In this document: positions 1 to 64,000 of the stretch, one piece after another
Numbering within the stretch: the stretch's first letter is position 1
How the letters are laid out: each line of letters begins with the position of its first letter
Source of the DNA: Acidimicrobiales bacterium
Lineage (GTDB): Bacteria > Actinomycetota > Acidimicrobiia > Acidimicrobiales > GCA-2861595
NCBI GenBank assembly: GCA_035526335.1
Contig: DATLCN010000046.1
Span: 45,251-109,250, forward strand
Length of the DNA: 64,000 nucleotides
Reading direction: 5' to 3'
The notes under the pieces: model-generated
The model's input: the letters and a program-made list of their open reading frames with translations, nothing else
Told to the model about the DNA's origin: nothing
Databases searched by the model: none
Translations under genes and position numbers: made by a program

Positions 1-91
1 CCCGGCGCGGTGTTGCGCTGCCGCCACCCACCTCACTAGCGTCCGAGCGGCCGTCCAGGCGCTTCCGGGTGGAAGTCTGGCGCTGCCTCCA

Positions 92-1219
92 ATGCCGAGA
101 ACTCGCCGACCGTGTTTCGCAGGCCTGGTCCTGATCCTCGTGCTCGTGCTGTCGGGTCCCGCCCTGGCCGGCGAGTCGCTGAGCAGCGCGCGCCAGAAGC
201 GGGAGGCCGCCCGCCAGAAGCGGGCCCAGCTGGCCACCCGCGTGAACGCCCTCCGGGCATCGGACGCGCAGCTCACGAACGCGGTCCGAGACCTGACCGC
301 TCAGGTTCGGGCCCAGCAGGCGAGTGCCGACACCGCCCGTCAGGCCGTGCAGGCCGCCCTGAGCGCCGTCGCAGACGCCGAGGGCCGCATCGCCACGACG
401 GAGAAGGAGGTGGTCACGCTCCGGACCGCGGTGGTGGACCGGGCCGTTTCGGCCTATGTCCGCCCCCAGCGCAGCAGCTTCGCCGACGTCATCGGAGCAA
501 GGGATATCGGCCAGGCCAGCCGGCGTAGCTCGATGCTGGCCCAGGTAACCAACCGGGACAGGGACGTGCTCGACCGGTTGAGGTCCTTGCGCCAGGACCT
601 CGACGAGGAGCAGGCCAGGGCGGCGCAGGCGCGGGATGTGGCGGCCGACCGACGCAAGGCCGTGCTGGCACGACTGTCCGGGCTCCAGACGGCGCGGATG
701 CAGAAGCAACGTCTCTCCGACGCCCTCGAAGCCCGGATCAAGGAGTACCAGGCGGAGGCGGACGAGGTCGCCCGCCAGGAGTCCGGACTCACCGCTCTCA
801 TCCGGTCGAAGGAGCGGGCGATCGACCCCGGAGTCGATGGCCGGATATCCGGGGCCGGCCTGGCCTGGCCGCTGCGCGGGCCGGTCACATCGGGGTTCGG
901 TCAGCGCTGGGGCCGCCTGCATGCCGGTATAGACATCGGCGCCGGCAGCGGCACTCCCATCCGCGCCGCCAAAGCCGGTGAGGTGATCTTCGCCGGGAGC
1001 TACAGCGGCTACGGCAACACCGTCATCATCAACCACGGCGGCGGCTTCACCACCCTCTACGCACACCAGAGCAGACTCGGAGCCGCCGACGGCGCCACCG
1101 TCTCACAGGGCCAGGTCATCGGTTACGTGGGTTCGACAGGCCATTCCACCGGCCCGCACCTGCATTTCGAGACACGGGTCAACGGCTCCCCCCAGAACCC
1201 ACGGCGGTACCTGCCGTGA
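92..1219 (+). CDS. Secreted M23-family peptidoglycan metalloendopeptidase with N-terminal coiled coil
   Basis: Signal-peptide-like N-terminus (LVLILVLVLSGPALAGE). Long Ala/Arg/Gln-rich coiled-coil region. C-terminal M23 motifs HAGIDIGAGSGTPI and GSTGHSTGPHLHFE. Confidence 0.85.
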   Translation: MPRTRRPCFAGLVLILVLVLSGPALAGESLSSARQKREAARQKRAQLATRVNALRASDAQLTNAVRDLTAQVRAQQASADTARQAVQAALSAVADAEGRIATTEKEVVTLRTAVVDRAVSAYVRPQRSSFADVIGARDIGQASRRSSMLAQVTNRDRDVLDRLRSLRQDLDEEQARAAQARDVAADRRKAVLARLSGLQTARMQKQRLSDALEARIKEYQAEADEVARQESGLTALIRSKERAIDPGVDGRISGAGLAWPLRGPVTSGFGQRWGRLHAGIDIGAGSGTPIRAAKAGEVIFAGSYSGYGNTVIINHGGGFTTLYAHQSRLGAADGATVSQGQVIGYVGSTGHSTGPHLHFETRVNGSPQNPRRYLP

Positions 1220-1241
1220 GGGGCGCCAGGGCCGGACGGCA

Positions 1242-2036
1242 GTGACCGCCGTTCGGCTCGTCGTGGTCGGTGGCGGGCGAATGGGCGAGGCCCTGGTCTC
1301 GGGGCTGCTGCGCGCGGGCTGGGCGCCGGCGGGGGAGCTGGCCGTGGTGGAGAAGCTGGAGGAGCGGCGGCGAAGACTCGAGGACCTTCTGCCCGGGGTG
1401 GCGATCGTCCCGGAAACTCCCGAGGCGACCGGCGCTGTGATAGCCGTCAAGCCCGGCGACGTGAAGGAGGCTTGCCGCCAGGTGGCAGGTGCCGGCGCGG
1501 TCCAGGCGTTGTCGATCGCCGCCGGCGTGAGGCTGTCCTCCCTCCAGGACTGGTTGGGCCAAGGCGTGCGGGTGGTGCGGGCCATGCCCAACACCCCGGC
1601 ACTGATCGGTCAGGGTGCCGCCGCGATCTCCGCCGGTCCCACCGCCGGTCCCGCCGATCTGAAGTGGGCGGAGGGGGTGCTCTCCGCGGTGGGCATCGTG
1701 GCGCGGGTGCCCGAGCACCTGCTGGATGCGGTCACAGGGCTCTCGGGTTCGGGCCCCGCCTACCTGTACGTCATGGCCGAGGCGCTCATAGACGCCGGCG
1801 TGCTGGCGGGGATTCCCCGTGGGACGAGCGTTGCGCTCGTGGTCCAGACGCTGGTGGGCGCCTCCCGGATGCTGGCCGAATCAGGCCAGGGGCCCGAAGC
1901 GCTCCGGGCCGCCGTCACCTCTCCTGGAGGAACCACCGCTGCCGGCCTTAGCGCCCTCGAGGAGCGGGGCGTGCGGGGCGCCTTCCTGGAGGCCGTGCAG
2001 GCGGCCACCGAGAGGTCCCGCCAGCTCGGCGGGTGA
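1242..2036 (+). CDS. proC: Pyrroline-5-carboxylate reductase
   Basis: N-terminal Rossmann segment VVVGGGRMGEAL. Conserved RAMPNTPALIGQGAAAIS and TSPGGTTAAGL motifs typical of ProC. Confidence 0.9.
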   Translation: MTAVRLVVVGGGRMGEALVSGLLRAGWAPAGELAVVEKLEERRRRLEDLLPGVAIVPETPEATGAVIAVKPGDVKEACRQVAGAGAVQALSIAAGVRLSSLQDWLGQGVRVVRAMPNTPALIGQGAAAISAGPTAGPADLKWAEGVLSAVGIVARVPEHLLDAVTGLSGSGPAYLYVMAEALIDAGVLAGIPRGTSVALVVQTLVGASRMLAESGQGPEALRAAVTSPGGTTAAGLSALEERGVRGAFLEAVQAATERSRQLGG

Positions 2037-2102
2037 CCGGCGGCCTCCTCCGGGACGCTCCCCGAAGATCCCACTTTCCACATCTCCCCCATTGGCGTAC
2101 AG

Positions 2103-2330
2103 TTGCCCCACGGGCGGAGAGGGGTGATTCCACTGGCAAGGGAAGAGCATGCGAAGGCCAAGTTCCTCACGGTCGCCGAGGTCGCAGAGGTCCTGCGCGT
2201 GTCGAACATGACCGTGTACCGCCTGATCGCGGCCGGCGATCTACCCGCCGTACGGGTCGGGAAGTCCTACCGCCTCCGCGAGGACGACGTCGACAAGTAC
2301 CTCGGCGACCGCTACACCGAGGCCGGATAA
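2103..2330 (+). CDS. Small excisionase/MerR-type helix-turn-helix DNA-binding protein (Rv0500A-like, conserved downstream of proC in actinobacteria)
   Basis: LTVAEVAEVLRVSNMTVYRLIAAGDLPAVRVGKSYRL is a classic excisionase-family HTH. It lies immediately downstream of proC. The exact start is uncertain. Confidence 0.75.
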   Translation: MPHGRRGVIPLAREEHAKAKFLTVAEVAEVLRVSNMTVYRLIAAGDLPAVRVGKSYRLREDDVDKYLGDRYTEAG

Positions 2331-2355
2331 CCCAAACCTGTAGCGTCCGTCCCCC

Positions 2356-3171
2356 ATGACGAGGCGCCACGACACCGTCTCCTTCCTGTCCGACTTCGGA
2401 TTGGACGACGAGTTCGCAGGGGTGGTCCGTTCGGTGATCCGGTCACTCGCACCGCACGCGACGGTCATCGACATCACCCACGGGGTTCCCGCCCATGACG
2501 TGCGGGCCGGCAGCCTCGCCCTGGTCCGGAGCGTGCAGTACCTCGCCCCCGGGGTGGTCCTGGCCGTGGTCGACCCCGGTGTGGGCACCGAACGGCGTGC
2601 CGTGGGCGTCGAGGTGGGCACCGAGGGTGAAGCCGTCTTCGTCGGCCCGGACAACGGGTTGCTCGCCGGCGCCGTGGCCATGGTCGGAGGTGCCACCCGT
2701 GCCGTCGAACTCACCACCACCGAGTTTCATCTGCCGGCGCCCGGGGCCACGTTCGCCGGCAGGGACGTCTTCGCCCCTGTCGTGGGCCACCTGTGCAGCG
2801 GCGTGGACCTGGCCGAGTTCGGCCCACCGATCGACCCGATCACCCTCCGTCCGGGACTTCTACCCCTGAGCCGCACCGAGGAGGGAAAGCTGGTCAGCGA
2901 GGTGCTGTGGGTCGACCGCTTCGGCAACGCGCAGCTCAACGTCGATCCAGGTGACATCGCGGCCATGGGAGACCGGATCTCCCTGCGTTGGGGCATAGGT
3001 CAGGTCCGCACTGGCCGGCTCGCCGGCAACTACGCGGAGCTCAACGCGGGGGAGGTCGGACTGGTCGTCGATTCGTATGGCCTGGTGTCGGTCGCCCTCG
3101 ACCGCCAGTCGGCGGCCGACGAGCTGAAGTTGCGTCCCGGCGACGCGGTCAGCCTGGAGGCGGCATCATGA
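2356..3171 (+). CDS. SAM hydroxide adenosyltransferase / SAM-dependent chlorinase-fluorinase family (DUF62) protein
   Basis: Family-typical motifs: SFLSDFGLDDEFAG, VVDPGVGTERR, GPDNGLL and FAGRDVFAPV. Confidence 0.8.
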   Translation: MTRRHDTVSFLSDFGLDDEFAGVVRSVIRSLAPHATVIDITHGVPAHDVRAGSLALVRSVQYLAPGVVLAVVDPGVGTERRAVGVEVGTEGEAVFVGPDNGLLAGAVAMVGGATRAVELTTTEFHLPAPGATFAGRDVFAPVVGHLCSGVDLAEFGPPIDPITLRPGLLPLSRTEEGKLVSEVLWVDRFGNAQLNVDPGDIAAMGDRISLRWGIGQVRTGRLAGNYAELNAGEVGLVVDSYGLVSVALDRQSAADELKLRPGDAVSLEAAS

Positions 3172-3972
3172 GGCGCGGAACGACGATCGCGCTGGTTCTG
3201 CTGCTGGCGCTGATCCTCGGTTCGGCTCTCGTGCAGTTCCTGTTCCTGGGGCATTGATCCGTCCGGCCGACTCCGCCGCTTGCGCCAGCGGTGCCGCCGC
3301 CCCCGGGGGAGACCGCCTCCTGTCCGTGGTGGCCAGAAGGAACCCGGCGAACAGGAGGGTGATGCCGGCGACAAGGGCGACGGCGAACCCGGTCATCTCG
3401 TCGAGCACCGAGTTGAGCAGGCCGCTCGCACCGCTCACCAGCACGCCGGCGGCGATCGTCAGGTTGGCCAGCACGAGCCGCGCCGGGCGGACCCGCACAG
3501 CGCTCCAGACCGCGCCGGCCAGCACCACCAGTGCGCCGGCGCCCGAGGCCACGGCGGCGAGGATCCGGGGCAACGGCCCGAATACCTCGGATCCCTGCGC
3601 CAGCTCCGTCGCCGGCAACGCCGCCGTGAACGGCGCCACCGCCACGACGCCGGCGGCGAAGGCGCAGAAGACGGTGACACCTACCGCGACACGGTCGCCT
3701 CGCCTCGGGCCGGCCAGCAGGTAGATGGTCCCGAGGGCCAGCAAGGGCACGTTGAGGATGGCCCCGAACAGGTAGAAAAGGCGGAAGGTCACCGCGTTCC
3801 ACCCCAGAGCGGCACCGGCGGCGAGAGCGCCAGCGCCCAGGCAGAACATTGCGAGTGCCACGCTCCAGGCCAGCTCGTGCGGGCGTCGCCGCACCAACCA
3901 TCTCTCGAAGGTCGACATGGCGAAGGCGAGGGCGATGAGGGCAGCGGCCGCGGCAAGGGCGGTGTGCAGCAT
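3166..3972 (-). CDS. Polytopic integral membrane protein, unknown function
   Basis: About 8 hydrophobic Ala/Leu/Gly-rich segments. The C-terminal 40-50 aa are low-complexity and may be read-through to the first stop. Confidence 0.55.
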   Translation of the reverse strand: MLHTALAAAAALIALAFAMSTFERWLVRRRPHELAWSVALAMFCLGAGALAAGAALGWNAVTFRLFYLFGAILNVPLLALGTIYLLAGPRRGDRVAVGVTVFCAFAAGVVAVAPFTAALPATELAQGSEVFGPLPRILAAVASGAGALVVLAGAVWSAVRVRPARLVLANLTIAAGVLVSGASGLLNSVLDEMTGFAVALVAGITLLFAGFLLATTDRRRSPPGAAAPLAQAAESAGRINAPGTGTAREPNRGSAPAAEPARSSFRAS

Positions 3973-4009
3973 CGACCGAAGCGTACGGCCTCGAGATGTG
4001 GCATCAGAG

Positions 4010-4031
4010 GCCGGCGCCGGCCGGCGCCGGC
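4010..4031 (-). terminator. Perfect 22-bp GC palindrome directly after the PAS-PP2C-HATPase stop codon
   Basis: GCCGGCGCCGGCCGGCGCCGGC is its own reverse complement. It begins 3 nt 3' of the stop. No U-tract follows. Confidence 0.35.
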
Positions 4032-4033
4032 AG

Positions 4034-5716
4034 TCAGGCCGACTCGGGCGGCACGAGAAGCTCGAACCAGACCCGCTTGCCCTCGGGCAGGAGAGTCACC
4101 CCCCATTCCTCGGCCATGGCCTCCACCAGGATCAGGCCCCGCCCGCCAGTGTCGTCGTTGCTGGGGGTTCGCGGTTGTGGTTCCAGGCTGGAGGAGTCGT
4201 CCACCTCGATCCGGATCCGGTCTCCGACGTAGCGGACCACGACGGTGAACGCCGAGCGGGCGTGGCGGACGGCGTTGGTGGTCAGCTCGCTGGTGAGCAG
4301 CTCGACTGGGCCTTCGGTCAGCTCGGGCATGCGCCAGCTCAGCAGCACCCCGGTGACGAAGCGGCGGGCCTTGCCGGAGCTCGAAGGGTGGACGGGCAGC
4401 TTGACCCGCGCTTCGCGAGGCGGCAACGGCCGTCGCTCCCGGGGCTCGGGAACGTCCGGATCGAGTGGCTGCCTCGCCGAGGTGGACTTCTCCGCCGAAC
4501 CGGTGGCCTGCAGGAGGCGCAGGGCCGGATTCTGGCTGGCGTCGTCGGGTACCCGCACCACGAGGACGGCGATGTCGTCGTGGGCCGCTCCGCCGGCGAA
4601 GGCGAGGCTCTCCTCCACCAGCCGTCCCGCTATCACGTCCGCCGCTTCGCCCGCGCAGTCGAGCAGCAAGGTGTAGAGCCGCTCCTCGCCGAACATCCCC
4701 CCGGTGGGACTGCGGGATTCGGCGATTCCGTCGGTGCAGAACACCAGGGCGTCGCCAGGCCCCAGGCCCACCTGGTCGTCGGCCAGCTCTGGGTCCTCGA
4801 ACAGCCCGATCAGGGTTCCAGGATGTCCTCTCACGTCGAGCCAGCCCGCCCGCCGGACGACCAGCGGCCGGGGATGACCTCCTGACGCCAGCGTGATCCA
4901 GGCACCGCAGCGGTCCAGTTCCAGACGGCCGTAGATCACGCTGCAGAAGCAGCTGTCGTGTTCGGGCTCGGCCAGGAGCGCTGCGTTCAGCTCCCGAAGC
5001 ACGGCTGACGGCTCGGGGTGGTGGACCGCCGCGGCCCGCAGCGTGTAGCGGGTCAGCGCGGTCAGCGCGGCGGCGGCGGCGCCCTTGCCACAGACGTCTC
5101 CGATCACCACGCCCCACTCGTTGGTGCCGAGGCGGAAGACATCGAAGAAGTCCCCACCGACGGCGAGGTTGGTGCGGTCGGCAGGCCGGTAGCGGGTGGC
5201 GAGTTCCATCCCCGGCACCTCCGGCGGCCGCGGGGGCAGGAGGCTGGCCTGGAGCGTCACGGCCAGCTCACGCAGCTCCGCCTGTGTGCGCATCTGGTCG
5301 GTGACGTCCCGGAAGTACCAGGCGTACCCCAGGTACCGCCCCTGCGGGTCGTACAGCGGCGCTCCGTAGCGGTCGAGGACCCGGTTGCTGGCGAGGAGGA
5401 CCTGGTCCCGGCACGGCACACGCTCGGCGTAGGCGTGGCGCACCTTGGTTATGAACTCCTCCGGGTCGGCGACGCGAGCCAGTGCGGCTTCGAGCGCCAC
5501 CTCGTCGTCCTTCGTGTCGATCACGGCTTCGGGAAAGCCCCACACCTCGGCGAACCGGCGGTTGGTGGCCACCATCTCGCCGTCGGGCGAAACGACGAGC
5601 ATGCCATCGGGACTCGCCTCGGCCTGAGCGAGGGCCATGGCGAGCTGGGACCGAACGTCCTCCTGGAGGAGCCGAAGGCTGCTCGACTTGCCCCCTTCGA
5701 GGTCGAAGTCGTACAT
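4034..5716 (-). CDS. PAS sensor / PP2C (SpoIIE-type) phosphatase / HATPase_c (RsbW-like anti-sigma kinase) fusion protein
   Basis: N-terminal PAS-like region (MLVVSPDGEMVATNRRFAEVWGF). PP2C motifs GGDFFDV, VIGDVCGKG, LVFCTDGI and DDIAVLVV. C-terminal LTSELTTNAVRHA...DTGGRGLILVEA ATPase. Start set at ATG 5716, because the longer ORF to 6508 is antisense to rex. Confidence 0.8.
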   Translation of the reverse strand: MYDFDLEGGKSSSLRLLQEDVRSQLAMALAQAEASPDGMLVVSPDGEMVATNRRFAEVWGFPEAVIDTKDDEVALEAALARVADPEEFITKVRHAYAERVPCRDQVLLASNRVLDRYGAPLYDPQGRYLGYAWYFRDVTDQMRTQAELRELAVTLQASLLPPRPPEVPGMELATRYRPADRTNLAVGGDFFDVFRLGTNEWGVVIGDVCGKGAAAAALTALTRYTLRAAAVHHPEPSAVLRELNAALLAEPEHDSCFCSVIYGRLELDRCGAWITLASGGHPRPLVVRRAGWLDVRGHPGTLIGLFEDPELADDQVGLGPGDALVFCTDGIAESRSPTGGMFGEERLYTLLLDCAGEAADVIAGRLVEESLAFAGGAAHDDIAVLVVRVPDDASQNPALRLLQATGSAEKSTSARQPLDPDVPEPRERRPLPPREARVKLPVHPSSSGKARRFVTGVLLSWRMPELTEGPVELLTSELTTNAVRHARSAFTVVVRYVGDRIRIEVDDSSSLEPQPRTPSNDDTGGRGLILVEAMAEEWGVTLLPEGKRVWFELLVPPESA

Positions 5717-5782
5717 GTACCAGCAAGGGTACAGCGGCTCGCCTGGCGGGGGGTTACGGCGGGTGGACGGACGCTGGTGCCT

Positions 5783-5800
5783 TTGTGAAGAACTGCACGA
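5783..5800. promoter_or_regulatory. Candidate Rex operator (ROP) upstream of rex
   Basis: TTGTGAAgaacTGCACGA compared with the Rex consensus TTGTGAA-N4-TTCACAA. The left half matches 7/7 and the right half 5/7. It lies 19 bp upstream of the rex ATG, in the 102-bp divergent intergenic region. Confidence 0.55.
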
Positions 5801-5818
5801 GCCCGTACCATTGGGTGC

Positions 5819-6544
5819 ATGGCCGACCGCGCTCCCCGGCGTGTCCCCGAGGCGACGGTGGCCCGCCTTCCCCTCTACCTTCGGAGCCTGCTCGAGGTCG
5901 GTGAGTCGAACACCGCCACCATCTCGTCGGAACGGTTGGCGGAGATGGCCGGCGTCAACGCGGCGAAGGTCCGCAAGGACCTCTCGTACCTGGGCTCGTA
6001 CGGCACGCGCGGGGTCGGCTACGACGCCCAGTACCTGCTGTACCAGATCAGCCGGGAGCTCGGCCTGACCCAGGACTGGCCGGTGGCGATCGTGGGGCTG
6101 GGCAACCTCGGCCGCGCACTGGCCAACTACCGCGGCTTTCTCGCCCGCGGGTTCCACGTGGCGGCGTTGGTCGACTCCGACCCGGCCAAGGTGGGCACCT
6201 TCATCGGTGACCTCGAGGTCGGACACGTCGACGAAATGGCGGCGATAGCGGCGATGCACCGGGTGGCCATCGCCATCATCGCCACCCCGGCCGCCGCCGC
6301 TCAGGAGGTCACCGACCTGCTGGTGGACGCCGGTGTCGGTTCCATCCTCAACTTCGCGCCGGTGGTCCTGAACGTGCCCGCCCACGTCTCGCTCCGCAAG
6401 GTGGACCTGTCGATAGAGCTGCAGATCCTGTCCTTCTACCAGCAACGCCAGGCCGGCCTCGTGCCTCTGGAGGGGCCGCTGGTTGTGCCCGTGGACGGTG
6501 AGGTCCACCCTCCGGGGCCCGGTGGGCGGCTGGCACCCATCTGA
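5819..6544 (+). CDS. rex: Redox-sensing transcriptional repressor Rex
   Basis: ARLPLYLRSL...ISSERLAEMAGVNAAKVRKDLSYLGSYGTRGVGY winged helix. Rossmann segment VAIVGLGNLGRALANY. Confidence 0.9.
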   Translation: MADRAPRRVPEATVARLPLYLRSLLEVGESNTATISSERLAEMAGVNAAKVRKDLSYLGSYGTRGVGYDAQYLLYQISRELGLTQDWPVAIVGLGNLGRALANYRGFLARGFHVAALVDSDPAKVGTFIGDLEVGHVDEMAAIAAMHRVAIAIIATPAAAAQEVTDLLVDAGVGSILNFAPVVLNVPAHVSLRKVDLSIELQILSFYQQRQAGLVPLEGPLVVPVDGEVHPPGPGGRLAPI

Positions 6545-7173
6545 TGCCGGTGACCGTGCCGATGTACCCCGTCAATTTGGTCCTGGAGGGGCGCAAATGC
6601 CTCGTGGTCGGCGCCGGAGCAGTGGCCGCGCACAAGATCGAGGGCCTCCTCGCCTGTGGCGCCCGCGTGCACGTGGTGGCCCCCGAGGTGGCCCCGGCGG
6701 TGAAGGGGCTGGCCGGCATCACGGTCGAGCGCAGGCCCTACCGGCGTGGTGAGGTGGGCGGTTACCGGCTGGCCGTGGCCGCCACGGGCGATCCGGCCGT
6801 GAACGCCACGGTGCTGGCCGACGGTGAGGATTCAGGCGTGTGGGTCAACGCGGCCGACGACACCGACAACTGCTCGTTCACTCTGCCCGCCGTGGTGCGC
6901 CGGGGGCCGGTGATGATCGCAGTGTCCACCGGCGGCTACAGCCCGGCCCTGGCGCGATGGCTGAAGGAGAGGGTGGCGGCACTGGTCGGTCCCGAGTACG
7001 AGGTGCTGGCCGAGCTCCTTTCGGCGGAGCGGGATGCGATCCGGGCTTCCGGGCGTTCCACTGAAGGGCTGAATTGGCAGAGTGCCCTGGAATCAGACAT
7101 GCTCGATCTCATACGGGCCGGACAGGTCCGAGAAGCCAAGGAGCGCCTTCAGGCGTGTCTGTCGTCGTCGTAG
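6544..7173 (+). CDS. Precorrin-2 dehydrogenase / sirohydrochlorin ferrochelatase (SirC / CysG N-terminal domain type)
   Basis: LEGRKCLVVGAGAVAAHKIEGLL NAD-binding fold. Size and position upstream of hemA match siroheme synthase N-domain homologs. Confidence 0.75.
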   Translation: MPVTVPMYPVNLVLEGRKCLVVGAGAVAAHKIEGLLACGARVHVVAPEVAPAVKGLAGITVERRPYRRGEVGGYRLAVAATGDPAVNATVLADGEDSGVWVNAADDTDNCSFTLPAVVRRGPVMIAVSTGGYSPALARWLKERVAALVGPEYEVLAELLSAERDAIRASGRSTEGLNWQSALESDMLDLIRAGQVREAKERLQACLSSS

Positions 7174-8420
7174 GTCTCAACCATCGCACCGTTCCCCTCG
7201 AGATCCTCGAGGGGGTGACGGTGAACGAGGTCGCCCTGCCCAAGGCTCTCGCCTCGCTGGGCTCGCGGGAGAACCTGAGCGAGGTGATCATCCTTTCCAC
7301 GTGCATGCGCACGGAGGCTTACATCGTGGCCGAGCGCTTCCACACCGCGCTGGCCGAGGTCCGGGATTTTTTCGCCGACATCAGCTCGATTCCGGCCGAA
7401 CGGTTCTCCGACCACCTCTACTCGTACTACGAGGACAACGTCGGCGCTCATCTGTTCCGGGTGGCCTCCGGTCTCGATTCCGCAGTGGTCGGTGAGAGCG
7501 AGATCCTGGGGCAGGTGCGCGCCGCCTGGGAGCTGGCCGCGGCCGAGGGGTCCGCCGGCCCGGTCCTGGGAGCGCTGTTCCGCCACGCCCTGGAGGTGGG
7601 AAAGCGGGCCCGGACGGAGACGGCCATCGGCCGGGGTACCACGTCGGTCTCGCAGGCCGCGGTGGAGATGGCGGCCCAGCGCCTGGGCACGCTCGAGGGA
7701 CGGCGGGTCCTGGTGCTCGGCGCCGGGGACATGGGTGAGGGAATGACGGTCGCCCTTGGCGCCTCCCCCAACGTGGGAGAGCTGACCGTGGCGAACCGCA
7801 CCTGGGCCAAGGCTGTATCGCTGGCCGAGCGGGCCGGCGGCCGGCCCGTGCCTTTCGCCGACCTGCGGCCGGCGCTGGAGCAGGCCGACGTGCTCCTCAC
7901 TTCCACCGGCGCCCCTTCCGTGCTGCTGACCGCGGAGGACCTGGCGCCGGTGATGGCGGCCCGGCCAGAACGTCCCCTGCTGGTGGTGGACATCGCCGTA
8001 CCCCGTGACGTGGAGGCGGGAGTGGCCGACCTTCCCGGCGTGACCCTTCTCGACATGGACGATTTGAAGGCCTTCGCCGAGGCCGGCCTGGCCGGCCGGC
8101 GACGCGAGGTGGCGAGCGTGGAGGCCATCGTCGTCGACGAGCTGGAGCGGTACCGGGCCACGTCCACCGCCCGGCAACTGGCCCCGCTGGTCGTCGCACT
8201 GCGCCAGCGCGGCGAGGCGTTGCGGATGGCGGAGCTGGAGCGATCCCGCTCCCGTCTCGGTGACCTGGACGAGCGCCAGCGTGAGGCGGTCGACGCCCTC
8301 ACCAAGGCTCTGTTGGCCAAGCTGCTGCACGAGCCGACCGTGCGCCTGAAGGAGGCCGCCGGAACGCCGCGTGGCGACCGCCTGGCCGAGGCGCTACGGG
8401 CCCTGTTCGATCTGTCGTAG
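7155..8420 (+). CDS. hemA: Glutamyl-tRNA reductase
   Basis: VVGLNHRTVPLEILE, LSTCMRTE (catalytic Cys) and VLVLGAGDMGE. GTG start at 7155 chosen, overlapping the upstream stop by 19 nt. Confidence 0.9.
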   Translation: MSVVVVGLNHRTVPLEILEGVTVNEVALPKALASLGSRENLSEVIILSTCMRTEAYIVAERFHTALAEVRDFFADISSIPAERFSDHLYSYYEDNVGAHLFRVASGLDSAVVGESEILGQVRAAWELAAAEGSAGPVLGALFRHALEVGKRARTETAIGRGTTSVSQAAVEMAAQRLGTLEGRRVLVLGAGDMGEGMTVALGASPNVGELTVANRTWAKAVSLAERAGGRPVPFADLRPALEQADVLLTSTGAPSVLLTAEDLAPVMAARPERPLLVVDIAVPRDVEAGVADLPGVTLLDMDDLKAFAEAGLAGRRREVASVEAIVVDELERYRATSTARQLAPLVVALRQRGEALRMAELERSRSRLGDLDERQREAVDALTKALLAKLLHEPTVRLKEAAGTPRGDRLAEALRALFDLS

Positions 8421-9370
8421 TGCAGCCACCTTCCACAGGGCTGCACCTGGTGGGTCGGCCCGTGTTGCGGGCCGCCACGCGCGGGAGCGCGCTCGCCGTC
8501 TGGCAGACGGACTTCGTGGCCTCGCTGGTGGCCACGGAGTGTGGAGTCGCCGTGGAGCGGGTCGTCGTCGAGACCGCCGGCGATCTCCGCCAGGACGCCC
8601 ACATCTGGGAGATCGGCGGCCGTGGCGTCTTCGTCAAGGAGGTGCAGGCCGCAGTGCTGCAGGGCCGGGCCGACTTCGCCGTCCATTCGGCCAAGGATCT
8701 CCCGTCGTCGGTCACGGCGGGGCTGGTCATCGCCGCGGTGCCCGTACGGGCCGATCCCCGTGACGCGCTCGTCGGCTCCACTCTCGAGGATCTGCCGACG
8801 GGCGGTCTCGTGGCCACGGGGTCCGTGCGCCGGCGGGCGCAGTTGGCGTCGCTGCGCCCGGACCTGACTTTCACCGGCCTCCGCGGCAATGTCGGTACTA
8901 GGCTGGCCAAGGCTTCCGGTCACGCGGCGATCGTGATGGCCGCCGCCGCTCTCGACCGCCTCGACCACGCCGACCGCGCCGCCGAGGTGCTCGACTGCTC
9001 CGTGATGGTTCCCCAGGTCGGTCAGGGCGCCCTCGCCGTGGAGGCGCGAGAGGACGATCTCGAGGTGCTGGAGCTGCTGAGGGCCGTCCAACACGGTCCG
9101 TCCCGGGTGGCGGTGGACGCCGAGCGTGCCTATCTGGCCGAGATCGGGGGTGGCTGCGACCTGCCGGTCGGCGCCTACGCCCGCGTGGGCGGCGACGGCG
9201 GCCTGCACATGGATGCGGTGCTCGGCAGCCTGGACGGCCGCATCGTCCTGCGGGTGGCGGGCGAGGCCGGCGCCGGCGCCGGCGAGGACCTCGGACGGGC
9301 TCTCGCCCGGCGCCTCCTCGACGAATGCGGTGGAGCCTGGCTGCTCGACGGACTCCGGTCCCTGGCGTGA
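8420..9370 (+). CDS. hemC: Hydroxymethylbilane synthase (porphobilinogen deaminase)
   Basis: RAATRGSALAVWQTDFV, GGRGVFVKEVQ, HSAKDLP, RGNVGTRL and a C-terminal GGGCDLPVGAY cofactor-Cys loop. Confidence 0.9.
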   Translation: MQPPSTGLHLVGRPVLRAATRGSALAVWQTDFVASLVATECGVAVERVVVETAGDLRQDAHIWEIGGRGVFVKEVQAAVLQGRADFAVHSAKDLPSSVTAGLVIAAVPVRADPRDALVGSTLEDLPTGGLVATGSVRRRAQLASLRPDLTFTGLRGNVGTRLAKASGHAAIVMAAAALDRLDHADRAAEVLDCSVMVPQVGQGALAVEAREDDLEVLELLRAVQHGPSRVAVDAERAYLAEIGGGCDLPVGAYARVGGDGGLHMDAVLGSLDGRIVLRVAGEAGAGAGEDLGRALARRLLDECGGAWLLDGLRSLA

Positions 9371-9440
9371 CGCCGTCATCCCGCCGGCGTTGGGAGCACA
9401 AGTACATGGCGGGCGGTTCCGGCCCTCAGTCAGTTCGGAA

Positions 9441-10922
9441 GTGGCAGGGGTGACCGTCTACCTGGTCGGCGCCGGCCCGGGTGACCCCGGCCTGCTGACC
9501 CTGCGCGGGGCCGAGCTGCTCGGTCGGGCCGACGTCGTGGTCCACGACCGTCTGGCCGAGGCGCAGCTGCTGGACCTGGCGCCGGCGGCGGCCGAGCGCA
9601 TCGACGTGGGCAAGCAGCCGGGCCGGCCCGTGGCCCAGGAGTACGTGAACGAGCTGCTGGTGGAGAGGGGCCTGGCCGGGATGGAGGTGGTCCGTCTGAA
9701 GGGCGGCGATCCCTTCGTGTTCGGCCGGGGCGGCGAGGAGGCGCTCGCCCTCCTGGAGGCCGGAGTGCCTTTCGAAGTGGTGCCGGGAGTGACGTCGGCC
9801 GTGGCCGCCCCCGCGTACGCCGGCGTGCCCCTCACCCACCGGGGGCTCTCGACGTCCTTCACCGTCGTCACCGGCCACAGCCGCCCGCGCAACGAAGGCC
9901 TCCAGACCGACCGGGGCCCGAACTGGGAGGCCCTCGCCGCCGCCGGCGGGACCATCGTGGTGCTGATGGGCGTGTCCGAGCGACCTGAATACGCGGCCAG
10001 GCTCCGTGCCGGAGGTCTGCCTGGCACCACCCCGGTGCTCTGTGTGCACTGGGGGACCAGGCCGCAGCAGCGCAGTGTCCGCACGACGCTCGCCGAACTG
10101 CCCGAAGTTGCTCTCGAGCCGCCGGCCACCATCGTGATCGGTGAGGTGGCCGCCTTGGACCTGTCATGGTTCGAACGCCGCCCGTTGTTCGGTCGCAGGA
10201 TCGTGGTCACCCGCCCGCCTGATCAGGCGCCGGCACTGGTCCGCGCGTTGCGGGGGAAAGGGGCGGAGACAGTGGTGTTGCCGGTTATCGCCATCACAGA
10301 CCCCGCCGACGGCGGCGCCGACCTGCGGGCGGCCGCGGAGGCCCTCAACGACTACGACTGGGTGGTGTTCACCTCTGCCAATGCCGTCGAGCGCCTGGTC
10401 GCCCTCCTGCCGGACGCCCGGTCCTTCGGCGCCGCCCGCATCGCCGCCATCGGCACGGGTACCGCCGCCGCCCTGGCCGCGGCACGGCTGGTTCCCGACC
10501 TGGTGCCCGACCGGTTCGTGGCCGAATCCCTCCTCGAAGCGTTTTCACCGCCCGCCCATCGAGGTTCCCGCGTCCTGCTCCCGGCGGCCGCCGCCGCCCG
10601 CCAGGTCCTGCCCGAGGGGCTACGGGCACGCGGCTACGACGTGCACGTCGTGGAGGCCTACCGCACCCAGCCGGGGGACCTGTCGCCGGCGGCGATGGCC
10701 GAGGCTGCCGGCGCCGACGCCATCGCCTTCACGTCTTCATCGACGGTCACCGAATACCTCGCCGTCGCCGGGGCGGACACCGTGCCGCCGGTGGTGGCCT
10801 GCATCGGCCCCGTGACCTCGGCCACCGCCCGGGAAAACGGCTTGACGGTCGCCGTCGAGGCCGGCGTCCACACGGTCCGGGGCCTCGTCGACGCCTTGGA
10901 GCAGTACTTCGGAGGATCCTGA
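9441..10922 (+). CDS. cobA/hemD: Bifunctional uroporphyrinogen-III C-methyltransferase / uroporphyrinogen-III synthase
   Basis: N-terminal VYLVGAGPGDPGLLTLRGAELL...VVRLKGGDPFVFGRGGEE (tetrapyrrole methylase). C-terminal half resembles HemD (RIVVTRP...VVFTSANAV...IAFTSSSTV). Start at GTG 9441 or 9450. The ORF-track extension to 9126 overlaps hemC. Confidence 0.85.
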   Translation: MAGVTVYLVGAGPGDPGLLTLRGAELLGRADVVVHDRLAEAQLLDLAPAAAERIDVGKQPGRPVAQEYVNELLVERGLAGMEVVRLKGGDPFVFGRGGEEALALLEAGVPFEVVPGVTSAVAAPAYAGVPLTHRGLSTSFTVVTGHSRPRNEGLQTDRGPNWEALAAAGGTIVVLMGVSERPEYAARLRAGGLPGTTPVLCVHWGTRPQQRSVRTTLAELPEVALEPPATIVIGEVAALDLSWFERRPLFGRRIVVTRPPDQAPALVRALRGKGAETVVLPVIAITDPADGGADLRAAAEALNDYDWVVFTSANAVERLVALLPDARSFGAARIAAIGTGTAAALAAARLVPDLVPDRFVAESLLEAFSPPAHRGSRVLLPAAAAARQVLPEGLRARGYDVHVVEAYRTQPGDLSPAAMAEAAGADAIAFTSSSTVTEYLAVAGADTVPPVVACIGPVTSATARENGLTVAVEAGVHTVRGLVDALEQYFGGS

Positions 10923-11011
10923 GCGTCCAGACAAGGCCAACGAAAGCGACGAAAAGACACGCTGTGGTCGCCCCGACGCCGGTGCAGGGTTTCGGGACGT
11001 ACCCTTGCGGA

Positions 11012-12001
11012 ATGGCCTTTCCCGCCCGCCGGCTGCGCCGTCTGCGGCGCACAGCCGCGCTGCGCCGGCTGGTGGCGGAGACCCGCCTCGGCGTGGACGA
11101 CCTCGTCGTGCCGCTCTTCGTCCGCGACGGGATCGACGCTCCCCAACTGATCGCGTCGCTGCCCGGAGTGGTTCAGCACACGCGCGAATCACTGGTGAAA
11201 GAGGTCCGGGAGCTGGCCGGACTGGGACTGCCCGGAGTGCTCCTGTTCGGGGTTCCGGCCGCCGGAACCAAGGATCCGACCGGCAGTGGCGCATGGGCGC
11301 ACGACGGCATCGTGCAGGTGGCGCTCCGGGACCTACGCGACGAGGTGGGTGACGCCGTGGTGGTGATGGCCGACCTCTGCCTCGATCCCTACACCGAGCA
11401 CGGGCACTGCGGTGTCCTGGACGACGGGGGCCAGCCGGACAACGACGCCACCCTCGAGCTGTACGCCAAGGTCGCGCTGGCCCAAGCTGGCGCCGGCGCC
11501 GACGTGGTCGCGCCCAGCGGGATGATGGACGGTCAGGTGGCCGCCATCAGAGCCGCGCTGGACGGCACGGGCCATGACCAGACGGCGATCCTGGCCTATT
11601 CGGCCAAGTACGCCTCTTCCCTCTACGGCCCCTTTCGGGACGCCGTCGACACGGCCATCGCCGGCGGAGGAGACCGGAGCGCCTATCAGCAGGATCTCCG
11701 CAACAGCCGGGAGGCTCTGGCCGAGGCGACCGAGGATGTTCTCGAGGGAGCCGACATGGTCATGGTGAAGCCCGCTCTGGCCTACCTCGACGTGATCGTC
11801 GCCGTGCGGGCTGCGGTCGACGTTCCGGTGGCCGCCTTCCACGTGAGCGGCGAGTACGCCATGATCAAAGCGGCCGCCGAGCGTGGTTGGGTGGACGGGG
11901 CGGCAGTGGCCTTGGAGCACGTCAGCGCCATCAAGCGCGCCGGCGCCGACATCGTCGTCACCTACCTCGCCCGGGAGCTGGCCGAGTCGCTGAATGCCTG
12001 A
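11012..12001 (+). CDS. hemB: Porphobilinogen synthase (delta-aminolevulinate dehydratase)
   Basis: RRLRRLRRTAALRRLV N-terminus. PSGMMDGQV, MVKPALAYLDV (Schiff-base Lys) and AFHVSGEYAM motifs. Confidence 0.9.
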   Translation: MAFPARRLRRLRRTAALRRLVAETRLGVDDLVVPLFVRDGIDAPQLIASLPGVVQHTRESLVKEVRELAGLGLPGVLLFGVPAAGTKDPTGSGAWAHDGIVQVALRDLRDEVGDAVVVMADLCLDPYTEHGHCGVLDDGGQPDNDATLELYAKVALAQAGAGADVVAPSGMMDGQVAAIRAALDGTGHDQTAILAYSAKYASSLYGPFRDAVDTAIAGGGDRSAYQQDLRNSREALAEATEDVLEGADMVMVKPALAYLDVIVAVRAAVDVPVAAFHVSGEYAMIKAAAERGWVDGAAVALEHVSAIKRAGADIVVTYLARELAESLNA

Positions 12002-13256
12002 GAACGCCGAGCTCTGGAAGCGGGCCGGCGAGTCGATCCCCGGCGGCGTGAACTCGCCGGTGCGGGCCTTCGGCAACGTCGGCGGCACCCCGTACTTCGT
12101 GCAGAGGGCCGAGGGTGCCTACGTGTGGGACGTGGAGGGTCGGCGCTACCTCGACTACGTGCAGTCGTACGGCGCGTCGATTCTCGGCCACGCCCACCCC
12201 TCCGTTGTCGACGCCGTACAGCGGGCTGCCCTCGACGGAATGACCTACGGCGCACCGACCGAGCGCGAGGTCCTGCTGGCCGAGGCCATCCGTGACCGCG
12301 TCGAAGGTTGCGAGATGGTGCGCCTCGTTTCGACCGGGACCGAGGCCACGATGACGGCGGTGCGAGTGGCCCGGGGCTTCACCGGCCGCTTCCGGGTGGT
12401 GAAGTTCGCCGGCTGCTACCACGGCCACAGCGACGGGCTTCTCGCCGCCGCCGGCAGCGGCGTGGCCACCCTCGGGCTGCCCGGCTCGGCCGGCGTCCCT
12501 CCGGAGGCTGTCGCCCAGACGCTGGTCGTGCCCTACAACCAGGTGCCTGTCGTCGATGGCGACGTGGCCTGCGTGATCGTGGAGCCCGTGGCCGCCAACA
12601 TGGGCCTGGTCCCACCGGCCCCCGGATTTCTCGAAGGCCTCCGCTCCGCCTGTGACGAGGCCGGCGCGCTGGTGATCTTCGACGAGGTCATCACCGGCTT
12701 CCGGGTCGGGCCCGGGGGCGCCTCGGCGATGGTCGGGGTCCGGCCGGATCTCTGGTGCTTCGGCAAGGTCGTCGGCGGCGGCCTCCCACTGGCCGCCCTG
12801 GCCGGGCGTCGGGAGGTCATGGAGATGCTGGCTCCGCTCGGCCCCGTGTATCAGGCCGGCACCCTGTCGGGAAACCCGCTGGCCACCGCGGCCGGCCTCG
12901 CCGTGCTCGGCCTTCTGGACGCCGCCGCCTACACCATGCTCGCCGGCCGCGCCGCCGAGCTCGCCCGTCTCCTCACGGACGTCTTCGCCGAAGCCGGCGT
13001 GCCCGCCCAATTCCCCGTGTTCGGCACCCTGCTCGGTCTGTTCTTCTCCGAACAACCCGTCACCGACTACGACGACGCCGGAGCCGCCTGTGCCAACGGC
13101 AAGTACGCCGACTTCTTCCGAGCCATGCTCGACCGTGGCGTGGCCCTCGCCCCCGGCCCCTACGAGGTCCTGTTCCCGAGCCTGGCCCACAGCCGCGATG
13201 ACATCGAACGTACCGCCGACGTAGCCCGAGCCGCCCTCGCCGCGCTGCCCGCCTGA
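11994..13256 (+). CDS. hemL: Glutamate-1-semialdehyde 2,1-aminomutase
   Basis: IPGGVNSPVRAF, SGTEATMTAVRVARG and FDEVITGFRV...FGKVVGGGLP (PLP Lys). Confidence 0.92.
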   Translation: MPENAELWKRAGESIPGGVNSPVRAFGNVGGTPYFVQRAEGAYVWDVEGRRYLDYVQSYGASILGHAHPSVVDAVQRAALDGMTYGAPTEREVLLAEAIRDRVEGCEMVRLVSTGTEATMTAVRVARGFTGRFRVVKFAGCYHGHSDGLLAAAGSGVATLGLPGSAGVPPEAVAQTLVVPYNQVPVVDGDVACVIVEPVAANMGLVPPAPGFLEGLRSACDEAGALVIFDEVITGFRVGPGGASAMVGVRPDLWCFGKVVGGGLPLAALAGRREVMEMLAPLGPVYQAGTLSGNPLATAAGLAVLGLLDAAAYTMLAGRAAELARLLTDVFAEAGVPAQFPVFGTLLGLFFSEQPVTDYDDAGAACANGKYADFFRAMLDRGVALAPGPYEVLFPSLAHSRDDIERTADVARAALAALPA

Positions 13257-13287
13257 GGACCCGCTCGGCGGGCAGGGACGACCGGCG

Positions 13288-14538
13288 TCAGCGAGAAGGA
13301 GCGAGCCGGGCGATCGCGGCCACGGCCTTGTAGGCCGCTTCGGCCGGGCCCAACTCGTCGGGGCGCAGAAGGTTGGCCATGATCCGGAGGATCCACTCCA
13401 TCAGGGTCCTCGACCTCATCCCTGTGCTCACCAGTGCCCGCATGAGCTGGGGGTGACCGATGATCCTGACGAAGGCGCGGGCCACCTTGAAGTACAGCTC
13501 GTACTCGGCGGCGACCTGGCGGGAGTACCCCTGCAAGGCGCCGGCGTCACCGGTCTCCAGGGCGGTTCCCACTGCTCCGGCCGCCATACGGCCGGTCTCG
13601 TAGGCGTAGCAGATGCCTTCGCCGTTGAAGGGGTTGATGGCGCCGCTGGCGTCGCCGATGACGAGATGACTCGGTCCCGCACTCGGGTTCACGGAGAAGG
13701 CCATGGGCAGCTTCCCTCCGGTGGGCGCGCCGCAGGAGGTCGCCGGGCGGATGTCCCACGAGGCCGGCGCCGTCTCGGCGAACGAAGTCATCAGGTGGCT
13801 GGTGTTCACGTCCTTCCACTTCTTGAAGGTGGACAGCAGACCGATGCCGACGTTGATCCGCCCGTCGCCCACCGGGAAGATCCATCCGTACCCCGGCAGG
13901 TTGTTGCCGGAGCGGTCACGAAGGTCGAGGTGGCTCTCTATCCAGGGCTCGTCGTGGCGGGGCGAGGTGTAGTAGCCGCGGATTGCCATGCCCAGTGGGT
14001 AGGCACGGTCACGGCTGGTGCCCATCGCCCGCCCGAAGCGGGAGTTGGCTCCGTCGGCGACCACCACGTACCGGGCCCGCACCTCCTCGGTGTTGCCGCT
14101 TTCCTTGTGCTTGAGCACTGCTCCGGTGACCCGGTCGCCATCGGCGAGAGGGGCGACGGCCTCGGTCTCCTGCCACACGGTGGCGCCGGCCTTCTGTGCC
14201 CGCTCCGCCACCAGCGCGTCGAGATCCTTGCGGGTGACGACGTACCCGTAGCTGGGGAAGTCGGGGTGCTCGGGCCATTTCAGCTCGAGGGTGCGCCCGA
14301 AGGCCAGGGACCTGAGGCCGTCGAAGCGGTGATGGCCCGCCAGCTCGTCGGCCAGACCCATGTCCTGGAGCTGCTTCACCGACCGGGGCGTGAGGCCGTC
14401 TCCGCAGGTCTTCTCTCTCGGGTAGCGCTTCTTCTCCGCCACCGCCACGTCGTGACCGGCCAGCGCCAGCCAGTATGCGCACGACGCCCCGGCAGGTCCG
14501 CCCCCGACGACCAGGACGTCGTGGGCTGGGCCGGTCAC
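13288..14538 (-). CDS. Geranylgeranyl reductase family FAD-dependent oxidoreductase (menaquinone/isoprenoid side-chain reductase-like)
   Basis: HDVLVVGGGPAGASCAYWLA dinucleotide fold. KTCGDGLTP and LVIGDASGAINPFNGEGI motifs. GTG start overlaps the upstream stop (GTGA). Confidence 0.8.
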   Translation of the reverse strand: MTGPAHDVLVVGGGPAGASCAYWLALAGHDVAVAEKKRYPREKTCGDGLTPRSVKQLQDMGLADELAGHHRFDGLRSLAFGRTLELKWPEHPDFPSYGYVVTRKDLDALVAERAQKAGATVWQETEAVAPLADGDRVTGAVLKHKESGNTEEVRARYVVVADGANSRFGRAMGTSRDRAYPLGMAIRGYYTSPRHDEPWIESHLDLRDRSGNNLPGYGWIFPVGDGRINVGIGLLSTFKKWKDVNTSHLMTSFAETAPASWDIRPATSCGAPTGGKLPMAFSVNPSAGPSHLVIGDASGAINPFNGEGICYAYETGRMAAGAVGTALETGDAGALQGYSRQVAAEYELYFKVARAFVRIIGHPQLMRALVSTGMRSRTLMEWILRIMANLLRPDELGPAEAAYKAVAAIARLAPSR

Positions 14539-15260
14539 AGCTTCTCGCGCTCGTAGGCGACTACCGCCTTGATCTCCGCGTCGGAGAGACCGGGGAAGCC
14601 CGGCATGATGCCCTTGGCCGGCCCGCGCTGGCCGCCGGGTCGGTCGGGGTCGCCGTAGGGCTGGCCCTTCACGCCCCCGGAACCGGACTTGATCCACGCC
14701 TCGTGGTCGGCCTCTTCAGGGAAGGTGATCGCCGACTCGCCGCCGGCCAGAGCCGGCCCCACGCCGCCTTCGCCCGCCGCGCCGTGGCACGAGGAGCAGC
14801 CCTGCGAGCGGTACACCTGGGCGCCGAGCACGAGAGGGTCGAGGACCTTCTTCTCGCCACGCTCACCGAACGCTCCCAGGTAGAGGAACCCCCAGAACGG
14901 CAGCAGGACGAATAGCGGCATGACCCACATGGGCAGGCGGGTGCGCGCTACGGCTTCAGCGGCGATGTAGGAGGGGTGAACCGGCTCGTCGACGGCCGCC
15001 GGCGGAGCCGACGGTGTCGCCGGCGCCGGCAACGAGGCAGCCTGGTCCGAAGCGGGCGACGCTGCCGGCGCCACTGCGGGAACGCCACCCTCACCACCAG
15101 CCGGGGCCTCGCCACCCTCAGCGCCACCGCCCAGGCCGAGAGCGGCGCGGCGCTCTCGCGACCGGCGCAGGAGGTGGTCGGGTACTTCTGTCACCGGCGG
15201 GACTGTAGTGGCGCGTACCCCGCTCCCACCAGGCACGAACTGGGTGTGCCAGGGCGCCAT
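14535..15260 (-). CDS. Membrane-anchored monohaem c-type cytochrome
   Basis: A single CSSCH haem motif. One TM segment (LPMWVMPLFVLLPFWGFLYLGAF). C-terminal MPGFPGLSDAEIKAVVAYE, typical of class I cytochrome c. The start is uncertain (ATG 15260 or GTG 15194). Confidence 0.75.
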   Translation of the reverse strand: MAPWHTQFVPGGSGVRATTVPPVTEVPDHLLRRSRERRAALGLGGGAEGGEAPAGGEGGVPAVAPAASPASDQAASLPAPATPSAPPAAVDEPVHPSYIAAEAVARTRLPMWVMPLFVLLPFWGFLYLGAFGERGEKKVLDPLVLGAQVYRSQGCSSCHGAAGEGGVGPALAGGESAITFPEEADHEAWIKSGSGGVKGQPYGDPDRPGGQRGPAKGIMPGFPGLSDAEIKAVVAYEREKL

Positions 15261-15339
15261 ATCCCGATGTGGAGTCGCGAAACGGCGCGTGGTAGAACCG
15301 AACCGTGGTTCCTGCGGTGGGGGACGAGCAGCCCTCCGC

Positions 15340-15361
15340 TAGAATGTGAGCGGTTTCACGA
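15340..15361 (+). promoter_or_regulatory. -10-like hexamer TAGAAT (15340-15345) overlapped by a candidate Rex operator aTGTGAGcggtTTCACga (15344-15361)
   Basis: Inverted repeat TGTGAG-N4-TTCACG, 5/6 + 5/6 against the Streptomyces-type TGTGAA-N4-TTCACA. It sits just upstream of the first bc operon gene (ATG 15379). Confidence 0.55.
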
Positions 15362-15378
15362 GTCACGGAAGAGAGTGG

Positions 15379-15840
15379 ATGGTCGCCTTCCTGGTATCAC
15401 TGATCATCACAATCGGGATGTGCGGCATCATCGTGCTCGTGGGCAAACGGCGGCCTCCCGGAACCCCCGTCACATGGGGCGAGGCGTTCGTGGCCGCGAC
15501 GTTCATGTTCGCTCTCATGCTCCTCATGTACGGCGTCGTGCCGAACCAGTGGCTCGCCTGGTCCGACAACGAGCTGGGCTGGCGGAGCGACTCCCTCGGC
15601 ATCCCGACCCCATTCGGCCGCCTGTTCGAGGACGGCCTCCGCTTCGGGGGCCGCGGCCAGATCATCATCACGGCCCAGGTGGTGCGCGACATCATCGCCA
15701 CCACCATCTACATCGTGTTCTTCGCCGGCCAGATCGTCGGATGGCTGTGGTGGCAGAAGAAGCGGGGACGGCGTCCTGTGGCCGCCGCCGGCGAGATCAA
15801 GACCTCCGCGTTCGGGCGACCACTGGCCAGGAAGGCCTGA
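15379..15840 (+). CDS. Small integral membrane protein, first gene of the bc operon, unknown function
   Basis: 3-4 TM segments. ATG 15379 is preceded by GGAAGAGAG. It sits downstream of a TAGAAT -10-like hexamer and a Rex-box-like palindrome. Confidence 0.5.
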   Translation: MVAFLVSLIITIGMCGIIVLVGKRRPPGTPVTWGEAFVAATFMFALMLLMYGVVPNQWLAWSDNELGWRSDSLGIPTPFGRLFEDGLRFGGRGQIIITAQVVRDIIATTIYIVFFAGQIVGWLWWQKKRGRRPVAAAGEIKTSAFGRPLARKA

Positions 15841-15853
15841 GGAAGGAGCACCG

Positions 15854-16267
15854 ATGGCGAAAACGGATGCGAACCCTCCCCTGCCCTCGTTCCCGGGCGA
15901 GTACGTGCTCACCGAGGTCGAGCCCTCTGCACTCTCGATGTCGGTCAAGCCCAAGCAGTTCCTCCACATCGACCAGTCCGAATGCATCATGTGCGAGGGC
16001 TGCGTGGACATCTGCCCGTGGAAGTGCATCCACATGCTGTCCACGGACACCATCACCGACGCGGTCAACACCGAGCAACCCGGCCTCGATCCCGACGACC
16101 ACGTCGTCTTCGTGGTCGACGAGGACGTCTGCACCCGTTGCGGCCTGTGCGTCGACCGCTGCCCCACCGGAGTGATCATCATGGGCAAGGCCGGCCTCGG
16201 CGCTCGTGACGGCGATCGCCACCAGCGTGACAACAAGCACGGGTACTCCTACGGGATGCGGTTCTAA
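15854..16267 (+). CDS. 2x[4Fe-4S] ferredoxin-domain protein
   Basis: Two complete CxxCxxCxxxCP motifs: CIMCEGCVDICP and CTRCGLCVDRCP. Confidence 0.8.
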   Translation: MAKTDANPPLPSFPGEYVLTEVEPSALSMSVKPKQFLHIDQSECIMCEGCVDICPWKCIHMLSTDTITDAVNTEQPGLDPDDHVVFVVDEDVCTRCGLCVDRCPTGVIIMGKAGLGARDGDRHQRDNKHGYSYGMRF

Positions 16268-16291
16268 GGGCCGAGGGGAGCACCGAACGAG

Positions 16292-17071
16292 ATGGCCAAG
16301 CGCCTGGCAGCAAGAGAGCACTTCTCCAAGAAAATGGCGGAGCGCATGGAGTCGATGCAGGGCTCTCAGATCTGGGGCTCGATCTTCCGACCCGGTTCCA
16401 TCTTCCGCAAGGGCTACACCGACAGCCCGAGGAACCGCTCCTACGTGATCATGAACTCGGTGATGTACCACCTTCACCCGGTGAAGGTGAAGCGCCACGC
16501 GGTGAAGGTGAGCTACACCCTCTGCCTGGGCGGCCTGTCGTTCTTCCTGTTCATGCTCCTGACCGTCACGGGCATCTTCCTGATGTTCTTCTACAGACCC
16601 ACCGCCGCTCAGGCCTGGAACGACATCTCCACCCTTCACACATCTGTGGCCTTCGGCCTGCTCGTCCGCAACATGCACCGATGGGCGGCTCACCTGATGG
16701 TGCTGTCGGTGTTCCTCCACATGGCGCGGGTCTTCTACCACGGCGCCTACAAGCCGCCCCGGGAGTTCAACTGGGTGATCGGCGTCGTGTTGCTCACTCT
16801 CACGCTGTTGCTGTCGTTCACCGGTTACCTGCTGCCGTGGGACCAGCTGGCGCTATGGGCGGTGACGGTGGGAACGAACATGATGGGCTACACCCCGGTG
16901 TTCGGCAGTCAGGTCCGCTTCGTGCTGCTCGGCGGCGTCGAGATCGGCACCGACACCCTGTTGCGATGGTACGTACTGCACGTGCTGATGCTTCCCTTCG
17001 TCATCGTCATCTTCATGGCTGTCCATTTCTGGCGGGTCCGCAAGGACGGCGGGATCTCCGGACCGCTGTAG
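16292..17071 (+). CDS. Cytochrome b6-type (short, 4-helix) cytochrome b subunit
   Basis: Helix B shows H-x13-H (HRWAAHLMVLSVFLH). Helix D shows H-x14-H (HVLMLPFVIVIFMAVH), the b6-type spacing. The N-terminal YTLCLGG aligns with the b6 FYCLGG haem-ci Cys. The protein ends after helix D. Confidence 0.88.
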   Translation: MAKRLAAREHFSKKMAERMESMQGSQIWGSIFRPGSIFRKGYTDSPRNRSYVIMNSVMYHLHPVKVKRHAVKVSYTLCLGGLSFFLFMLLTVTGIFLMFFYRPTAAQAWNDISTLHTSVAFGLLVRNMHRWAAHLMVLSVFLHMARVFYHGAYKPPREFNWVIGVVLLTLTLLLSFTGYLLPWDQLALWAVTVGTNMMGYTPVFGSQVRFVLLGGVEIGTDTLLRWYVLHVLMLPFVIVIFMAVHFWRVRKDGGISGPL

Positions 17072-17135
17072 ACGACGATGACCCAGCCTCTCGACACAGC
17101 ATCTGCACCGATCCGGCGAGCCCGCGGAGGTAGCC

Positions 17136-17903
17136 ATGGCTGAGGTGCCCGAACACCTTCTGCGTCGCTCCCAGGAACGGCGTGCCTTCCTCGGCGGCCA
17201 AGGCGGCGGTGCCTCGTCCGGCGGTGGCGGCGGCGGCGGCGACGCTCCCGCCGATGACCCCGACAAGATCCCGGCCGGGCTGCTCCAGAGCAGTGCCGGC
17301 GGCAGCGCCGGGGGTACGGCCACGGCAACCGCGCCTGTGGCCACCGGCGCGGCAGCTTCCGCAGGTGCGCAGGCGCCGGCCGCCGGCATGGTCGGCCCCG
17401 CCGGGCACACCCAGCGCCTGCTCACCGTGGTGAAGGCCGGCTCCATACAGGACGTCAAAGCCACGCCCACCGACAAGGTGCACGTCTGGCCCCATCTCCT
17501 GGTGGTGGAGTTCGTCGCCACCCTCGCCATGACGGCCTTCGTCTTCGTCTTCTCCGCCTTCGTCAACGCGCCGTTGCTGGGCATGGCCAACCCGAACCTG
17601 ACGCCCAATCCGTCGAAGGCGCCGTGGTACTTCCTCGGTCTTCAGGAGCTGCTGACCATGTTCCACCCGATGGTCGCCGGCGTCACCATCCCCGGCATGG
17701 GCCTGTTCGTGCTCGGTGCCGCCGGCTTCATCGACAAGAACCCCAAGAGCAAGCCGGAGGACCGGAAGTTCGCCATCGCCCTCATGACCATGTTCCTGGT
17801 GTTCTGGGCCACCCTCGTCATCATCGGGTCGTTCTTCCGAGGAGAGGGCTTCAACTTCATCCTTCCCTGGCATCAGGGCGTCCACGAGATCTTCGACCTG
17901 TGA
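17136..17903 (+). CDS. Cytochrome b C-terminal part (subunit IV-like) with a long Gly/Ala-rich N-terminal extension
   Basis: KAPWYFLGLQELL (Qo-site PEWY-equivalent, here A-P-W-Y) followed by TM helices. The N-terminus carries the EVPEHLLRRSQERRA motif plus a poly-Gly/Ala linker. Confidence 0.8.
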   Translation: MAEVPEHLLRRSQERRAFLGGQGGGASSGGGGGGGDAPADDPDKIPAGLLQSSAGGSAGGTATATAPVATGAAASAGAQAPAAGMVGPAGHTQRLLTVVKAGSIQDVKATPTDKVHVWPHLLVVEFVATLAMTAFVFVFSAFVNAPLLGMANPNLTPNPSKAPWYFLGLQELLTMFHPMVAGVTIPGMGLFVLGAAGFIDKNPKSKPEDRKFAIALMTMFLVFWATLVIIGSFFRGEGFNFILPWHQGVHEIFDL

Positions 17904-18050
17904 GTCTCGCCTCGCAAGCGCAGCTCGCTCGGCGGGCTTTGTCGGGCTGCGCCCGACCCGCGGAGCGGGATCGGGCTTCGCACCTCTTTTTCGGGCGGCA
18001 TTTATGGGGCCCGCCTTCGGCGGCGTCGGTGGTCGCCGCCCGGGAGAACC

Positions 18051-18869
18051 ATGTCCGGTAGCGCGATTGTCGTAGTCGCCACCCTCGCCCTCGTCGGGCT
18101 CGGGGCGTTGTTCGTGTTCACGACCTCGTCTCGTCGGGATCGGGTGTCGGCTCTGGGGAAGGCCGACAAGACCGACATCGAGGCTCCAGGACCGTCCGGG
18201 CGGGCCGTGGAGCGCTCCGCCGACGCGGCCAGGGAGGGCGGTGCCGGCCTGGCTGTCGCCCCGACGTCGGCCCCGCTGGCGCTCCGGGCCCCCATGGACA
18301 CGGAGACGCTGGGCGTAACCCGGCGCCAGTTCCTCAACCGCAGCATCGTCAACTTCTTCGGCCTGGGCCTCGCCGGGTTCGGCGCCGCCTCGATCGGGTT
18401 CCTGTGGCCCACCCTGTCGGGCGGCTTCGGGTCGAAGATCAAAGCAGGCAAGCTCGACGAGATCCTGGGCCAGATCCGCACCGAGCGGGCGCCGTACTAC
18501 GTGGCCTCCGCCCGCACGTGGATCACCGTGTTCCCCACCGACGCCGTGGGCAAGGCCGAGAAGGCCTACACCGGCGCCGTTCTCGAGGGAATGAAGGAGG
18601 GAGTGGTGGCCCTTTACCAGAAGTGCGTCCACCTCGGCTGCCGCGTTCCGTGGTGCAAGAGCTCGCAGTGGTTCGAATGTCCCTGCCACGGGTCCAAGTA
18701 CAACCGTGTCGGCGAGAAGAAGGGCGGCCCGGCTCCCCGTGGGCTCGATCGCTTCGGCGTGGAGGTCCAGGGCGGCGTCCTGCTGATCGACACCAAGCAG
18801 ATCATCCAGGGGCCGCCCATCGGAGTCAACACCACCGGCCAGGAGGCTGAAGGGCCTCACTGCGCATGA
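18051..18869 (+). CDS. Rieske [2Fe-2S] iron-sulfur subunit
   Basis: CVHLGC and CPCHGS cluster-binding boxes. A Tat-like TRRQFLN lies ahead of the second TM helix. Confidence 0.9.
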   Translation: MSGSAIVVVATLALVGLGALFVFTTSSRRDRVSALGKADKTDIEAPGPSGRAVERSADAAREGGAGLAVAPTSAPLALRAPMDTETLGVTRRQFLNRSIVNFFGLGLAGFGAASIGFLWPTLSGGFGSKIKAGKLDEILGQIRTERAPYYVASARTWITVFPTDAVGKAEKAYTGAVLEGMKEGVVALYQKCVHLGCRVPWCKSSQWFECPCHGSKYNRVGEKKGGPAPRGLDRFGVEVQGGVLLIDTKQIIQGPPIGVNTTGQEAEGPHCA

Positions 18870-19897
18870 GCGGACCCACGCTGGTGCTGGCCGTCAGCAC
18901 GCAGCAGAAGCTGGCGGCGATCACGGTCATCCTCCTCTTCATCGGATGGCTGGCGTACATAGCCACCCATCTGCGCCGCGCCGAGAAGCCCCCGCCCGGC
19001 TCGGAGATCGAGCTGGCTCCCAACCGGAAGCCCTATTTCGACGACGAGGCGCTGGAGGGCCCCCGGCTCGATCGGGCGCTCACCGGCGCCCTGGTGCTGA
19101 TGGTCACCGTCGCCGTGGGTCTGCCCGTGTACTGGGCCAACGAGCCGGGCCGTCAGGCGGGAGCGGTCCGCGGGTTCGATCACCGCGCCGCCAAGCGGGG
19201 GTTCGTCCTGTTCCAGCCCGCCGATTCTCCAGTGCCCGCCGGCAACATCGGCAAGTTCGGCTGTGGTGGTTGCCACGGCACCGAGGGACAGGGTGGCGCC
19301 GCCACCTACTCCCTCGCCGACCCTCTCCACCCGGACAATCCGCCCCGCCAGGTGCAGTGGGCCGCACCCGCGCTCGACACCGTGGCTCTGCGCTACACGA
19401 AGGACCAGATCAAGGCGGTCCTCGTCTACGGCCGGCTGAACACCCCCATGCCCCCGTGGGGTGTGCTGGGCGGCGGCCCCATGAACGACCAGCAGATCAC
19501 CGACCTCATCGCCTACCTGCAGAGCATCGCCCTCGATCCGGAGAAGGCCCAGAACGCAGCGCTCCAGGAGTTCGGTACCGACGGCGGGAAGTTGTTCAAC
19601 GGCTTCTGCGCCCGCTGCCACACCAAGGGATGGTCGTACGGCGAGCCCGAGCAGGCGGGCGCCGGCGCGTTCGGGCCGCCGCTCACAGGAGGCGCCACCC
19701 TGAACCAGTTCCCGAACGTCAGCGACCACGTCGACTTCATCAGAGAAGGTTCTCCCGGTGATCCGGGCACCCCATACGGCAGGAACTACGGCGAGCGCGG
19801 GGTCCTGGGCTACGAAGGTGGCGGCATGCCGTTCTTCGGCAAGATGCTGACCGCCGAGCAGATAAAGGCCATCGTCGCCTATGAACGGAGCCTGTGA
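18866..19897 (+). CDS. Membrane-anchored dihaem c-type cytochrome
   Basis: Two CxxCH motifs (CGGCH, CARCH). N-terminal TM anchor. ATGA start/stop overlap with the Rieske gene. Confidence 0.8.
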   Translation: MSGPTLVLAVSTQQKLAAITVILLFIGWLAYIATHLRRAEKPPPGSEIELAPNRKPYFDDEALEGPRLDRALTGALVLMVTVAVGLPVYWANEPGRQAGAVRGFDHRAAKRGFVLFQPADSPVPAGNIGKFGCGGCHGTEGQGGAATYSLADPLHPDNPPRQVQWAAPALDTVALRYTKDQIKAVLVYGRLNTPMPPWGVLGGGPMNDQQITDLIAYLQSIALDPEKAQNAALQEFGTDGGKLFNGFCARCHTKGWSYGEPEQAGAGAFGPPLTGGATLNQFPNVSDHVDFIREGSPGDPGTPYGRNYGERGVLGYEGGGMPFFGKMLTAEQIKAIVAYERSL

Positions 19898-20670
19898 TGG
19901 AGGTCCTGCTCGCCGCCTTGAAGTGGGACCCCCAGATCCGTGGCGCGTCCATCGTGCTGGCGGGGATCTTCGTCCTCATGGGCAGCGTGTACCTGTTGCT
20001 CTCCACCAACATGGGTGCTCGGGTCGGTTTCCTCCTGACCGTCGCCGGGATCTCCGGCTGGTTCACGGTGATGGGGGCGGTATGGATGGTCTTCGGCATC
20101 GGGCTCAAGGGTTCGGAACCGGAGTGGAGGGTCCTCGAGGTGATCGACGGGGAGATGGCCCAGTCGACGCAGGACGTGGTGGCCGGGTTCCCCGACAACT
20201 GGAAGTCGCTGAAGTCAGGTGACGCGGGGTTGGCCGACGCCCAGGCCGCTGCTGACCACGTCCTTGCACCGGCGGCGGCCGAGACTGGTGGCCACGGCGA
20301 GGAGGCCGGCGGGGGTGAGCCCGAAGAGAAGTTCGAGTCGCCGTTCAAGAAGACGGACGACTACGTGCTCCTCGACGGCTATCGCAAGGGGGGCGAGAAG
20401 TACCTGCTGACGCTCCGCCACCGGCCCCATTACGCCATCGTGCGGGTGAAGCCGTCGTTCTTCGACAAGGCCGTGCCCGGCCTCAAGCCCCAGTTGGACC
20501 TGACCGCACCGACCACCTCCGTGCTCATGGTCCGTGACCTCGGCAACCTCAGGTTCCCGCCGTTCCTCTTCACGATAGCCTCCGCGATCTTCTTCGGCGT
20601 CACCTGTTACTCGCTCCACCAGAGGGACCGCGAGGTCATGCGCCAGCGGGCGGAGGCGGCTCTGGCGTAG
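19894..20670 (+). CDS. Membrane protein of unknown function, last gene of the bc operon
   Basis: Three N-terminal TM helices and one C-terminal TM helix flank an acidic soluble region. Translationally coupled (GTGATG) to the cytochrome c gene. Confidence 0.5.
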   Translation: MMEVLLAALKWDPQIRGASIVLAGIFVLMGSVYLLLSTNMGARVGFLLTVAGISGWFTVMGAVWMVFGIGLKGSEPEWRVLEVIDGEMAQSTQDVVAGFPDNWKSLKSGDAGLADAQAAADHVLAPAAAETGGHGEEAGGGEPEEKFESPFKKTDDYVLLDGYRKGGEKYLLTLRHRPHYAIVRVKPSFFDKAVPGLKPQLDLTAPTTSVLMVRDLGNLRFPPFLFTIASAIFFGVTCYSLHQRDREVMRQRAEAALA

Positions 20671-20692
20671 CCTCAGCCGGGAGGAGGCCCAC

Positions 20693-21148
20693 ATGAGCGA
20701 GTACCTGCCCATACTGACGATGCTGGTGCTGGCGCTCGTCTTCGCGGCGGGGTCGTTCCTCGCCTCGGCTCTTCTGGCTCCCCGGAAGCCCACGGCGGCC
20801 AAATCGGCGCCCTACGAGTGTGGGATCGTGCCCGACAAGGAGCCGGCGGAGAGATTCCCCGTGCGCTTCTACCTGGTGGCCATGATCTTCATCATCTTCG
20901 ACATCGAGATCATCTTCATCTACCCGTGGGCCGTCATCTTCCGCCAGCTCGAGTTGTTCGGCCTCATCGAGATGGTGGTGTTCGCGGTGGCCGTGTTCGT
21001 CTCGTTCGTGTACCTGATCAGCAACGGGGCCCTCGACTGGGGCCCCGCCCGACCGGAGCGTGCCATCGACCCCATGGGGACCGGCCGCACCAGCGGCTCC
21101 ACCGTCCGGCGGATCAACCGCACCGGCCAGACGGTCGAGGCGGCCTAG
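20693..21148 (+). CDS. nuoA: NADH-quinone oxidoreductase subunit A (copy 1, with C-terminal extension)
   Basis: APYECGI and [11 protein letters not shown] motifs. About 30 extra C-terminal residues compared with copy 2. Confidence 0.92.
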
Positions 21149-21153
21149 CCGTC

Positions 21154-21663
21154 ATGGGCCTGGAATCACTGAACCACAACTTCCTCACGGGGACTCTCGA
21201 GGAGGTGGTCAAGTGGGCCCGCCAGAACAGCCTGTGGCCGGCCACCTTCGGCCTGGCCTGCTGCGCCATCGAGATGATGGCCACCGGCGCCTCGAACTTC
21301 GACATCGCCCGCTTCGGCATGGAGGTGTTCCGATCCTCTCCCCGCCAGGCCGACCTGATGATCGTCGCCGGCCGGGTGAGCCAGAAGATGGCTCCGGTGC
21401 TGCGCCAGGTGTACGACCAGATGATGGAGCCGAAGTGGGTCATCTCCATGGGGGTCTGCGCCTCGTCCGGCGGCATGTTCAACAACTACGCCATCGTCCA
21501 GGGCGTGGACCAGATCGTGCCCGTCGACGTCTACGCCCCCGGCTGCCCTCCGGGCCCGGAGACGCTGCTCCACTCCATCATCACCCTCCACGACAAGATC
21601 CGAACCGGCGAGATCACACGCCGGCCGGGCGGGGCACCGGCGGTCATCGGGCAGCCGGCGTGA
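21154..21663 (+). CDS. nuoB: NADH-quinone oxidoreductase subunit B
   Basis: [23 protein letters not shown] and [10 protein letters not shown] (N2 cluster ligands). Confidence 0.93.
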
Positions 21664-22184
21664 GCGAGGCGGGCCAGGAGAGCGAGATCCCCGAGGAGCC
21701 GCCTGCTCCGGAGACGCTCCTCGGCGCTCCCGTCGGCTGGTCGCATGGTCAGCAGGTCGTCCATCCCCCGCGCTCCGGCTACCTCGACACGGTGGAGTCC
21801 CTGTACGGACAGGGTTTCAACCTGTGCAGCGACCTCTGTGCGGTCGACTATCTGGCCCATCTCGGGCGGCCGCTCCCCGAGGGCGTGGGCCCCGAACGGT
21901 TCGAGGTCGTGGTGAACGTCACCTCCCTTGCCCTGCACCGACGCCTCCGGATCCGGGTGCAGGTCCCGGAAGGCGATCCCGTGGTCGCGTCCCTGTTCGC
22001 CATCCACCCCGGAACCGAGGCCATGGAGCGGGAGGCCTACGACCTGATGGGGATCCGATTCGAGGGGCACCCCGACCTGACCAGGATCATGATGCCCGAG
22101 GACTGGGAGGGGCATCCGCTGCGCAAGGACTACTCGGTGGGGCGGGTGCCGGTGCAGTTCAAAGCCGCCCCCCTCGGCCGGTGA
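21660..22184 (+). CDS. nuoC: NADH-quinone oxidoreductase subunit C
   Basis: [21 protein letters not shown]...[15 protein letters not shown] start overlaps the nuoB stop. Confidence 0.9.
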
Positions 22185-22188
22185 TGAC

Positions 22189-23523
22189 GTGACCGCCACC
22201 GGCCACAACATGGCCGAGACGTCCGAGGGCGCCCAGGAGATGGGCGAGCGCAGCCGCACCGACGCGGCTGAGTTGTTGAGGGAGGAGGGATCGGTCCTGC
22301 GGCTTCCCGAGGGAACCGCCCTCGACCCCGGCGACTACAACCTCGAGTCCGTCGACGAGGACGACACCATGATCATCAACATGGGACCTCAGCACCCGTC
22401 GACCCACGGGGTGCTGCGGGTGATGCTCGAGCTCCAGGGTGAGACCGTCCTTCGTTCCAAGCCCGTCATCGGCTACCTCCACACGGGCATCGAGAAGACC
22501 CAGGAAGAGCTCATGTACATCCAGGGGTCCAGCAACGTGACCCGCATGGACTACCTGGCCAACTTCTTCAACGAGAGCGTGTTTTCCCTCGCGGTGGAGG
22601 CCCTGCTGGAGGTGGAGGTGCCGCCTCGCGCCACCTGGATCCGCATGCTGCTGATGGAGCTGAACCGGGTGTCCTCCCACCTCTTGTTCATGGCCACCAA
22701 CGGGATGGACGTGGGCGCCATCTCGATGATGCTGTACGGCTGGCGGGAACGGGAGACGATCCTGGCCTTCTTCGAGAAGGTGTCGGGGCTGCGGATGAAC
22801 CACAACTTCATCCGCCCGGGCGGTGTCGCCGCCGACCTCCCCGACGGATGGCGCGAAGACGTGCTGGCCATCTGCGACGCCATCCCTCCCAGGCTCGAGG
22901 AGTACGACACCCTCATTACCGGCCAGCCGATCTTCCAGCAGCGCACGCAGGGCGTCGGTGTCCTCCGTGCCGAGCAGGCCATCGCCCTGTCGGCCACGGG
23001 GCCGATCCTGCGGGCCACCGGCACGGCGTGGGACATCCGCCGCGACCTGCCCTACCTGTTCTACGACCAGCTCGAGTTCAACGTCGTGGTCGGCACCTAC
23101 GGTGACGCCTTCGACCGATATGCGGTCCGCCTCAACGAGATGCGGGAGTCGCTCCACATCGTGCGCCAGATCGTCGAGCTCATGCCCTCCGGTGACTACC
23201 GGGTTCAGGACAAGAAGGTGACCCCGCCGCCGCGGGCCCGCATCGACGAATCCATGGAGGCCCTCATCCACCACTTCAAGCTCTTCACCGAAGGATTCAA
23301 GGTTCCCGCGGGCGAGGTGTACGTCGCCGTAGAGTCTCCTCGGGGAGAGCTGGGTGGGTACCTCGTCTCGGACGGCTCGGCCAAGCCCTACCGCTTCCAC
23401 ATGCGTGATCCTTCCTTCGCCAACCTCCAGGCCCTGCCGGTGATGCTGCGGGGAGGAATGGTGGCCGACGCCGTGGCCGTGATCTCCTCCATCGACCCGG
23501 TCATGGGCGGAGTCGACCGATGA
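22189..23523 (+). CDS. nuoD: NADH-quinone oxidoreductase subunit D
   Basis: NMGPQHPSTHGVLR, GYLHTGIEK and a C-terminal SIDPVMGGVDR. Confidence 0.93.
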   Translation: MTATGHNMAETSEGAQEMGERSRTDAAELLREEGSVLRLPEGTALDPGDYNLESVDEDDTMIINMGPQHPSTHGVLRVMLELQGETVLRSKPVIGYLHTGIEKTQEELMYIQGSSNVTRMDYLANFFNESVFSLAVEALLEVEVPPRATWIRMLLMELNRVSSHLLFMATNGMDVGAISMMLYGWRERETILAFFEKVSGLRMNHNFIRPGGVAADLPDGWREDVLAICDAIPPRLEEYDTLITGQPIFQQRTQGVGVLRAEQAIALSATGPILRATGTAWDIRRDLPYLFYDQLEFNVVVGTYGDAFDRYAVRLNEMRESLHIVRQIVELMPSGDYRVQDKKVTPPPRARIDESMEALIHHFKLFTEGFKVPAGEVYVAVESPRGELGGYLVSDGSAKPYRFHMRDPSFANLQALPVMLRGGMVADAVAVISSIDPVMGGVDR

Positions 23524-23536
23524 CGGGCGGGCCTTC

Positions 23537-24130
23537 ATGGCGCGGCTGAATGTCGAGAACGTGCAGCGGGCGAGAGAGCTCATCGCCCTGTACCCGGTGC
23601 CCCGCTCGGCCCTGATCCCGATCCTGCACGTGGCCCAGGAGCAGGACGGCTGGCTCACCCCGGAGGCTGTTTCCCATGTGGCCGAACTGCTCGACCTCAC
23701 TGCCGCCGAGGTGTACGGCACGGCCAGCTTCTACGACATGTTCTTCACCGAGCCGGTGGGGCGTCACCTGGTGTCGGTCTGCACCAACATCGCCTGCCTC
23801 CTCAACGGCGGCTACGAGCTGCTCGAGCATGCCGAGCAGAAGCTCGGCATCAAGGCCGGCGCCACCACCGAGGACGGCGAGTTCACACTCGAAGAGGCGG
23901 AGTGCCTGGCCCTGTGCGGAGCTGCGCCCTGCCTCACCGTCAACTGGCGCTTTTTCGGGCCCGTGACTCCCGAGTCGTTCGACAAGCTCGCCGGCTACCT
24001 GCGCGATGGGGAGCTGGCCCATCAGGTGCCGCCGCACGGCACCCTGTGCCGCGTGCGCCGCTCGGTGGGGCTGCCCGCCCGTAGCGCCGGCGAGGCCGGC
24101 CCGGGCGTGGACAGCGGGGGGACCGCCTGA
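23537..24130 (+). CDS. nuoE: NADH-quinone oxidoreductase subunit E
   Basis: Thioredoxin-like [2Fe-2S] pattern VCTNIAC ... ECLALCGAAPC. Confidence 0.9.
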   Translation: MARLNVENVQRARELIALYPVPRSALIPILHVAQEQDGWLTPEAVSHVAELLDLTAAEVYGTASFYDMFFTEPVGRHLVSVCTNIACLLNGGYELLEHAEQKLGIKAGATTEDGEFTLEEAECLALCGAAPCLTVNWRFFGPVTPESFDKLAGYLRDGELAHQVPPHGTLCRVRRSVGLPARSAGEAGPGVDSGGTA

Positions 24131-25434
24131 TGCCGCTCACCGATGCGCGACCCATCGTCACCCGCCGGGTCTCCGTCCCCGAGTCGTGGACGCTGAAGGC
24201 GTACCTGGAGAACGGCGGCTACGTTGGTTTGCGCAAGGCCCTGACCATGGAGCCCGAAGCCATCACCCAGGAGGTTCTCGCCTCCAACCTCCTCGGTCGC
24301 GGCGGCGCCGGCTTCGAGGCGGGCAAGAAGTGGTCGATGCTGCGAAAAGCGCAGCCCGTGTACCTCGTGGTCAACGGCGACGAGAGCGAGCCGGCCACGT
24401 TCAAGGACCACATGCTCCTCGAGGCCGACCCCCACCAGATCCTCGAAGGCGTGGTGATCTGCGCCTACGCCGTGGGGGCTGCCCAGGCCTTCGTCTACGT
24501 CCGTGGCGAATTCGCCCTCGGCCTCGAGCGGATGACCGAGGCGGTCAACGAGGCTTACGAGCACGGCGCCGTCGGCCGCGACATCTTCGGGTCGGGGTTC
24601 TCCGTGGACGTCGTGGTCCATCCCGGTGCGGGTGCCTACATCTGCGGCGAGGAGACCGCCCTGATCGAGAGCCTGGAGGGCAAGAGAGGCTTTCCCCGGA
24701 TCAAGCCCCCGTTCTTCCCCGCCGCCATCGGGCTTTACGGCGCGCCCACGGTGGTCAACAACGTGGAGACGATGTCCAACCTGCCGTGGATCGTCGAGCA
24801 CGGCGGAGCGGCATTCGCCGCCCTCGGCATCGGGCGGTCGACGGGAACCCGGATCTTCTCCCTGTCGGGACACGTGAAGCGGCCCGGCAACTACGAGGTG
24901 GAGATGGCCAAGGTCACGTTCCGGGACCTGATCGAGGATCCGAGGCTGGGTGGCGGAATCCGCGACGGCAACCAACTGAAGGCGTTCATCCCGGGTGGGG
25001 TCTCGGCCCCGTGGTTCTCCCCCGACCAGGTCGACATGGCTCTCGACCAGGACGCGGTAGGCAAGGCGGGATCCATGCTTGGCTCCGGCTCCGTGGTGAT
25101 CATGGACCACACCACCTGCGCGGTGCGGGCCGTGTGGCGCATCACCCGCTTCTTCCACCGGGAGTCGTGCGGCCAGTGCACGCCCTGCCGCGAGGGGAGC
25201 GGGTGGCTGGAAAAGATCATGCGGCGCATCGAGCAGGGTGCAGGGCGCGAGGAGGACCTCGAGTTGCTGCTCGACGTCTGCGACAACATCGCCCCTGGCC
25301 TCGGCTGGCCGCCCCAGCAGACCACCATCTGCGTGCTCGGTCCCTCGATTCCGTCCTCCATCAAATCCGGCGTGAACATGTTCCGCGACGAGTTCCTCAC
25401 CCACGTCAAAGAAGGGGCCTGCCCCTATGGCTGA
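24130..25434 (+). CDS. nuoF: NADH-quinone oxidoreductase subunit F
   Basis: GRGGAGFEAGKKW (FMN/NADH site), NGDESEPATFKD and ESCGQCTPCREG (N3 cluster). Confidence 0.94.
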   Translation: MPLTDARPIVTRRVSVPESWTLKAYLENGGYVGLRKALTMEPEAITQEVLASNLLGRGGAGFEAGKKWSMLRKAQPVYLVVNGDESEPATFKDHMLLEADPHQILEGVVICAYAVGAAQAFVYVRGEFALGLERMTEAVNEAYEHGAVGRDIFGSGFSVDVVVHPGAGAYICGEETALIESLEGKRGFPRIKPPFFPAAIGLYGAPTVVNNVETMSNLPWIVEHGGAAFAALGIGRSTGTRIFSLSGHVKRPGNYEVEMAKVTFRDLIEDPRLGGGIRDGNQLKAFIPGGVSAPWFSPDQVDMALDQDAVGKAGSMLGSGSVVIMDHTTCAVRAVWRITRFFHRESCGQCTPCREGSGWLEKIMRRIEQGAGREEDLELLLDVCDNIAPGLGWPPQQTTICVLGPSIPSSIKSGVNMFRDEFLTHVKEGACPYG

Positions 25435-28165
25435 CACCGCCAGCCAGACCGGGACGCTGACGATCAACGTCGATGGCGACCCGATGCCCGCCCGTCCGGG
25501 AGAGATGCTGATCGCCGCGGCCGAGCGTGGTGGCGTGTACATCCCCAGGTTCTGTTACCACCCCCGTTTGCGCCCGGTCGGCATGTGCCGCATGTGCCTG
25601 GTCGAGGTAAAGGGACCCCGGGGCTTCGGCCTGGCGCCGGCCTGCTTCATCCCGGTGGCCGACGGCCAGGAGGTGATCACCAGGTCGGACAAGGTGAAGA
25701 AGGCTCAGGACGGCGTCCTCGAGTTCCTGCTCGTCAACCATCCGCTCGACTGCCCGGTCTGCGACAAGGGGGGGGAGTGCCCGCTCCAGGACCAGACGCT
25801 GGCCTACGGTCCGGGCGAGACCCGCTTCGTCGAGGAGAAGCGTCACTGGGCCAAGCCCATCGCCCTGTCGGACCTGGTGTCCCTCGACCGGGAGCGCTGC
25901 ATCCAGTGCGATCGCTGCACCCGCTTCGCCGACGAGGTGGCCGGCGACCCCCTGATCGAGTTCAAGGGCCGCGGCGACCACATCGAGGTGGCCACCTTTC
26001 CCGACCAGCCTTTCGCGTCCTACTTCTCGGGCAACACCGTGCAGATCTGCCCGGTGGGCGCTCTGCTGTCCCGGCCCTACCGCTTCAAGGCCCGTCCCTG
26101 GGATCTCGAGCAGGTCGAGAGCACCTGCACCATGTGCAGCGTGGGTTGCCGGATAGCGGTCCAGTCCTCCGGGCCGGAGCTCACCCGCTACATAGGCCTC
26201 GACAGTGACCCCGTCAACCACGGCTGGCTGTGCGACAAGGGGCGCTACAGCTACTCCTACGTGAACTCGCCCGAGCGGCTGTCCCATCCGCTCGTGCGCA
26301 AGAGCGGTGAGATGGTGGAGGCGTCGTGGGGCGAAGCTCTCGAAGCGGCGGCCCGGGGACTGGACGGAGCACGCAGCGTCCACGGCGCCGCCTCCCTCGC
26401 CGTTCTGGGCGGAGCCCGGCTGGCCAACGAGGACGCCTACACCTGGGCCAGGCTGGCCAAGGGAGTGCTCCGTACCGACAACGTCGACGCCCAGCTCGGC
26501 GACGGCCTCCCCGCCGAGGTGGTGCTTGGGCTGCCCCGCGCCACCATCGACGACGCCTGCTCCGCTCCCGCCGTGGTCCTGCTCGCTCCGGACCTCAAGG
26601 AGGAGCTGCCCGTCCTCTACCTGCGTCTGCGGGCTGCGGCGCTCGAGGCCGGCGTGCCGTTCGTGGAGCTGACCCCCCGGAAAACCGGCATGTCGCGCCA
26701 TTGCGAGGCCAGCCTCGCCTACCGGCCGGGTGAGGCGCCGGCGCTGGCCAAGGCGCTGGTCGAAGGGTCGGCGTCAGACGTGGCCGGTGTGCCGGCAGCC
26801 TCGATCGCCACCGCCCACGAACTGCTCGGCGTCGAGGGTGCGGTGGTCGTGCTGGGGCGGCCGTCACTGGCGGAATCGGCCGGCTCCATCGCCGCCGCCG
26901 CGGCGATCCTGGCCGGCGGGCTTCCCGGGTGCCGCTTCCTGCCCGCCCTGCGCCGCGCCAACGTGCTGGGTGCTCTCGACATGGGCCTGGCTCCCGGGCT
27001 GCTCCCTGGTCGCGTCTCGTTGGATGCGGGGCGAGGGTGGTTCACCCAGGCGTGGGGTGGCACCCCCGAGCAGCGGGGCCTCGACGCCGCCGGCATCCTC
27101 GGCGCCGCCGCCGAGGGTCGCATCCAGGGGCTGGTGCTCCTGGGCTCCGACCCGTTGTCCGACTATCCCGACCGCCGCCTTGCCCGCGCCGCCCTGGCCG
27201 GGGCCGGCTTCGTGGTGGCTGTCGACACCTTCCTGACGGCGTCCTCCGGCCAGGCCGACGTCGTGCTGCCCGCCGCCGCCTTCGCGGAGCGGGCCGGCAC
27301 CACCACCAACCTGGAGGGCCGGATCACGCGGCTGGGCCAGAAGATCGTCCCCCCCGGCGTGGCCTGGCCGGACTGGATGATCGCCGCCGAGCTCGCCTTC
27401 CGCCTGGGAGCCGACCTCGGCGTCGAGAGTCTCGAGGAGATCTGGCAGGAGATCGAGCGGGTGGCGCCCTCACACCGCGGGATCAGCCGGGCACTGCTGG
27501 CCGACCGCCGGCACCGTGACGGAGTCGTGGCACCGCTGGCCGACGGGGCGCCGGCCGACCTGCGGCCGCCGCCCGAGGCGGCCACCGGCACGGGCGCCGG
27601 GTCCACCACCGCGGCCGTTCCCGCCGGCGTCGATCCCATGTCGACGCCGGGGGTCGATTCGGTCGAGACCCAGGGCCTACCCGCCACCGACGCCGCGGCC
27701 GCCACCGCCCCCTCTGGAGGCGTGGATCCCGGACCAGAAGGTGCACTGGACCGGGATCCGGAGCCGTCGACGCCGGCGCCCCCGCCGCCGATGCTGACGT
27801 GGGCCGGCGACCACTCGCCGCCACCGCTGGCGCCGCTCGACGGTTACTCGTTGCGGCTGATCACCGGCCGCACGCTCTATGACAGCGGCAGCCTGGTCCA
27901 GCACACGCCGGCGCTGGCCTCGCTGGCCGGCGCCTCCCGGCTGCGGGCCAACCCCTACGACCTCGAGCGACTCGGTCGGGGGCAGGGTGGTCAAGTCCGG
28001 GTCCGCTCCAACCGGGCCACGTTCCTGGCCGAGGCGGTTCCCGACGCCGGCGTGCCTCGGGGTTCGGTCTGGCTGCCGTTCGATGCCGGCGCCGGCGAGA
28101 TCAGCGCCGGCGAGGTCATCGACGCCACCGTCGCCGTCACCGACCTCCGGGTCGAGACACCGTGA
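25427..28165 (+). CDS. nuoG: NADH-quinone oxidoreductase subunit G (long form with a Pro/Ala/Thr-rich insertion)
   Basis: CYHPRL..GMCRMCLVEV, HPLDCPVCDKGGECPLQD and CIQCDRCTRF cluster motifs. A molybdopterin-like domain follows. A low-complexity insert lies at about 27.55-27.8 kb. Confidence 0.92.
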   Translation: MADTASQTGTLTINVDGDPMPARPGEMLIAAAERGGVYIPRFCYHPRLRPVGMCRMCLVEVKGPRGFGLAPACFIPVADGQEVITRSDKVKKAQDGVLEFLLVNHPLDCPVCDKGGECPLQDQTLAYGPGETRFVEEKRHWAKPIALSDLVSLDRERCIQCDRCTRFADEVAGDPLIEFKGRGDHIEVATFPDQPFASYFSGNTVQICPVGALLSRPYRFKARPWDLEQVESTCTMCSVGCRIAVQSSGPELTRYIGLDSDPVNHGWLCDKGRYSYSYVNSPERLSHPLVRKSGEMVEASWGEALEAAARGLDGARSVHGAASLAVLGGARLANEDAYTWARLAKGVLRTDNVDAQLGDGLPAEVVLGLPRATIDDACSAPAVVLLAPDLKEELPVLYLRLRAAALEAGVPFVELTPRKTGMSRHCEASLAYRPGEAPALAKALVEGSASDVAGVPAASIATAHELLGVEGAVVVLGRPSLAESAGSIAAAAAILAGGLPGCRFLPALRRANVLGALDMGLAPGLLPGRVSLDAGRGWFTQAWGGTPEQRGLDAAGILGAAAEGRIQGLVLLGSDPLSDYPDRRLARAALAGAGFVVAVDTFLTASSGQADVVLPAAAFAERAGTTTNLEGRITRLGQKIVPPGVAWPDWMIAAELAFRLGADLGVESLEEIWQEIERVAPSHRGISRALLADRRHRDGVVAPLADGAPADLRPPPEAATGTGAGSTTAAVPAGVDPMSTPGVDSVETQGLPATDAAAATAPSGGVDPGPEGALDRDPEPSTPAPPPPMLTWAGDHSPPPLAPLDGYSLRLITGRTLYDSGSLVQHTPALASLAGASRLRANPYDLERLGRGQGGQVRVRSNRATFLAEAVPDAGVPRGSVWLPFDAGAGEISAGEVIDATVAVTDLRVETP

Positions 28166-29343
28166 TCCTCGCCGGAGACCCGCTCTTCGTCGGTGGCGTC
28201 GACGGCGCCGTGATCCTGATCGTGCTCCTCAAGACCGGCGTCGCCTTCGCCGCCCTCATGGTCTCGGTGCTGTTCATGGTGTGGTTCGAGCGCAAGCTGG
28301 TCTCCGACATGCAGAACCGGATCGGCCCGAACCGGGCCGGACCGTGGGGAACGCTGCAGACGCTGGCCGACGGCATCAAGCTGTTCTTCAAGGAGGACCT
28401 CCTCCCGGAGCAGGCCGACCGGCGCATCTTCCGCCTGGCGCCGTACCTGTCTATCGTTCCCGCCTTCCTGGCCTTCGCCATCGTGCCCCTGGGAGGGACC
28501 ATCGAGGTCGCCGGGCGGGAGACCCGCCTCCAGCTGGCCGATCCTCCGGTAGGCATCCTGTTTCTGCTGGCCATGTCGTCGGTCGCCGTCTATGGCGTGA
28601 TGCTGGCCGGCTGGTCGTCGGGCTCGAAGTACCCGCTCCTCGGTTCGGTGAGGGCGTCGGCCCAGATGGTCTCCTACGAGGCCGCCCTCGGTCTGTCGGT
28701 GGCCGCGGTGGTCCTGGTCACCGGGTCCCTTCTCACCAGTGACATCGTCTCGGAGCAGTCGCACTCACTCTTCGACTGGAACCTGTTCCGCCTCGGGTTC
28801 CTGCCCTTCGGCATCTTCCTGCTGGCGGCGACGGCCGAGCTGAACCGGCCTCCCTTCGACCTCGTGGAGGCGGAACAGGAACTGGTGGGTGGGTTCCACA
28901 CCGAGTACTCCTCGTTGCGCTTCGCCCTGTTCTTCCTGGCCGAGTTCATGAACACGGTCACCATGTCCGCCATCGTGGTGACCCTCTTCCTCGGCGGGCC
29001 GAGCGGGCCCGGTCCCGACAGCGGCTTCCCCGGCGCCCTGCTCCCGGTGTTCTGGTTCCTGGCCAAGCTGATGATCTTCCTCTTCACCTACGTGTGGCTG
29101 CGGGCCACTCTGCCGCGTTTGCGCTACGACCAGCTGATGGATCTCGGCTGGAAGAAGCTGATCCCGCTGTCGTTGTTCTGGCTGCTCGTCCTCGCCGCCA
29201 TGATGCTCGACCGCACGTACGGATTCGCCGTCTTCGCCGGCGGTGTCGTCCTGGCCGGTCTGCTCCTGCGGGCGGTACAGGTGGGCCAGGGCGTCACCGA
29301 CGACGCCGCTGCGGCCAAGGCCGCATTCCGAGAGGCAGGCTGA
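28162..29343 (+). CDS. nuoH: NADH-quinone oxidoreductase subunit H
   Basis: ERKLVSDMQNRIGPNR and ELNRPPFDLVEAEQELVGGFHTEYS. Confidence 0.93.
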   Translation: MILAGDPLFVGGVDGAVILIVLLKTGVAFAALMVSVLFMVWFERKLVSDMQNRIGPNRAGPWGTLQTLADGIKLFFKEDLLPEQADRRIFRLAPYLSIVPAFLAFAIVPLGGTIEVAGRETRLQLADPPVGILFLLAMSSVAVYGVMLAGWSSGSKYPLLGSVRASAQMVSYEAALGLSVAAVVLVTGSLLTSDIVSEQSHSLFDWNLFRLGFLPFGIFLLAATAELNRPPFDLVEAEQELVGGFHTEYSSLRFALFFLAEFMNTVTMSAIVVTLFLGGPSGPGPDSGFPGALLPVFWFLAKLMIFLFTYVWLRATLPRLRYDQLMDLGWKKLIPLSLFWLLVLAAMMLDRTYGFAVFAGGVVLAGLLLRAVQVGQGVTDDAAAAKAAFREAG

Positions 29344-29347
29344 CGCA

Positions 29348-29956
29348 ATGGGTTATCTCGACGGGTTCAGGATCACGTTCAAGACGCTGTTCGACGATCG
29401 TGTCACGACCCAGTACCCCGAGGAGAAGCGTCCGAAGCCCGAGCGGCTCCACGGCCGCCACGTGCTCAACCGCTACGAGGACGGCATGGAGAAGTGCATC
29501 GGGTGCGAGCTCTGCGCCGGCGTGTGCCCCGCCCGCTGCATCTACGTCCGCGGTGCCGACAACCCGCCGGAGGCGCCGGTGTCCCCGGGAGAGCGTTTCG
29601 GGTTCGTCTACGAGATCAACTATCTGCGCTGCATCCACTGCGACCTGTGCGTGGAGGCGTGTCCCACCGAGGCCATCACCGAGGGCAAGCTCTTCGAGTT
29701 CTCCTTCACCAACCGCCAGGACGCCATCTACACCAAAGAGGAGCTGGTGGTGGACGACGAGGGCCGGCCCCGCCAGATGCCGTGGGAGGACTGGCGCGAC
29801 GGTGAGGACGTTCACACCTCGGCGTGGGTGCGGGCCACGGCCCCGTCGGGGGCCGCTGAGTTCGAGGGCAAGGTCCAGTGGTCGGGCGAGCTCGGTTACG
29901 GCGTTCGCTCACCCGAGGTGGGGCAGTCCCAGGACCAGCACGGCGACGGCGCGTAG
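29348..29956 (+). CDS. nuoI: NADH-quinone oxidoreductase subunit I
   Basis: CIGCELCAGVCP and CIHCDLCVEACP (two 4Fe-4S motifs). ATG start at 29348. Confidence 0.92.
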   Translation: MGYLDGFRITFKTLFDDRVTTQYPEEKRPKPERLHGRHVLNRYEDGMEKCIGCELCAGVCPARCIYVRGADNPPEAPVSPGERFGFVYEINYLRCIHCDLCVEACPTEAITEGKLFEFSFTNRQDAIYTKEELVVDDEGRPRQMPWEDWRDGEDVHTSAWVRATAPSGAAEFEGKVQWSGELGYGVRSPEVGQSQDQHGDGA

Positions 29957-30004
29957 CGGGTCGATCAGGACTCCGGGAGGGCGGCTCGGCTAGCCTCCGG
30001 GCTC

Positions 30005-30610
30005 GTGCTGGCCGCCACCAAGGTCGACATCGCCGTGTTCGGCGCTTCGGCGGCCATAGTGCTGTCCGGGGCGATCGGCGTGGTGATCTCGGCCAATCCC
30101 GTCCACGCCGCGCTGGCGTTGGTGATGACGCTTTTCGGCGTCGCCGTGCTCTTCGTGGCCCAGGAAGCGCACTTCCTGGCCGCCGTCCAGGTGATCGTCT
30201 ACGCCGGCGCCATCGTGGTGCTGTTCCTGTTCGTGATCATGCTCCTAGGAGTCGACCGGAAGGAGAATGTCGCCCAGGAACAGCTGCGGGGTCAGCGCCC
30301 CATCGCGTTCCTGCTCGGAATGATCACCATTGCCGAGCTCGTGCTGCTCACCCGTGGGACGGGTTGGGTCACCGGTGCCGAGGCCGTGGTGGGCAAGGCG
30401 AGTGGTCCCGGTACCAACGTCGAGAAGCTGGCCACCTCCTTGTTCACGCGGTACCTGCTCGCCTTCGAGATGACGTCCGTGCTGCTCGTGATCGCCGTGG
30501 TCGGTGCCGTGGTGCTTGCCCGCCGCCCACCTCCGGAGCCGCCGGGCTCCGAGGCCGCCCTGGATGCCGACGTCGAGGTCTTCGCCCCCGAGGAGCTCCC
30601 GGTTCCATGA
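30005..30610 (+). CDS. nuoJ: NADH-quinone oxidoreductase subunit J
   Basis: Five-TM protein with [20 protein letters not shown]. Operon position between nuoI and nuoK. Confidence 0.88.
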
Positions 30611-30623
30611 GCAGCCCCGCTTC

Positions 30624-30929
30624 ATGAGCGTCGACGGGGGCTGGTACCTGACACTGGCGGCGATGCTCTTCACCATCGGCGCCGTCGGCCTCCTCGTTCG
30701 CCGCAACGTCCTGGTGATGTTCATGTGTGTAGAGCTCATGCTCAACGCCGTCAACCTCACCTTCGTCACCTTCGCCCGCATGCTCGACGACATAGGCGGA
30801 CAGGCCCTGGTCTTCTTCGTGCTGGTGGTAGCCGCGGCCGAAGTCGTGGTCGGGCTCGGCATCATCGTCTCCATCTTCCGGCGCCGCGGCGGCACCACCG
30901 CCGACGACCTCCACCTCCTCAAGGGATAG
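30624..30929 (+). CDS. nuoK: NADH-quinone oxidoreductase subunit K
   Basis: 101-aa, 3-TM protein with [12 protein letters not shown] and [11 protein letters not shown]. Confidence 0.9.
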
Positions 30930-30940
30930 CCCGGCCCAGC

Positions 30941-32890
30941 TTGCTCGACGTCGCCTATCTCATCCCCGCCCTGCCCCTCGCCGGCTTCGCCGTGCTGGTC
31001 TGCCTCGGACGCCGCGCCGGGGATCCCGGGGCCGGCTGGGTGGCCACCTCCGCCATCGGCCTGGCCTTCGTGTGCACCTTCCTCACGTTGCTGGAGCTGC
31101 TCGGCGAGAACGAGCACGCCCGTTCCGTCTCCAAGCCCATCTTCACCTGGATCAGGGCCGGCGGCTTCGAGGTGAAGGCCGGCCTCTTGATCGACCCGCT
31201 GTCGGTCACCATGGCCCTCTTCGTCACGGGCGTGGGGACCCTCATCCACCTCTACTCCATCGGCTACATGAAGGGCGACGAGCGCTACCCCCGGTTCTTC
31301 GTGTACCTGAACCTGTTCGCCTTCTCCATGCTCATGCTCGTCCTGGGGGACAGCTTCCTGCTCACGTTCCTGGGGTGGGAGGGGGTGGGTGCGTGCTCCT
31401 ACCTCCTCATCTCCTTCTGGTTCGAGCGCAACTCGGCGGCCAGCGCCGGCAAGAAGGCCTTCGTCGTCAACCGGGTCGGCGACTTCGGGTTCATGAGCGC
31501 CATCTTCCTCATCTTCGCCACCTTCGGGACCCTCGACTACAACGGCGTTCTCTCCAGGGTCGACGTGCTCACGACGACCACGGCCACTGCCATCGCCCTG
31601 CTGCTCTTCGTCGGCGCCTGCGGGAAGTCGGCGCAGCTTCCGCTGTTCGTGTGGCTCCCCGACGCCATGGAGGGCCCGACGCCGGTGTCGGCGCTCATCC
31701 ATGCCGCCACCATGGTGACCGCCGGGGTCTACCTGATGGCCCGGGTCAATCCCATCCTCGCCCTTTCCGACGACGCCCTCACCGTCATCGCCGTGGTCGG
31801 CGTGGCCACGGCCTTCTTCGCCGCCACCGTCGCCTGCGCCCAGAACGACATCAAGCGGGTCCTCGCCTACTCCACCGTCTCCCAACTCGGGTTCATGTTC
31901 CTCGCCATCGGTTCGGGGGCCTATGTCGCCGCCATCTTCCACATGGTCACCCACGCCTTCTTCAAGGCCCTGCTGTTCCTGGGCGCCGGCTCGGTCATCC
32001 ACGGGCTCCACGACCAGCAGGACATGAAGCACATGGGAGCCCTGCGCCGGCTCATGCCCGTCACCGCCGTCACATTCATCGTCGGCTGGCTGGCCATCGC
32101 CGGCGTGCCCCCGTTCGCCGGCTTCTGGTCCAAGGACGACATCCTGCTGGGCGCCTACGACAAGAGCCCCCTGCTCTGGGGCGTCGGGTTGGTCACGGCT
32201 CTGTTGACCGCCTATTACATGAGCCGCCAGGTGTTCCTCGTCTTCTACGGCGGGGAGCGGTGGAAGGAGGCGCCGGCGGCGGACGCCGATGCGCGTGCCG
32301 GCGCCCTCGACGAGGGTGGTCACGGCGGTGGGCACGGGGGCGGGCACGGCCGCGCTCCCCATGAGGGTCCCTGGGTCATGACCCTGCCCCTCGTGGTGCT
32401 GGCCGGTCTGGCCGCGGTGGGCGGCCTGCTCAACCTGCCGTTCGGCAACTGGGCCCGCCTCGAGCACTGGCTCGAGCCCATCTTCGGCGACAACCTCCGC
32501 AACGTGGTGGCCACCTCGGGTCACAAGCAGGCACTCGCCGCCTCCGCCGGCGCCGCCGCCCTGGCCGGGATCGCCATCGCCTACAGCATCTTCGTCCGGG
32601 GCCGGCGCACCACCGCCTTCGAGCCGCCCATACTCCAACGGGCCTGGGGCATCGACGCCTTTTACTCCAGGCTCATCGAGAAGCCGGGCCAAGCCCTGTC
32701 GGACTTCGCCGCCCGGGTGATCGACGCCAGGGTCATCGACGGCGCCGTCAACGGGATCGCCTCGGCAGTCCGCTCCGGCGGGGGCCAGCTGCGCAAGGTG
32801 CAGACCGGGTACGTGCGCAACTACGCCCTCGGCGTGGCGTTCGGGGCGACCGTGCTGCTCGGCCTCGTCGTCGTCAGGACGGGGGCCTGA
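30941..32890 (+). CDS. nuoL: NADH-quinone oxidoreductase subunit L
   Basis: Antiporter-like motifs: FLGWEGVGACSYLLISFW, GKSAQLPLFVWLPDAMEGPTPVSALIHAATMVTAG. TTG start at 30941 inferred. Confidence 0.9.
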   Translation: MLDVAYLIPALPLAGFAVLVCLGRRAGDPGAGWVATSAIGLAFVCTFLTLLELLGENEHARSVSKPIFTWIRAGGFEVKAGLLIDPLSVTMALFVTGVGTLIHLYSIGYMKGDERYPRFFVYLNLFAFSMLMLVLGDSFLLTFLGWEGVGACSYLLISFWFERNSAASAGKKAFVVNRVGDFGFMSAIFLIFATFGTLDYNGVLSRVDVLTTTTATAIALLLFVGACGKSAQLPLFVWLPDAMEGPTPVSALIHAATMVTAGVYLMARVNPILALSDDALTVIAVVGVATAFFAATVACAQNDIKRVLAYSTVSQLGFMFLAIGSGAYVAAIFHMVTHAFFKALLFLGAGSVIHGLHDQQDMKHMGALRRLMPVTAVTFIVGWLAIAGVPPFAGFWSKDDILLGAYDKSPLLWGVGLVTALLTAYYMSRQVFLVFYGGERWKEAPAADADARAGALDEGGHGGGHGGGHGRAPHEGPWVMTLPLVVLAGLAAVGGLLNLPFGNWARLEHWLEPIFGDNLRNVVATSGHKQALAASAGAAALAGIAIAYSIFVRGRRTTAFEPPILQRAWGIDAFYSRLIEKPGQALSDFAARVIDARVIDGAVNGIASAVRSGGGQLRKVQTGYVRNYALGVAFGATVLLGLVVVRTGA

Positions 32891-32892
32891 CG

Positions 32893-34533
32893 ATGGGGTC
32901 CGACTTCCCGATCCTGAGCGTGATCGTCACGCTCCCGGCGCTCGGCGCCGTGCTCGTTGCCCTGCTCCCCCGGTCGCGGGAGGACCTCATCCGCAATGTC
33001 GGCCTGGTGGCCAGCCTGGGGGTGGCCGTTCTCACGATCATCCTTGCGGTCGACTTCGAGGCCGGCGTCGCCGGCTACCAGTTCCTGAGCGAGCACAGCT
33101 GGATCGAGGACTTCGGGATCTCCTGGATTCTCGGCGTCGACGGCATCTCGCTCTTCCTCGTGGTGCTCTCGGGCGTGCTGTTCCCCATAGCCCTGTACGG
33201 CCCCAAGGTCCACAAGGACCTGAAGTCGTACGTGGCGTGGATGCTCGTTCTCGAAGCCGGCTGCCTCGGTTCGTTCCTGTCCCTCGACCTCTTCCTGTTC
33301 TTCCTGTTCTTCGAGATCACCCTCGTTCCCATGTACTTCATCATCGGAGGTTGGGGCTACGACAACCGGGTCTACGCCTCGGTCAAGTTCTTTCTCTACA
33401 CGCTGTTCGGCTCGGCCTTCATGCTCGTCGGGATGCTGGCGCTGGTGTACCTCTCGGCCAAGGGGCGGGCGCCGGTGACCTTCGACATCCGGGAGCTGGC
33501 CGAGCGTGGCTCCGTCACCGGCGACACCGCCCGCTGGATCTTCCTCGCCTTCATGGCTGCCTTCGCGGTGAAGGTCCCGTTGTTCCCGGTCCACACCTGG
33601 CTGCCCGACGCCCACACCGAGGCGCCCACTGCGGGCTCGGTGATCCTGGCCGGTGTGCTCCTGAAACTCGGGACCTACGGCATCGTCCGCTTCGGGCTCA
33701 CCCTCTTCCCGCAGGCGGCGGTGGACCTGGCCCCGCTCCTGCTCACTCTCGCCGTCATCGGGATCATCTACGGGGCACTGGTGGCCACCGTGCAGAAGGA
33801 CCTCAAACGGCTGGTGGCCTATTCGTCGGTGGCCCACCTCGGGTTCATCGTGCTCGGCACCTTTGCGTTCACGAACCAGGGACTGTCCGGCGGGGTGCTC
33901 CAGATGGTCAACCACGGCCTGTCGACCGGAGCCCTCTTCCTTCTCGTCGGCATGATCTACGAGCGTCGCCACACCCGCCAGATCGCCGAGCTCAATGGTC
34001 TGCAGAAGTCGATGCCCCTGCTCGCCGCCGTCTTCACCGTGGTGATGATGTCGTCGATCGGACTGCCGGGCCTCAACGGCTTCGTCGGCGAGTTCCTCAT
34101 CCTCATCGGCACCTTCGTCGCCCACCGCTGGTGGGCCGTGGTGGCCACCGGCGGGGTCGTCCTCGCCGCCCTCTACCTGTTGTGGGCCTACCAGAGGGTG
34201 TTCCACGGCACGCCCACGGGCGACAACGTCGGCCTCGCCGACATGACCCGCAGGGAGAAGACGGTGATGGCGCCCCTGGTGGTGCTGATCGTGTTCCTCG
34301 GCATCTACCCCAAGCCGGTGCTCGATCGCATCGACCCGTCCGTGGACCGTCTCATCGACCATGTCGAGTCCCGCACCGACTACCGCCAACCTGCGGTGGC
34401 CGCCGACCTGGCGGGCAACACCAGGGCCGCCGAACGCGGAATCGCGCGGCAGCAGGCCGGGGTCGAGGCGGAGGAGCGGGCCGCGACGGAGCACGAGGGC
34501 GCCGGCCACATCCACCCGGGGGCTCACCGATGA
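32893..34533 (+). CDS. nuoM: NADH-quinone oxidoreductase subunit M
   Basis: FFEITLVPMYFIIGGWG and KVPLFPVHTWLPDAHTEAPTAGSVILAGVLLKLG. Has a hydrophilic C-terminal tail. Confidence 0.92.
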   Translation: MGSDFPILSVIVTLPALGAVLVALLPRSREDLIRNVGLVASLGVAVLTIILAVDFEAGVAGYQFLSEHSWIEDFGISWILGVDGISLFLVVLSGVLFPIALYGPKVHKDLKSYVAWMLVLEAGCLGSFLSLDLFLFFLFFEITLVPMYFIIGGWGYDNRVYASVKFFLYTLFGSAFMLVGMLALVYLSAKGRAPVTFDIRELAERGSVTGDTARWIFLAFMAAFAVKVPLFPVHTWLPDAHTEAPTAGSVILAGVLLKLGTYGIVRFGLTLFPQAAVDLAPLLLTLAVIGIIYGALVATVQKDLKRLVAYSSVAHLGFIVLGTFAFTNQGLSGGVLQMVNHGLSTGALFLLVGMIYERRHTRQIAELNGLQKSMPLLAAVFTVVMMSSIGLPGLNGFVGEFLILIGTFVAHRWWAVVATGGVVLAALYLLWAYQRVFHGTPTGDNVGLADMTRREKTVMAPLVVLIVFLGIYPKPVLDRIDPSVDRLIDHVESRTDYRQPAVAADLAGNTRAAERGIARQQAGVEAEERAATEHEGAGHIHPGAHR

Positions 34534-36071
34534 GCCCGGCGCTGCTCGCCCAGGTGGGTGGCACCACCCGCCCACCCCTCGAGTTGCCGGACGTCGAGTA
34601 CTCGGCGATGGCGCCGGCCCTGATCCTGATCGCCGGCGCACTGATCCTCCTGGTGTGGGTGTCGGTGGTGCGGCGCCGGCCTCCCTGGCTGTGGGCGGTC
34701 TTCACCCTCGCCACCGGCGCCGCCTCGATGGGTGCCTCGTTGTGGCTCTGGTTCGACGTGCGCGACGACGGAGCCCGGCGGGCGGTTTCCGACGCCCTGG
34801 CCATCGACGGGTTCTCGGTGTTCTTCTTCGTCCTGATCGGCGTCGCCGTGATCCTCGGCGCCCTGCTGGGCGAGGGATACCTCCGGCGGGAGGGGTTCGG
34901 TGGTCCCGAGTTCTACGTCCTGATGCTGCTGTCCGCCTCCGGTGCGATGTTCATGGCCGCGGCCAACGACCTCATCGTGGTGTTCCTCGGGCTGGAGATC
35001 CTCTCGATCGCCCTGTACGTGCTCGCCGGATTCCACGGCCGGCGCCTCGAATCGCGCGAGGCGGCGATGAAGTACTTCGTGCTCGGCGCCTTCTCCTCGG
35101 CCCTGTTCCTGTACGGCGTGGCCCTGGTCTACGGGGCCACCGGCTCCACCAACCTCGTCGGCATCGCCCGATACCTGGCTGACAATCTCGCCCTCAACAA
35201 CGGCGTGCTGCTGGCCGGCATGGCCCTGCTCCTGGTCGGCCTGGGGTTCAAGGTGGCGATCGTGCCCTTCCACACCTGGACGCCCGACGTGTACCAGGGG
35301 GCGCCCTCACCGGCCACCGGCTTCATGGCCGCCGCGGCCAAGGCCGCCGGTTTTGCCGCGTTGCTCAGGATCTTCTTCTCCACCTTCTCCACCCTGCGCC
35401 TCGACTGGCAGCCGGTCATCTGGGGCCTGGCCATCGTCACCCTGCTGGTGGGATCGGTGCTGGCCGTGGTGCAGACCGACATCAAACGCATGCTGGCGTA
35501 CTCCTCCATCAGCCACGCCGGATACGTCCTCATCGGCCTCCAGGCCGGCAGCACCAACGGCATCGCCGGGTCGCTGTTCTACCTGCTGGCCTACACGTTC
35601 CTCGTGATCGGCAGCTTCGCCGTGATCACCGCCGTCGGTCGACGGGGCGACTCCCGTCACTCCCTCGGCACCTACCAGGGCCTGGCGGCCAGCCGGCCCG
35701 CTCTGGCGATGGCTTTCGCCGTCCTGCTGCTGGCTCAGGCCGGCGTGCCGTTCACCACCGGGTTCCTGGCCAAGTTCTACGTGATCTCCGCGGCCGTCGA
35801 GTCGAAGTCGTACGCCCTGGCATTGATCGGCATGTTGTCCGCTGTGGTGGCCGCCTTCTTCTACCTGAGGGTGACGGTGCTGATGTACATGACGCCGGCA
35901 CCGGCCGACGAGGGCGCGGGCCTGAGCGGAGGCGTGGTGCAGGTGCCGCCGCGCCTCCCCCTGCCCCTCACGACGTGCATCGCGGTGGCCGTGGCCGTTG
36001 CTTTCACCATCGGCTTCGGCCTGCTCCCCTCGCCCATGGTCCATTTCGCCCGCCAGGCCACGTTGCTTTGA
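34530..36071 (+). CDS. nuoN: NADH-quinone oxidoreductase subunit N
   Basis: FLGLEILSIALYVLAG and KVAIVPFHTWTPDVYQGAPSPATGFM. ATG 34530 overlaps the nuoM stop (ATGA). Confidence 0.92.
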   Translation: MSPALLAQVGGTTRPPLELPDVEYSAMAPALILIAGALILLVWVSVVRRRPPWLWAVFTLATGAASMGASLWLWFDVRDDGARRAVSDALAIDGFSVFFFVLIGVAVILGALLGEGYLRREGFGGPEFYVLMLLSASGAMFMAAANDLIVVFLGLEILSIALYVLAGFHGRRLESREAAMKYFVLGAFSSALFLYGVALVYGATGSTNLVGIARYLADNLALNNGVLLAGMALLLVGLGFKVAIVPFHTWTPDVYQGAPSPATGFMAAAAKAAGFAALLRIFFSTFSTLRLDWQPVIWGLAIVTLLVGSVLAVVQTDIKRMLAYSSISHAGYVLIGLQAGSTNGIAGSLFYLLAYTFLVIGSFAVITAVGRRGDSRHSLGTYQGLAASRPALAMAFAVLLLAQAGVPFTTGFLAKFYVISAAVESKSYALALIGMLSAVVAAFFYLRVTVLMYMTPAPADEGAGLSGGVVQVPPRLPLPLTTCIAVAVAVAFTIGFGLLPSPMVHFARQATLL

Positions 36072-36169
36072 CAGGCGGGCGGGCCTGGGTGCGCCCGAAC
36101 GGCACCGGCTCCGCCCCCTCTGCGCCGGCCTCATTGCGGATGCCACCAAATTACGCCAAGGTTGTATCC

Positions 36170-36880
36170 GTGAAAACGAGGGTCCTGCTGGTCGACGATC
36201 ATCGTGCTTTCGCGGAGGCGGTCGCGTTCCGGCTGGAATACGAACCGGAGCTGGAAGTAGTCGGGGTGGCTGCTTCCCGGGCGGATGCCGAGTCGTACCT
36301 CCGCACCACTGCCGTCGACGTGCTGGTGGTGGACCTTCGGCTCGGCGCCGAAGACGGCCTCGAGCTTGCCTCCGCTGCCCGCCAGGCCGTCCCCGGGCTC
36401 CAGGTGGTGGTACTGAGCCATGTCGACGACGTCGCTTTGGCGACGGCTGCTCTCCGGGCCGGGGCCCTGTCGTTCCTGAGCACGGAGACGACCAGCCATG
36501 ATCTGGTAGCCGCTCTCAAGAGCGCCGGACGGGGCGAGATGTGGCTGGCGCCGGCGATGCTGGAGGCGGTGATCCGCCACCTCCTGGAGGCGGCACAGGG
36601 GGCTGCTTCCTGGCGGCCCCCGTTCTCCCTCCTCACGCCTCGCGAGATCGAGGTGCTCAACTGCATGGCAAGAGGCATGAGTTGCGCGGCCATCGCCGAG
36701 CAGCTGTCGCTGTCCACCCACACCGTGCGCAGTCACGTGCAGAACATGCTGAACAAGCTCAACGTCCATTCGGGGCTGGAGGCCGTGGCGCTGGCGCGGA
36801 GAGCGGGCGTGGTTGACGCACCAGAGCCCGGATCGGCTCCGATGACGCTCGACATCGGAAGCATCCGCCAGGCCAGGTAG
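36170..36880 (+). CDS. NarL/FixJ (LuxR-type HTH) response regulator, orphan, atypical receiver
   Basis: Receiver domain: VLLVDDH and DVLVVDLRLG. C-terminal LTPREIEVLNCMARGMSCAAIAEQLSLSTHTVRSHVQNMLNKL. No histidine kinase gene is adjacent. Confidence 0.85.
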   Translation: MKTRVLLVDDHRAFAEAVAFRLEYEPELEVVGVAASRADAESYLRTTAVDVLVVDLRLGAEDGLELASAARQAVPGLQVVVLSHVDDVALATAALRAGALSFLSTETTSHDLVAALKSAGRGEMWLAPAMLEAVIRHLLEAAQGAASWRPPFSLLTPREIEVLNCMARGMSCAAIAEQLSLSTHTVRSHVQNMLNKLNVHSGLEAVALARRAGVVDAPEPGSAPMTLDIGSIRQAR

Positions 36881-36887
36881 GCGGTCG

Positions 36888-37865
36888 TCAGGCCGAAGAT
36901 GCACCCGGCACCGACGCCGGGCAGCACGTGGCCACGATCTGCTCCACGAGCAGGGGGAGGGTTTCGTAGCTCCGCCGCCTCTCGAGCTGCCAGCCCGGGA
37001 CAGCACCGACGAGACCGACCACCTCGGAGAAGCACCAGGCCTGATCCTCCTTGAGGGGAAGCTTGAAGCTCATGGCGTAGAGGTTGCGGATGGCGACTGA
37101 TGCCTCCAGCGGGGTCAGGCGATCGCGCTTCTCGCTGTTCTTCAGCAGGATCACGCCGCCGATGGGCACCGGGTCACCGGTACCCCGCCGGTGACCGTCG
37201 ATCGACAGGTGGGACCGCCACTGGTCTCTGGCCACCACCGTCGTGCCGGTGAGGTCCATCCGTTCCGCACTGTCCGGCCTCATGCGGAGGAGGGCCGGGC
37301 CAGGGAAGAGGACAGGTGTGGACGTGACGCGGCAGCAGCTGATGTCCTCCGCCAGCACCCGGTAGCCCGCCTGGTGGAAGGCGGCGGCAAGTGTGGTCTT
37401 GCCCGTTCCGCCCGGAGCGACGAACACCAGCGCCTGTCCCGCCACCTCCACGGCGGCGGCGTGCACAGCCAGGTCGCGGCGGGCGCGGAGGCACAAGCTG
37501 GCCGGATAGCTCCACAGCCGCTCCTCCCGATGGACCTCGTCCGGATCGGGCGGCATGGTGACCACCCCCGACCCGGTGTCGATTCCGAACCAACCCTCCT
37601 CGTTCACCTGCAGCCGGAGCTCACCTCCGACCTGGCGCAGCTCGGCTCGAAAAGGGCGTTCGGGGTGCCCTGTGAACAACGCCACGCGGGTGGAGCCAGG
37701 AGGGTCGTCCAACCTCTCCTCGGCGATCTGAAGGGGCACCCCGGATCCCGACCGGACGAACTGCAGCGGCACTGAAGAGGTGACGCCGAACCCGTAACAG
37801 CTGCCCACCGTGGCCTGCCCCGCCGCACCGGTGGTCGTGCCCGAACCCTCGAGCCTTCCCGCCAC
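36888..37865 (-). CDS. HPr-kinase-related (HprK-like) kinase, putative lasso-peptide tailoring kinase
   Basis: P-loop VFVAPGGTGKTTLAAAF in an approximately 300-aa protein, immediately downstream of the PqqD and cyclase genes. Architecture matches the kinases of phosphorylated lasso-peptide clusters. Confidence 0.7.
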   Translation of the reverse strand: MAGRLEGSGTTTGAAGQATVGSCYGFGVTSSVPLQFVRSGSGVPLQIAEERLDDPPGSTRVALFTGHPERPFRAELRQVGGELRLQVNEEGWFGIDTGSGVVTMPPDPDEVHREERLWSYPASLCLRARRDLAVHAAAVEVAGQALVFVAPGGTGKTTLAAAFHQAGYRVLAEDISCCRVTSTPVLFPGPALLRMRPDSAERMDLTGTTVVARDQWRSHLSIDGHRRGTGDPVPIGGVILLKNSEKRDRLTPLEASVAIRNLYAMSFKLPLKEDQAWCFSEVVGLVGAVPGWQLERRRSYETLPLLVEQIVATCCPASVPGASSA

Positions 37866-37873
37866 CTGTCTGC

Positions 37874-38170
37874 TTACTCGTCGAGGCCGGCGTCGAACTG
37901 CGCCAGGTCACGCTCGCGCAGTGCTTCGAGGAACTCCGCCGCCTCCTCGTCCAGCCCAGCCGGCGGGTCGTCGATCCTGGTGCGCAGAGAGGTGAGCAAC
38001 TGGGCGAAGGTGACCTCTTCCTCGAGAAGGCTCCAGATCAGGCCGCCGACCTCATTGACCCCGTGGTACTGCGCGGAACCCACGTGGAGCACCACGCCGC
38101 CACTGCCTTCGGCCAGTTGCCGGTAGACCGCCTCGCTGTTCCGCCGCAGCCGCGTGTCGGGCTCGATCAT
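37874..38170 (-). CDS. PqqD-family RiPP recognition element (lasso B1 candidate)
   Basis: 98 aa. AVYRQLAEGSGGVVLHVGSAQYHGVNEVGGLIWSLLEE...FAQLLTSL...AAEFLEALRERDL matches the PqqD/RRE pattern. Start at ATG 38170. Confidence 0.8.
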   Translation of the reverse strand: MIEPDTRLRRNSEAVYRQLAEGSGGVVLHVGSAQYHGVNEVGGLIWSLLEEEVTFAQLLTSLRTRIDDPPAGLDEEAAEFLEALRERDLAQFDAGLDE

Positions 38171-38195
38171 CTCCGCTCTCCAGCTGCGGCCGGGC

Positions 38196-39977
38196 TCATC
38201 CGAGTGACAGGAAGGCATGCGCGACAGCGAGATCCCGGGCCCAGATGTACTCCCACAGGGTGAGATCCTCTCGCTCGAGGTGACCGGCCAAGGCACCATA
38301 GTCGACACCGTCTACGTTGCGATCATGGCCCAGGATCCAATGACGGAGAGCGGGATAGTCGACGCCGGCCATGATCGCCTCGTTGAAGACGGTGGGCTTC
38401 TCCCGATCGAGAATGGCATCGGGGACCCGCCCCCGCAGCAGGTGACGCACGAGGTCCTTGCTCCGCCGGCCCGGGAACTTCTGCTCCGCTCGGAGGCTGA
38501 TGAAGAACTCCCAGAGGTCCACGTCGGTCCAGGGCATCCGGACCATGATGTTCCGCAGCTCCTGCCGGACCTCGTCCGCTTCGACTCCGATCCCAGGTCC
38601 GCCGAAGGCGACGAGCTGACGGTCGTGCCACCTGGTCCGGGCGCCGACGAGCAGGTCCGAGTCGCCGCCTTCCAGCCGCTCGGCATCCAGGAAGTCGGGT
38701 CGGGGAGCGCCTCGGTACCGGTCCTGGCGGCGGCTCCGCATGTAGCGCAACCTTCCGGGGGCAGCCCATCGGATCAGGTTCCGGGCCGTGCGGGCCGGGC
38801 CGGCGCCGGCGCCCTGCTGGAGTCGCAGTTGGGCCTGAAGCGCCCTGAAGCGGCCGTGGTAGATCAAATGGGTCTCGAGGTGGGAGCGCATCGCCATCAC
38901 GTGCTCGGCCACCTCACCGGTGAGCAGTGTGCGGAAGCCGAGGGCCTCAGCCCGCCGGTAGCTCTCGTCCACCTCGTTCACCGCCCACACGGGGGTCGGT
39001 CCGTCGAGGACCTCCACCCATTCTGTGAGCCTGTCGAGCTGGCCGGCCTGGTGCTCGAAGGTGTGGAGGGGAATGTCGAGGTCGGCGGCCACGATCTCGA
39101 TGTACTCCCGTTCGTCGACGCTCGGCTGGTCGGGGTAGACCGCCGACAAAGCGGAGAGCGGCCGGCCGCCGAGCTCCAGGTGACGGGGCGCGGCGTAGGC
39201 GGCGATGGCGGGTGAATCGATCCCACCGCTGAGCGACACGGCGTCGTGCCCTGTGAGCATGCGGGCGTTGGCCTGGTCCATCAGCTCGTCGAAGCGCTCC
39301 TGGAGCTCCTCCTCGCTGAAGGTGGCCGTTTCGATCAACGACTCGGGATCCCAGTAGCGGCGGAACTCGGACCTGCCGGCGCCGGCCATCATGACCGTCG
39401 ACTTGGCCAGACGCCTCACCCCGCTGACGGCACACGGCGTGTCGTCGTCGTAGTCGCTGAACACGATGGCTGCGACGACATCGGGGTCGGGTCGACGGGC
39501 GATGCCGGCTCCGGCCACGACCTGTTTCGCCTCCGAAGCGAAGAAGACCCTGTCGGGCTCGTTGCGGTAGAAGAGCGACCGGAAGCCCAGCTGATCCCGA
39601 AACGCCCATGCCCGCTGCCCGTCGGTCACGACTGCGGCGAAAACGCCCCGCAGATCCCGCGGTGCCCGCCAGCCCAGGCGCCGGAAGGCGGCCAGGAGCA
39701 GAGCGGCGTGGCTGAACTCCGGCCCGTTCCTCAGGCCCAGCGCCCGGGCCAGGTCTGCAGCGTTGTCGATGACGCCGTTGACGGCAACCCCGAGATCCCC
39801 GTCCACGGCGATGCTGGCCTCGTGGCGGGATGAGCGGTTGCTGACTCCGAGGAGGCAGTGTCCGTGGCGGACCACCTGTCGCTCGTCACCCCTGTGGGGA
39901 GCCGCGGCCAACATCCGCTCGACAGAGGCGGTACCCGAGTCCCCCCGGCGATCCAGAACCGCTACGACGCTGGGCAC
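38196..39977 (-). CDS. Asparagine-synthetase-like lasso peptide cyclase (C protein)
   Basis: PP-loop SLSGGIDSPAIAAYAA. AsnB-like N-domain without the N-terminal catalytic Cys (starts (M/V)PSVVAV rather than MCG). GTG start. Confidence 0.85.
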   Translation of the reverse strand: MPSVVAVLDRRGDSGTASVERMLAAAPHRGDERQVVRHGHCLLGVSNRSSRHEASIAVDGDLGVAVNGVIDNAADLARALGLRNGPEFSHAALLLAAFRRLGWRAPRDLRGVFAAVVTDGQRAWAFRDQLGFRSLFYRNEPDRVFFASEAKQVVAGAGIARRPDPDVVAAIVFSDYDDDTPCAVSGVRRLAKSTVMMAGAGRSEFRRYWDPESLIETATFSEEELQERFDELMDQANARMLTGHDAVSLSGGIDSPAIAAYAAPRHLELGGRPLSALSAVYPDQPSVDEREYIEIVAADLDIPLHTFEHQAGQLDRLTEWVEVLDGPTPVWAVNEVDESYRRAEALGFRTLLTGEVAEHVMAMRSHLETHLIYHGRFRALQAQLRLQQGAGAGPARTARNLIRWAAPGRLRYMRSRRQDRYRGAPRPDFLDAERLEGGDSDLLVGARTRWHDRQLVAFGGPGIGVEADEVRQELRNIMVRMPWTDVDLWEFFISLRAEQKFPGRRSKDLVRHLLRGRVPDAILDREKPTVFNEAIMAGVDYPALRHWILGHDRNVDGVDYGALAGHLEREDLTLWEYIWARDLAVAHAFLSLG

Positions 39978-39988
39978 ATCAAACGCGA

Positions 39989-40024
39989 ATCATCGCCGAG
40001 GCGACTGTGCACCTCGGCGATGAT
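39989..40024 (-). terminator. Perfect 13-bp stem / 10-nt loop hairpin between the lasso precursor gene and the cyclase gene (attenuator-type)
   Basis: ATCATCGCCGAGG-cgactgtgca-CCTCGGCGATGAT. It lies 46 nt after the A stop and 11 nt before the C GTG start. On the minus strand it is followed by TCGCGTTTGATG. Confidence 0.5.
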
Positions 40025-40070
40025 CCAACTCCTCGCGTTTCCGTTCGGAGCCGAAAACCACTCAGTCGCG

Positions 40071-40214
40071 TCAGGGAGAAGCGAACGGGTGCGAAAACTC
40101 GCCGTACTTGTCGGTTTCCATGACCGTCGAACTCTTGTCACCTTTTCCGGGATTGTCGAACGTGTGCTCGGCTACTGAGCCGAAATCCACGATCGTGGGC
40201 TTCTCGTATCGCAT
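40071..40214 (-). CDS. Lasso peptide precursor (A peptide), 47 aa: MRYEKPTIVDFGSVAEHTFDNPGKGDKSSTVMETDKYGEFSHPFASP
   Basis: Strong SD (GGAGGGAGG) 6 nt upstream of the ATG. The leader matches YxxPxLx3Gx5Tx (Y3, P6, I8, G12, T18). It lies directly upstream of the cyclase in a locally lower-GC stretch. Confidence 0.8.
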   Translation of the reverse strand: MRYEKPTIVDFGSVAEHTFDNPGKGDKSSTVMETDKYGEFSHPFASP

Positions 40215-40309
40215 CTGCACCTCCCTCCGTCGTGATCTCGATGATTCTAACCGAGAGTGACCATGGCGGGGAACCCTCAGAAGCACTAGTTACTGTGCTG
40301 TAGCCCCGC

Positions 40310-41143
40310 TCAATAGAGCCCCAGTGTACCAAGACGGCGTTCCCGTCGAAGCGCCAGCCGGAAGGCCAAGCCACCGGCGAGCAGCGAGATGGCCGCCATC
40401 GGCGCCAGCTTGAGCAGGGTGGGGACGATCCCTGACCACCCCGCATGCCCGAGCAGTGCATTGCGGGCCGCGCCCAGGGCGATGGCCACCGGATTGAGAC
40501 GGGCTACGGCCTCCAGCCAGTTCGGTAGCACGTCGAGGGGGAAGTAGGCCCCCGAGGTCATGGTCAAGGCGGCGCCGGCGAAGCCGGTGACGGCGCCGCC
40601 ACGCCTGAAGGTGAGCACGCCGGCCGCGCTCACCACGCCCAGTCCCCAGACGACGGGGATCAGGGCCAGCATCACAGCTGCCGCTGGGCCGAACCCGCTG
40701 AGGTCGAACCCGAGGTGGAAGAGAAAGTGCGCCATTACGAGGAACAAACTGGTGCGAAACGGGACATACACCATGTCGAAGGTCACGAACCCGAGTTGCA
40801 GTGTGGCCGGCGCGCTGGGTGTCATCATCAGGGCCTCGAGGGTTCCCATCAGCTGCTCGTTACGGACGGCCGCCATCACCTGCCCCAGCGCCACCTGCAC
40901 GAAGCCGCTCGTGGCTATACCCACCGCCACGAACTGGAGATACGTCGCACGGCTCCCGCCGAACTGCGGCAACCGGGAGGGGTCCACCAGCCGGCCGACG
41001 AAGGAGAAGGTGACGAGGTTGATCAGCAGCCCGATCCAGTCGGTCCACACTGCGGTCTTGTAGCTGAGCAGCACGAGAAGATCCCGCCGGAAGAAGGCGG
41101 GCAGCTTCCGTAGCTCCTCCACCAGCGCACGACGTCTTGTCAA
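40310..41143 (-). CDS. ABC-2 type transporter permease
   Basis: 277 aa with about 6 TM segments. N-terminal FFRRDLLVLLSYKTAVW is typical of ABC-2 permeases. TTGA overlap with the upstream ATPase gene. Confidence 0.8.
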   Translation of the reverse strand: MTRRRALVEELRKLPAFFRRDLLVLLSYKTAVWTDWIGLLINLVTFSFVGRLVDPSRLPQFGGSRATYLQFVAVGIATSGFVQVALGQVMAAVRNEQLMGTLEALMMTPSAPATLQLGFVTFDMVYVPFRTSLFLVMAHFLFHLGFDLSGFGPAAAVMLALIPVVWGLGVVSAAGVLTFRRGGAVTGFAGAALTMTSGAYFPLDVLPNWLEAVARLNPVAIALGAARNALLGHAGWSGIVPTLLKLAPMAAISLLAGGLAFRLALRRERRLGTLGLY

Positions 41144-42153
41144 GCCTGCTCGCCGTCACCGGTCAGACGGAGGAAGGCCTCCTCCAGCTGGGATCTCTCC
41201 TCCTGGCATGCCACCACCTGGATGCCGTGCGCTCCCAGGTCGTTCATCACGTCTCCGAGGAGCACTTCGTCTTCCAGGGTGACGATGAAGTGCTCGACGT
41301 CAGGCGTGGCCTGGACCGATCCCCTCTGGGCCAGCGCGGCGGCCAGCTGGTCCGCGGTCGGCGGAACGTTGCTTCCGGTTCGTACCCGGAGCAGGAAACG
41401 GCGCAGCTCGACGGTGGCGAGAAGTTCCGGCACGCTCCCGGAGAACCGCACGCGACCCGAGCGGAGAACCGTTACCACCTGGGCGAACCCCTTCACCTCC
41501 TCGAGACGCTGCGTCGCCCATAGAACGGCAGCACCGCGCTCGGCCGCCTGTACCACCAGTGCCCGGATGCGACGAGCTCCTTCCGGATCGAGGTCGTGGG
41601 TGGCTTCGTCCACGACCAGCACACTGGGACTTCCGAGAAGGGCGCGGGCCATCGCCAGTCGCTTTTGCATCCCGTGCGAGTAGACCCCGACGCGGCGGTC
41701 GGCCGCTTCGGTGAGGCCTACCGCCTCCAGGCACTTCCGCGCCCGCTGCAGGGAGTCGCGGCGGTTGCGCCCGTCCAGTCTGGCGAAGAAAGCCAGGTTC
41801 TCCAGGCCCGATATCCGAAGGTAGAAGGTGCGGTCGCCGGAGGGCACCATGGCGATGGCCTTCCGGTATTCCCGGCTGTCGGGGCCGGCGGCCACCCCGG
41901 CCGCCGTCACCTCCCCACTGTCAGGCTGGAGCAGGCCGGTGACGATACGGAGAAGGGTGGTCTTTCCGGCACCGTTGGGGCCCAGCAGCGCATGGATCTG
42001 CTGGCGGGCCACCTTGATCGTGACCTGGTCCAGCGCCTGGAGGGCTCCGAACCGCCGCGACACCTGCGACACCTCCAGGGCGAGGCTGCCATCGGGGGGC
42101 ACCGGAGGCTCAGAGGGGTTCAAACCAGCACACGGCTTCCGATGCGCGAGCAT
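41140..42153 (-). CDS. ABC transporter ATP-binding protein
   Basis: Walker A GPNGAGKTT, signature-like YSHGMQKRL and Walker B VLVVDEATHDLD. Start set at ATG 42153, so it does not overlap the divergent B2 gene. Confidence 0.85.
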   Translation of the reverse strand: MLAHRKPCAGLNPSEPPVPPDGSLALEVSQVSRRFGALQALDQVTIKVARQQIHALLGPNGAGKTTLLRIVTGLLQPDSGEVTAAGVAAGPDSREYRKAIAMVPSGDRTFYLRISGLENLAFFARLDGRNRRDSLQRARKCLEAVGLTEAADRRVGVYSHGMQKRLAMARALLGSPSVLVVDEATHDLDPEGARRIRALVVQAAERGAAVLWATQRLEEVKGFAQVVTVLRSGRVRFSGSVPELLATVELRRFLLRVRTGSNVPPTADQLAAALAQRGSVQATPDVEHFIVTLEDEVLLGDVMNDLGAHGIQVVACQEERSQLEEAFLRLTGDGEQA

Positions 42154-42199
42154 AAGCGACCCGTCGCAGGCCTGGGATCGCTCCGCGTTACCATCTCGG

Positions 42200-42655
42200 A
42201 TGATCGAACCGGGTGACGCGGCACCGGACGTTCCCGGCGCGAAGGCCGTGTACAAGGGACCGCTCAGGCCGGTCGAAAAGCTGCTGCTCTTCGGCCGGAT
42301 CTGGTTCTGGGGAGCATGGGTACGGGTTCAGCTGCGCCGCTGCGAGCTGCCTGACGTCGTAGGGCGGCTCGGGGAGGTCCCGCCACGGGCAGCCTCCCGG
42401 CCGGTGAACCCGCTCAGGCTCGGCAAGATCGTGCACCGAGCGTCGTGGATAGGCCCGTTCAAACCCCGATGCCTGGTGATCGCGCTGGTGCATTTCCGGC
42501 TGTTGAGGGAACAGGGTGAAGCGGCGCAGCTCGTGATCGGACTGCCCGCCGGACCCCAGGACATCGCCGCCCACGCGTGGGTGGAGATGGGCGGCGTGGA
42601 CGTTGGCCCGCCGCCGGGGCGGGGACGCCACGAAGAGCTCGTCCGTTACGCCTGA
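42200..42655 (+). CDS. Lasso peptide leader peptidase B2 (transglutaminase-like Cys protease)
   Basis: 151 aa. Catalytic-type Cys in KPRCLVIALV and His in AAHAWVEMGGVDV. N-terminal hydrophobic LLLFGRIWFWGAWV is typical of McjB C-terminal-domain homologs. Confidence 0.8.
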   Translation: MIEPGDAAPDVPGAKAVYKGPLRPVEKLLLFGRIWFWGAWVRVQLRRCELPDVVGRLGEVPPRAASRPVNPLRLGKIVHRASWIGPFKPRCLVIALVHFRLLREQGEAAQLVIGLPAGPQDIAAHAWVEMGGVDVGPPPGRGRHEELVRYA

Positions 42656-42674
42656 ACGGTGAGGGCGGATGGGT

Positions 42675-43037
42675 TCAGACGGAGATGTCCGGGTTGCTGA
42701 GGCCGACCTCGGTGTCCTGAGGGCTGTTTATCTCGACGAAGCCGTTGCACGCCAAGGCCAGGATGAAGGCTGCGATCTCTTCGCGAAACGAGTTCGGAAT
42801 ATCCTCGAACCGGACCTCGAGCCCGGCCAGCAGGCTGAGGAAGGTCGGGCCTCCTTCCAGGAGGGCCCAGACCACCGCGCCCACATGGTTCACGCGGTAG
42901 CAGTTCTCTGCATCCCGCAGGTAGAGGGCGCCGCCACTCAGGTCCGAGAGCTCGTGGTACACCGCCTGCGGGCTGCGGCGTATCTCAGCATGGTCAGCGA
43001 CTCCCCCCATGGTTCGGGAAGTGTAGCGGGACGCCAA
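42675..43037 (-). CDS. Second PqqD-family peptide-binding protein (RRE / peptide chaperone)
   Basis: AVYHELSDLSGGALYLRDAENCYRVNHVGAVVWALLEGGPTFLSLLAGL...EIAAFILALACNGFVE parallels the first PqqD protein. The start may be at M10 (43010). Confidence 0.75.
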   Translation of the reverse strand: MASRYTSRTMGGVADHAEIRRSPQAVYHELSDLSGGALYLRDAENCYRVNHVGAVVWALLEGGPTFLSLLAGLEVRFEDIPNSFREEIAAFILALACNGFVEINSPQDTEVGLSNPDISV

Positions 43038-43252
43038 TCAGGGACTGTGAGGAAGCTACCTGCGCGGCACTGGCGACTTCAGGGCGTTGCGCGACGGCCT
43101 CCTCGGCCTTCGGCGGCGTAAGTAGCTTCATCTCGGGCCATACGGCGATTTAGCTAGAAAAACTCGTCCACCCGGCGGAGCCCGGGCCTGCTGCCGACCT
43201 GTCACAATGGAAGAGCGCAACCGCCGGCGGACTCTGACTGGGTGATGATGTA

Positions 43253-44740
43253 ATGCGTTCGCTTACGAATGGATCAGGCTTGAAGGGAGCAGGTGTATCC
43301 GCCGATCCGGCACGGCGGGGCCAATCGGACGGTGTCAAGCGCGAGCAGGCCCGATCCGCAGTCTCGGCCCGGTCCCGGTCCAGGTCCGTGACGATTCTCA
43401 CCGTCCTCTCCGCTGTGCTCGACGGGCTCGCCGTCGCCGGCGCCTTCACGTTGAACGCCGAGGCGGCTCCGGGTGAGCGCAGCACGATCGTGGCCATGGT
43501 GGCCGTCGTCTTCGCGGCTGTGCTCGTGGGGCTCAAGGACCGCCGCCGGCTCCTGGCGCCTGTGGAGGAACTTCGGAGACTCGTGAAGGGCGTTTCCGCC
43601 GGTGCGGTCGGCATCGTGCTCGTGTCCTTCGCCCTCCATGTCGAGGTGTCCCGGGGTTGGGTCGTGGCCCTCTGGGCGACCAGCACGGCTACGGTCGGCC
43701 TGTCGCGCCTGATAGCTCGCGCCACGATCAAATCGCTCAATAGCCGTCGTGTACTCGGTCGGGCGACGCTGGTCGTGGGAACCAACGACGAGGCCAGGAT
43801 CATCGCCCGCATCCTGGAGCGTCAGCCTTGGCGGGGATATCACGTGGCCGGCTTCGTCTCCGTGGGACCTCTGGCGACGGCTCGGCTGGATGGCCATGCC
43901 GTCGTCGGAACCACCGCTCAGGTGGCTGACGCAGTGGCGCGCCACGAGGCCGGCGTGGTGATCATCGCCGGTACGGCCACGCCGCCGGCAGAGCTCCTCG
44001 AACTGACCCGCGTCCTGGAGCTCCTCGACGTCGAGGTACGCATCTCGCCAGGGCTTCCCCATGTCGCAGCTTCCAGGATGACGGTCGCCGCGATGGACGG
44101 GCTGGCCATGCTCTGTCTCCGGAAGCCGCAGTTCACCAGGTTCCAGTCCCGGGTGAAGCGCTCCTTCGACCTGGTCGTGGCGTCGATTCTCGCTGTCATC
44201 CTGGCGCCGGTGGCATTGGTCATCGCCATGGCCGTGTGGTTCAGCAGCGGCCGGCCGGTTATCTTCCGCCAGCTGCGCGTGGGTGCCGGCGGAAAGTTGT
44301 TCACGATCTACAAGTTCCGCACCATGGTGCCAGATGCCGAATTACGGCTCGACGAGGTGCTCGGGCAGAACCAGGCCGACGGGTTGCTGTTCAAGCTCCA
44401 CGACGACCCCCGCGTCACACGGCTGGGACGGGTGCTGAGGCGTTGGGGTCTCGACGAGCTCCCCCAGCTCGTCAACGTGTTGAAGGGAAACATGAGCATG
44501 GTGGGGCCCCGGCCGGCCCTGCTGACGGAGACCACGAGCTACGACGAGAGAATGAGGAGCCGCCTGAGGGTGCTTCCCGGCCTCACCGGCCTCTGGCAGG
44601 TCAACGGCCGCCACGAGCTCCTCTTCGACGACTACATCCGTTACGACCTCTACTACGTGGACAACTGGTCGTTGGGTCTCGACCTGTGGGTCATCGCCAA
44701 GACGATTCCCGCTCTGCTGACCCGCCGAGGATCCCATTGA
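43253..44740 (+). CDS. Polyprenyl-phosphate glycosyl-1-phosphate transferase (WbaP/CpsE-type priming sugar transferase)
   Basis: C-terminal bacterial sugar transferase domain: KRSFDLVVA, IFRQLRVG..GKLFTIYKFRTM, DELPQLVNVLKGNMSMVGPRP and PGLTGLWQV. TM segments lie N-terminal to it. Confidence 0.88.
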   Translation: MRSLTNGSGLKGAGVSADPARRGQSDGVKREQARSAVSARSRSRSVTILTVLSAVLDGLAVAGAFTLNAEAAPGERSTIVAMVAVVFAAVLVGLKDRRRLLAPVEELRRLVKGVSAGAVGIVLVSFALHVEVSRGWVVALWATSTATVGLSRLIARATIKSLNSRRVLGRATLVVGTNDEARIIARILERQPWRGYHVAGFVSVGPLATARLDGHAVVGTTAQVADAVARHEAGVVIIAGTATPPAELLELTRVLELLDVEVRISPGLPHVAASRMTVAAMDGLAMLCLRKPQFTRFQSRVKRSFDLVVASILAVILAPVALVIAMAVWFSSGRPVIFRQLRVGAGGKLFTIYKFRTMVPDAELRLDEVLGQNQADGLLFKLHDDPRVTRLGRVLRRWGLDELPQLVNVLKGNMSMVGPRPALLTETTSYDERMRSRLRVLPGLTGLWQVNGRHELLFDDYIRYDLYYVDNWSLGLDLWVIAKTIPALLTRRGSH

Positions 44741-44749
44741 GGATCGGGG

Positions 44750-45955
44750 TCAGCCGGCTGGTTCCGCCCGGGGATCGCCGCTGACCGCTGAAAGGTATTC
44801 GCACAGGTGGGCGGGATCGCCGGTGGGACGGAGCCACTCCAGCGAGACGTCCGGGCCCCGCTCCTCTCGATCGGACCTGGCCGTCAATCGCCGCGAGGCG
44901 CTGACGGCCAGCGCCCCCAGGCTCGATCGCAGGTCGGCGCGGGTGGCCCGGGCCACCATGGTTGCCGGCGACGCTGGTTGTGAGGTCCGCTCGACCGGCC
45001 AGAGAGTGTCGGCCGCGGACACGACCGACCGCCACGCCCACCCCGACAGAGACCGCATCACCTCCGGGGGCACCGCGAAGCCGAGGGTGTCGCGGGCCCG
45101 AAGGAGCATGGTCGCCACTACCAGGTCGACCCGCCACGTCCTCGCCCGCCGGATCACCTCGTCCCAGTCGGGCGTGTCGTAGAGAACCGCCTGCTCGATG
45201 TCCTTCAGCCACCTGAGCTTGCCACCCCCTTCGCGGAACGAATGCACGGCGAGGTGGATGAGCAGGTCGCTCGGGTCGAGTGACCGGACCTGGTGATCGC
45301 CCACCCGGACAGGCCGGCACCGCTCCAGCATCGCCTCGGTCGGGATGGAGAAGCTTCCTCGTAGATCACCGTCGTAGAGCAGCTCCCAATGCAGGTCGAG
45401 GAGCGTCCCGTGTGGGAGCACGATGTTCACCTCTCCGGCCATCTGCTCCTTGGCGATCATCCAGTTACGGTCCACGAGCGGGCACCCGCTCGCCTCGAAG
45501 GCCCGGACCACGGTGGCGAAGTCGGCACGCGGGACGAGCAGGTCGAGGTCGCTGTAGCTCCGCAGGTCGTGGTGGCGGTAGACCGCCTCGGCCAGCACCG
45601 GGCCCTTGAGTACCGCCCAACTCACCCCGGTGCCGGCGAGGAGGCGGGCAACAGTCCGCAGATCGGCGAGTACCCGCAGGTGCGCTTCGAGCGACCGCCG
45701 GCGGGCCAGGTCGAGCCTTTCCAGCACCTGCTCCTCTACGCCGTCGAGGGACTTCAGGCTGTAATAGGCGCAGGCGGCGACTCCGTGGGTGATGGCTGCA
45801 TCAGGCAATGAGCTCAGGTCGGCACCGGCGACGAGGCGCCCCAGACCCGGTGGTGGGATCCCCCAGTCGTGCTCCGACGTGCACAGCGCCAGCACCCGGC
45901 CGCGGAGACGTGCCTGACGGGCGCCGGCGATGAGCCGACCAGCTTCAGCGAACAC
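44750..45955 (-). CDS. Uncharacterised nucleotidyltransferase family (NTP_transf_5-like) protein
   Basis: VLKGPVLAEAVYRHHDLRSYSDLDLLVPRADF...LDLHWEL is the pattern I associate with PF14907-type nucleotidyltransferases. Confidence 0.65.
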   Translation of the reverse strand: MFAEAGRLIAGARQARLRGRVLALCTSEHDWGIPPPGLGRLVAGADLSSLPDAAITHGVAACAYYSLKSLDGVEEQVLERLDLARRRSLEAHLRVLADLRTVARLLAGTGVSWAVLKGPVLAEAVYRHHDLRSYSDLDLLVPRADFATVVRAFEASGCPLVDRNWMIAKEQMAGEVNIVLPHGTLLDLHWELLYDGDLRGSFSIPTEAMLERCRPVRVGDHQVRSLDPSDLLIHLAVHSFREGGGKLRWLKDIEQAVLYDTPDWDEVIRRARTWRVDLVVATMLLRARDTLGFAVPPEVMRSLSGWAWRSVVSAADTLWPVERTSQPASPATMVARATRADLRSSLGALAVSASRRLTARSDREERGPDVSLEWLRPTGDPAHLCEYLSAVSGDPRAEPAG

Positions 45956-47468
45956 GGTTGAGGAGGTCGTCCCGGGCGTCGGTGAGCAGGTGCGGTGCGA
46001 ACATCAAAAGGTATGCGGAGTAGGCCGTGCCCCCGCCGGCGACGGAGGCGGCGAAGCGCAACCCGAAGCCCGTCGATTCGGGAACCATAACCAGTGCCAG
46101 CCACGCGCACAGGGCCATCGCGGCCGACGCCGCCGCCACCGGCACGACGGTCATCAGAAGTATGTGGACCCGGGTCTGGAGTGTCCTCGCCACCAGCCCG
46201 AGAGATACGGGCAACAGCAGGTAGCCGGCCACCGTGAACCCGGTGGCCACCCCGGCTATGCCATGGCCCACCCCAACGGCGAAGCCGATGACGTAGAAGA
46301 AGAATCCCGTGGCGGCCATCCAGAAGTCCAGGGACGGTTTGCCGATGGCCGAGTAGACGGCACCGTTGAGGCGGTTCATGGCGATGCGGGGGCCGTTGAG
46401 GGCGAGGATCTGCACGGTGGCCACCGCCGGCAACCAACGTGATCCGAACACGAGCGGTATCAACACCGGCGCCGTCACCGCGATCCCCAGTGAGGCCGGG
46501 AAGCAGAGGAGAGCGATGCTTCTGATAGCCCTGCAGAAGGCCGTCCGGATCCGCGCGATGTCGTGCTGGATCGAGGAGAACGCCGGGAACACGACGCTCC
46601 ACACGACGTCGGCCACCTTCTGGATGGGAAAGAGCATGAGCCGGTAGGCGAGGCCGTAGAAACCGAGCGCGGTCGCTCCCAGGACCTTCCCGACGATCAG
46701 ATTGTCGATGTTCGTCTGGCCGTAATAGATCAGCCTGAATCCCGAGGAATAGGCGCCGAAGCCGGCGAGGTCGGCCGCAGCGGCACGATTGATGCCGATT
46801 CGTGGGTGCCAGACACCTGCCCGCAGGGCGGCCAGGGCGACGGCGACGAACGCGACGAAGGTCTCGCCGAGCGAGTAGGCCACCAGAGCCCAGACACCGG
46901 CACCGAGGAAGGCCAGCACCACGCCGGCGACGCCTCCCACGCTCACGGCTATCACCGTCGACACCACGATGGGCCTGAACCGCAGCTCCCGTTGGAGGAG
47001 CTGCCTGGGCGCACCCTGGAGTGCCCGGAAGATAAAGGTGAGACTCATGACCAGGAGAACGGGATGGAGGTCCGGCTCCTCGAAGAAGCTGGCCAGGTGG
47101 GGCGATGACCAGGCGACCACGGCTGCCATCAGGAGTCCGGCCAGGCCGCTCAGGGTCGTGGCCGTGGTGACGTGTTCGGGCGACAACTCCCGCCGGTGGA
47201 CGAGGGCGGAACCGAAGCCGAGGTCCCCGAGCAGATCCGCCAGTTGCGTGACTATGAAGGCCATGGCGATGATGCCGAAATCGGCAGGAGCCACGAGCTT
47301 GGTCAGCACGGCCAGGATGGCGAGGCGGGCGAACTGCTGGAAGCCCTGGTCCACCATGCCCCATCGGAGGCCTGAGGTCACCTGGGCGCGGAGACCCGGT
47401 ACCTCCTCGGTCAACTGCACCGGCAGGTGGTCCTGGGTGGTGTCGCCGGCGTCAGGGCCTGTCAGCAC
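45945..47468 (-). CDS. Polysaccharide flippase (Wzx / MOP superfamily)
   Basis: About 12-14 TM segments. N-terminal GLRWGMVDQGFQQFARLAILAVLTKLVAPADFGIIAMAF is typical of Wzx-type polysaccharide biosynthesis proteins. Confidence 0.8.
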   Translation of the reverse strand: MLTGPDAGDTTQDHLPVQLTEEVPGLRAQVTSGLRWGMVDQGFQQFARLAILAVLTKLVAPADFGIIAMAFIVTQLADLLGDLGFGSALVHRRELSPEHVTTATTLSGLAGLLMAAVVAWSSPHLASFFEEPDLHPVLLVMSLTFIFRALQGAPRQLLQRELRFRPIVVSTVIAVSVGGVAGVVLAFLGAGVWALVAYSLGETFVAFVAVALAALRAGVWHPRIGINRAAAADLAGFGAYSSGFRLIYYGQTNIDNLIVGKVLGATALGFYGLAYRLMLFPIQKVADVVWSVVFPAFSSIQHDIARIRTAFCRAIRSIALLCFPASLGIAVTAPVLIPLVFGSRWLPAVATVQILALNGPRIAMNRLNGAVYSAIGKPSLDFWMAATGFFFYVIGFAVGVGHGIAGVATGFTVAGYLLLPVSLGLVARTLQTRVHILLMTVVPVAAASAAMALCAWLALVMVPESTGFGLRFAASVAGGGTAYSAYLLMFAPHLLTDARDDLLNRVR

Positions 47469-48636
47469 GGGCCTGGAACGCGGATTCGTACACCTCGAGC
47501 AGTGCGTCGACGTGCGCGTCCAGCGAGTAGCGCTCTGTCACCCGTTGGCGCCCCGCCCGCCCCAGCCGTTCGCGCTGCCCCGGATCGGACGCCACCTCCA
47601 CCAAGGTGGTCGCGGACGCAGTGGCATCCTCCATGTCGATCAGCCGGCCCGTGACCCCTTCCTCCAAAAGGTCCGTTATGCCGCCGGCGGTCGCGCCCAC
47701 CACGGCCCGTCCGGTGGCCCAGGCTTCGAGTACCACCCGCGCCGTACCCTCGCCTCGCGACGGCACGATGGTGAAATCGGCGGCCGACATCAGGGCGGGC
47801 ACGTCCGGTCGCGAGCCGAGGAAGTGGAGCCGGCTGCCGGCGGGGGATGCCGCCGCCTGCGCGATCAGGGCCCGTCGGATGTTCCGGCCCTCCGTGTACG
47901 TCGCACCGCCGGCATGTGCGACATGCAGCTTCGGGTCCTTCTCGAGGGCATCCAGCACGATCGGCACCAGGAGGTCCAGGCCCTTGAACCAGTGGAAGTT
48001 GGCCACCACCAGGCCGAGAACGGCTGTGTCCGGTATGCCGAGATCGCTCCTGACCTGCGACCGGTCGATCGGTTGAGGAAACCCTCCGCTGTCGATGCCG
48101 TTGGGGATGAAACGCACCGCCATGCCGGGAGCACCGACCTGATCCGCGGTGGCCGTGCTGTTGGTCACGACGAAGGCGCCGGCCTGCCTGAGCGATCGTG
48201 CAACCGGGACATGGCTCGGGACGCGGAGGTGGGCCACCACAGGGAGACCTGCGACGAGGGCCGATCTCGCGATCCTCTCGCACCGCGGCCCCAGATGCGA
48301 GACGTGGACGAGATCGAAGGATCCCGAGGTGGCGGCCCTCGAGATCAGCGGCGCGCGAAGAGGCCCGGGCGTACGCCTCGCCGCTCCAGGCAGCAGCTTC
48401 AGGCCCTTTTCCGTCGCTACCCGCGCCATCGGGCCGCGCCGCCCGGCAAACGCCAGCGTTACGTCGATCCCCCGCCCGGCCATGGTCTCGGCGGCCAGCA
48501 ACGTGCTCGTCTCGGCACCGGCCAGGTAGGCGTTCTCGGAGACGAGAAGGACGTGCCGGGGCCTCAAGGAGTCCGCAGGACGAGGACTCTCGTCGGCCTC
48601 CGCCGGCTCGGCCGCCGAGGCCGCCTCACAACGCAT
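47452..48636 (-). CDS. Glycosyltransferase, GT-B fold (GT4-like)
   Basis: C-terminal PSRGEGTARVVLEAWATGRAVVGATAGGITDLLEEGVTG (E-x7-E region). Start set at ATG 48636. Confidence 0.8.
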   Translation of the reverse strand: MRCEAASAAEPAEADESPRPADSLRPRHVLLVSENAYLAGAETSTLLAAETMAGRGIDVTLAFAGRRGPMARVATEKGLKLLPGAARRTPGPLRAPLISRAATSGSFDLVHVSHLGPRCERIARSALVAGLPVVAHLRVPSHVPVARSLRQAGAFVVTNSTATADQVGAPGMAVRFIPNGIDSGGFPQPIDRSQVRSDLGIPDTAVLGLVVANFHWFKGLDLLVPIVLDALEKDPKLHVAHAGGATYTEGRNIRRALIAQAAASPAGSRLHFLGSRPDVPALMSAADFTIVPSRGEGTARVVLEAWATGRAVVGATAGGITDLLEEGVTGRLIDMEDATASATTLVEVASDPGQRERLGRAGRQRVTERYSLDAHVDALLEVYESAFQARADRP

Positions 48637-51600
48637 CGATGCTGAAGCGGTCGTACACACCGACGATGGGCGTGGTGGAGCCCTGGTTCGACACGAGAAT
48701 GCCACCACGGGCCTGGCTGGAGAACCACCTCATGACATCGTTGGGAGCGGCGCTCGGTCCGAAGGTGGTGATATCAGCTCCGTTGCTCGAGTTCAAACGG
48801 TACGAGGCGGTCAGGGTACCGGCGGCGACATCTGCGGTGATGAAGAGGTCCAGTGTGCTGATCGTGCCGGGGCTCGGCAGTGCCGTCGGCCCGGCGAGGA
48901 TCGTCCCGGAGCCGTTCTGCTCGAAGAACAACGTGATGCTCGGCACGCCGTTGTGGTTCTCCACCTCCAACTTGAAGTAGTTGTTCTGGTCCGGCCCGAA
49001 GTAGACCGCTTTCTGTTGGAAGCCGGAGTTGAGATCGGTCGTGGGCCCGAGCAGCCGGGTCTGCACCCGTGTTTTACGCCGGGTGGCGTCATAACTCAAC
49101 TCCAACGCGTTGCGCTGCGTGTTGGTGCTGTTGGTGTTGGTGTCACCGGTGCTGGTGAGCCGGAGCACCCCGGCGGTGGTGTCGAGGTCGATGAGGCTCG
49201 GCACGTACTGGTTGGACGCCGCATTGGCCTGCACGCCGGTGAACCCGGTGCCTTCCCCGTCCTTGTCCGCCACAGTCCCGGTGACGGATGTCCCGAAACC
49301 GAGGTTGGTGGCGGCGCTACCGGCCGCCGGCCCGGGCGTCAGCTCGGGTGCGGCGTTGGTCAGGAGGAAGATGTAGTCCTGGTAGTCGTAGTTCTTGAAG
49401 TCGACGAGCTGTGAGACGTCGAAGGCGGCGATCCAGGTGTTCGGGATCGGGGTACCAGCGGGCGATTTCGCCGGATAGAAGCGGACCTGGTGGAACTTGG
49501 GGGACCCGTTCAGGCCGTCGTCGCTGAAGTCGGCCGCCTGGTAGCCGCCCCAGATGCCGAACACCGAGCTCGGGTTGAAAGTGGTGACGCCGCCGGCGTT
49601 GATCTGCGGGAAGAGCCGCTGGTTCTGCCCGCCGCTGGGATCGGTGCCACCGGAGAAGTTGAACATGGTGGTCTTGGTGCCCGGTGACCCCTTGGCATGC
49701 CAGCCGGCGTCACCGGTCGTGTAGGTCTCACGGGAGGAGTACCGGGCCAGCGGGGTCAGGCCCACCGGCTTGGACGTGTCCACCCTCCTCCAGTACGGCG
49801 AGATGATCTCGTCGCCCACCGGGAGCCGGTTGTTGCCGAGGAAATTCGACTCGGGACCGAAGTTCGTGGAATACCCGAGGCTGCGCCCCATCTGCGGCAG
49901 GGTCGGCTCGTTCCCGCCCTCGTAGTCGTTGCTGTCCAGGCCGGCCAGTGCCGTGGTGGCCGTCGGTAGTCCCGGGTCGTTGCCCTGGATGGTGAGGGTG
50001 GCGTAGTTCTCGACCCCCGTGGTGCTGGGCCGGAACTCAACGGAGACAGGGGCGGTGCCCCCGGGAGCCACGTTGAAGGACGTGGGCTGGCCGCTGGCCA
50101 GTCTGAACTTCGACGCCTGCGGCCCGGAGATGCCGACGCTGGTGACACTCAGGGTGCTCGTCCCCGAGTTGCGGATGGTGAGGGTCTTGCCGGGGCGCAC
50201 CTCCTCGTTGACGGTGCTGAACACGAGCCGGCTCGGCAGGAGCAACCAGTCGTCGGGGGACTCCACCCGCATGGCGGACGCACTGGCCGTGCGATTGATG
50301 GTGAAGCTACGGGTGGCTGATGCGCTGTTACCGGCTACGTCGCGCGCGGTGGCGACGACGGTGTGGGCACCCGACGTGGTGACCACGAAGGGGCCTCCAT
50401 AGGAAGTCGAAGCCCCACCGTCGAGGGTGTAGGTGGTGGAGGACACCCCCGAACCCGAATCGGTGGCGTTGATGGTCACGGTGACGTCGCTGCTGTAGGT
50501 CGTGGCGTCGGTGGCGGTTCCGGAGAGGCCGATGCCGACCTGTGGGGCGGTGGTGTCGGCGCTGGTGTCGACCCTGTCGATGTCGACGTAGTCGATCTTG
50601 GTGTTGGTGCCTCCTGCGGCGTCGAGAGTCAGGCGCCCGTCGGCCACGTTCACCCGGACGGTGTTGCTGCGGAAGGGATTGGAGCTGGTGGGCACGAAGT
50701 TGTCCACCGCCACCACGCCTTCGGCGGTGAGGCGGTGGGTGCTGTCGAAGGCGAAGGCATCTCCGACCGAAACGGTGACGTCGTAGGTGCCGGCGGCCAG
50801 TGCGTACTCCCACCGGCCGGGAACGGCCACGCCGTTGGTGCCGCTGTACTGCATGTGCAACAGCGTGTCGAGGCGCTGGTCGGCCACCAGGTCGCGGTCA
50901 CGGGCGTTGCCCACCAGCGACAGCGCCGAGGTGGAGGTCTGCGAGATCCAGCCGTATCCCCGGGTGGTGTCGAAGCCCTGGCCGTAGTCCAGCGAGTAAC
51001 CCGTGGCTACGGGAGCCGTCTGGGGCTGGAAGTTGACGCGGGCGACGGGCGTCCGGGTGGTGCCCGCAGCAGATGGGCGGAGCAGGGTGATCTTCCCACC
51101 TGCGCCGTCCGGGTCGCTGCCGTACTCGGCGACATAGACGTTGCCGTTGGCGCCGTTGACGGCAACGTCGAGAGGGTTGTACAGGCCGGCGGCCAGCTGC
51201 GTGGGGGTGCCGGGCTTCCCGCCGGCGTCGAGGCTCACGGCGATGATGTCGTCGCCGTTCGAATACTCGGCGATGAGCAGACTTCCCCGAAGGGCGCCAC
51301 CGAAGGCGTTGGAGGTGTACTCGGCGATGCCGTCGGCCGAGCGGTGGAGTCCGAGGTCGAGGGCCGGCGGCGCCCATCCGGGATCCGGGAGGATCCCCAC
51401 CGGGTACTGCGGGGTTTCGAACGGGTCGACGCCGCCGCTGGGGTTCCCCCCATTCAGTACGTACTGGCCACGGGAGGGGTTGGGATGGCCGTAGTAGCGC
51501 CCGGCGGTCGCCTTGGCCAGGAAGTCCCGACCGGCGGGCAGGTCGGTCAGCGCCGGCGGGTTGCCGGAGGGCCCGGACGGGGTGTTCCCGCCGGCTGATT

Positions 51601-53209
51601 CGTTGACCGGCACGTACAGGGAGCCGTTGGTGCTCCAGACGAGGTCGTAGGGGTTCCGGGTGCCGCTGGCGTACACGGTCACGGGTGCTCCGGTCGCGTT
51701 CGGGTTGTAGCCGGCGCTGGTGTCGACGTTCACCGGTGAAGTGCCCTGAAAGCGGGTGTCGCGGTCGACGTCGGCCACGAGGATGGCGGCACTGAGTGGT
51801 GTCTCCTCACGGTTACCCCAGTACGAGTCGGGGGCTCCGTAGCCGCTGAGAGAGCCCTGGGCCAGGTAGAGCCGCCCGTCGGGCCCGAAATCGATGCCGT
51901 TGTTCATGTGGTCGTGTATTGATCGGGGGAGACCGGTGACGACGTCCCGCTTGTTCTCGAGGTTGGTGCCGGTGAGTAGTGACAACGTGCCGGTGAAGTT
52001 CGCCATGTTGTCGGCTCCCAGGGCCCCGTGTGAGACCCACAGCCTCAGGTCACCTGCCGTCGAGGCCGGATCGAACCGGAGTCCGAGGATGGTGCGCTGG
52101 TACTGCCACCGGTTGAACACCTCGGGTGATCCGGTAGCCGTTCCATCCGAGCCGATCGTGTAGCGCATTATCTGGCCGATGGCGTTGGCCACGTAGAGCT
52201 TTCCGTCGGGGCCGAAGGTGACCACCGTTGGACCCGTGACGGCACCGATCGCGAACCGGTCGAACGACGTCGCGGCCGGCGGCACGCCCTGGCTCCCGGT
52301 TGTGAAGGTGCTCCTGAACAGCTCGAACGGGGTGCCGGCGGTGGACAGGAGGCCTGAGGTCGTCTGCACCGTGAAGGTCGTGTTCGGTGCGAGTGCCGAA
52401 CCTGGCGTGAAGCTGATGAGGCTTCCGGCCGCATCGGAGTTGTAGACGCCTGTCACCTGGGTGCCGGTGGGATCGAGGAGCTTCACCGAGTTGGGGCCGA
52501 TGGTGTTCCTGTCGGCCGAGGTGCTCAGGCTGAGGGTGACCGAGGAGGTGACGAAGACGCCGGTCGTCCCGTTTCGCGGATCCGAGTCGAGCACCATCGG
52601 GGGCGTGATCCTGGCGATGTCCACGTAATTGATCTTGGTATTCGTGCCGCCGGTGGCATCGAGGGTGATGCGCCCGTCGCTCACGTTCACGGTGACGGTC
52701 GACACACGGAACTTGGTCGTCTGGTCCGGTGTGAAGTTGTCGACGGCGAGGGTGCCCTCGACTTTGAGGCGGTGGACACTGTCGGTGTAGAGCGGATCCC
52801 CGACGGCCACTGTCACCAGGTAGGTCCCGGCTGAGACCGCGTACTCCCAACGGCCAGGGGTCAGGATCATCCCCTCCTCGTCGCTGGACCCGTTGGCCTG
52901 CATGGCGAGGAAACTGTCGAGGCGCTTGTCCGCTTCGAGGTTCCTCTCGCGGCCGTTGCCGACGAGAGAGAGTTTCTTGTTGTTGGTCTGCGTGAGCCAG
53001 CCGTACTTGCGCGTGGCATCGAAGGCCTGCCCGTAGTCCCTCGTGTAGCCGGCGGGGACCTGCCCCGCCTCGGACTGGAAGTTCACCCGGGCCACGACCG
53101 TGGCGTCGGCGGCCGCAGGCATGGGCGCGACCATGGCCGCCAGGCAGGCCAGCGTCACGAGCAGCGCCGGGAGCCGTGGCCGCGTCGACGGGTCCCTCGT
53201 TGGCGTCAT
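48626..53209 (-). CDS. 1527-aa secreted multidomain protein: signal peptide, two carbohydrate-binding-like beta-sandwich repeats, Ig-like domains, a glucose/sorbosone-dehydrogenase-like beta-propeller and a C-terminal lectin-like region
   Basis: Signal peptide LLVTLACLAAMVAPMPAAADA. An internal ~165-aa repeat (RVNFQ...GRWEY...GGTNTKI.YVDI). Propeller-like strings GPDGKLYVA, GPDGRLYLAQG, SGTRNPYDLVW and YYGHPNP. Ig-like TAPQVGIGLSG...TYTLDGG...ARDVAGN. Confidence 0.7.
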   Translation of the reverse strand: MTPTRDPSTRPRLPALLVTLACLAAMVAPMPAAADATVVARVNFQSEAGQVPAGYTRDYGQAFDATRKYGWLTQTNNKKLSLVGNGRERNLEADKRLDSFLAMQANGSSDEEGMILTPGRWEYAVSAGTYLVTVAVGDPLYTDSVHRLKVEGTLAVDNFTPDQTTKFRVSTVTVNVSDGRITLDATGGTNTKINYVDIARITPPMVLDSDPRNGTTGVFVTSSVTLSLSTSADRNTIGPNSVKLLDPTGTQVTGVYNSDAAGSLISFTPGSALAPNTTFTVQTTSGLLSTAGTPFELFRSTFTTGSQGVPPAATSFDRFAIGAVTGPTVVTFGPDGKLYVANAIGQIMRYTIGSDGTATGSPEVFNRWQYQRTILGLRFDPASTAGDLRLWVSHGALGADNMANFTGTLSLLTGTNLENKRDVVTGLPRSIHDHMNNGIDFGPDGRLYLAQGSLSGYGAPDSYWGNREETPLSAAILVADVDRDTRFQGTSPVNVDTSAGYNPNATGAPVTVYASGTRNPYDLVWSTNGSLYVPVNESAGGNTPSGPSGNPPALTDLPAGRDFLAKATAGRYYGHPNPSRGQYVLNGGNPSGGVDPFETPQYPVGILPDPGWAPPALDLGLHRSADGIAEYTSNAFGGALRGSLLIAEYSNGDDIIAVSLDAGGKPGTPTQLAAGLYNPLDVAVNGANGNVYVAEYGSDPDGAGGKITLLRPSAAGTTRTPVARVNFQPQTAPVATGYSLDYGQGFDTTRGYGWISQTSTSALSLVGNARDRDLVADQRLDTLLHMQYSGTNGVAVPGRWEYALAAGTYDVTVSVGDAFAFDSTHRLTAEGVVAVDNFVPTSSNPFRSNTVRVNVADGRLTLDAAGGTNTKIDYVDIDRVDTSADTTAPQVGIGLSGTATDATTYSSDVTVTINATDSGSGVSSTTYTLDGGASTSYGGPFVVTTSGAHTVVATARDVAGNSASATRSFTINRTASASAMRVESPDDWLLLPSRLVFSTVNEEVRPGKTLTIRNSGTSTLSVTSVGISGPQASKFRLASGQPTSFNVAPGGTAPVSVEFRPSTTGVENYATLTIQGNDPGLPTATTALAGLDSNDYEGGNEPTLPQMGRSLGYSTNFGPESNFLGNNRLPVGDEIISPYWRRVDTSKPVGLTPLARYSSRETYTTGDAGWHAKGSPGTKTTMFNFSGGTDPSGGQNQRLFPQINAGGVTTFNPSSVFGIWGGYQAADFSDDGLNGSPKFHQVRFYPAKSPAGTPIPNTWIAAFDVSQLVDFKNYDYQDYIFLLTNAAPELTPGPAAGSAATNLGFGTSVTGTVADKDGEGTGFTGVQANAASNQYVPSLIDLDTTAGVLRLTSTGDTNTNSTNTQRNALELSYDATRRKTRVQTRLLGPTTDLNSGFQQKAVYFGPDQNNYFKLEVENHNGVPSITLFFEQNGSGTILAGPTALPSPGTISTLDLFITADVAAGTLTASYRLNSSNGADITTFGPSAAPNDVMRWFSSQARGGILVSNQGSTTPIVGVYDRFSIDAL
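50571..51052 (-). repeat. Internal coding repeat, copy 2
   Basis: Encodes TPVARVNFQPQTAPVATGYSLDYGQGFD...GRWEYALAAGTYDVTVSVGD...GGTNTKIDYVDIDRV. Confidence 0.8.
52608..53101 (-). repeat. Internal coding repeat, copy 1 (beta-sandwich module of the giant secreted protein)
   Basis: Encodes TVVARVNFQSEAGQVPAGYTRDYGQAFD...GRWEYAVSAGTYLVTVAVGD...GGTNTKINYVDIARI, collinear with copy 2. Confidence 0.8.
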
Positions 53210-53303
53210 CTCCCCAGCTCACCCCCCTACGTGCGGCGAACAGCGGAAACGACCGTTCGTCGCCGCCTCGCCCACTGATTGTACAGCACCTCAGGCGACG
53301 CCA

Positions 53304-54320
53304 CTACCGTCCGTGGGCGCTCGGGGCCGCGTCCTCCGGGGCGATCCGCGGGGAACCGAACAATCTCCGGAATACCGCCGATGCTCGGGGTGAACTCCCG
53401 TTGGAGAGCTGATGAGTGCCGTAGTCCCAGAAGTTGGCGTAGGCGACCTGGTTGGACGATATCCACCGGCTCATGGCCTCGATGAACTGCGGATCGTCAC
53501 CGCCGCCCCCTCGGCGGCGAGGCCACAGGCCCCACTCGTCGAACGACATCGGCTTGCGATGTGAAGCCGCGAACCGACGGTGCCAGTCGAGGCCGAAAGG
53601 CTCGTTCACCATGTCGTCCCAGCGGGCCGTGAAGTTGTTCGTGTGCCAGAAGCTGCTGTCGTAGTTGTCGAGCCCGATGTAGTCGACGTACTCGTCGCCG
53701 GGGTAGGACAGGTCCGGTGACGTGGCCTGTCGGCCGCGGGTCGGGTTCCAGGCGAAACGGAAGTGGGCGCCGGGAACCGACCTCATGGCGTTCACGATCC
53801 TGCGCCAGTACCGCACGAACGCCTCCTCGTGGCCGGCCGCGGCCCATGGAAACCAACTCCCGTTGAACTCCCATCCGAGTCGGATCGTGTCAGCGGCATG
53901 GCCCCGGGTGACGAGAACGTGGGCCAGGGCCGAGAAATGTCGGTCATAGCGGCCGGCAGCGCCGGCGTCGAGGCTGGATCCGTTCGTCGTGAGGATGGGC
54001 ACACCCCACTCGAAGGCGACCCGTCCCTGGTCGGCTTGCCACCGGTCGAGGATCCAACTCGGGTTCTCGATCGTCCTCCACGAGCGCCCGTCGAAGAAAT
54101 CGAGGACCTGGTCGACCGACCGCCCGGTCCAGGTCTCGAATCTGCGGACCCCGCTCGAGTTGCCTGCCCCGCGGTACACCCCGAAGCGCCGGGATTCCAG
54201 ACTCCTCGGGGACGAGGCGGGCGATGTCCTACGGGCCTCCGGGTTCGTGGCGCCGGCGGCCAACGACGCGCCGAGCGCGAGTGCCGCCACGAGAACTGCG
54301 CACAGGCGGGTGGGCTTCAT
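53304..54320 (-). CDS. Secreted clan GH-A glycoside hydrolase, GH26-like
   Basis: Signal peptide. RLGWEFNGSWFPW (acid/base Glu context) and MSFDEWGLW (nucleophile Glu context). Confidence 0.6.
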   Translation of the reverse strand: MKPTRLCAVLVAALALGASLAAGATNPEARRTSPASSPRSLESRRFGVYRGAGNSSGVRRFETWTGRSVDQVLDFFDGRSWRTIENPSWILDRWQADQGRVAFEWGVPILTTNGSSLDAGAAGRYDRHFSALAHVLVTRGHAADTIRLGWEFNGSWFPWAAAGHEEAFVRYWRRIVNAMRSVPGAHFRFAWNPTRGRQATSPDLSYPGDEYVDYIGLDNYDSSFWHTNNFTARWDDMVNEPFGLDWHRRFAASHRKPMSFDEWGLWPRRRGGGGDDPQFIEAMSRWISSNQVAYANFWDYGTHQLSNGSSPRASAVFRRLFGSPRIAPEDAAPSAHGR

Positions 54321-54400
54321 GTGAACAGGCTCCCCCGAAGGGGGAGCCTGTCGATTCTATTGGAGACTCGGCCCCGATCCTCGTCGGTGGTCCCCGGTGA

Positions 54401-56083
54401 TCACACCGGGGATGTGACGCTGAGAACGAAGCTGGTCCGGCTCGACCCGCTCACGACGAGACCGTAGGTGTCCTTGGCGAGGGGCACCGACACCTTCATG
54501 CCGCTGGCGCCAATCTGCTGGGTCACCGTCTGCCCGGTGCTGGACAGCACCGTCAGCGTCAGCGAGGCGGCCTTGGGGAAGGTGAGGACGAATTGCGCGG
54601 TGCCGCCTCCGGTGGTGTGGCTGAAGGTCCGGCTCGACATCCGCGAGGTGAGGGATCCCGAGTAGGAGACAGTGGTCACGTTGGTGACCGTGAAAGTCGC
54701 GCTGGTGACCACCGTGCCTCCACCCACGAGGTCGGCCGCGACGGTGACGACGTGGCTGCCGGCTGAGATCGACCGGGTGTCGAAGGGCATGGCCGTTCCG
54801 TCGGCCGCGGTGCCGGCGAAGTCGTAGGGCTGCACCGCCTCGGTCTGCCTGGGCGGCTGCGCCATGTTGGCGTCATCGAGGTAGAAGCGGGCCTGCGAGA
54901 TGGCCTTGTCGGACGAGGCCGAGATGAAGATGTTCCCGCTGACCACCGCATCGGCCAGGGAGGTCGGGCTGGTGCGGTTCGCCGTGTCGCTCTTGACCAG
55001 TGAGACCGTCGCTGCCGTTGAGGTGGGCGCCGTCGTGGTCGTCGTGGTCGTGGGCGTGGTCGTCGTGGTGGTGGCAGGAGTCGTGGTGGTGGTGGTGGTC
55101 GTCGTGGATGATGCCGTTCCGAACGACTGCTTGAAGGCGGCGGCAGCGTTGGGGTAGTTGCCCGCGGTGATGCCGTAGCCGGGTGGCTGCTCCCAGAAGT
55201 TCGCATAGGCCACGTTGTTGTTGGTGATCCATGCCTTCATCGAGGTGATGAAGTAGGGGCTGTCTCCGCCACCGCCACCCGGACCGTCGACTGCCCACAC
55301 GCCCCACTCGTCATAGGTCATCTGCTTGCCATGAGCTGCGGCGAAAGCGGCGTGCCAGTTGAGGCCGTAGGCCTGGGTCGCGAACCAGTTCCAGCGGGCT
55401 GCCGCATCGGGGTACTGGGTGGCCCCGCCGTCGTAGGCGTCGAGTCCGATGTAGTCGACATACGCGTCACCCGGGTAGGCGGAGTCGGGGGCCACGTAGA
55501 GCCGCCCGAGCGTCGGGTTCCAGGTGAACCGGAAGTTGGCCCCGGGCACGGACCGCATGGCGGTGACGACCCGGCGCCAGTAGGTCATGAAGTCGGCCTT
55601 GTTGGCGTCGGTGACCGACCACGGGAACCAGTTCCCGTTGAACTCCCACCCGAGGCGGATCGTGTCGCTGCCGCGACCCTTGGCCACGAGGTTCTGGGCC
55701 AGGACGCTGAAATGGCTGTCGTAGGCGCCGGCTGCACCCTGGGCGAAGCTGGTGCCGCTGTTCAGCAGGATCGGCACGCCCCAGGAGAAGGAGTACTTCG
55801 TCCCGGTCGAGTTCCAACGATCGATGATCCAGCTGGGGTTCTCGATGCTCGCCCAGCTGCTTCCGTCGAAGAAGTCGGTGATCTGGTCGACGGGGCGCCC
55901 CAGGAAGGACTCGAAGTCGGCGGCGCCCGTGACGTTGCCGGCGCCCCGGTAGAGGCCGAGCCGGCGGGGAGCGCTGCTCCCCTCGCCGTACGCGGCGCTG
56001 GTCGGGCCGAAGCTGAAGGCGGCCGCGGTGATCGCCACTGCGATTGTCACAGCTGCGAAGGTGCGGATTCGGGTCGATGTCAT
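54401..56083 (-). CDS. Secreted GH26-like glycoside hydrolase paralog with a poly-Thr linker and C-terminal beta-sandwich domains
   Basis: The N-terminal ~300 aa are collinear with the 53304-54320 product (RLGWEFNGNWFPW, MTYDEWGVW). A T-rich linker TTTTTTTTTPATTTTTTPTTTTTTT follows, then about 200 aa rich in beta-strand T/V/S. Confidence 0.6.
   Translation of the reverse strand: MTSTRIRTFAAVTIAVAITAAAFSFGPTSAAYGEGSSAPRRLGLYRGAGNVTGAADFESFLGRPVDQITDFFDGSSWASIENPSWIIDRWNSTGTKYSFSWGVPILLNSGTSFAQGAAGAYDSHFSVLAQNLVAKGRGSDTIRLGWEFNGNWFPWSVTDANKADFMTYWRRVVTAMRSVPGANFRFTWNPTLGRLYVAPDSAYPGDAYVDYIGLDAYDGGATQYPDAAARWNWFATQAYGLNWHAAFAAAHGKQMTYDEWGVWAVDGPGGGGGDSPYFITSMKAWITNNNVAYANFWEQPPGYGITAGNYPNAAAAFKQSFGTASSTTTTTTTTTPATTTTTTPTTTTTTTAPTSTAATVSLVKSDTANRTSPTSLADAVVSGNIFISASSDKAISQARFYLDDANMAQPPRQTEAVQPYDFAGTAADGTAMPFDTRSISAGSHVVTVAADLVGGGTVVTSATFTVTNVTTVSYSGSLTSRMSSRTFSHTTGGGTAQFVLTFPKAASLTLTVLSSTGQTVTQQIGASGMKVSVPLAKDTYGLVVSGSSRTSFVLSVTSPV
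55020..55110 (-). repeat. Low-complexity ACC/ACG codon run encoding a poly-Thr(Pro/Ala) linker
   Basis: The plus strand shows GGT/CGT repeats (gtcgtggtcgtcgtggtcgtggg...ggtggtggtggtggtcgtcgtgg). Confidence 0.85.
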
Positions 56084-56510
56084 CGGACTTCCTTGTGGTT
56101 GCGGAGGGCCCGAGTTGCCATCTGGGGAGTTCCGACTCCCGATGTCCCGGTGACCCTGCTGATGCGGTCATTTGCCTGATCGGGAGCCCCGCTCGCGAAC
56201 CTGACGGCCCGGGCGGAGTGTTGGGGGAACGTTGTCGAACCGTGTCCGGATACGGGCGCGTGTTGACAGAGGGTTGGGCAACGGCCGTCAACCCGCCCGT
56301 CAGCCGGGCGTGAGATCGAAGTGAACTGAACTGTTCGCACCGCGGTGGTGTCGACTGCTCAGAAAGCCGGGCGTATCACCCCGCGGAGCCATTTCGGGCT
56401 GATCACTTCAGGCCACTCCGTCCTTTCGGGCACTCGGTTCGGAGGCGCGGAGGTCAGCGGCGCTCACCGCTCACCCCAGGAGTCCGACCGGGATCAGCGG
56501 GCGTCGGGCT

Positions 56511-57992
56511 CTAGGACGAGCGAGCGACCGCGGCGTCGGTCGGGTCGCGCTGGACCCGATGCTGCGCGGCCGCGAGCATGATTCCGATGAGCACCCACAT
56601 CGGTTGGGGTAGCCCGCTCGACGTGAAATAGGGGAAGACGGCGTGCATGGGAACCAGAAGCGCGACGAGCACGATGAGTAGCCGGGCGACTGCCCGGCAG
56701 GGTGCCTCCTGGCTGTCCGCCAGTCGGCGGGCGCGGAGGCAGAGCGCCCACATGAGCGCGGCGTACAGCGCCAGCAGGGGTATGCCGCCCCGGAGCAAAA
56801 GCGTCAGGTAGAGCGACTCCGTGTACAGCCATGTGATTTCCGGTGGAAGATCGGGTCCGTACCCCATTACGAGGTGTCGGCTGATCACGGGGATGTACTG
56901 CTCCTTCCAGATCTCGAGCCGGAAGCCGATCGTCTGGGGAATCAGCTCGCTCCGCTCCTCGCCCGGCGCAGTCAGCTGTTGGCCTTCGAGACGTTTGGTC
57001 AGCACCGGGCCGAACAGGAAGGCAATTGCCAGCACCGCGACCAGCGACCACGCCAGCGCCCGTTCGAGATGGCCGTACCAGAGGGCAAGAACCACCGTTC
57101 CCGCCACGAAAGCGGCCAGCGTCGTGAGGGTGGTGGTGAGCACCAGCGCCGCGGATCCCGCGGCAAGCACGACCACCAGCCCCTTCACCCCCATCACGTT
57201 GCTCGAGCGGTCGAGGAGCAGGACCACGGTGAGGAGCAGGATGATGAAGAGGTAGCCGGCGAACGGGTGCCAGCCCGGGAACAGGCTCGTGGCGCGGGGG
57301 GTGTGGAGATAGCTCCAGGAGTAGAAGACGTCTCCGCCCGTGAGCTGGATGACCATCTGCCGGGTCCCGCCGATGTTGAGCTGCTGAAGGATGCCGACGG
57401 CGGACATGGGGAGACTGGCCAGCAGCAGAAGGCGCAACGCCTGCCGCCGGCGGTAGGCCGGGGACAGGGAGACCATCACCGTGCGGTAGAGGAGGAAGAA
57501 CTGGACCGGGCCGAGCATCGTGCCGACATTGGTCGCGTCGAAGGGGGCGCCTCTGCGAGCCAGGCTCCATGAGCCCAGGAGGATCCCGGCGCCGGCGTAA
57601 GCCACTGCGAGAAAGTCCAGCGCGCACCAGCGGAAGGCACTGAGGCGGCTCGTCGGAACGAGTACGAGCGCGGCAACGCCGACGATGAGAGACTCGGACA
57701 ACCGCAGCCCGGGGATCGGCACTCCTCTCTGCAGGCCGGCCGTCGCGGGTACCGCGCCGGCGAGCAGAAGGCCCCCGATGGCGGGACGGTAGAGGATGGC
57801 CAGGCCGAGCCCGACACCGATGAGCGCCACCGCGGCGGCAACTGGTCCGAAGATGAACGTGGCGCCGACGAAGACGCTCGAGGCAGGGACCAGGGCGGTC
57901 ATCGCGATCTCGTGGGACCGCTTGGTCAACCACCCCTGCTCGGACGGCTCGAGGCGGCTCGTGACGAGCGCGGACTTCTGGTTCACCTGCAT
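56511..57992 (-). CDS. O-antigen ligase / Wzy polymerase-like polytopic membrane protein
   Basis: About 12 TM segments with a larger loop near the C-terminal third. Located in the Wzx-type locus. Start set at ATG 57992, 10 nt after the upstream stop. Confidence 0.6.
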   Translation of the reverse strand: MQVNQKSALVTSRLEPSEQGWLTKRSHEIAMTALVPASSVFVGATFIFGPVAAAVALIGVGLGLAILYRPAIGGLLLAGAVPATAGLQRGVPIPGLRLSESLIVGVAALVLVPTSRLSAFRWCALDFLAVAYAGAGILLGSWSLARRGAPFDATNVGTMLGPVQFFLLYRTVMVSLSPAYRRRQALRLLLLASLPMSAVGILQQLNIGGTRQMVIQLTGGDVFYSWSYLHTPRATSLFPGWHPFAGYLFIILLLTVVLLLDRSSNVMGVKGLVVVLAAGSAALVLTTTLTTLAAFVAGTVVLALWYGHLERALAWSLVAVLAIAFLFGPVLTKRLEGQQLTAPGEERSELIPQTIGFRLEIWKEQYIPVISRHLVMGYGPDLPPEITWLYTESLYLTLLLRGGIPLLALYAALMWALCLRARRLADSQEAPCRAVARLLIVLVALLVPMHAVFPYFTSSGLPQPMWVLIGIMLAAAQHRVQRDPTDAAVARSS

Positions 57993-58002
57993 GGCCTGGT
58001 CG

Positions 58003-59172
58003 TCAAGCCGGGTCTCTCGCCGCGCTCGCCTTGACCATGGGATTGACAATGGCCTCCACTGCCGCGTGTTCCCGCAGCTCGCGGTGGGTGACGAGCCGGC
58101 CCCGCCGCCGGCGCACGAGCATCGTCCATGCCGGTGTGACACCGAACTGGCCCAGCAGCGTCATCGCCGACCGGACATTGGCGGCTGTGGTCTCTTCCAT
58201 CACGATCAGGATGGTCAACTGTGACTCCAGGGCGAGCGATTCACCTGCGGCCGCCCCTCCGGGTACTCCGCCCGGCACGAGGGTGAGGCGCCTGGATCCG
58301 TTCCGGTCGGACGGCCCGTCCGGCATGAGCGCGAAACGTGACTTCCCGAACCGTTGCGTTGAACCGTCGGCGACCACGACGTCGCCCCCCTCCAGCTTGG
58401 CGGCGGACGCCAGGGCACGAGCCAGGTCACCGACCATGGCCTCCAGATTGGGCCTGACGGGTATCAGGGCGATCCTCGCGGGAAGCGATCCGCAGAGGGA
58501 GCGCCATCGGTCGAGGAGCGCAGCTGCCGATAGGACCGAAAGCCCCTCGAGCGGTGTCACCGGGCAACCCGTCTCCGCCCCCAGTGAGCCGGCGTCGTCG
58601 ATGCGAGGGTTCGAACGTTCCCACGCGGCGACGATCACCGCACCGAGGCAGAGGCCGAGAAGAAGGCCTACGGGAAGGATGCCGGACCTGCCGGTGGTGA
58701 CCCGTCCGGCAGCTTTGGGCAACCGGGCCACAACTATGGCGCCGGGCAGGATGGTGGGTGAGGCAGGGGTGGCAGCGGAGATGGCCTCGGCCACCGCCCG
58801 TGCTCCCCTTACGGCCACGACCGGATCGTCGTCGACGTAGCGGACGGTGAGCAGTGAGGTCCCGAGCGGCGAGAGCGCGGAAATCCGCGCTCCGACCCGC
58901 TCGGGAGTCGTTTTGAGTGACTTGGCGACGGCCCCCAGCACGGCGCTGTCCTGTGGGATCAACTCCGCATAGGTCCCCGCTGTCACCGCGTTCGTGTTGC
59001 TCGGTCGCACGACGAGCAGCGCCTCCGCCCGGTAGAAGGAGGAGGTCGGTGCATCGGTCAGCTGAACCGCGAACGTGGCGACGATCAAGGTCGTCGTGAC
59101 GGGCACCCACCACCGCCGGCGGAGCCAGGCCAGCCTCGCGCGGAGCGGCGGGCCCTCGAAGGGCCGGCTCAT
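58003..59172 (-). CDS. Polysaccharide co-polymerase (Wzz/PCP-like) with a degenerate BY-kinase-like C-terminal domain
   Basis: TM1 (WWVPVTTTLIVATFAV), a periplasmic-type domain and TM2 (LPVGLLLGLCLGAVIVAAW). A P-loop-NTPase-like fold follows, in which the Walker A position reads IPVRPNLEAMVGDLA. ATGA overlap with the upstream GT gene. Confidence 0.6.
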   Translation of the reverse strand: MSRPFEGPPLRARLAWLRRRWWVPVTTTLIVATFAVQLTDAPTSSFYRAEALLVVRPSNTNAVTAGTYAELIPQDSAVLGAVAKSLKTTPERVGARISALSPLGTSLLTVRYVDDDPVVAVRGARAVAEAISAATPASPTILPGAIVVARLPKAAGRVTTGRSGILPVGLLLGLCLGAVIVAAWERSNPRIDDAGSLGAETGCPVTPLEGLSVLSAAALLDRWRSLCGSLPARIALIPVRPNLEAMVGDLARALASAAKLEGGDVVVADGSTQRFGKSRFALMPDGPSDRNGSRRLTLVPGGVPGGAAAGESLALESQLTILIVMEETTAANVRSAMTLLGQFGVTPAWTMLVRRRRGRLVTHRELREHAAVEAIVNPMVKASAARDPA

Positions 59173-60188
59173 GGCTGGCTCCCCGCCAATGCCGCGGCGT
59201 CGGCGGAGGCCAGGCAGAGCACGTCCCTCAGCCGGCGCAACTGGTCGTCCCACCTGTCCGCCTGAAGGCGATGGGCGGCGGGGGCGGCCACGAGAAGCTC
59301 TGCGTGACGGGCAACCGCAGCACGCAGGCCCGCGGCGATCGAGTGTGCGTCGTTGTCGACGTGCACGGCGTGGGGGAACAGTTCGCGCAGGGCCGGCCAG
59401 TCGCTGACGACGACCGGCCGCCGCGTGTACACCGCCTCGTACGCGGCGCGCATCACCGAGTTCGACTCGGTCGACAGAGCCATGACGAGGTGGGAGCGCT
59501 CGAGGGCCGCCCGATAGGAGTCGAGCCCAAGATAGCCGACGAAGGTGACATTGGGCGGAGGTGAATCGAGCAGGCCCGGCGGACACTTCTGCACGTCGCC
59601 CGTCACCCGGATGTCCATCTCCGGCACCAGCCGCGCCGCCGACACCACCTGATCCGCAGGCTCGTCGCCACCGAACGTCCCGACGAACAGCACCTGCGGC
59701 CGGCCACGGAGAGGTTCACCCGGCGACGGATCCCATGGCGGTGGAGCCTCGTGCACTATCACCGGGGACCCGCCCGCCGAGTCGACCACTGAAGCCAGTT
59801 CGGGCGTCGTGACCAGCGTCGACCGTGCGCGCCGGAGGAGCCAGCGGTGGATGGAACCGAGTCGGGCCGAGTGACGGTCGCCCATCAACCCGAAGGCGCC
59901 CGGGTGGCTGTCGAGTACGACCGGAACGTGCCACGCCCACCCGTACAGAAGGGCGATGAGGCCAGGAAAGACCGGGGGAGCGGTCGCGATGACCGATCGG
60001 GGTCGCTTCCGCAGAAGGTAGGCAGCCGAGGCGACGGCGCTGAAGCCGTAGCGCAGCGGCACGAGCGCCTCGCCCCGCAGGGACCGTGGGTAGACGCAGA
60101 GGCTCTGGCCCCCCAGCGCCCGCGAAATGTCGGCGGACCTCCCGCCTACTGCACTCCATGCCAGGAAGGCCACCGGTACGCGCGGCAA
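59169..60188 (-). CDS. Glycosyltransferase (GT-B fold, GT4-like)
   Basis: Size, locus context and C-terminal ESNSVMRAAYEAVYTRRPVVVSDWPALRELF. The call is less certain than for the other GTs. Confidence 0.6.
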   Translation of the reverse strand: MPRVPVAFLAWSAVGGRSADISRALGGQSLCVYPRSLRGEALVPLRYGFSAVASAAYLLRKRPRSVIATAPPVFPGLIALLYGWAWHVPVVLDSHPGAFGLMGDRHSARLGSIHRWLLRRARSTLVTTPELASVVDSAGGSPVIVHEAPPPWDPSPGEPLRGRPQVLFVGTFGGDEPADQVVSAARLVPEMDIRVTGDVQKCPPGLLDSPPPNVTFVGYLGLDSYRAALERSHLVMALSTESNSVMRAAYEAVYTRRPVVVSDWPALRELFPHAVHVDNDAHSIAAGLRAAVARHAELLVAAPAAHRLQADRWDDQLRRLRDVLCLASADAAALAGSQP

Positions 60189-60273
60189 TCGATCAGACGA
60201 GAGCAGCTTGGCATTGGTGCTCTGGCTGGACGCTCACCGCCACCAACTATACCCGTGACCATGGGCGGGCAGA

Positions 60274-61413
60274 TTGCGGGCCGGGCGAGGTTCACAGAGG
60301 CCATCCAGGGAACGTCCGATAGCTCGGAGCTCGCGATCCAGGGGTACCCTCAGGACCCGGACGGGGCCCAAGGGGCCGAGCGAGAAGGTGGACGAAGGTC
60401 AGCTGGTGGTCGAAAGCAACGGGACCTTGCTCCCATCGGTTTCGGTCGTGGTGCCGACCTACAACCGACGTCAGAATCTGGAGCCCCTGATTGCCCGCCT
60501 CGCGTCCGACGCGGCCACCACGGAGATCGTGGTGGTGGTCGACGGATCCAATGACGATTCCCTGGAGATGCTCGAGCGGCTCGCCGAGCAAGAGCCACGG
60601 CTCCGGCCGGTCGCGCAACCCAACAGGGGCCTTCAGGCTGCCCGCCAACTCGGCGCGGTCTCGGCTCGGGGTGAGATCGTCGTCTTCCTCGACGACGACG
60701 TGCTTCCGTCCCCGGCACTCGTCACGGGTCATGCCCGTCACCATGCCCGCCGCTCGGCCGATGTGGTCGTCGGGTACATGCCGGTCCTGCTCCCCCCCGA
60801 GCGGCAACCCGGACAATTCGCCTCGTATCTGTACGCGAGCGAATACGAGGAGCATTGCGCGGAACAGGAGCGCGATCCCTCGAGGATCCTCAAGTCACTT
60901 TGGATGGGCAACGTGTCGCTCCGCCGGGAGGACTGCGTTCGGATCGGGATGCAGTCAGAGCCGTTTTCCCGGGTTTATCACGAGGACACCGACCTCGGGC
61001 TCAGGTTTCACCGGGCAGGTCTCCGGGCCACTTTCGACCGTTCCCTGCTGGCGACCCATCTGCACACGAGGGCGCTTCGGGCGTTCCGTTCCGATGCCCG
61101 CTCACAAGGGATAGGCCGGTGGCATCTCCGCCAGCTCCACACCGAGGTGGATGCCAACCTGACCACGGCTCTGTCTCGCGATCTCCCGGCTGTCGCCCGG
61201 GCCCTCCTTTCCGCTTGCCGGCGGGCACCGTGGGTGTGCGTGGCAGTCTCGACCGTACTCAGTGCGACCGTGGTGATCGCCGGGCGGCTGCGCCGCTTCG
61301 GTCTCGAGACCAACCTGGCCCGGGTGCTCCGCCGGGTGGAGCAGCAGTACGGCGTCGAGCTCGCGGAGCAACGCCGACGAGAGGTGGAACGGTCCGCCCC
61401 GTCACTTCCGTAG
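60274..61413 (+). CDS. Family 2 glycosyltransferase (GT-A fold)
   Basis: VSVVVPTYNRRQNL, VVVDGSNDDS and VVFLDDDVLP (DxD). The true start is probably an internal GTG (60388 or 60406). Confidence 0.82.
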   Translation: MRAGRGSQRPSRERPIARSSRSRGTLRTRTGPKGPSEKVDEGQLVVESNGTLLPSVSVVVPTYNRRQNLEPLIARLASDAATTEIVVVVDGSNDDSLEMLERLAEQEPRLRPVAQPNRGLQAARQLGAVSARGEIVVFLDDDVLPSPALVTGHARHHARRSADVVVGYMPVLLPPERQPGQFASYLYASEYEEHCAEQERDPSRILKSLWMGNVSLRREDCVRIGMQSEPFSRVYHEDTDLGLRFHRAGLRATFDRSLLATHLHTRALRAFRSDARSQGIGRWHLRQLHTEVDANLTTALSRDLPAVARALLSACRRAPWVCVAVSTVLSATVVIAGRLRRFGLETNLARVLRRVEQQYGVELAEQRRREVERSAPSLP

Positions 61414-62343
61414 CTCGAACGGCGTGATTTCAGCAACGGATTCCACCGTGCGGCTCGCACACGTCAGCAGGTCCTCGTAGATCAGTGTCTCGGGAAGCCG
61501 GGAGATGGCGAGGCCGCGACTGGCTAGGTCGGAGGCGATTTCAGCCTGATGGTCGTCGATGTGCTCCCCGAAGGCTTTTTGGCGGGGAACGAGGACCGGG
61601 AAGCGGCCTGACTCGAGGGCGACCAGCGAGGAACCGGCCCCGGCGTGGCAGACCACCACGTCGGCGTCGCGCATCGCCGCCTCGAGCTCGCGAGCGGGCA
61701 CAAAGGCACGGGAGTCGATCGGCAGCCCTGTGACGTCGGTTGATCCTGTCTGCCACAGGACGTCGACATCGGGCGGTAGGAGCTGGTGCATTCGCTTGAT
61801 CAGGCGGCGAAAGCCGTATGTTTCGGAGCTTCCCACGCTCACGACGACGCGCCGGAGCTTGGAGCCGGGCGAGCCGGCGACCGGCGTGAAGCCGTCGAAT
61901 ATGGATCCTCCGTAGCGCCAAGGTCCGGTCGCCCACGCACGGTACTGGGTGTACAGATTCATCCCCGGGAGCACCTTCAGCACCCGACCGGTCATGGAAG
62001 GTCCCATGGTCCGGGTTGCGCTTTCGATGTAGTGGCAGGACGCGCCCCGTGCCCGTGCCAGTGGAAGCGACGAAATGGCGATACCCGAACCCGTGCTCAC
62101 GGCAACGGAAAATCGTCTCGAGCGGAGGAGGCGGGCAGCGACCAAGGCGTTGGCCGCGGTAGTTCCGAGATCCCGCGGTCGCGGATACCGGCCGAACACG
62201 ACCTCCTGCCCTGCCAGCAATGAGCGGCTCTGCGCGGTGTCGAACGTGAGCCATACGAAAGGACCATCAAGGCCCAGACGGGGCAGGAGCGACTGAAGCT
62301 CCTTCAGGTGGCCCCCGGCCGACGCCACCAGGAGGACCGTCAT
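61402..62343 (-). CDS. Fused Alg14-like / Alg13-like (Glyco_tran_28_C) glycosyltransferase
   Basis: The N-terminal half (VLLVASAGGHLKELQSL, ...STGSGIAISSLPLARARG...YIES) is Alg14/PssD-like. The C-terminal half (VVVSVGSS..FRRL...CHAGAGSSLVALESGRFPVLVPR...HIDDHQAEIA) is Alg13/PssE-like. Confidence 0.7.
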   Translation of the reverse strand: MTVLLVASAGGHLKELQSLLPRLGLDGPFVWLTFDTAQSRSLLAGQEVVFGRYPRPRDLGTTAANALVAARLLRSRRFSVAVSTGSGIAISSLPLARARGASCHYIESATRTMGPSMTGRVLKVLPGMNLYTQYRAWATGPWRYGGSIFDGFTPVAGSPGSKLRRVVVSVGSSETYGFRRLIKRMHQLLPPDVDVLWQTGSTDVTGLPIDSRAFVPARELEAAMRDADVVVCHAGAGSSLVALESGRFPVLVPRQKAFGEHIDDHQAEIASDLASRGLAISRLPETLIYEDLLTCASRTVESVAEITPFELRK

Positions 62344-62399
62344 TTCCCTCGGTAGCCTTTCGTGGACCCGACCGAGCCAGGATTTGGAGGAGTGTCCGG

Positions 62400-63461
62400 G
62401 TGAACCTGGCCATCGTCCACGACTATCTCACCCAGCGCGGTGGAGCCGAGCGGGTGGTCCTGCGTCTGGCAGGGCTGTTCCCCGACGCCCCGGTGTTCAC
62501 GTCCGTCTACGCGGCGGACATGACATTCCCCGAGTTCCAGCAGTTGAAAGTCGTCACATCCGACCTGCAGGGGAAGATCGATCCCGCACGGTTTCGCCTC
62601 GCCGCCCCACGGTATCCAGCCGCTTTCCGCCGCTTCGATCTGTCCGCCTTCGACCGGGTGATCGTGACGACGTCCGGATTCGCGCATCATGTTCGTCATG
62701 GCCGGGCTCTCGTATATTGCCACACCCCGCCTCGGTTCCTTTACGACCCGGCGACCTATCTCGGGAGCCGTGCCCTTGCCGCCGCGGCGTTTCCCGGCCT
62801 CGCATGGATGCGGGCTCGTGACCGGCGAGCCGCCGCCGGGCATGAGTCCTTCGCCACCAGTTCCCGTGTCGGGGTCGAGCGGATACGGGCGATCTACGGG
62901 AGGGATGCCCGCGTGATCCACCCCCCCTTGTGGACGGGCCATCTTCCCCTGGAGGTATGCGATCCGCCGGAGGATCCCCACGCACTGGTGGTGGCGCGGC
63001 TGCTTCCATACAAGCGAATCGACGTGGCGATCCAGGCATGTTCGATCGCCGGCATCCCGCTCACCATCGTCGGCACGGGCCCGGACGAAGCGCGCCTCCG
63101 TCGCATGGCCGGGAACGACGCGCGGTTCCTCGGGCGTGTGCCCGATGATGCAATGGCGGATGTGTGGGCGCGCCATTCGGTGGTGCTCGCGCCCGGGCTG
63201 GAGGATTTCGGATATGGGCCGGTGGAGGCGAATTTCGCCGGCAGGCCCGTCTTGGCACTGCGTGCGGGAGGAGCCCTGGAGACAGTCCAAGACGGGGTCA
63301 CGGGCTTGCTCGTAGAGGGGGAGAACCCGGGACTGTGGGCCGACGCGCTGCTACGGGTGCACGGACGGACATGGGCCCCAGAGGCCCTGCGGGCGTGGAC
63401 AACAAGGTTCAGCGGCCCCTTGTTCGACGCCGGCATCGAGGCCTGGCTGGCGACCACCTGA
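62400..63461 (+). CDS. Glycosyltransferase, GT4-like
   Basis: N-terminal IVHDYLTQRGGAERVV. C-terminal PGLEDFGYGPVEANFAGRPVLALRAGGALETVQDGVTG (E-x7-E). Confidence 0.8.
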   Translation: MNLAIVHDYLTQRGGAERVVLRLAGLFPDAPVFTSVYAADMTFPEFQQLKVVTSDLQGKIDPARFRLAAPRYPAAFRRFDLSAFDRVIVTTSGFAHHVRHGRALVYCHTPPRFLYDPATYLGSRALAAAAFPGLAWMRARDRRAAAGHESFATSSRVGVERIRAIYGRDARVIHPPLWTGHLPLEVCDPPEDPHALVVARLLPYKRIDVAIQACSIAGIPLTIVGTGPDEARLRRMAGNDARFLGRVPDDAMADVWARHSVVLAPGLEDFGYGPVEANFAGRPVLALRAGGALETVQDGVTGLLVEGENPGLWADALLRVHGRTWAPEALRAWTTRFSGPLFDAGIEAWLATT

Positions 63462-63518
63462 CGACGATGTCCCCGTCGCTTGGCGGGTCGCGATAGCCCT
63501 CGGTAGGCTCCGCCCGCG

Positions 63519-63884
63519 ATGTCGGCTTTCCTCCGGGGCTACCTCAGTGTCTTGGTCTTCGGCGCTGCCGCGGTCGCCATGGTGGGAGCGATGCTCGGTG
63601 CCGGCCGGCTTCTACGTCCCACCAGGCCGCAGCCTCAGAAGTACATCTCATACGAAAGCGGTGTCGATCCGGTCGGTACAGGCTGGTCGCAGAGCCAGGT
63701 CCGCTACTACATCTTCGCCCTGCTCTTCGTCATGTTCGACGTGGAGGCCGTCTTCATCTTCCCCTGGGCGATCCGCCTGGAGGCGCTCGGTGTCTTCGGG
63801 CTCGTGGAGATGCTCATATTCATCGTCATCCTGGCGCTCGGCCTCGTGTATGCCTGGCGCAAGGGGGTGCTTCGGTGGGTCTAG
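63519..63884 (+). CDS. nuoA: NADH-quinone oxidoreductase subunit A (copy 2)
   Basis: YESGVDP and FDVEAVFIFPW motifs in a 121-aa, 3-TM protein. Confidence 0.9.
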   Translation: MSAFLRGYLSVLVFGAAAVAMVGAMLGAGRLLRPTRPQPQKYISYESGVDPVGTGWSQSQVRYYIFALLFVMFDVEAVFIFPWAIRLEALGVFGLVEMLIFIVILALGLVYAWRKGVLRWV

Positions 63885-64000
63885 TGGAGAGGGGGCTCAT
63901 CCCCAAGCCCCTCACACACCTGCTCAACCTCAGCCGCAAGTACTCCCTCTGGGTGTACCAGTGGGGGCTGGCCTGTTGCGCCATCGAGATGGGAGCGGCG
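63884..64000 (+). CDS. nuoB: NADH-quinone oxidoreductase subunit B (copy 2), 5' partial, runs off the window
   Basis: GTG overlaps the nuoA2 stop. Translation [39 protein letters not shown] contains the Nuo[10 protein letters not shown] motif. Confidence 0.85.
   Translation, partial: MERGLIPKPLTHLLNLSRKYSLWVYQWGLACCAIEMGAA

Follow-up and report, generated by a model that had tools for sequence, protein, structure and literature searches.

A likely b6-type complex III gene cluster with its own ferredoxin gene adjoins the nuo operon in Acidimicrobiia

Acidimicrobiia, among them Microthrix and Ilumatobacter, live in large numbers in soils and activated sludge as well as in freshwater and the ocean. 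The textbook picture of actinobacterial respiration is that of a QcrCAB-aa3 supercomplex. The sequence studied here, a 64,000-nt stretch of DNA from an uncultured soil actinobacterium of this class (the window), raises the question of which Rieske/cytochrome b complex is encoded ahead of its nuo operon, and of what a ferredoxin and two membrane proteins, memA and memB, are doing among the genes. The gene order described by a first-pass annotation was confirmed: seven ORFs, all on the plus strand and within 15346/15379-20670, encode memA, ferredoxin, cytochrome b6, subunit IV, the Rieske protein, dihaem cytochrome c and memB, followed by nuoA (Table 1). The ATG at 15379, given there as the start of the first ORF, has the better ribosome-binding site; the GTG at 15346, which directly abuts a TAGAAT hexamer, is also a possible start.

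Table 1. Features of the cluster and its surroundings (positions in the window)
Feature	Coordinates	Strand	Remarks
Divergent monohaem cytochrome c	14535..15260	-	CSSCH; one TM helix, membrane-anchored
TAGAAT -10-like hexamer	15340-15345	+	Overlaps Rex-type palindrome
Rex-type palindrome ATGTGAGCGGTTTCACGA	15344-15361	+	
memA	15379..15840	+	3-TM membrane protein; predicted basic cytoplasmic tail with conserved YGRPL end
Ferredoxin	15854..16267	+	2x[4Fe-4S], 137 aa, cytoplasmic
Cytochrome b6-type subunit	16292..17071	+	Four helices; putative haem-ci Cys78
Subunit IV-like protein	17136..17903	+	3 TM helices; Qo motif APWY
Structured 147-nt intergenic gap	17904..18050	+	Hairpin 17960-17981, then T-run
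Rieske 2Fe-2S protein	18051..18869	+	N-terminal TM helix
Dihaem cytochrome c	18866..19897	+	N-terminal anchor
memB	19894..20670	+	3-TM protein with acidic alpha/beta domain
nuo operon	20693..34533	+	Begins 22 nt past memB

In a domain search, the cytochrome b matched PF00033 (E = 6.8e-46) and subunit IV, a separate gene whose product has three predicted TM helices, matched PF00032 (E = 7.7e-7). When aligned to the solved b6 chains of spinach, Chlamydomonas and Nostoc (6rqf, 1q90, 2zt9), residues 73-259 of the cytochrome b correspond to b6 residues 30-215 with one single-residue gap, near the C-terminus. The Cys of YTLCLGG (Cys78) lands exactly on Cys35, the haem-ci Cys of b6, and the two haem-ligand pairs are spaced H-x13-H in helix B and H-x14-H in helix D, as the first-pass annotation had proposed. 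Its reading of the Qo motif as APWY also stands: the motif lies in subunit IV (KAPWYFLG), where it is invariant, and across about 100 relatives conservation reaches 98% or more for CLGG, the four His, APWY and each of the eight ferredoxin Cys. By alignment and conservation, the CxGG Cys is a putative covalent haem-ci site. The cytochrome b further carries a conserved n-side extension of about 50 aa at its N-terminus, and subunit IV begins with a low-complexity cytoplasmic tail of about 110 aa (starting MAEVPEHLLRRSQERRA). The Rieske protein belongs to PF00355, shows the boxes CVHLGC and CPCHGS in translation, and has, besides an internal twin-arginine motif (TRRQFLN), a second TM helix. The cytochrome c is of the dihaem class-I type, with the two CxxCH motifs CGGCH and CARCH; its start overlaps the Rieske stop, and its stop overlaps the memB start. 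Scored against HMMs, the cytochrome b reached 306.1 bits with the NCBIfam model ExtP, above the curated cut-off of 290, and 212.7 bits with the b6 model PRK03735, under the cut-off of 325; subunit IV scored 48.3 bits with ExtQ, below the curated cut-off of 150. The QcrB, QcrA and QcrC models all failed on the window proteins (121 vs 500, 21 vs 275 and 32 vs 200 bits). We consider it very probable that the cluster encodes a b6-type complex III.

The closest solved structures are those of cytochrome b6f from cyanobacteria and plastids (PetB/PetD/PetC/PetA; E = 3e-48), which shares the haem-ligand spacing, the equivalents of Cys35 and Arg207 and a separate subunit IV, but has cytochrome f in place of the dihaem cytochrome c and PEWY rather than APWY at the Qo site; the quinone here is presumably menaquinone. 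Ferredoxin is at most a transient partner of cytochrome b6f, for which electron entry from ferredoxin to haem ci has long been proposed, whereas here the ferredoxin gene lies inside the operon. The Firmicute b6c complexes (Bacillus QcrABC, heliobacterial PetABCD), for which there is biochemical proof of haem ci, are also respiratory, menaquinol-oxidising and built on a split cytochrome b. They differ in their PDWY motif, in having no ferredoxin, memA or memB and, in Bacillus, in the fusion of subunit IV to cytochrome c (QcrC); here the two are separate genes, with no CxxCH motif in subunit IV (17136-17903) and the cytochrome c two positions downstream. The actinobacterial bcc complex (QcrCAB, in the bcc-aa3 supercomplex) shares the phylum, the overall job and a dihaem cytochrome c, but has a long unsplit cytochrome b, a PDWY Qo motif and no CxGG. 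The first-pass annotation set the long cytochrome b of classical qcrCAB against the split one, but the same genome carries both complexes: a ctaE-qcrCAB cluster lies on another contig (C53), where QcrB and QcrC pass their HMM cut-offs (642 vs 500 and 235 vs 200) and QcrA falls just short (265 vs 275).

To our knowledge, no member of the 'APWY clade' of split cytochromes b has been characterised biochemically. This clade includes actinobacteria, among them the Acidimicrobidae strain Ilumatobacter (Kao and Hunte 2014, PMC4122944), so that the range given in the first-pass annotation for split cytochrome b with a haem-ci motif (cyanobacteria/plastids, Firmicutes and Heliobacteria) was too narrow. 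The window proteins share with the clade a split cytochrome b with its subunit IV, APWY at the Qo site and the CxGG motif, and differ in having LCLGG where WCMGG prevails. The cytochrome b lineage is hence already known, and the ferredoxin, memA, memB and the nuo link are apparently undescribed, as we found no description of them in the literature on the APWY clade and ext. Public annotation names the proteins after the selenite/tellurite cluster of Geobacter, whose ext context comprises the multihaem cytochromes ExtKLMNS, the porin ExtI and the rhodanese ExtH (PMC5877670). No Ext-type multihaem cytochrome, porin or rhodanese was found among the neighbours of our cluster, which makes the name 'selenite/tellurite reduction operon cytochrome' misleading.

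How widespread the arrangement is was examined in 151 Acidimicrobiia genomes. The b6-type cytochrome b is present in 142 and the ferredoxin in 135 of these, compared with 20 for the classical actinobacterial QcrB; COX2 was found in 140. Of the nine genomes that lack the b6-type cytochrome b, six carry QcrB, and even genomes as small as about 1 Mb retain the module. About 80 loci show the genes in the full order, ferredoxin, memA, memB and nuoA included; the ferredoxin and both membrane ORFs are thus syntenic with the bc genes. Judged from these sequences, the layout of split b6, ferredoxin and adjoining nuo is the norm for the class. The predominance of the b6-type protein over QcrB makes this complex, most likely, the main menaquinol:cytochrome c reductase of Acidimicrobiia, and we think it probable that it is their main complex III in the forward direction.

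The ferredoxin consists of a Fer4 domain with two CxxCxxCxxxCP motifs, flanked by a conserved NPP-P motif at the N-terminus and GYxYGMR at the C-terminus. Sequence prediction found neither a TM helix nor a signal peptide nor a Tat motif, which places the protein in the cytoplasm. Its family is narrow and always adjoins a split cytochrome b. Within the class, identity ranges from 61 to 98%, above that of the Rieske and cytochrome c subunits; distant homologues, down to 35-40% identity, are still encoded immediately ahead of a split cytochrome b, and together with the conserved order these support the earlier suggestion of a b6c-type complex with extra partners, including a peripheral FeS protein. 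Homologues from other actinobacterial classes (35-45% identity) lie within the same module in all 12 loci fetched, and metagenome contigs likewise place them in a split cytochrome b module. In one genome of the class (L119), memA, b6, subunit IV, Rieske, cytochrome c and memB are kept and the ferredoxin gene is absent, so that the ferredoxin is not indispensable. On balance, we favour the ferredoxin being a real subunit of the complex; that it acts as an electron port at haem ci is a more tentative idea. Apparent ferredoxin-b6 fusion proteins in the databases were rejected as support for a subunit, since they look like frameshift artefacts. A search for KOR alpha, a source of reduced ferredoxin, gave no match in this genome, which is 80% complete.

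Neither memA nor memB matched a domain family above threshold in domain and HMM searches. Their AF2 models reached a pLDDT of 82 and 91, respectively; memA had no significant PDB match by fold or sequence, and memB had none either, its predicted fold included. Their topology was deduced from the positive-inside rule, and the acidic alpha/beta domain of memB (about 150 aa) is probably on the outer face. memA was found in 74 of 82 loci.

Downstream of memB, HMMs confirmed nuoA, B, C, E, F, G, H, I, L and M. nuoD was identified solely from its conserved position and from tblastn matches in related loci, and nuoN presumably comes next. nuoA begins behind the ribosome-binding site GGAGGAGG, and its 22-nt distance from the memB stop leaves no room for a promoter; in 65 loci the median distance is about 6 nt. 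A scan of the cluster revealed no promoter-like site ahead of either nuoA or Rieske, the single -10-like element being the one upstream of memA that overlaps the Rex-type box. With up to 3 mismatches to TTGTGAA-N4-TTCACAA allowed, such a box precedes memA in 53 of 78 loci vs 2% of random 240-nt windows, and it is conserved at this position only. A rex gene lies 9 kb upstream of the cluster, at 5819-6544. These features suggest that the cluster is likely co-transcribed with nuo.

The bc genes and nuo might nevertheless be merely adjacent, either transcribed separately or cut between subunit IV and Rieske. A terminator scan detected a terminator-like hairpin in the gap between these two genes, at 17960-17981, with a T-run reaching about 17990, and the 147 nt fold very stably (MFE -78 kcal/mol), a second stem covering the Rieske ribosome-binding site; the hairpin could divide the gene string in two. 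Mere adjacency would also suit the finding that outside Acidimicrobiia the module does not adjoin nuo and that it is divergent from nuo in L119. However, in most relatives the same gap is shorter than 60 nt, so that a long structured gap at this point is peculiar to this lineage, and the short distance to nuoA and the placement of promoter-like element and Rex box before memA argue for a joint unit. We therefore regard mere adjacency as unlikely.

Our best explanation, to which we assign a probability of roughly 60%, is a b6c-type complex III that is joined to nuo under a Rex box and has the ferredoxin as a peripheral n-side subunit. Its core would consist of the split cytochrome b that bears the haem-ci Cys, the APWY subunit IV, the Rieske protein and the membrane-anchored dihaem cytochrome c, and it would run forward, from menaquinol to cytochrome c, in this genome beside the second, classical QcrCAB. 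One promoter upstream of memA, with an operator for the NADH/NAD+-sensing Rex, would drive the cluster and the 14-subunit nuo operon, and we propose that complexes I and III would thereby be switched on together. Three clade-specific proteins would accompany the core: memA, its conserved basic tail pointing towards the cytoplasm; memB, whose acidic domain would face outward beside the Rieske and cytochrome c heads; and the ferredoxin, which we infer to dock on the n-side near the Qi/haem-ci pocket. Docked there, it may connect cytoplasmic low-potential carriers with the site of quinone reduction. A complex III with a permanently bound 2x[4Fe-4S] module at haem ci, through which ferredoxin-level electrons enter or leave the Q cycle where quinone is reduced, is a possibility that we put forward with reserve.

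A different function would be that of a bifurcating machine, passing Qo electrons through haems b and ci to the 2x[4Fe-4S] protein and a cytoplasmic acceptor, or of a reverse one, from cytochrome c to menaquinone. Kao and Hunte tied APWY to reverse operation and suggested that complexes of this type run in that direction (PMC4122944), and the bifurcating scheme requires an n-side FeS protein such as the one encoded here. The anammox complexes, a related subfamily with a short cytochrome b, have a cytoplasmic FeS/NAD(P) oxidoreductase subunit encoded in the operon (Kartal 2013 and de Almeida 2016, as cited in PMC5600118). Qo-site bifurcation has been proposed for anammox complexes. An operon-encoded cytoplasmic FeS partner, implying n-side electron traffic, is common to both; in anammox, however, it is large and binds FAD/NAD(P), whereas a domain search of the 137-aa two-cluster ferredoxin returned Fer4 only and no flavin, FAD or NAD(P) domain. 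Moreover, in most genomes of the class this is the sole Rieske/cytochrome b complex alongside a cytochrome c oxidase, so that a complex III working forward is required, and the presence of QcrB in genomes without it speaks for substitution rather than specialisation. A bifurcating or reverse machine is therefore improbable.

The ferredoxin, memA and memB could also be assembly or maturation factors, for example for cytoplasmic-side haem-ci attachment or cofactor insertion, given that they match no described family, that L119 keeps the remaining cluster without the ferredoxin and that we know of no haem-ci attachment machinery beyond oxygenic phototrophs; yet the three genes hold fixed operon positions with translational coupling or very short gaps, the ferredoxin is better conserved than Rieske and cytochrome c, and no Pfam match to the CCB haem-ci assembly families was found, which makes such a role rather doubtful.

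About nine in ten Acidimicrobiia use a b6-type complex, none of which is known to have been purified, and their distribution argues against APWY-type Qo sites as a marker of reverse-running enzymes. An n-side FeS protein wired to a haem-ci complex would bear on the purpose of haem ci and on whether ferredoxin feeds the Qi site directly. If our proposal is true, the usual complex III in Acidimicrobiia, and also in several further deep-branching classes of actinobacteria, would in effect be a built-in ferredoxin:menaquinone oxidoreductase in non-photosynthetic aerobes, and a stable, purifiable model for the debated ferredoxin-to-haem-ci route of cytochrome b6f. Genes for complexes I and III under a Rex operator would likewise offer a simple example of co-regulation by the NADH/NAD+ ratio. 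Finally, in 68 of 82 loci the monohaem cytochrome c is encoded upstream of memA in divergent orientation; its true start in the window is probably at about 15194, giving the N-terminus M-TEVPDHLLRRSRERRA.

The window derives from a metagenome-assembled genome (1.84 Mb, completeness 80%) whose nearest relatives are soil Acidimicrobiales. On the + strand we found seven closely packed ORFs, and both their positions and their Pfam/NCBIfam domains confirmed the gene order read in the first-pass annotation, in which two membrane proteins, memA and memB, enclose a ferredoxin gene and the genes of a cytochrome bc complex, with nuoA directly after. A gene for a MenJ-like geranylgeranyl reductase (GGR) is divergent, as is that of the monohaem cytochrome c. 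The nuo gene set is complete including its own nuoI (nuoN presumed). At the window end, a second NuoA-like ORF (MSAFLRGYLSVLVF...YISYESGVD; 63519-63884) suggests that this genome may carry another nuo-type operon.

Features of the bc cluster and its immediate neighbours (window coordinates)
Feature	Position	Strand	Basis or remark
monohaem cytochrome c, membrane-anchored	14535-15260	divergent (-)	ORF
memA	15346/15379-15840	+	ORF; two possible starts
ferredoxin	15854-16267	+	Pfam/NCBIfam
cytochrome b	16292-17071	+	Pfam/NCBIfam
subunit IV	17136-17903	+	Pfam/NCBIfam
Rieske	18051-18869	+	Pfam/NCBIfam
dihaem cytochrome c	18866-19897	+	Pfam/NCBIfam
memB	19894-20670	+	ORF; start overlaps cytochrome c stop
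nuoA	start 20693	+	after memB

The best matches of the cytochrome b among all PDB chains were cyanobacterial and plastid cytochrome b6 (phmmer, E about 3e-48), and its residues 73-259 aligned with b6 30-215, interrupted by just one single-residue gap close to the C-terminus. The ligand assignments made at first reading passed this check: the Cys of YTLCLGG aligns with Cys35, the haem-ci ligand of b6, and the His spacing is the same as in b6, H-x13-H in helix B and H-x14-H in helix D. CLGG, the four His, the Qo motif of subunit IV (APWY) and all eight ferredoxin Cys are at least 98% conserved across about 100 relatives from several classes. Curated HMM scores and the tree published by Kao and Hunte (2014, PMC4122944) place the cytochrome b in their 'APWY clade', whose split cytochromes b share a CxGG motif and come from Deltaproteobacteria, Chloroflexi, Nitrospirales, Planctomycetes, some Firmicutes and deep-branching Actinobacteria, Ilumatobacter among them. 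According to these authors none of its members has been characterised, and they suggested reverse operation for its complexes; because no PDB structure is closer than cytochrome b6, the clade is without a solved structure. Dibrova et al. (2017, PMC5600118) treat short cytochromes b of anammox bacteria, which come with large NAD(P)/FeS oxidoreductases in the cytoplasm. The cytochrome b lineage is therefore already known; the initial proposal of a b6c-type complex with extra partners was supported, while the background offered with it, which knew split cytochromes b from cyanobacteria and plastids, Firmicutes and Heliobacteria, was outdated. Under the NCBI pipeline these proteins carry the label 'selenite/tellurite reduction operon cytochrome ExtP', taken from the Geobacter ext cluster, whose other genes are absent at the window locus.

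Scanning species-representative genomes gave 80 loci; each is either labelled as Acidimicrobiia (among them Microthrix, Iamia, Aquihabitans and Ilumatobacteraceae) or lies on an evidently mis-binned contig. Using tblastn with all window proteins, we recovered one gene order, starting at the divergent cytochrome c and running to nuoA and nuoD, on every contig long enough to show it, with identities to the window proteins of 82-99% for cytochrome b6, 61-98% for the ferredoxin, 33-91% for memA and 25-79% for memB. In about 80 loci of the class, ferredoxin, memA and memB stay beside the bc genes, and this conserved order supports the idea of an additional iron-sulfur partner and membrane proteins accompanying the complex.

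In an even sample of 151 Acidimicrobiia genomes, the b6-type cytochrome b was present in 142, COX2 in 140 and the ferredoxin in 135, and classical actinobacterial QcrB was detected in 20. QcrB occurs in six of the nine genomes that lack the b6-type protein, and the b6 module is retained in streamlined genomes of about 1 Mb. Most high-identity b6 genes without a detected ferredoxin lie at contig edges. The combined evidence of b6 and COX2 counts, QcrB substitution and the approximately 1-Mb genomes argues, with a probability of roughly three in four, that the b6-type complex is the ordinary forward complex III of Acidimicrobiia, QcrCAB being an occasional alternative or addition. The window genome has both, with a complete ctaE-qcrC-qcrA-qcrB cluster and ctaC on contig C53, where QcrB and QcrC score above the curated cut-offs and QcrA slightly below its own. 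It also holds two COX2 genes, one adjoining qcrCAB (G000:C53) and the other some 24 kb upstream on the contig that carries the window (G000:C31:21212-21430); the latter may be the terminal oxidase that serves the b6-type complex. Judged from its genes, the cluster is predicted to encode a real and widespread complex III that is not yet characterised biochemically. In the open-access literature searched, we found no account of a ferredoxin subunit in actinobacterial Rieske/cytochrome b complexes; nor did we find memA, memB, the dominance in Acidimicrobiia, the nuo fusion or the Rex box described in open-access sources.

Lacking any hydrophobic segment, signal peptide and twin-arginine motif, the ferredoxin must be cytoplasmic. 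It belongs to a narrow family: a HMMER search of 1.8 billion cluster representatives gave 150 at E <= 1e-10. All five distant members that were looked up (35-42% identity) are encoded directly upstream of a cytochrome b gene. Two of them lie on long intact contigs within a full module, which begins with a small upstream ORF, continues with ferredoxin, cytochrome b, subunit IV, Rieske and cytochrome c, and closes with a memB-like ORF; genes for cytochrome c maturation and a haem-copper oxidase flank both modules, and rex flanks one of them. Another long contig, although frameshifted, keeps the order from memA to memB with nuoA downstream, and the remaining contigs are short. Outside the class, about 104 genomes in a 301-genome sample of the phylum carry such a ferredoxin. 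All 12 loci fetched from there show the order ferredoxin-b6-subunit IV-Rieske-cytochrome c, with memB detected in nine, memA in three and nuo downstream in none. We infer that the module existed before it became linked to nuo.

Some Acidimicrobiia possess a paralogous cluster (L117, G048:C23; L118, G023:C1) whose b6 is 56% identical and is preceded by a gene for a shorter 2x[4Fe-4S] ferredoxin; memA and memB are not detectable in these two clusters. A natural variant of the window cluster, L119 (G096:C55:66000-80000), contains memA, b6, subunit IV, Rieske, cytochrome c and memB, is devoid of the ferredoxin gene and runs divergently from GGR-nuoA rather than upstream of nuoA; its genome also encodes QcrB. 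Four database proteins that join ferredoxin and cytochrome b (P0003, P0012, P0100, P0111) were rejected as Rosetta-stone evidence because their Arg/Pro-rich linkers resemble frameshifted read-through. P0018 is likewise among the public calls fusing ferredoxin or subunit IV to cytochrome b6, and all five look like high-GC read-through rather than natural fusions. In L117, the ferredoxin and b6 matches lie in different frames. The extra cytoplasmic iron-sulfur partner suggests, tentatively and at less than even odds, that electrons could pass through a port on the haem-ci side. When the window genome (80% complete) was searched for a metabolic source of reduced ferredoxin, the KOR alpha family was not detected, and neither was 2-oxoglutarate dehydrogenase E1.

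Gene spacing and the positions of promoter and operator elements make it likely that the bc cluster is co-transcribed with nuo (complex I), as the first-pass annotation had proposed. The memB-nuoA gap measures 22 nt and holds only a ribosome-binding site (median about 6 nt in 65 loci), and a consensus scan revealed no promoter-like site before Rieske or nuoA. The sole -10-like hexamer is TAGAAT at 15340, and it shares its end with a Rex-type palindrome, ATGTGAGCGGTTTCACGA (15344-15361). Such a box (<=3 mismatches) precedes memA in 53 of 78 loci versus 2% of random windows, and the predicted operator suggests that NADH/NAD+ sensing would control the entire bc-nuo string. A bona fide rex gene (HMM) lies at 5819-6544 and, with six further ORFs, forms one string upstream of the cluster (5819-13256). 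Against co-transcription speaks a terminator-like hairpin with a T-run in the 147 nt that separate subunit IV from Rieske (17904-18050), a very stable fold (-78 kcal/mol) in which a second stem buries the Rieske ribosome-binding site. The gap is short in most relatives, its structured 147-nt form being lineage-specific, and could act as an attenuator or stability element.

AlphaFold2 models from alignments of 66-71 sequences were confident for both membrane proteins, with three TM helices in memA (pLDDT 82) and three plus an alpha/beta domain in memB (pLDDT 91). Against the PDB, neither Foldseek of the models (nothing below E = 0.1) nor phmmer of the sequences gave a significant match, and no Pfam/NCBIfam family scored above threshold; a sub-cut-off NMN_transporter match of memA (26.1 bits) was taken as chance TM-helix similarity. 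Faint but recurrent START/Bet v1-like Foldseek matches of the memB domain provide no more than a lead. By the positive-inside rule, the basic conserved tail of memA (...YGRPL) would be cytoplasmic, and the acidic memB domain probably lies on the outer face beside the Rieske and cytochrome c heads. Both ends of the ferredoxin bear conserved motifs (NPP-P at the N-terminus, GYxYGMR at the C-terminus), and cytochrome b6 has a strongly conserved n-side N-terminal extension outside the ExtP model; together with the memA tail and the memB domain, these are plausible docking elements. Subunit IV (17136-17180) and the divergent monohaem cytochrome c (~15150-15194, -) share the N-terminal peptide M-(A/T)-EVP(E/D)HLLRRS-x-ERRA, followed in both by a long Gly/Ala-rich tail and the first TM helix. 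Its PEHLL..S core is at least 98% conserved in subunit IV, and the peptide may be a cytoplasmic docking tag. The N-terminal part of the Rieske protein (18051-18400) has an extra TM helix ahead of an internal twin-arginine motif, TRRQFLN, and of another TM helix, a layout resembling that of Rieske proteins which other actinobacteria insert by the dual Sec/Tat route.

Follow-up and report, generated by a model that had tools for sequence, protein, structure and literature searches.

A lasso-type, kinase-tailored RiPP gene cluster from an uncultured Acidimicrobiales bacterium, with conserved residues that suggest a ring closed by an internal Lys side chain

Lasso peptides ordinarily carry a small residue at position 1 of the core and Asp or Glu at positions 7-9. 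What, then, would be made by a lasso-type gene cluster whose precursor core begins with Asp, and which also encodes a kinase? The question is raised by a 64,000-nucleotide stretch of DNA (the window) from an uncultured soil Acidimicrobiales bacterium, in which positions 36888-43037 very probably represent a functional-looking, kinase-tailored RiPP cluster of the lasso type. Its observed gene content is a precursor (A), a cyclase (C), a split B1/B2 pair, an ABC exporter and an HprK-like kinase (K), with all reading frames intact (Table 1). The eight genes described in an initial annotation were all recovered at their positions and in the families claimed, by profile searches and a structure model; the profile-search check which it proposed placed C, B2 and both PqqD proteins as expected. 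The minimal lasso machinery that it recognized (A, C and split B1/B2) is present, the non-canonical order that it described was borne out (B2 on the opposite strand, two PqqD genes, exporter genes first), and the product is, as it held, uncharacterised. Its placement of the cluster between respiratory operons is correct on the left, where nuo genes lie, and incorrect on the right, where polysaccharide biosynthesis occupies all of 43.2-63.5 kb.

Table 1. Cluster genes and flanking features, by position in the window
Feature	Position	Strand	Evidence or detail
LuxR-type response regulator, receiver + GerE	35975-36880	+	Pfam Response_reg 65 bits, GerE 66 bits
K, HprK/ScmC-like P-loop peptide kinase, 325 aa	36888-37865	-	TIGR04352 E 5e-13
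B1, PqqD-type leader-recognition protein (RRE), 98 aa	37874-38170	-	Pfam PqqD 46.8 bits
C, Asn-synthetase-like ATP-dependent amide-bond-forming cyclase, 593 aa	38196-39977	-	Asn_synthase 77.5 bits
Stem-loop between precursor and cyclase genes	39986-40027	-	15-bp perfect stem, then CGTTTGATGT
A, precursor, 47 aa	40071-40214	-	GGAGG RBS
A, leader	40158-40214	-	MRYEKPTIVDFGSVAEHTF
A, core	40071-40157	-	DNPGKGDKSSTVMETDKYGEFSHPFASP; codons: Lys8 40134-40136, Asp16 40110-40112, Glu20 40098-40100, Ser22 40092-40094
ABC-2 type permease, exporter and/or immunity	40310-41143	-	Pfam ABC2_membrane 42.7 bits
ABC transporter ATPase, DrrA type	41140-42153	-	ABC_tran 101.6 bits, TIGR01188 drrA 203.7 bits
B2, transglutaminase-fold Cys leader peptidase, 151 aa	42200-42655	+	NF033537 lasso_biosyn_B2 53.7 bits
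Second PqqD-family protein	42675-43037	-	PqqD 25.2 bits, cut-off 23.4
Polyprenyl-phosphate glycosyl-1-phosphate transferase (Bac_transf)	43253-44740	+	TIGR03025 404.5 bits, cut-off 295.6
N, NTP_transf_5 nucleotidyltransferase, 401 aa	44750-45955	-	PF14907 160.7 bits, E 6e-47
Wzx-type flippase	45945-47468	-	Polysacc_synt_3 261.5 bits
GT4 glycosyltransferase	47452-48708	-	Glyco_trans_1_4 79 bits

In 40 MAG loci that carry kinase homologues the same gene set recurs (C is present in 35, B1 in 34 and B2 in 33), which argues against chance assembly. The cluster belongs to a large, uncharacterised family distributed among MAGs of Actinomycetota, Chloroflexota and Gemmatimonadota, of which 137 distinct precursors, including 128 anchored cores, were compared; close relatives of the host lack the cluster at the same site. 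The family also shows that the right border first assigned, 43037, was too tight, as a homologue of N occurs in 28 of the 40 related loci, in 26 of them no more than 5 kb from K. N, which matches PsmN by annotation, is probably a member of the cluster, and is fused to a methyltransferase in some relatives. There is an 11-nt overlap between the start of N and the stop of Wzx, and from their overlapping stop and start coordinates Wzx, GT4 and N are translationally coupled; Wzx and GT4 have possibly been co-opted for glycosylation of the peptide, or may simply form a neighbouring EPS operon. The Bac_transf gene, which separates the two parts of the cluster and has a homologue no more than 10 kb from the kinase in 10/40 related loci, has a possible link to the peptide. 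On the left, the LuxR-type gene is a possible regulator of uncertain membership, a counterpart being close to the kinase in only 3/40 related loci. It is convergent with the K gene, their stop codons 7 nt apart, and its true start is likely downstream of 35975.

Among the enzymes, C combines Asn_synthase and GATase_7 (48.5 bits) domains, and its N-terminus (MPSVV) lacks the Cys2 nucleophile while the SGGIDS PP-loop is retained. It scores 133 bits with the lasso cyclase model NF033535 (cut-off 525) and also matches TIGR03108, the amidotransferase of the XrtA/PEP-CTERM system, at 90 bits. B1 matches NF033536 (lasso_PqqD) at E 5e-8, under the cut-off. The second PqqD protein, 36% identical to B1 (BLASTP E 5e-18), is nearest to the ScmD type (TIGR04248, E 4.8e-6) and within the sampled loci is confined to this one. 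B2, whose gene is divergent from the ABC genes, exceeds the NF033537 cut-off of 33 and matches Transglut_core3 at 59.7 bits. The start codon of the ABC ATPase is ambiguous (42102 to 42255). K scored 48.8 bits with TIGR04352 (HprK_rel_A, cut-off 200) in the profile search, matched PF27840 (ScmC) weakly, and also matched TIGR04249. Its AF2 model (pLDDT 91.6) has a PEPCK/HPrK fold, which Foldseek matched to PEPCK (E 7e-9) and HPrK/P (E 3e-6), TM being 0.55-0.61 on the target, and H135, G155-K156-T157-T158 and E173-D174 are invariant in 26 homologues.

The precursor was called independently as 47 aa by a public gene caller, scores 18.3 bits with the lasso leader model NF033521 (cut-off 19), and has homologues adjoining C in more than 30 loci. 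Their alignment shows Y3, P6, G12, T18 and D35 as invariant and H17, F19, K27 and E39 as nearly so. The 137 precursors share a canonical leader with H-T-F at its end; its spacing (Y-17, P-14, I-12, G-8, T-2) is identical in canonical lasso precursors that adjoin distant kinase homologues in Sphingomonadales, the cores of which show G1...D8 in 19/20. Between the precursor and cyclase genes, the stem-loop lies in a 111-nt stretch with a minimum free energy of -52.2 kcal/mol (z = -3.5), matched by 0/200 shuffles; it is likely to act as a partial terminator or stabiliser and so to raise the level of precursor transcript relative to enzyme transcript.

It is in the core that the family takes its distinctive form. 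A Lys stands 8-10 residues ahead of the conserved Asp in 122 of the 128 anchored cores (spacing 8 in 43, 9 in 66 and 10 in 13), and is never replaced by Arg, the acceptor being Asp in 121/122. Shuffling of the upstream residues gave 33.1 +/- 4.7 such cores (maximum 49) as compared with the 122 observed, a raw count that overstates independence since the sequences are phylogenetically related; the pattern is present in 20/21 sequence clusters, and the distance of the Lys itself from the leader end varies from 4 to 39 residues. Also conserved is a Ser two residues beyond the second acid, in the block D-x3-E-x-S, which is retained in 124/128 anchored cores. A terminal Ser is found in 62/137 family members, and the window peptide ends in Ser-Pro, so that the internal Ser is favoured as the kinase target.

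These conserved residues suggest a ring closed by the side chain of an internal Lys, not by the free N-terminus. We assign a probability of roughly 0.45 to the reading, drawn from sequence comparison, in which Ser22 is phosphorylated by K, the leader is removed by B2 after Phe19, and C links Asp16 to the side chain of Lys8. B1 would bind the Y-x-x-P...T leader, and K would phosphorylate the linear precursor, most likely at Ser22 in the block D16-K-Y-G-E20-F-S22 or alternatively at Ser27; B2 would then cleave after His-Thr-Phe19. C would adenylate the invariant Asp16 and close the macrolactam with the side-chain amine of Lys8, the nucleophile to which family-wide conservation points, although the acceptor could be Glu20 instead. 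The predicted outcome is a 9-residue internal ring, K-SSTVMET-D, preceded by 7 residues that form a free N-terminal tail (DNPGKGD) and followed by a C-terminal tail of 12 residues, which may be threaded through the ring. The peptide would be exported, and N, possibly with the neighbouring glycosyltransferases, may put a sugar on the phosphate. Such a ring, if true, would constitute a new lasso architecture. One related locus (L014), in which C is reduced to a 70-aa remnant and Lys, Asp and Glu are all missing from the core, has the appearance of a natural loss and favours the Lys8-Asp16 ring. Counted against it are the low score of C with the lasso cyclase model, the six cores with exceptional spacing (6, 7 or 11 residues), and the retention of B2 in 33/40 loci, as a Lys nucleophile needs no free N-terminus. 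We also know of no lasso cyclase that uses a Lys side chain, and a 2026 review lists N-terminal rings of 7, 8 and 9 residues only (PMC13352647).

Four rival readings were considered. The window core has Asp7, and thus a canonical lasso is formally possible, in which the alpha-amine of Asp1 would be joined to Asp7 in a 7-residue ring, with a 21-residue tail and paeninodin-like Ser phosphorylation. The leader, canonical in every spacing, agrees with this, as does the GDK motif found throughout the D/N-N-P-G-x-G-D-K subfamily, and rings of seven residues are known (PMC13352647). We nonetheless regard it as unlikely, because Asp or Glu occupies positions 7-9 in just 55/137 family cores (40%) and residue 1 is Asp rather than Gly, Ala, Ser or Cys (D/T/Q/N/I/V across the family, with Gly in only 7 of 137). 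Asp7 appears dispensable, given that the closest sister subfamily (QTPGKGTK..., L033) carries Thr at position 7 while its downstream block is unchanged and its C intact, and the invariant Lys8 and Asp16 would be left unexplained. To our knowledge, moreover, known 7-residue rings close via Glu and not the shorter Asp. A less probable variant extends the leader, so that the spacer from H-T-F through Lys is removed as well, leaving a Ser1-Asp8 ring (SSTVMETD) and the 12-residue tail KYGEFSHPFASP. The spacing of 8-10 is equally expected of such a canonical ring and in that respect tells against Lys8-Asp16: the observed spacings become ring sizes, and residue 1 becomes Gly (41) or Ser (36) in 77/122 cores, both typical of lasso peptides. 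The distribution of Cys argues otherwise. Cys count is even in 82/85 Cys-containing cores; of the 27 cores with one Cys ahead of the Lys, 26 carry 1 or 3 Cys beyond it, whereas only 2/91 cores with none between leader and Lys do so. This parity pairs the spacer by disulfide with the rest, and hence implies that the leader-to-Lys stretch stays in the exported product. Further, the residue two before Lys is variable (D, G, P, T, H and others) while the Thr of H-T-F is invariant, a spacer of 3 to 38 residues agrees poorly with a B2 that is anchored by B1, no second protease conserved across the family was found among the neighbouring genes of related loci, and Lys is never Arg.

About as improbable as the extended leader is a large lariat, closed from the alpha-amine of residue 1 to Asp16 or Glu20, with Lys8 serving recognition by K, C or N. 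It would keep known lasso-cyclase chemistry, account for the retention of B2 and employ the only acids conserved family-wide, but its ring, which among family members would span 13 to 47 residues, would be unlike that of any lasso cyclase, and neither the fixed Lys-to-Asp spacing nor the lack of Arg would be explained. Least probable, in our estimation, is that C and N serve the adjacent polysaccharide locus, no macrolactam being made and the peptide being just phosphorylated and trimmed, or the cluster decaying. Amidotransferases of XrtA/PEP-CTERM EPS loci provide the model, and the TIGR03108 match of C, the operon shared by N with Wzx and GT4, and the recurrence of sugar transferases near the family are in keeping with it. 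However, C is flanked by A and B1 within a single operon, accompanies A, B1, B2 and K in 35/40 loci whether EPS genes are near or not, and lacks the glutaminase Cys that amidotransferases need; the intact reading frames speak against decay.

With the Lys8-Asp16 ring as the preferred reading, the cluster can be set beside known systems. The paeninodin cluster (pade, Paenibacillus dendritiformis C454) and those of ThcoK and SyanK likewise unite lasso A/C/B1/B2/D genes with an HPr-kinase-like enzyme, which in the paeninodin class phosphorylates the linear precursor ahead of leader removal (PMC9266682). The initial annotation had drawn this parallel, and it holds for the kinase gene and for the catalytic pattern His...GxxGK[ST]...[DE]D, which K keeps despite the weak relationship indicated by its TIGR04352 score. 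It does not extend to the substrate: in paeninodin-type peptides a strictly conserved C-terminal Ser is phosphorylated and the N-terminus is joined to Asp/Glu 7-9, whereas here the conserved Ser is internal and Lys-x(7-9)-Asp is conserved instead. Pseudomycoidin (psm, Bacillus pseudomycoides) offers a similar pairing of kinase and nucleotidyltransferase, the "uncharacterised nucleotidyltransferase" PsmN being needed for one or two hexoses on phospho-Ser (PMC6993621). Unlike its counterpart in psm, N does not adjoin the core genes, from which B2, the second PqqD and a sugar transferase separate it, and it shares a transcript with Wzx and GT4; the precursor architecture also differs. The bsf cluster of Bradymonas sediminis again has both K and N, and its kinase BsfK, stimulated by B1, targets an internal residue, Ser3 (PMC10368454); its precursor carries Ile at -2 and its ring is canonical, in contrast to the invariant Thr-2 and a candidate Ser 6 residues past the conserved Asp.

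The sole known lasso peptides with a Lys side-chain isopeptide ring are those of class V, lariocidin B and gelatinamin A (PMC13178200). Theirs is a second ring, to the C-terminus, added to a normal Ala1-Asp8 lasso ring by the extracellular, clostripain-like transpeptidase GelP, whereas the Lys-Asp pair described here would form the primary ring; no clostripain-like peptidase is present at the window cluster. In SynChlorMet (SCM) systems, ScmC (HprK-like) and ScmD (PqqD-like), which the kinase and second PqqD match with scores far under equivalog cut-offs, accompany radical SAM enzymes. The window has no radical SAM enzyme; in a relative from Solirubrobacterales (L058), a kinase of this sort occurs together with a PqqD protein and with a fusion of radical SAM and PqqD. 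The proposed ring itself resembles the side-chain-to-side-chain Lys-Asp/Glu macrolactams of graspetides (omega-amide, omega-ester). In graspetides, however, ATP-grasp ligases close the ring via acyl phosphates; the only candidate ligase here belongs to the lasso lineage and is a homologue of Asn synthetase that adenylates its substrate.

The window carries a lasso-type cluster with an HPr-kinase-like tailoring enzyme, summarised in the table together with the genes of its right flank. HMM searches placed all of the ORFs named in the initial annotation at the positions and in the families proposed there, including an Asn-synthetase-like cyclase (C; Asn_synthase plus GATase_7) that begins MPSVV and lacks the N-terminal Cys (no Cys2), the PqqD-type recognition element B1, the leader peptidase B2, a second PqqD protein just above the Pfam cut-off, and a clear ABC exporter comprising an ABC-2 permease and a DrrA-type ATPase. 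The putative cyclase keeps the PP-loop SGGIDS and scores about equally against NF033535, far below the cut-off, and TIGR01536; sequence searches of the PDB with C, B2 and the NTP_transf_5 nucleotidyltransferase (N) as queries gave no useful matches. The second PqqD is 36% identical to B1, is found only in the window's locus among those sampled, and may present the leader to the kinase or to N. The longest ORFs of B2 (plus strand, from 41828) and the ABC ATPase (minus strand, to 42255) share about 430 nt (41828-42255); with the likely starts (B2, 42200; ATPase, 42102-42153) the divergent intergenic region is just 47-98 nt, leaving little room for two promoters. A sigma-70 promoter scan, uninformative for this phylum, returned no sites.

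Features of the window, with profile scores (cut-off in brackets) and the number of loci bearing each gene family among the 40 closest to the window's kinase (family HMMs on unfiltered six-frame ORFs)
Feature	Position	Strand	Profile score	Loci of 40
HprK/ScmC-like kinase	36888-37865	minus	TIGR04352, 48.8 bits (200); TIGR04249, 20 (125)	
B1 (PqqD)	37874-38170		PqqD, 46.8 bits	34
Cyclase C	38196-39977		NF033535, 133 bits (525)	35
Hairpin	39986-40027	minus		
Precursor	40071-40214	minus	NF033521, 18.3 bits (19)	
ABC ATPase				31
B2	42200-42655	plus	NF033537, 53.7 bits (33)	33
Second PqqD	42675-43037		Pfam, 25.2 (23.4)	
Polyprenyl-phosphate sugar-phosphate transferase (priming)	43253-44740			
NTP_transf_5 protein N	44750-45955	minus	PF14907, 160.7 bits	28
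Bac_transf sugar transferase (family of the 43253-44740 gene)				10
Wzx flippase	45945-47468			
GT4	47452-48708			
1527-aa Ig-domain protein	48626-53209			
GH26-like proteins (two)	53304-54320, 54401-56083			
Wzy/O-antigen-ligase-like protein	56511-58142			
Further GT2/GT4 genes	59169-63461			

The precursor gene, which carries the ribosome-binding site GGAGG and was also called independently by a public gene caller, encodes 47 residues, and its leader, YEKPTIVDFGSVAEHTF, has exactly the spacing Y-x-x-P-x-L-x3-G-x5-T-x, with Thr at -2. Hairpins placed after the precursor gene are a common device of RiPP operons for an excess of precursor transcript. Here the precursor stop and the cyclase start are separated by a perfect, GC-rich hairpin of 15 bp with a weak T-tract behind it, within a 111-nt stretch of -52.2 kcal/mol (z -3.5); by analogy the hairpin resembles an attenuator, or a stabiliser of the transcript, that would keep the precursor transcript in excess.

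The wider family was surveyed in 80 genome loci fetched around kinase homologues, the closest 40 of which, used for counts, come from MAGs of Gaiellaceae, Thermoleophilia, other Actinomycetota, Chloroflexota and Gemmatimonadota; a literature search found no lasso peptides from Thermoleophilia or Gaiellales. Gene order is fluid across these loci, B2 directly following the kinase in about half, and other recurrent neighbours include GT2, GT4, a PMT-like protein mannosyltransferase, a 2OG oxygenase and an NTP_transf_5-methyltransferase fusion. In two loci, L005 and L030, where the kinase lies at about 10001-10900, no B2 appears in the 10 kb flanking the kinase to each side; precursor, B1, C and kinase are present and the precursors keep H-T-F. 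B2 would then be encoded elsewhere, or leader removal and ring closure would be uncoupled in these two loci. In three loci from Acidimicrobiia MAGs (L023, L026, L027), a kinase and B1 are accompanied by a fused ABC exporter and by precursor genes in tandem, two to four of them, with the leader …EHTY. The cores there carry neither Lys-x(7-9)-Asp nor D-x3-E-x-S, and C is either distant or missing, with no B2 found. These loci appear to represent a separate branch of RiPPs associated with a kinase, within the class to which the window itself belongs. In a Solirubrobacterales MAG (L058:9689-12739), a distant kinase homologue adjoins a protein like the second PqqD and a radical SAM-PqqD fusion, an arrangement resembling an SCM cassette, with no lasso genes.

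Lasso peptides are defined by a single reaction, the joining of the N-terminal amine to an Asp or Glu at position 7-9, and genome-mining tools score precursors by this acceptor rule. Precursors pooled from the genome loci, from an exhaustive phmmer search over 1.84 billion representatives and from metagenomes scanned for the leader pattern D[FY]GSIAxHTF (a sample biased toward that leader variant) gave 137 distinct sequences downstream of the leader. Their leaders are textbook (Y-17, P-14, I/L/V-12, G-8, T-2, ending H-T-F), yet the cores break the defining rule (a small residue 1, and an acceptor at 7, 8 or 9) systematically and across the family. The residue following H-T-F is Asp in 35 cores and Thr in 26, with Gln, Asn, Ile, Val and others also occurring; Gly or Ser is found there in 10 of 137 (Gly alone in only 7), and Asp or Glu at positions 7-9 in 55 of 137. 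The window's core has Asp1 and Asp7, the latter not conserved: a sister subfamily, QTPGKGTK-S..D-K-[YF]-x-E-[FY]-S-H-P, has Thr7 together with an intact cyclase gene (L033). As a control, precursors of Sphingomonadales encoded beside distant kinase homologues share the leader spacing (…GSVRNLTG) and have canonical cores, with Gly1 in 20/20 and Asp8 in 19/20.

What the family does conserve in a MAFFT alignment is Lys27, Asp35 and Glu39 of the precursor, corresponding to Lys8, Asp16 and Glu20 of the core. When cores were anchored on the block D-x3-E-x-S, a definition independent of Lys, 122 of 128 had a Lys ahead of the Asp, at a distance of 8 residues in 43 cores, 9 in 66 and 10 in 13; none had Arg in its place, the acceptor was Asp in 121 of the 122, and the Ser at Glu+2 was retained in 124 of 128. 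In 1000 shuffles of the residues upstream of the Asp, 33.1 +/- 4.7 cores had a Lys in this range, and never more than 49; at 50% identity the sequences fall into 21 clusters, 20 of which show the pattern. The distance from H-T-F varies widely, from 4 to 39 residues for the Lys and from 13 to 47 for the Asp, while the spacing between the two is steady, which argues that the fixed element is Lys-x(7-9)-Asp and not a distance from the cleavage site.

The reading that we favour, at a probability of roughly 0.45, is that the side-chain amine (Nζ) of core Lys8 would be joined to Asp16, closing an isopeptide ring within the core. Apart from the constant spacing, the strict retention of Lys over Arg in a high-G+C genome points in this direction, as does a single case of co-loss: in the degenerate cluster L014 (863-2762; precursor, B1, a 70-aa remnant of C, kinase and B2), the core, TRAGGNCQSPNLGPIFNQYSCTSFSS, is without Lys, Asp or Glu, and its sister L022 has an intact C and the core TRAGGTGPKVGDWQVCKLDKQQEYSCTSFS with all three residues. 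To our knowledge, no lasso cyclase makes a primary ring closed by Lys, and a search of the literature for Lys-closed lasso rings found nothing beyond class V. We initially favoured a second cut after Lys8, yielding a textbook Ser1-Asp8 lasso; taking the residue after Lys as residue 1 gives canonical-looking rings of 8-10 residues, and that residue is Gly or Ser in 77 of 122 cores. This was dropped as the main reading on two grounds, the parity of Cys residues and the lack of a conserved second protease. Of 85 Cys-bearing cores, 82 have an even Cys number. Where exactly one Cys lies between H-T-F and the Lys, the Lys is followed by 1 or 3 Cys in 26 of 27 cores; where none does, an odd number follows the Lys in only 2 of 91. 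No fewer than seven spacer architectures, unrelated to one another, show the association (ARAQIP…, TRC…, IVC/SRC/STC…, IRC…, GGARK…, VTPA…, TNAGAG…). Because disulfides form after export, this parity argues that the stretch from H-T-F to the Lys is part of the exported molecule. The Thr at -2 of the leader is the determinant for B2 in all studied systems. The Thr of H-T-F is invariant in the family, the residue two positions before the Lys is variable, and no second peptidase recurs in the family neighbourhoods or occurs in the window besides B2. Together with the Cys parity, these features indicate that the leader is cut between Phe19 and Asp1, leaving the Lys-Asp pair within the product. Starting the core instead at Gly6 (G-D-K-S-S-T-V-M-E) would allow a Gly1-Glu9 ring in the window, but this does not work in the closest homologues. 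The remaining option is a lariat of 13-47 residues from the alpha-amine to the Asp, which accommodates the cut at Phe19/Asp1 and would have the Lys retained for some other reason.

The kinase gives its best curated match to TIGR04352 (HprK-related kinase A; E 5e-13), over the P-loop region only, and public annotation assigns it a weak match to PF27840 (ScmC). A profile of 26 homologues matches HPr kinase/phosphatase structures in the PDB weakly, and an AlphaFold model (pLDDT 91.6) resembles ATP-dependent PEP carboxykinases (E 7e-9) and HPrK/P kinase domains (E 3e-6; TM 0.55-0.61 on target), so that a fold of the PEPCK/HPrK superfamily is predicted. The His...G-x-x-G-K-S/T...D-D motif of paeninodin-type kinases is present, H135, G152-G153-T154-G155-K156-T157-T158 and E173-D174 are invariant among the 26 homologues, and the spacing of catalytic residues is that of H148/K169/D187, essential in the lasso kinase BsfK (PMC10368454). 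More than 250 homologues share 38-47% identity, none of them named; in a search of 5.8 billion proteins the best was only 46% identical.

The lasso kinases characterised so far modify the precursor while it is still linear, the target being a strictly conserved C-terminal Ser for paeninodin and pseudomycoidin (PMC9266682) and Ser3 for BsfK (PMC10368454). It is at this site that the paeninodin analogy of the initial annotation fails: the last residue is Ser in just 62 of 137 family cores, Pro in 35 and Asp in 16, and the window's precursor ends ...A-S-P. Given the near-invariance of the internal Ser of D-x3-E-x-S, we propose Ser22 as the site that the kinase would phosphorylate, with Ser27 as an alternative. 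For hexoses to be added to its phospho-Ser, pseudomycoidin requires the nucleotidyltransferase PsmN ("uncharacterised nucleotidyltransferase"; PMC6993621), and neighbourhoods of kinase, nucleotidyltransferase and glycosyltransferase are already known from Firmicute lasso clusters (PMC7533575). By analogy with PsmN, N, perhaps with adjacent glycosyltransferases, may build a sugar on the phosphate, and a phospho-glycosyl group six residues past the ring could act as a steric lock for a wider-than-usual ring, the same idea that Zyubko et al. raised for the bulky group of pseudomycoidin (PMC6993621). Two variants of the NTP_transf_5 protein, one fused to a SAM methyltransferase domain (L005:15305-16678) and one of 765 aa with a long N-terminal extension (L001:7647-9944), suggest that the phosphate or sugar may be modified further.

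N lies 6.9 kb from the kinase in the window and within 5 kb of it in 26 of the 40 relatives. This linkage and the role of PsmN argue that N belongs to the cluster, so that the right border first drawn at 43037 was too tight and should be moved to at least 45955. The cluster had also been described as wedged between respiratory operons, which applies only to the left flank (the end of a nuo operon, with nuoM and nuoN, plus a LuxR-type response regulator); the right flank has no respiratory operon and consists of polysaccharide genes. The stretch 43253-63461 is a large surface-polysaccharide locus, in which the GT4, Wzx and NTP_transf_5 genes overlap stop-to-start, indicating one translationally coupled operon. 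Sugar transferases, GT2/GT4 and a PMT-like protein again occur beside related clusters (L001, L002, L011, L013, L015 and others). G+C content is 65-75% across the window without a composition step at the cluster, and the window showed neither tRNA genes nor flanking repeats as signs of a mobile island. Its NuoD shares 96% identity with proteins from MAGs labelled 'Acidimicrobiales bacterium', and the sole sequencing run containing its sequence is a soil metagenome. Of the two closest relatives, one (L198, GCA_035536185.1; NuoN 90% identical) carries fn3/HTTM/DUF5819 genes after nuoN and the other (L199, GCA_002861595.1; NuoN 86% identical) a complete second nuo operon. These differences, and the distance of the best kinase homologue, argue that the cluster is accessory in the window's lineage of Acidimicrobiales, where the lasso-plus-polysaccharide region is variable.

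This family thus joins complete lasso machinery to precursors that break the acceptor rule and conserve Lys-x(7-9)-Asp instead. Somewhat less probable than the Lys-Asp ring itself is the full picture of an unrecognised, widespread lasso-lineage RiPP family of uncultured soil Actinomycetota, Chloroflexota and Gemmatimonadota, in which an internal Lys would close a ring of 9-11 residues on the invariant Asp, leaving two tails, the N-terminal one tied by disulfide to the C-terminal one in Cys-bearing members, with a phospho- or phosphoglycosyl-Ser lock six residues past the ring; that the cluster represents a new ring chemistry and topology is given a similar and substantial chance. If the Lys-Asp pair is the ring, the substrate scope of lasso cyclases widens, an interlocked topology of internal ring and two tails is added, and hundreds of clusters in uncultured soil bacteria have been mis-scored or missed. 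A 2026 review recognises only N-terminal lasso rings, of 7-9 residues (PMC13352647). The Lys ring of class V lasso peptides differs in being a second ring, made by a clostripain-like transpeptidase (PMC13178200), an enzyme that is absent from the window, where B2 is the only peptidase. With respect to the poorly understood phospho-glycosyl tailoring by kinase and nucleotidyltransferase, the cluster offers a second, phylogenetically remote system, here physically merged with genes for polysaccharide export.

Follow-up and report, generated by a model that had tools for sequence, protein, structure and literature searches.

The window, by which we mean the whole 64,000-nucleotide stretch of Acidimicrobiales DNA analyzed here, carries on its minus strand at 40071-40214 a real small gene for a lasso-type precursor, hereafter A. 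Translation of this open reading frame gives MRYEKPTIVDFGSVAEHTFDNPGKGDKSSTVMETDKYGEFSHPFASP followed by a stop, identical to the peptide read in the original prediction, and the two further marks of a gene pointed out there, a strong Shine-Dalgarno sequence and a local drop in GC content (54.9% in the reading frame vs 68.6% in the window), are both present. We do not consider the reading frame a chance occurrence, because it is the only one of its type within the window, genes for an Asn-synthase-like, a PqqD and an HprK-like protein follow it directly downstream, and its homologues, 21 close ones and about 600 database proteins at profile level, are all about 45-60 aa long and share the same leader. 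The features of the locus are the following, in coordinates of the window.

36888-37865, minus strand: HprK-related kinase K, 325 aa (partial TIGR04352 match; BsfK similarity)
37874-38170, minus strand: B1, PqqD-type RiPP recognition element, 98 aa (Pfam PqqD, 48.3 bits)
38196-39977, minus strand: lasso cyclase homologue C, 593 aa, Asn_synthase and GATase_7 (Pfam; NCBIfam NF033535)
39989-40024, minus strand: inverted repeat between A and C, 13 bp and perfect (stem of 15 bp when folded)
40071-40214, minus strand: precursor gene A, 47 aa plus stop (translation; NF033521 match; 21 to about 600 homologues)
40086-40133, minus strand: conserved module, residues 28-43, SSTVMETD35-KYG-E39-F-S41-HP (subfamily conservation)
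40134-40157, minus strand: residues 20-27, DNPGKGDK, the N-region ending in Lys27 (codon 40134-40136; family alignment)
40158-40214, minus strand: leader, residues 1-19, YEKPTIVDFGSVAEHTF (motif positions; near-identical in 253 relatives from several phyla)
40220-40228, minus strand: Shine-Dalgarno sequence GGAGGGAGG, 5 nt 5' of the ATG (read from the sequence)
40310-41143, minus strand: ABC-2 permease (Pfam)
41140-42255, minus strand: ABC ATPase (Pfam ABC_tran; longest open reading frame, likely start at the ATG at 42153)
42200-42655, plus strand: B2 leader peptidase, 151 aa from the ATG at 42200 (Transglut_core3; divergent from the ABC genes)
42675-43037, minus strand: second PqqD-like reading frame, 120 aa (Pfam PqqD, 25.2 bits; cluster membership uncertain)
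44750-45955, minus strand: NTP_transf_5 nucleotidyltransferase, PsmN-like (PF14907, 160.7 bits)

With the cyclase homologue C, B1, B2, the HPr-kinase-like kinase, the ABC exporter and the PsmN-like nucleotidyltransferase, the cluster around A is complete. B1 matches TbiB1 (5v1u) and a lasso PqqD chaperone (9x90_B) in the PDB, and B2 scores 53.7 bits against NF033537, lasso_biosyn_B2, where the cut-off is 33. The C homologue is devoid of an N-terminal Cys and reaches 133 bits against NF033535, far under the cut-off of 525 and equal to its score with the generic AsnB model, so that its assignment as the cyclase rests on context and co-occurrence. The kinase matches TIGR04352 partially, with 48.8 bits (under the cut-off of 200), and aligns by BLASTP with the characterized BsfK at 28% identity over 137 aa (E = 8e-7), including the Walker A and LAED/LADD motifs; virtually every related locus of sufficient length encodes an HprK-like kinase. 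A search of solved structures by sequence gave no match for C or K. As to the second PqqD-like reading frame, two related loci (L001 and L003) have one called PqqD gene apiece. The NTP_transf_5 gene, present in about half of the related loci, is linked to A by proximity only, as it lies about 4.5 kb away with a sugar transferase gene in between. The inverted repeat separating A from C (dG -48.2 kcal/mol, z = -4.1) is likely an attenuator or processing hairpin.

A is the precursor of an uncharacterized, widespread family of kinase-associated lasso-type RiPPs, hosted by uncultured Actinomycetota, Chloroflexota and other soil lineages; the literature searched for a characterized member contained none, and a full-text search with peptide motif strings from the family returned no paper. 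In what follows, the close family comprises 136 sequences, the wider comparison covers 253 relatives, and counts by subfamily refer to 50-51 subfamilies, which are not fully independent of each other and in which the positions of the module and of the anchor Lys were set by regular expressions. The locus resembles those of paeninodin (Paenibacillus dendritiformis) and pseudomycoidin (Bacillus pseudomycoides) in its set of A, C, B1, B2, HprK-like kinase and ABC exporter, it shares the PsmN-type NTP_transf_5 enzyme with the latter, and the precursors have in common the Y-x-x-P-x-L/I leader, Thr(-2), x-x-P-G after the cut and a Ser at or near the C-terminus. Unlike these two peptides of Firmicutes, with their Ala1, conserved Asp9 acceptor and strictly C-terminal Ser, the peptide from the high-GC uncultured lineages considered here has Asp first, a 7-9 acceptor that is unconserved in its relatives, a Ser-Pro end and an invariant Lys-x7-Asp-K-Φ-G-E-Φ-Ser module. 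The bsf system of Bradymonas sediminis (BsfA/B1/B2/K/N) is likewise a lasso cluster with a kinase, homologous to K, and a nucleotidyltransferase; there the kinase can target an internal Ser (Ser3) and the -2 rule is relaxed to Ile/Val, but the BsfA core is a plain Gly1-Asp8 ring at canonical leader distance with no similarity to the core of A.

If A is cut after F19, residues Y3, P6, I8, G12 and T18 fall at -17, -14, -12, -8 and -2, as has been described for lasso leaders of the B1/B2 type (PMC10368454), and NF033521 (lasso_leader_L3 of NCBIfam) matches residues 3-16 with 19.5 bits against a cut-off of 19. The YxxPxLx3Gx5Tx leader with Thr(-2) that had been read from the letters therefore stands, and YEKPTIVDFGSVAEHTF probably holds the B1-binding motif, with the B2 site following F19. 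Cleavage there, as first proposed, is the best-supported B2 site since HTF is kept throughout the superfamily, even in relatives that have B1 and B2 but no cyclase, though Pro immediately after HTF in two subfamilies (P0136 and P0151) is awkward for cutting that bond. The conservation of Asp-1, for which the original prediction had suggested an alignment of homologues, can now be given: residue 20, the first after F19, is D in 71%, N in 19% and Q in 10% of the 136 close relatives, so that an acidic or amide residue at position 1 is conserved in the close family. The accompanying rule that characterized lasso peptides almost always start with Gly, Ala, Ser or Cys is out of date, with Phe1 and Glu1 lasso peptides characterized in 2026 and all residues but Pro predicted at position 1 in large surveys (PMC13632552). 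These palassoptides, A2 (Glu1-Glu8) and A1 (Phe1), are the first characterized with an acidic or aromatic residue 1, and they show that a cyclase can take nearly any residue but Pro there; a natural Asp1 was not reported as characterized in that study (PMC13632552). Unlike A, they come from oral Actinomyces, their leader is followed at once by a ring of the standard 8 residues, and they have no kinase.

Further along the peptide, the family shares an invariant pattern of Lys27, 7-8 residues and then Asp35-K-Φ-G-Glu39-Φ-Ser41 (codons 40110-40112 for Asp35 and 40092-40094 for Ser41). All 51 subfamilies have D at position 35 and none has E, which fits the single-acceptor specificity of lasso cyclases (PMC12480086) and argues for Asp35 as the acceptor; position 39 is E in 47 and D in 4 of these subfamilies, and a Ser stands at E+2 in 49. 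The module also tracks with the presence of C, which suggests that C acts on it: the peptides of all four loci without any C homologue (L045, L048, L050 and L054) are without the module, whereas 43 of the 47 loci with a C match encode it or a close variant, and C is full-length in every module-bearing locus. Among the 47, the peptide of L031 has a short ring of the canonical kind at its N-terminus, and three others, L036 (also with a frameshifted C), L052 and L057, fit less cleanly.

We lean toward a reading in which the leader would be cut after Phe19 and the ring closed onto Asp35 from an amine eight residues upstream. The chemistry, every step of which we infer from the observed gene, cluster composition and conservation patterns, might proceed as follows. 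B1 would bind the YxxPxI leader and B2 would cut after H-T-F19, as the canonical motif and its universal conservation suggest, freeing a 28-residue peptide with Asp first. The cyclase C would then activate Asp35 and close an isopeptide ring extending roughly from K27/S28 to D35, with K36-Y-G-E39 perhaps forming the loop and F40/S41 placed at the ring. As the amine partner we favor the side chain of the invariant Lys27 in a continuous chain; the alternative partner would be the Ser28 alpha-amine, set free by a second cut between K27 and S28.

The original prediction had placed the ring elsewhere, linking the Asp1 alpha-amine with the Asp7 side chain after the B2 cut at F19, for a 7-residue ring with a 21-residue tail. 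In A, positions 7-9 after F19 indeed hold no acidic residue but Asp7, the leader spacing is canonical, and Asp26 is kept in 120/136 close relatives (88%). Moreover, D/N1-N2-D7 covaries with Q1-T2-T7 in both spacer-length classes, as expected if the Gln1 variants cap as pyroglutamate and Asp7 is then dispensable, and the short relatives L031, P0168 and P0214 carry a canonical Gly1/Phe1-Asp8 ring directly after HTF. D-N-P-G-K-G-D also has Pro3 and Gly6, presumably as in the xanthomonin ring, and an x-x-P-G start that we take to be common to the paeninodin ring (PadeA). These same features, namely the conservation of Asp26, the DN..D/QT..T covariation, the paeninodin-like start and the canonical rings of the three short relatives, speak against a ring on Asp35. 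The Asp1-Asp7 ring is nevertheless poorly supported by the family. Position 26 is Thr in 14 and Asn in 2 of the 136 close relatives, in peptides otherwise equivalent to A. These 16 have no acidic residue anywhere at 7-9, and the seven of them that come from fetched loci are all accompanied by a full-length cyclase; one relative, P0091, is without any acidic residue ahead of its Asp35 equivalent. Asp/Glu at 7-9 after HTF shows no enrichment, occurring in only 13/50 subfamilies against 17.5 expected from shuffles, and homologous 8-residue N-regions elsewhere (e.g. TTPGGAVK) have no acidic residue, while the invariant Lys27, Asp35 and Glu39 would be left unexplained. Xanthomonins I-III, the only characterized 7-residue rings, have the proposed size, but they close as Gly1-Glu7 in a proteobacterial fused-B system with no kinase, and a conserved position-7 acceptor of their type is not seen in the close family (D 120, T 14, N 2). 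We know of no Asp-closed 7-residue lasso ring, and in size such a ring would fall below every threaded lasso known to us. The conserved ring is probably not Asp1-Asp7, and we regard this closure as unlikely for A. The other ring originally considered, Gly25-Glu33 after a cut following K24, is refuted by the variation of both residues: position 33 is E in 83/136, A in 35, V in 8 and other residues in the rest, and Lys24 is freely replaced (K/E/A/V/Q/R).

For a ring on Asp35, the source of the amine has to be weighed. Lys27 is present in 136/136 of the close family; Lys24 varies, Arg included. Across the subfamilies, Lys stands at D-8, D-9 and D-10 in 18, 18 and 11 of 51, Arg in 1, 1 and 0, and the K-to-D spacing is 8 or 9 in 36/50, 10-11 in 11 and 6-7 in 3, the last two groups being a point against our reading. 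Let us assume that the cyclase joins the epsilon-amine of Lys27 to the side chain of Asp35. DNPGKGD would then be a free N-terminal extension on a lasso-like ring, a possibility we put forward tentatively, and the Asn-synthetase-type enzyme would, equally tentatively, be making a side-chain-to-side-chain macrolactam. A literature search for a Lys-side-chain lasso or an N-terminal extension gave nothing relevant, and the want of a precedent for such a ring from a lasso cyclase speaks against this linkage. The Cys residues of other subfamilies bear on this point, A itself having none: the total number is even in 47/51 subfamilies, and the counts before and after the Lys are both odd in 20, both even in 28 and mismatched in 2 (Fisher p = 4.9e-12), which speaks for retention of the segment that follows HTF. 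If instead B2 or a host protease cut after Lys27, alone or after the HTF cut, the Ser28 alpha-amine could close onto Asp35 as an ordinary Ser1-Asp8 lasso of 20 aa with a 12-residue tail, DNPGKGDK being lost as an extension of the leader. In 44/50 subfamilies the Lys is followed by G/S/D/N, residues typical of position 1, the prevailing spacings of 8 or 9 are standard ring sizes, and host proteases can stand in for B1/B2 with pseudomycoidin (PMC6993621). Such a cut would not account for the Cys parity coupling, provided that the segment is lost in the cytoplasm, and would demand rings of 6, 10 or 11 residues in 13/50 subfamilies; the residue at -2 would be Asp in most of the close family and unconserved elsewhere. 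The QT..T variants read G-T-K before S, and the Thr at -2 of this junction is presumably that of microcin J25, T-K before G. The leader motif lies 8 to 45 residues too distant from the K27/S28 junction, and this second cleavage site, without Thr(-2), has no extra protease gene conserved to serve it. We consider the K27 cut rather unlikely; as to ring position, it is nested within our best explanation. The outcome that the original prediction said would overturn it, another junction followed by a small residue and a ring of the usual 8-9 residues, is in part found in silico as K27/S28...D35.

Two other closures deserve mention. A cut between V31 and M32, with Thr30 as Thr(-2) and everything upstream as a bipartite leader, would allow a Met32-Glu39 ring (METDKYGE, Met1-Glu8). 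Thr30 is T in 104/136, the equivalent -2 residue is T/V/I/L in several subfamilies, as is allowed in kinase-type clusters (PMC10368454), position 39 is acidic in every subfamily, and subfamily (c) neatly reads T/V-C before and G-N-D-P-M-F-G-E after the cut. However, one in four members of the close family would have E, D, I, M, Q, V or P at -2, and the large K-D-x3-C family would have R/K/N/Q there. Near relatives also exchange E for D at position 39, uncommon behavior for an acceptor, conserved Cys pairs would be split (K-G-C-x3-C-H in subfamily (f)) in violation of the parity result, and Lys27 and Asp35 would have no role. We therefore downgraded Thr30 as a second Thr(-2), this position being unconserved in most subfamilies and the cut splitting the Cys pairs, and hold this ring to be highly improbable. 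It is also quite improbable that there is no small ring at all, with the alpha-amine of residue 20 closing a 16-20-residue macrocycle onto Asp35/Glu39, or C modifying a carboxylate in another way. The segment after HTF is apparently retained, and a Cys 3 residues after HTF covaries with a Cys just after the Glu (x-R-C with E-C-S), which suggests that the N-terminus lies near the module. Against such a macrocycle, it would need to have about 14 residues in some subfamilies and over 50 in others, Pro comes first in two subfamilies and is not accepted at position 1 (PMC13632552), and the conservation specifically of Lys would go unexplained.

Irrespective of these details, the family bears on the rule, used in the field and by genome-mining tools, that a lasso ring is found 7-9 residues after the Thr(-2) site. 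Hundreds of members in several phyla of uncultured soil bacteria have a perfect leader, yet the 7-9 rule fails in most subfamilies, and it is the Lys...Asp module, not a 7-9 acceptor, that tracks with the cyclase. An Asp1-Asp7 ring would be smaller than all other lasso rings and would bring the first natural Asp1; were the ring closed onto Asp35, either leader processing would be two-step or bipartite, or the cyclase would use a Lys side chain. Either outcome would alter the annotation of such clusters and our ideas on the abilities of lasso cyclases. If the Lys27-Asp35 linkage proves true, disulfides would staple the extension of the Cys-containing relatives to their ring, loop or tail, and the family would represent a new structural class of lasso-related peptides made by a new lasso cyclase reaction.

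Lastly, tailoring and export might complete the pathway. The HprK-like kinase would phosphorylate a Ser, for which the candidates are Ser41, the invariant Ser of the family, and the near-terminal Ser46; the NTP_transf_5 enzyme may decorate this phosphate, and the ABC pair would export the product. Precursor A does not have the C-terminal Ser of the paeninodin/pseudomycoidin type; within the close family, Ser is the last residue in 82/136 members, and 47/136 share the Ser-Pro terminus of A.

Re-translation of the precursor gene A (40071–40214, minus strand) reproduced the predicted peptide exactly. The strong Shine-Dalgarno sequence and the local GC drop claimed for it are both present, the former as GGAGGGAGG 5 nt 5′ of the ATG, the latter as 54.9% GC in the ORF versus 68.6% for the window. 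Leader residues Y3, P6, I8, G12 and T18 were correctly matched to the lasso motif: with a cut after F19 they stand at −17, −14, −12, −8 and −2, where split-B lasso systems are described as carrying them (PMC10368454), and the precursor scores barely over the cut-off of NF033521, the lasso leader model of NCBIfam. The precursor gene and its leader are confirmed; neither the leader nor the C-terminal motif was found in any second ORF of the window. The surroundings are as follows.

Features around the precursor gene
36888–37865 (−), same strand as A: HprK-related kinase, 28% identical over 137 aa to BsfK, the characterised kinase of the Bradymonas sediminis bsf cluster
37874–38170 (−), same strand as A: PqqD gene B1, with PDB matches to TbiB1 and another lasso chaperone
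38196–39977 (−), same strand as A and 3′ of it: asparagine-synthase-like gene C (putative cyclase)
39989–40024, minus-strand transcript: perfect 13-bp inverted repeat (giving a folded stem of 15 bp) between the A stop codon and the C start
Upstream of A: ABC-2 permease and ATPase
42200–42655, divergently transcribed: leader peptidase gene B2 (NF033537, over cut-off)
42675–43037 (−): weak second PqqD-like ORF (25 bits), adjoining B2
Farther upstream, past that ORF: NTP_transf_5 nucleotidyltransferase (PF14907)
43253–44740 (+): Bac_transf sugar transferase
45945–47468 (−) and 47452–48708 (−): polysaccharide-type genes, a Polysacc_synt_3 flippase and a GT4 glycosyltransferase

This is a cluster of the paeninodin/pseudomycoidin/bsf type (PMC9266682, PMC6993621, PMC10368454). 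The inverted repeat folds with a ΔG of about −48 kcal/mol (z = −4.1) and is likely an attenuator or mRNA-stabilising element setting the precursor-to-enzyme ratio. As to the second PqqD-like ORF, its tblastn matches in other loci fall on the B1 of those loci, and two related loci, L001 and L003, have a single called PqqD gene each. Genes at about 30000–36070 (+), whose ORF translations resemble the large membrane subunits L, M and N of NADH dehydrogenase, form the cluster boundary on that side.

The precursor has 21 close homologues; at profile level there were 600 matching proteins (the best 120 listed), and a search of 50%-identity representatives added 98 more diverse relatives. Related loci numbered 52 in a scan of species-representative genomes, all but one labelled metagenome-assembled; they come from Gaiellales, Thermoleophilia, Solirubrobacterales, Acidimicrobiia, Chloroflexia, Limnocylindria, Binatia, Gemmatimonadota and other lineages. 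The set of C, B1, B2, kinase and ABC genes is present in most of these loci and in nearly all sufficiently long ones, the nucleotidyltransferase in about half. Full-text literature searches did not find the characteristic sequence strings of the family, which represents a so far undescribed variation on lasso-type systems already known.

Across the relatives recovered, the leader (Y-E-x-P-x-I-x-D-x-G-S-I-A-D-H-T-F) is nearly constant, and the sequence past it, 10 to about 70 residues long, differs greatly. When this superfamily was clustered at 50% identity, 50 of the 68 clusters shared a C-terminal module with an upstream Lys. The module Asp is D in 51/51 clusters, the acidic position at Asp+4 (+5 in a few) holds E in 47 clusters and D in the other 4, and a Ser follows two residues later in 49/51. 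Lys stands at D−8, D−9 or D−10 in 18, 18 and 11 of 51 clusters (background 7.8%) and Arg in only 1, 1 and 0; the residue following Lys is G in 17, D in 12, S in 9 and N in 6 of 50 clusters. Asp or Glu occurs 7–9 residues past the His-Thr-Phe (HTF) site in only 13/50 clusters versus 17.5 expected from shuffling each peptide, and the canonical acceptor rule therefore misdescribes the superfamily.

The close family comprises 136 unique sequences selected by a pattern in which Asp35, Ser41 and His42 were fixed, so that their constancy there is no result; in the unfiltered 22-sequence alignment these three residues and Thr34, Lys36 and Pro43 are invariant.

Residue usage in the close family (n = 136)
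20: D 96, N 26, Q 14
21: N 119, T 16, S 1
24: free (K, E, A, V, Q, R)
26: D 120, T 14, N 2
27: K 136
28: S 129
30: T 104
33: E 83, A 35, V 8, others
39: E 136
Lys27–Asp35 spacer: 7 residues in 72, 8 in 64

These data bear on both rings of the original prediction. Its Asp-first core is plausible, provided that B2 cuts after F19, in which case Asp, Asn or Gln as first residue would be a conserved feature. The Asp1–Asp7 ring drawn on that core is doubtful. In its favour, 88% of the close family retain Asp26, there is covariation among positions 1, 2 and 7 (D/N-N...D versus Q-T...T) in both spacer-length classes, and the paeninodin ring likewise starts with the x-x-P-G that follows HTF here; the covariation would make sense if Gln1 peptides self-cap as pyroglutamate, making Asp7 dispensable. 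However, 16/136 members (14 QTPGxGTK, plus NTPGKGNK and DNPGQGNK) have no acidic residue at positions 7–9, the remaining peptide being equivalent, as in P0104 (QTPGKGTKSSDTTFETDKFGEFSHPFAS) and P0063 (DNPGKGDKSSDTTFETDKFGEFSHPFAASP), and P0091 has none anywhere upstream of its Asp35 equivalent. Full-length cyclase is nevertheless kept in 6/6 QT-type loci and in the Asn7 locus L011. A 7-residue Asp-closed ring would also be below the smallest threaded ring known, the Gly1–Glu7 ring of the xanthomonins. The proposed alternative, cleavage after K24 with a Gly25–Glu33 ring, is untenable because residues 24 and 33 are both variable.

Loci with exceptional cyclase content are instructive. L045, L048, L050 and L054 retain both B genes along with the kinase and ABC exporter genes, and in three cases the nucleotidyltransferase gene as well; no C homologue was detected in them even at E = 10, and their peptides lack the Lys/Asp module. 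Their products may be linear, leader-trimmed, phosphorylated peptides. The short, module-less peptide of L031, with C nearby, has an ordinary ring directly past HTF (GQPGHRYD), and P0168 (GKPGRHYD) and P0214 (FSGGHSFD), also short and module-less, look the same. In L036 (10252–12016) C is frameshifted, lying in two frames split at about residue 256, and the peptide lacks the Lys and any clear module; decay of the cluster or a misassembly is the probable cause. From these cases, HTF behaves as the B2 site throughout, and in module-bearing peptides it is the module, not an N-terminal acceptor, that the cyclase goes with.

Among Cys-bearing subfamilies, Cys counts before and after the Lys suggest the fate of the N-region (residues 20–27). 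They are odd/odd in 20 clusters, even/even in 28, even/odd in 2 and odd/even in none (Fisher p = 4.9e-12), and the total past HTF is even in 47/51 Cys-bearing clusters. Recurrent covarying pairs join x-R-C directly past HTF with E-C-S in the module, or an upstream Cys with one at D−1 or D+1. We read this parity as disulfides that would link the N-region to the module; both parts would then be required in the exported molecule, which argues against models discarding the N-region in the cytoplasm. The window peptide has no Cys, so the argument extends to it by homology only; its K-S-S-T-V-M-E-T-D-K-Y-G-E-F-S-H aligns residue for residue with K-D-H-I-V-C-E-T-D-K-F-G-E-Y-S-C of a Cys-bearing subfamily. 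Some leaders carry an unpaired Cys of their own (C-T-F replacing H-T-F), consistent with leader removal at this site. The covarying pairs (e.g. L053, L055, L056, L049, P0206, P0207, P0157, P0158), together with a very high Cys content in some members (P0152, P0167, P0173) and motifs rich in His and Cys (e.g. K-G-C-x3-C-H-x-D), point to products that are disulfide-stapled or bind metal.

Four features need reconciling: a canonical, universally conserved HTF site, the missing conserved acceptor 7–9 residues past it, the co-occurrence of cyclase with Lys-x7-8-Asp, and an N-region apparently retained. A ring from Lys27 or Ser28 to Asp35 would be the simplest position, and closure onto Asp35 is, in our estimate, slightly favoured over all else. 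Asp35 behaves like an acceptor in being strictly Asp, and cyclases are usually specific to one acceptor type (PMC12480086). As to the donor, it is possible, if tentative, that the Lys27 ε-amine is joined to Asp35 in an intact chain, which would account for the conservation of Lys but not Arg, for the Cys parity and for the tolerance of any residue past HTF, even Pro (P0136, P0151); our literature search gave no precedent for this in the lasso cyclase family. Joining the Ser28 α-amine to Asp35 following a further cut at K|S offers canonical chemistry and ring sizes and a suitably small first residue, but Thr(−2) and a conserved second protease are missing and the Cys parity is at odds with it; we consider it unlikely, and the Asp1–Asp7 ring a shade more so. 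Either a large ring or the lack of any small one seems improbable, and a Met32–Glu39 ring still more improbable; the rest of the probability we assign to no model. New chemistry may well lie hidden in this family.

The system is encoded, and would work, much like those of phosphorylated lasso peptides, from which the window peptide differs in its Asp first residue, in a family with the Lys/Asp module in place of a conserved canonical acceptor, and in ending Ser-Pro rather than Ser. An acidic first residue, Glu1, was first characterised in 2026 (PMC13632552). Since characterised kinases target a C-terminal Ser (PMC9266682) or an internal Ser3 (PMC10368454), Ser41, the only invariant Ser, would be a reasonable target by analogy, and is our guess.

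Enzymes of the PrmA type add methyl groups to Lys and to N-terminal amines. PrmA/PRMT-like methyltransferase genes, missing from the window's cluster, lie within related ones (L001 13181–14212; L003 12330–13658 and 14131–15447) and could bear on whether such amines are free. Immediately downstream of the kinase gene, at 35975–36880 (+), lies a response regulator whose output domain is of the LuxR/GerE type; it could regulate the cluster, and the L003 cluster likewise has a GerE-family gene at its flank. The Bac_transf, Polysacc_synt_3 and GT4 genes are interleaved with the NTP_transf_5 gene, and may represent either a neighbouring glycan locus or peptide glycosylation; sugT homologues occur also in L018, L031, L043, L046, L049 and L058.
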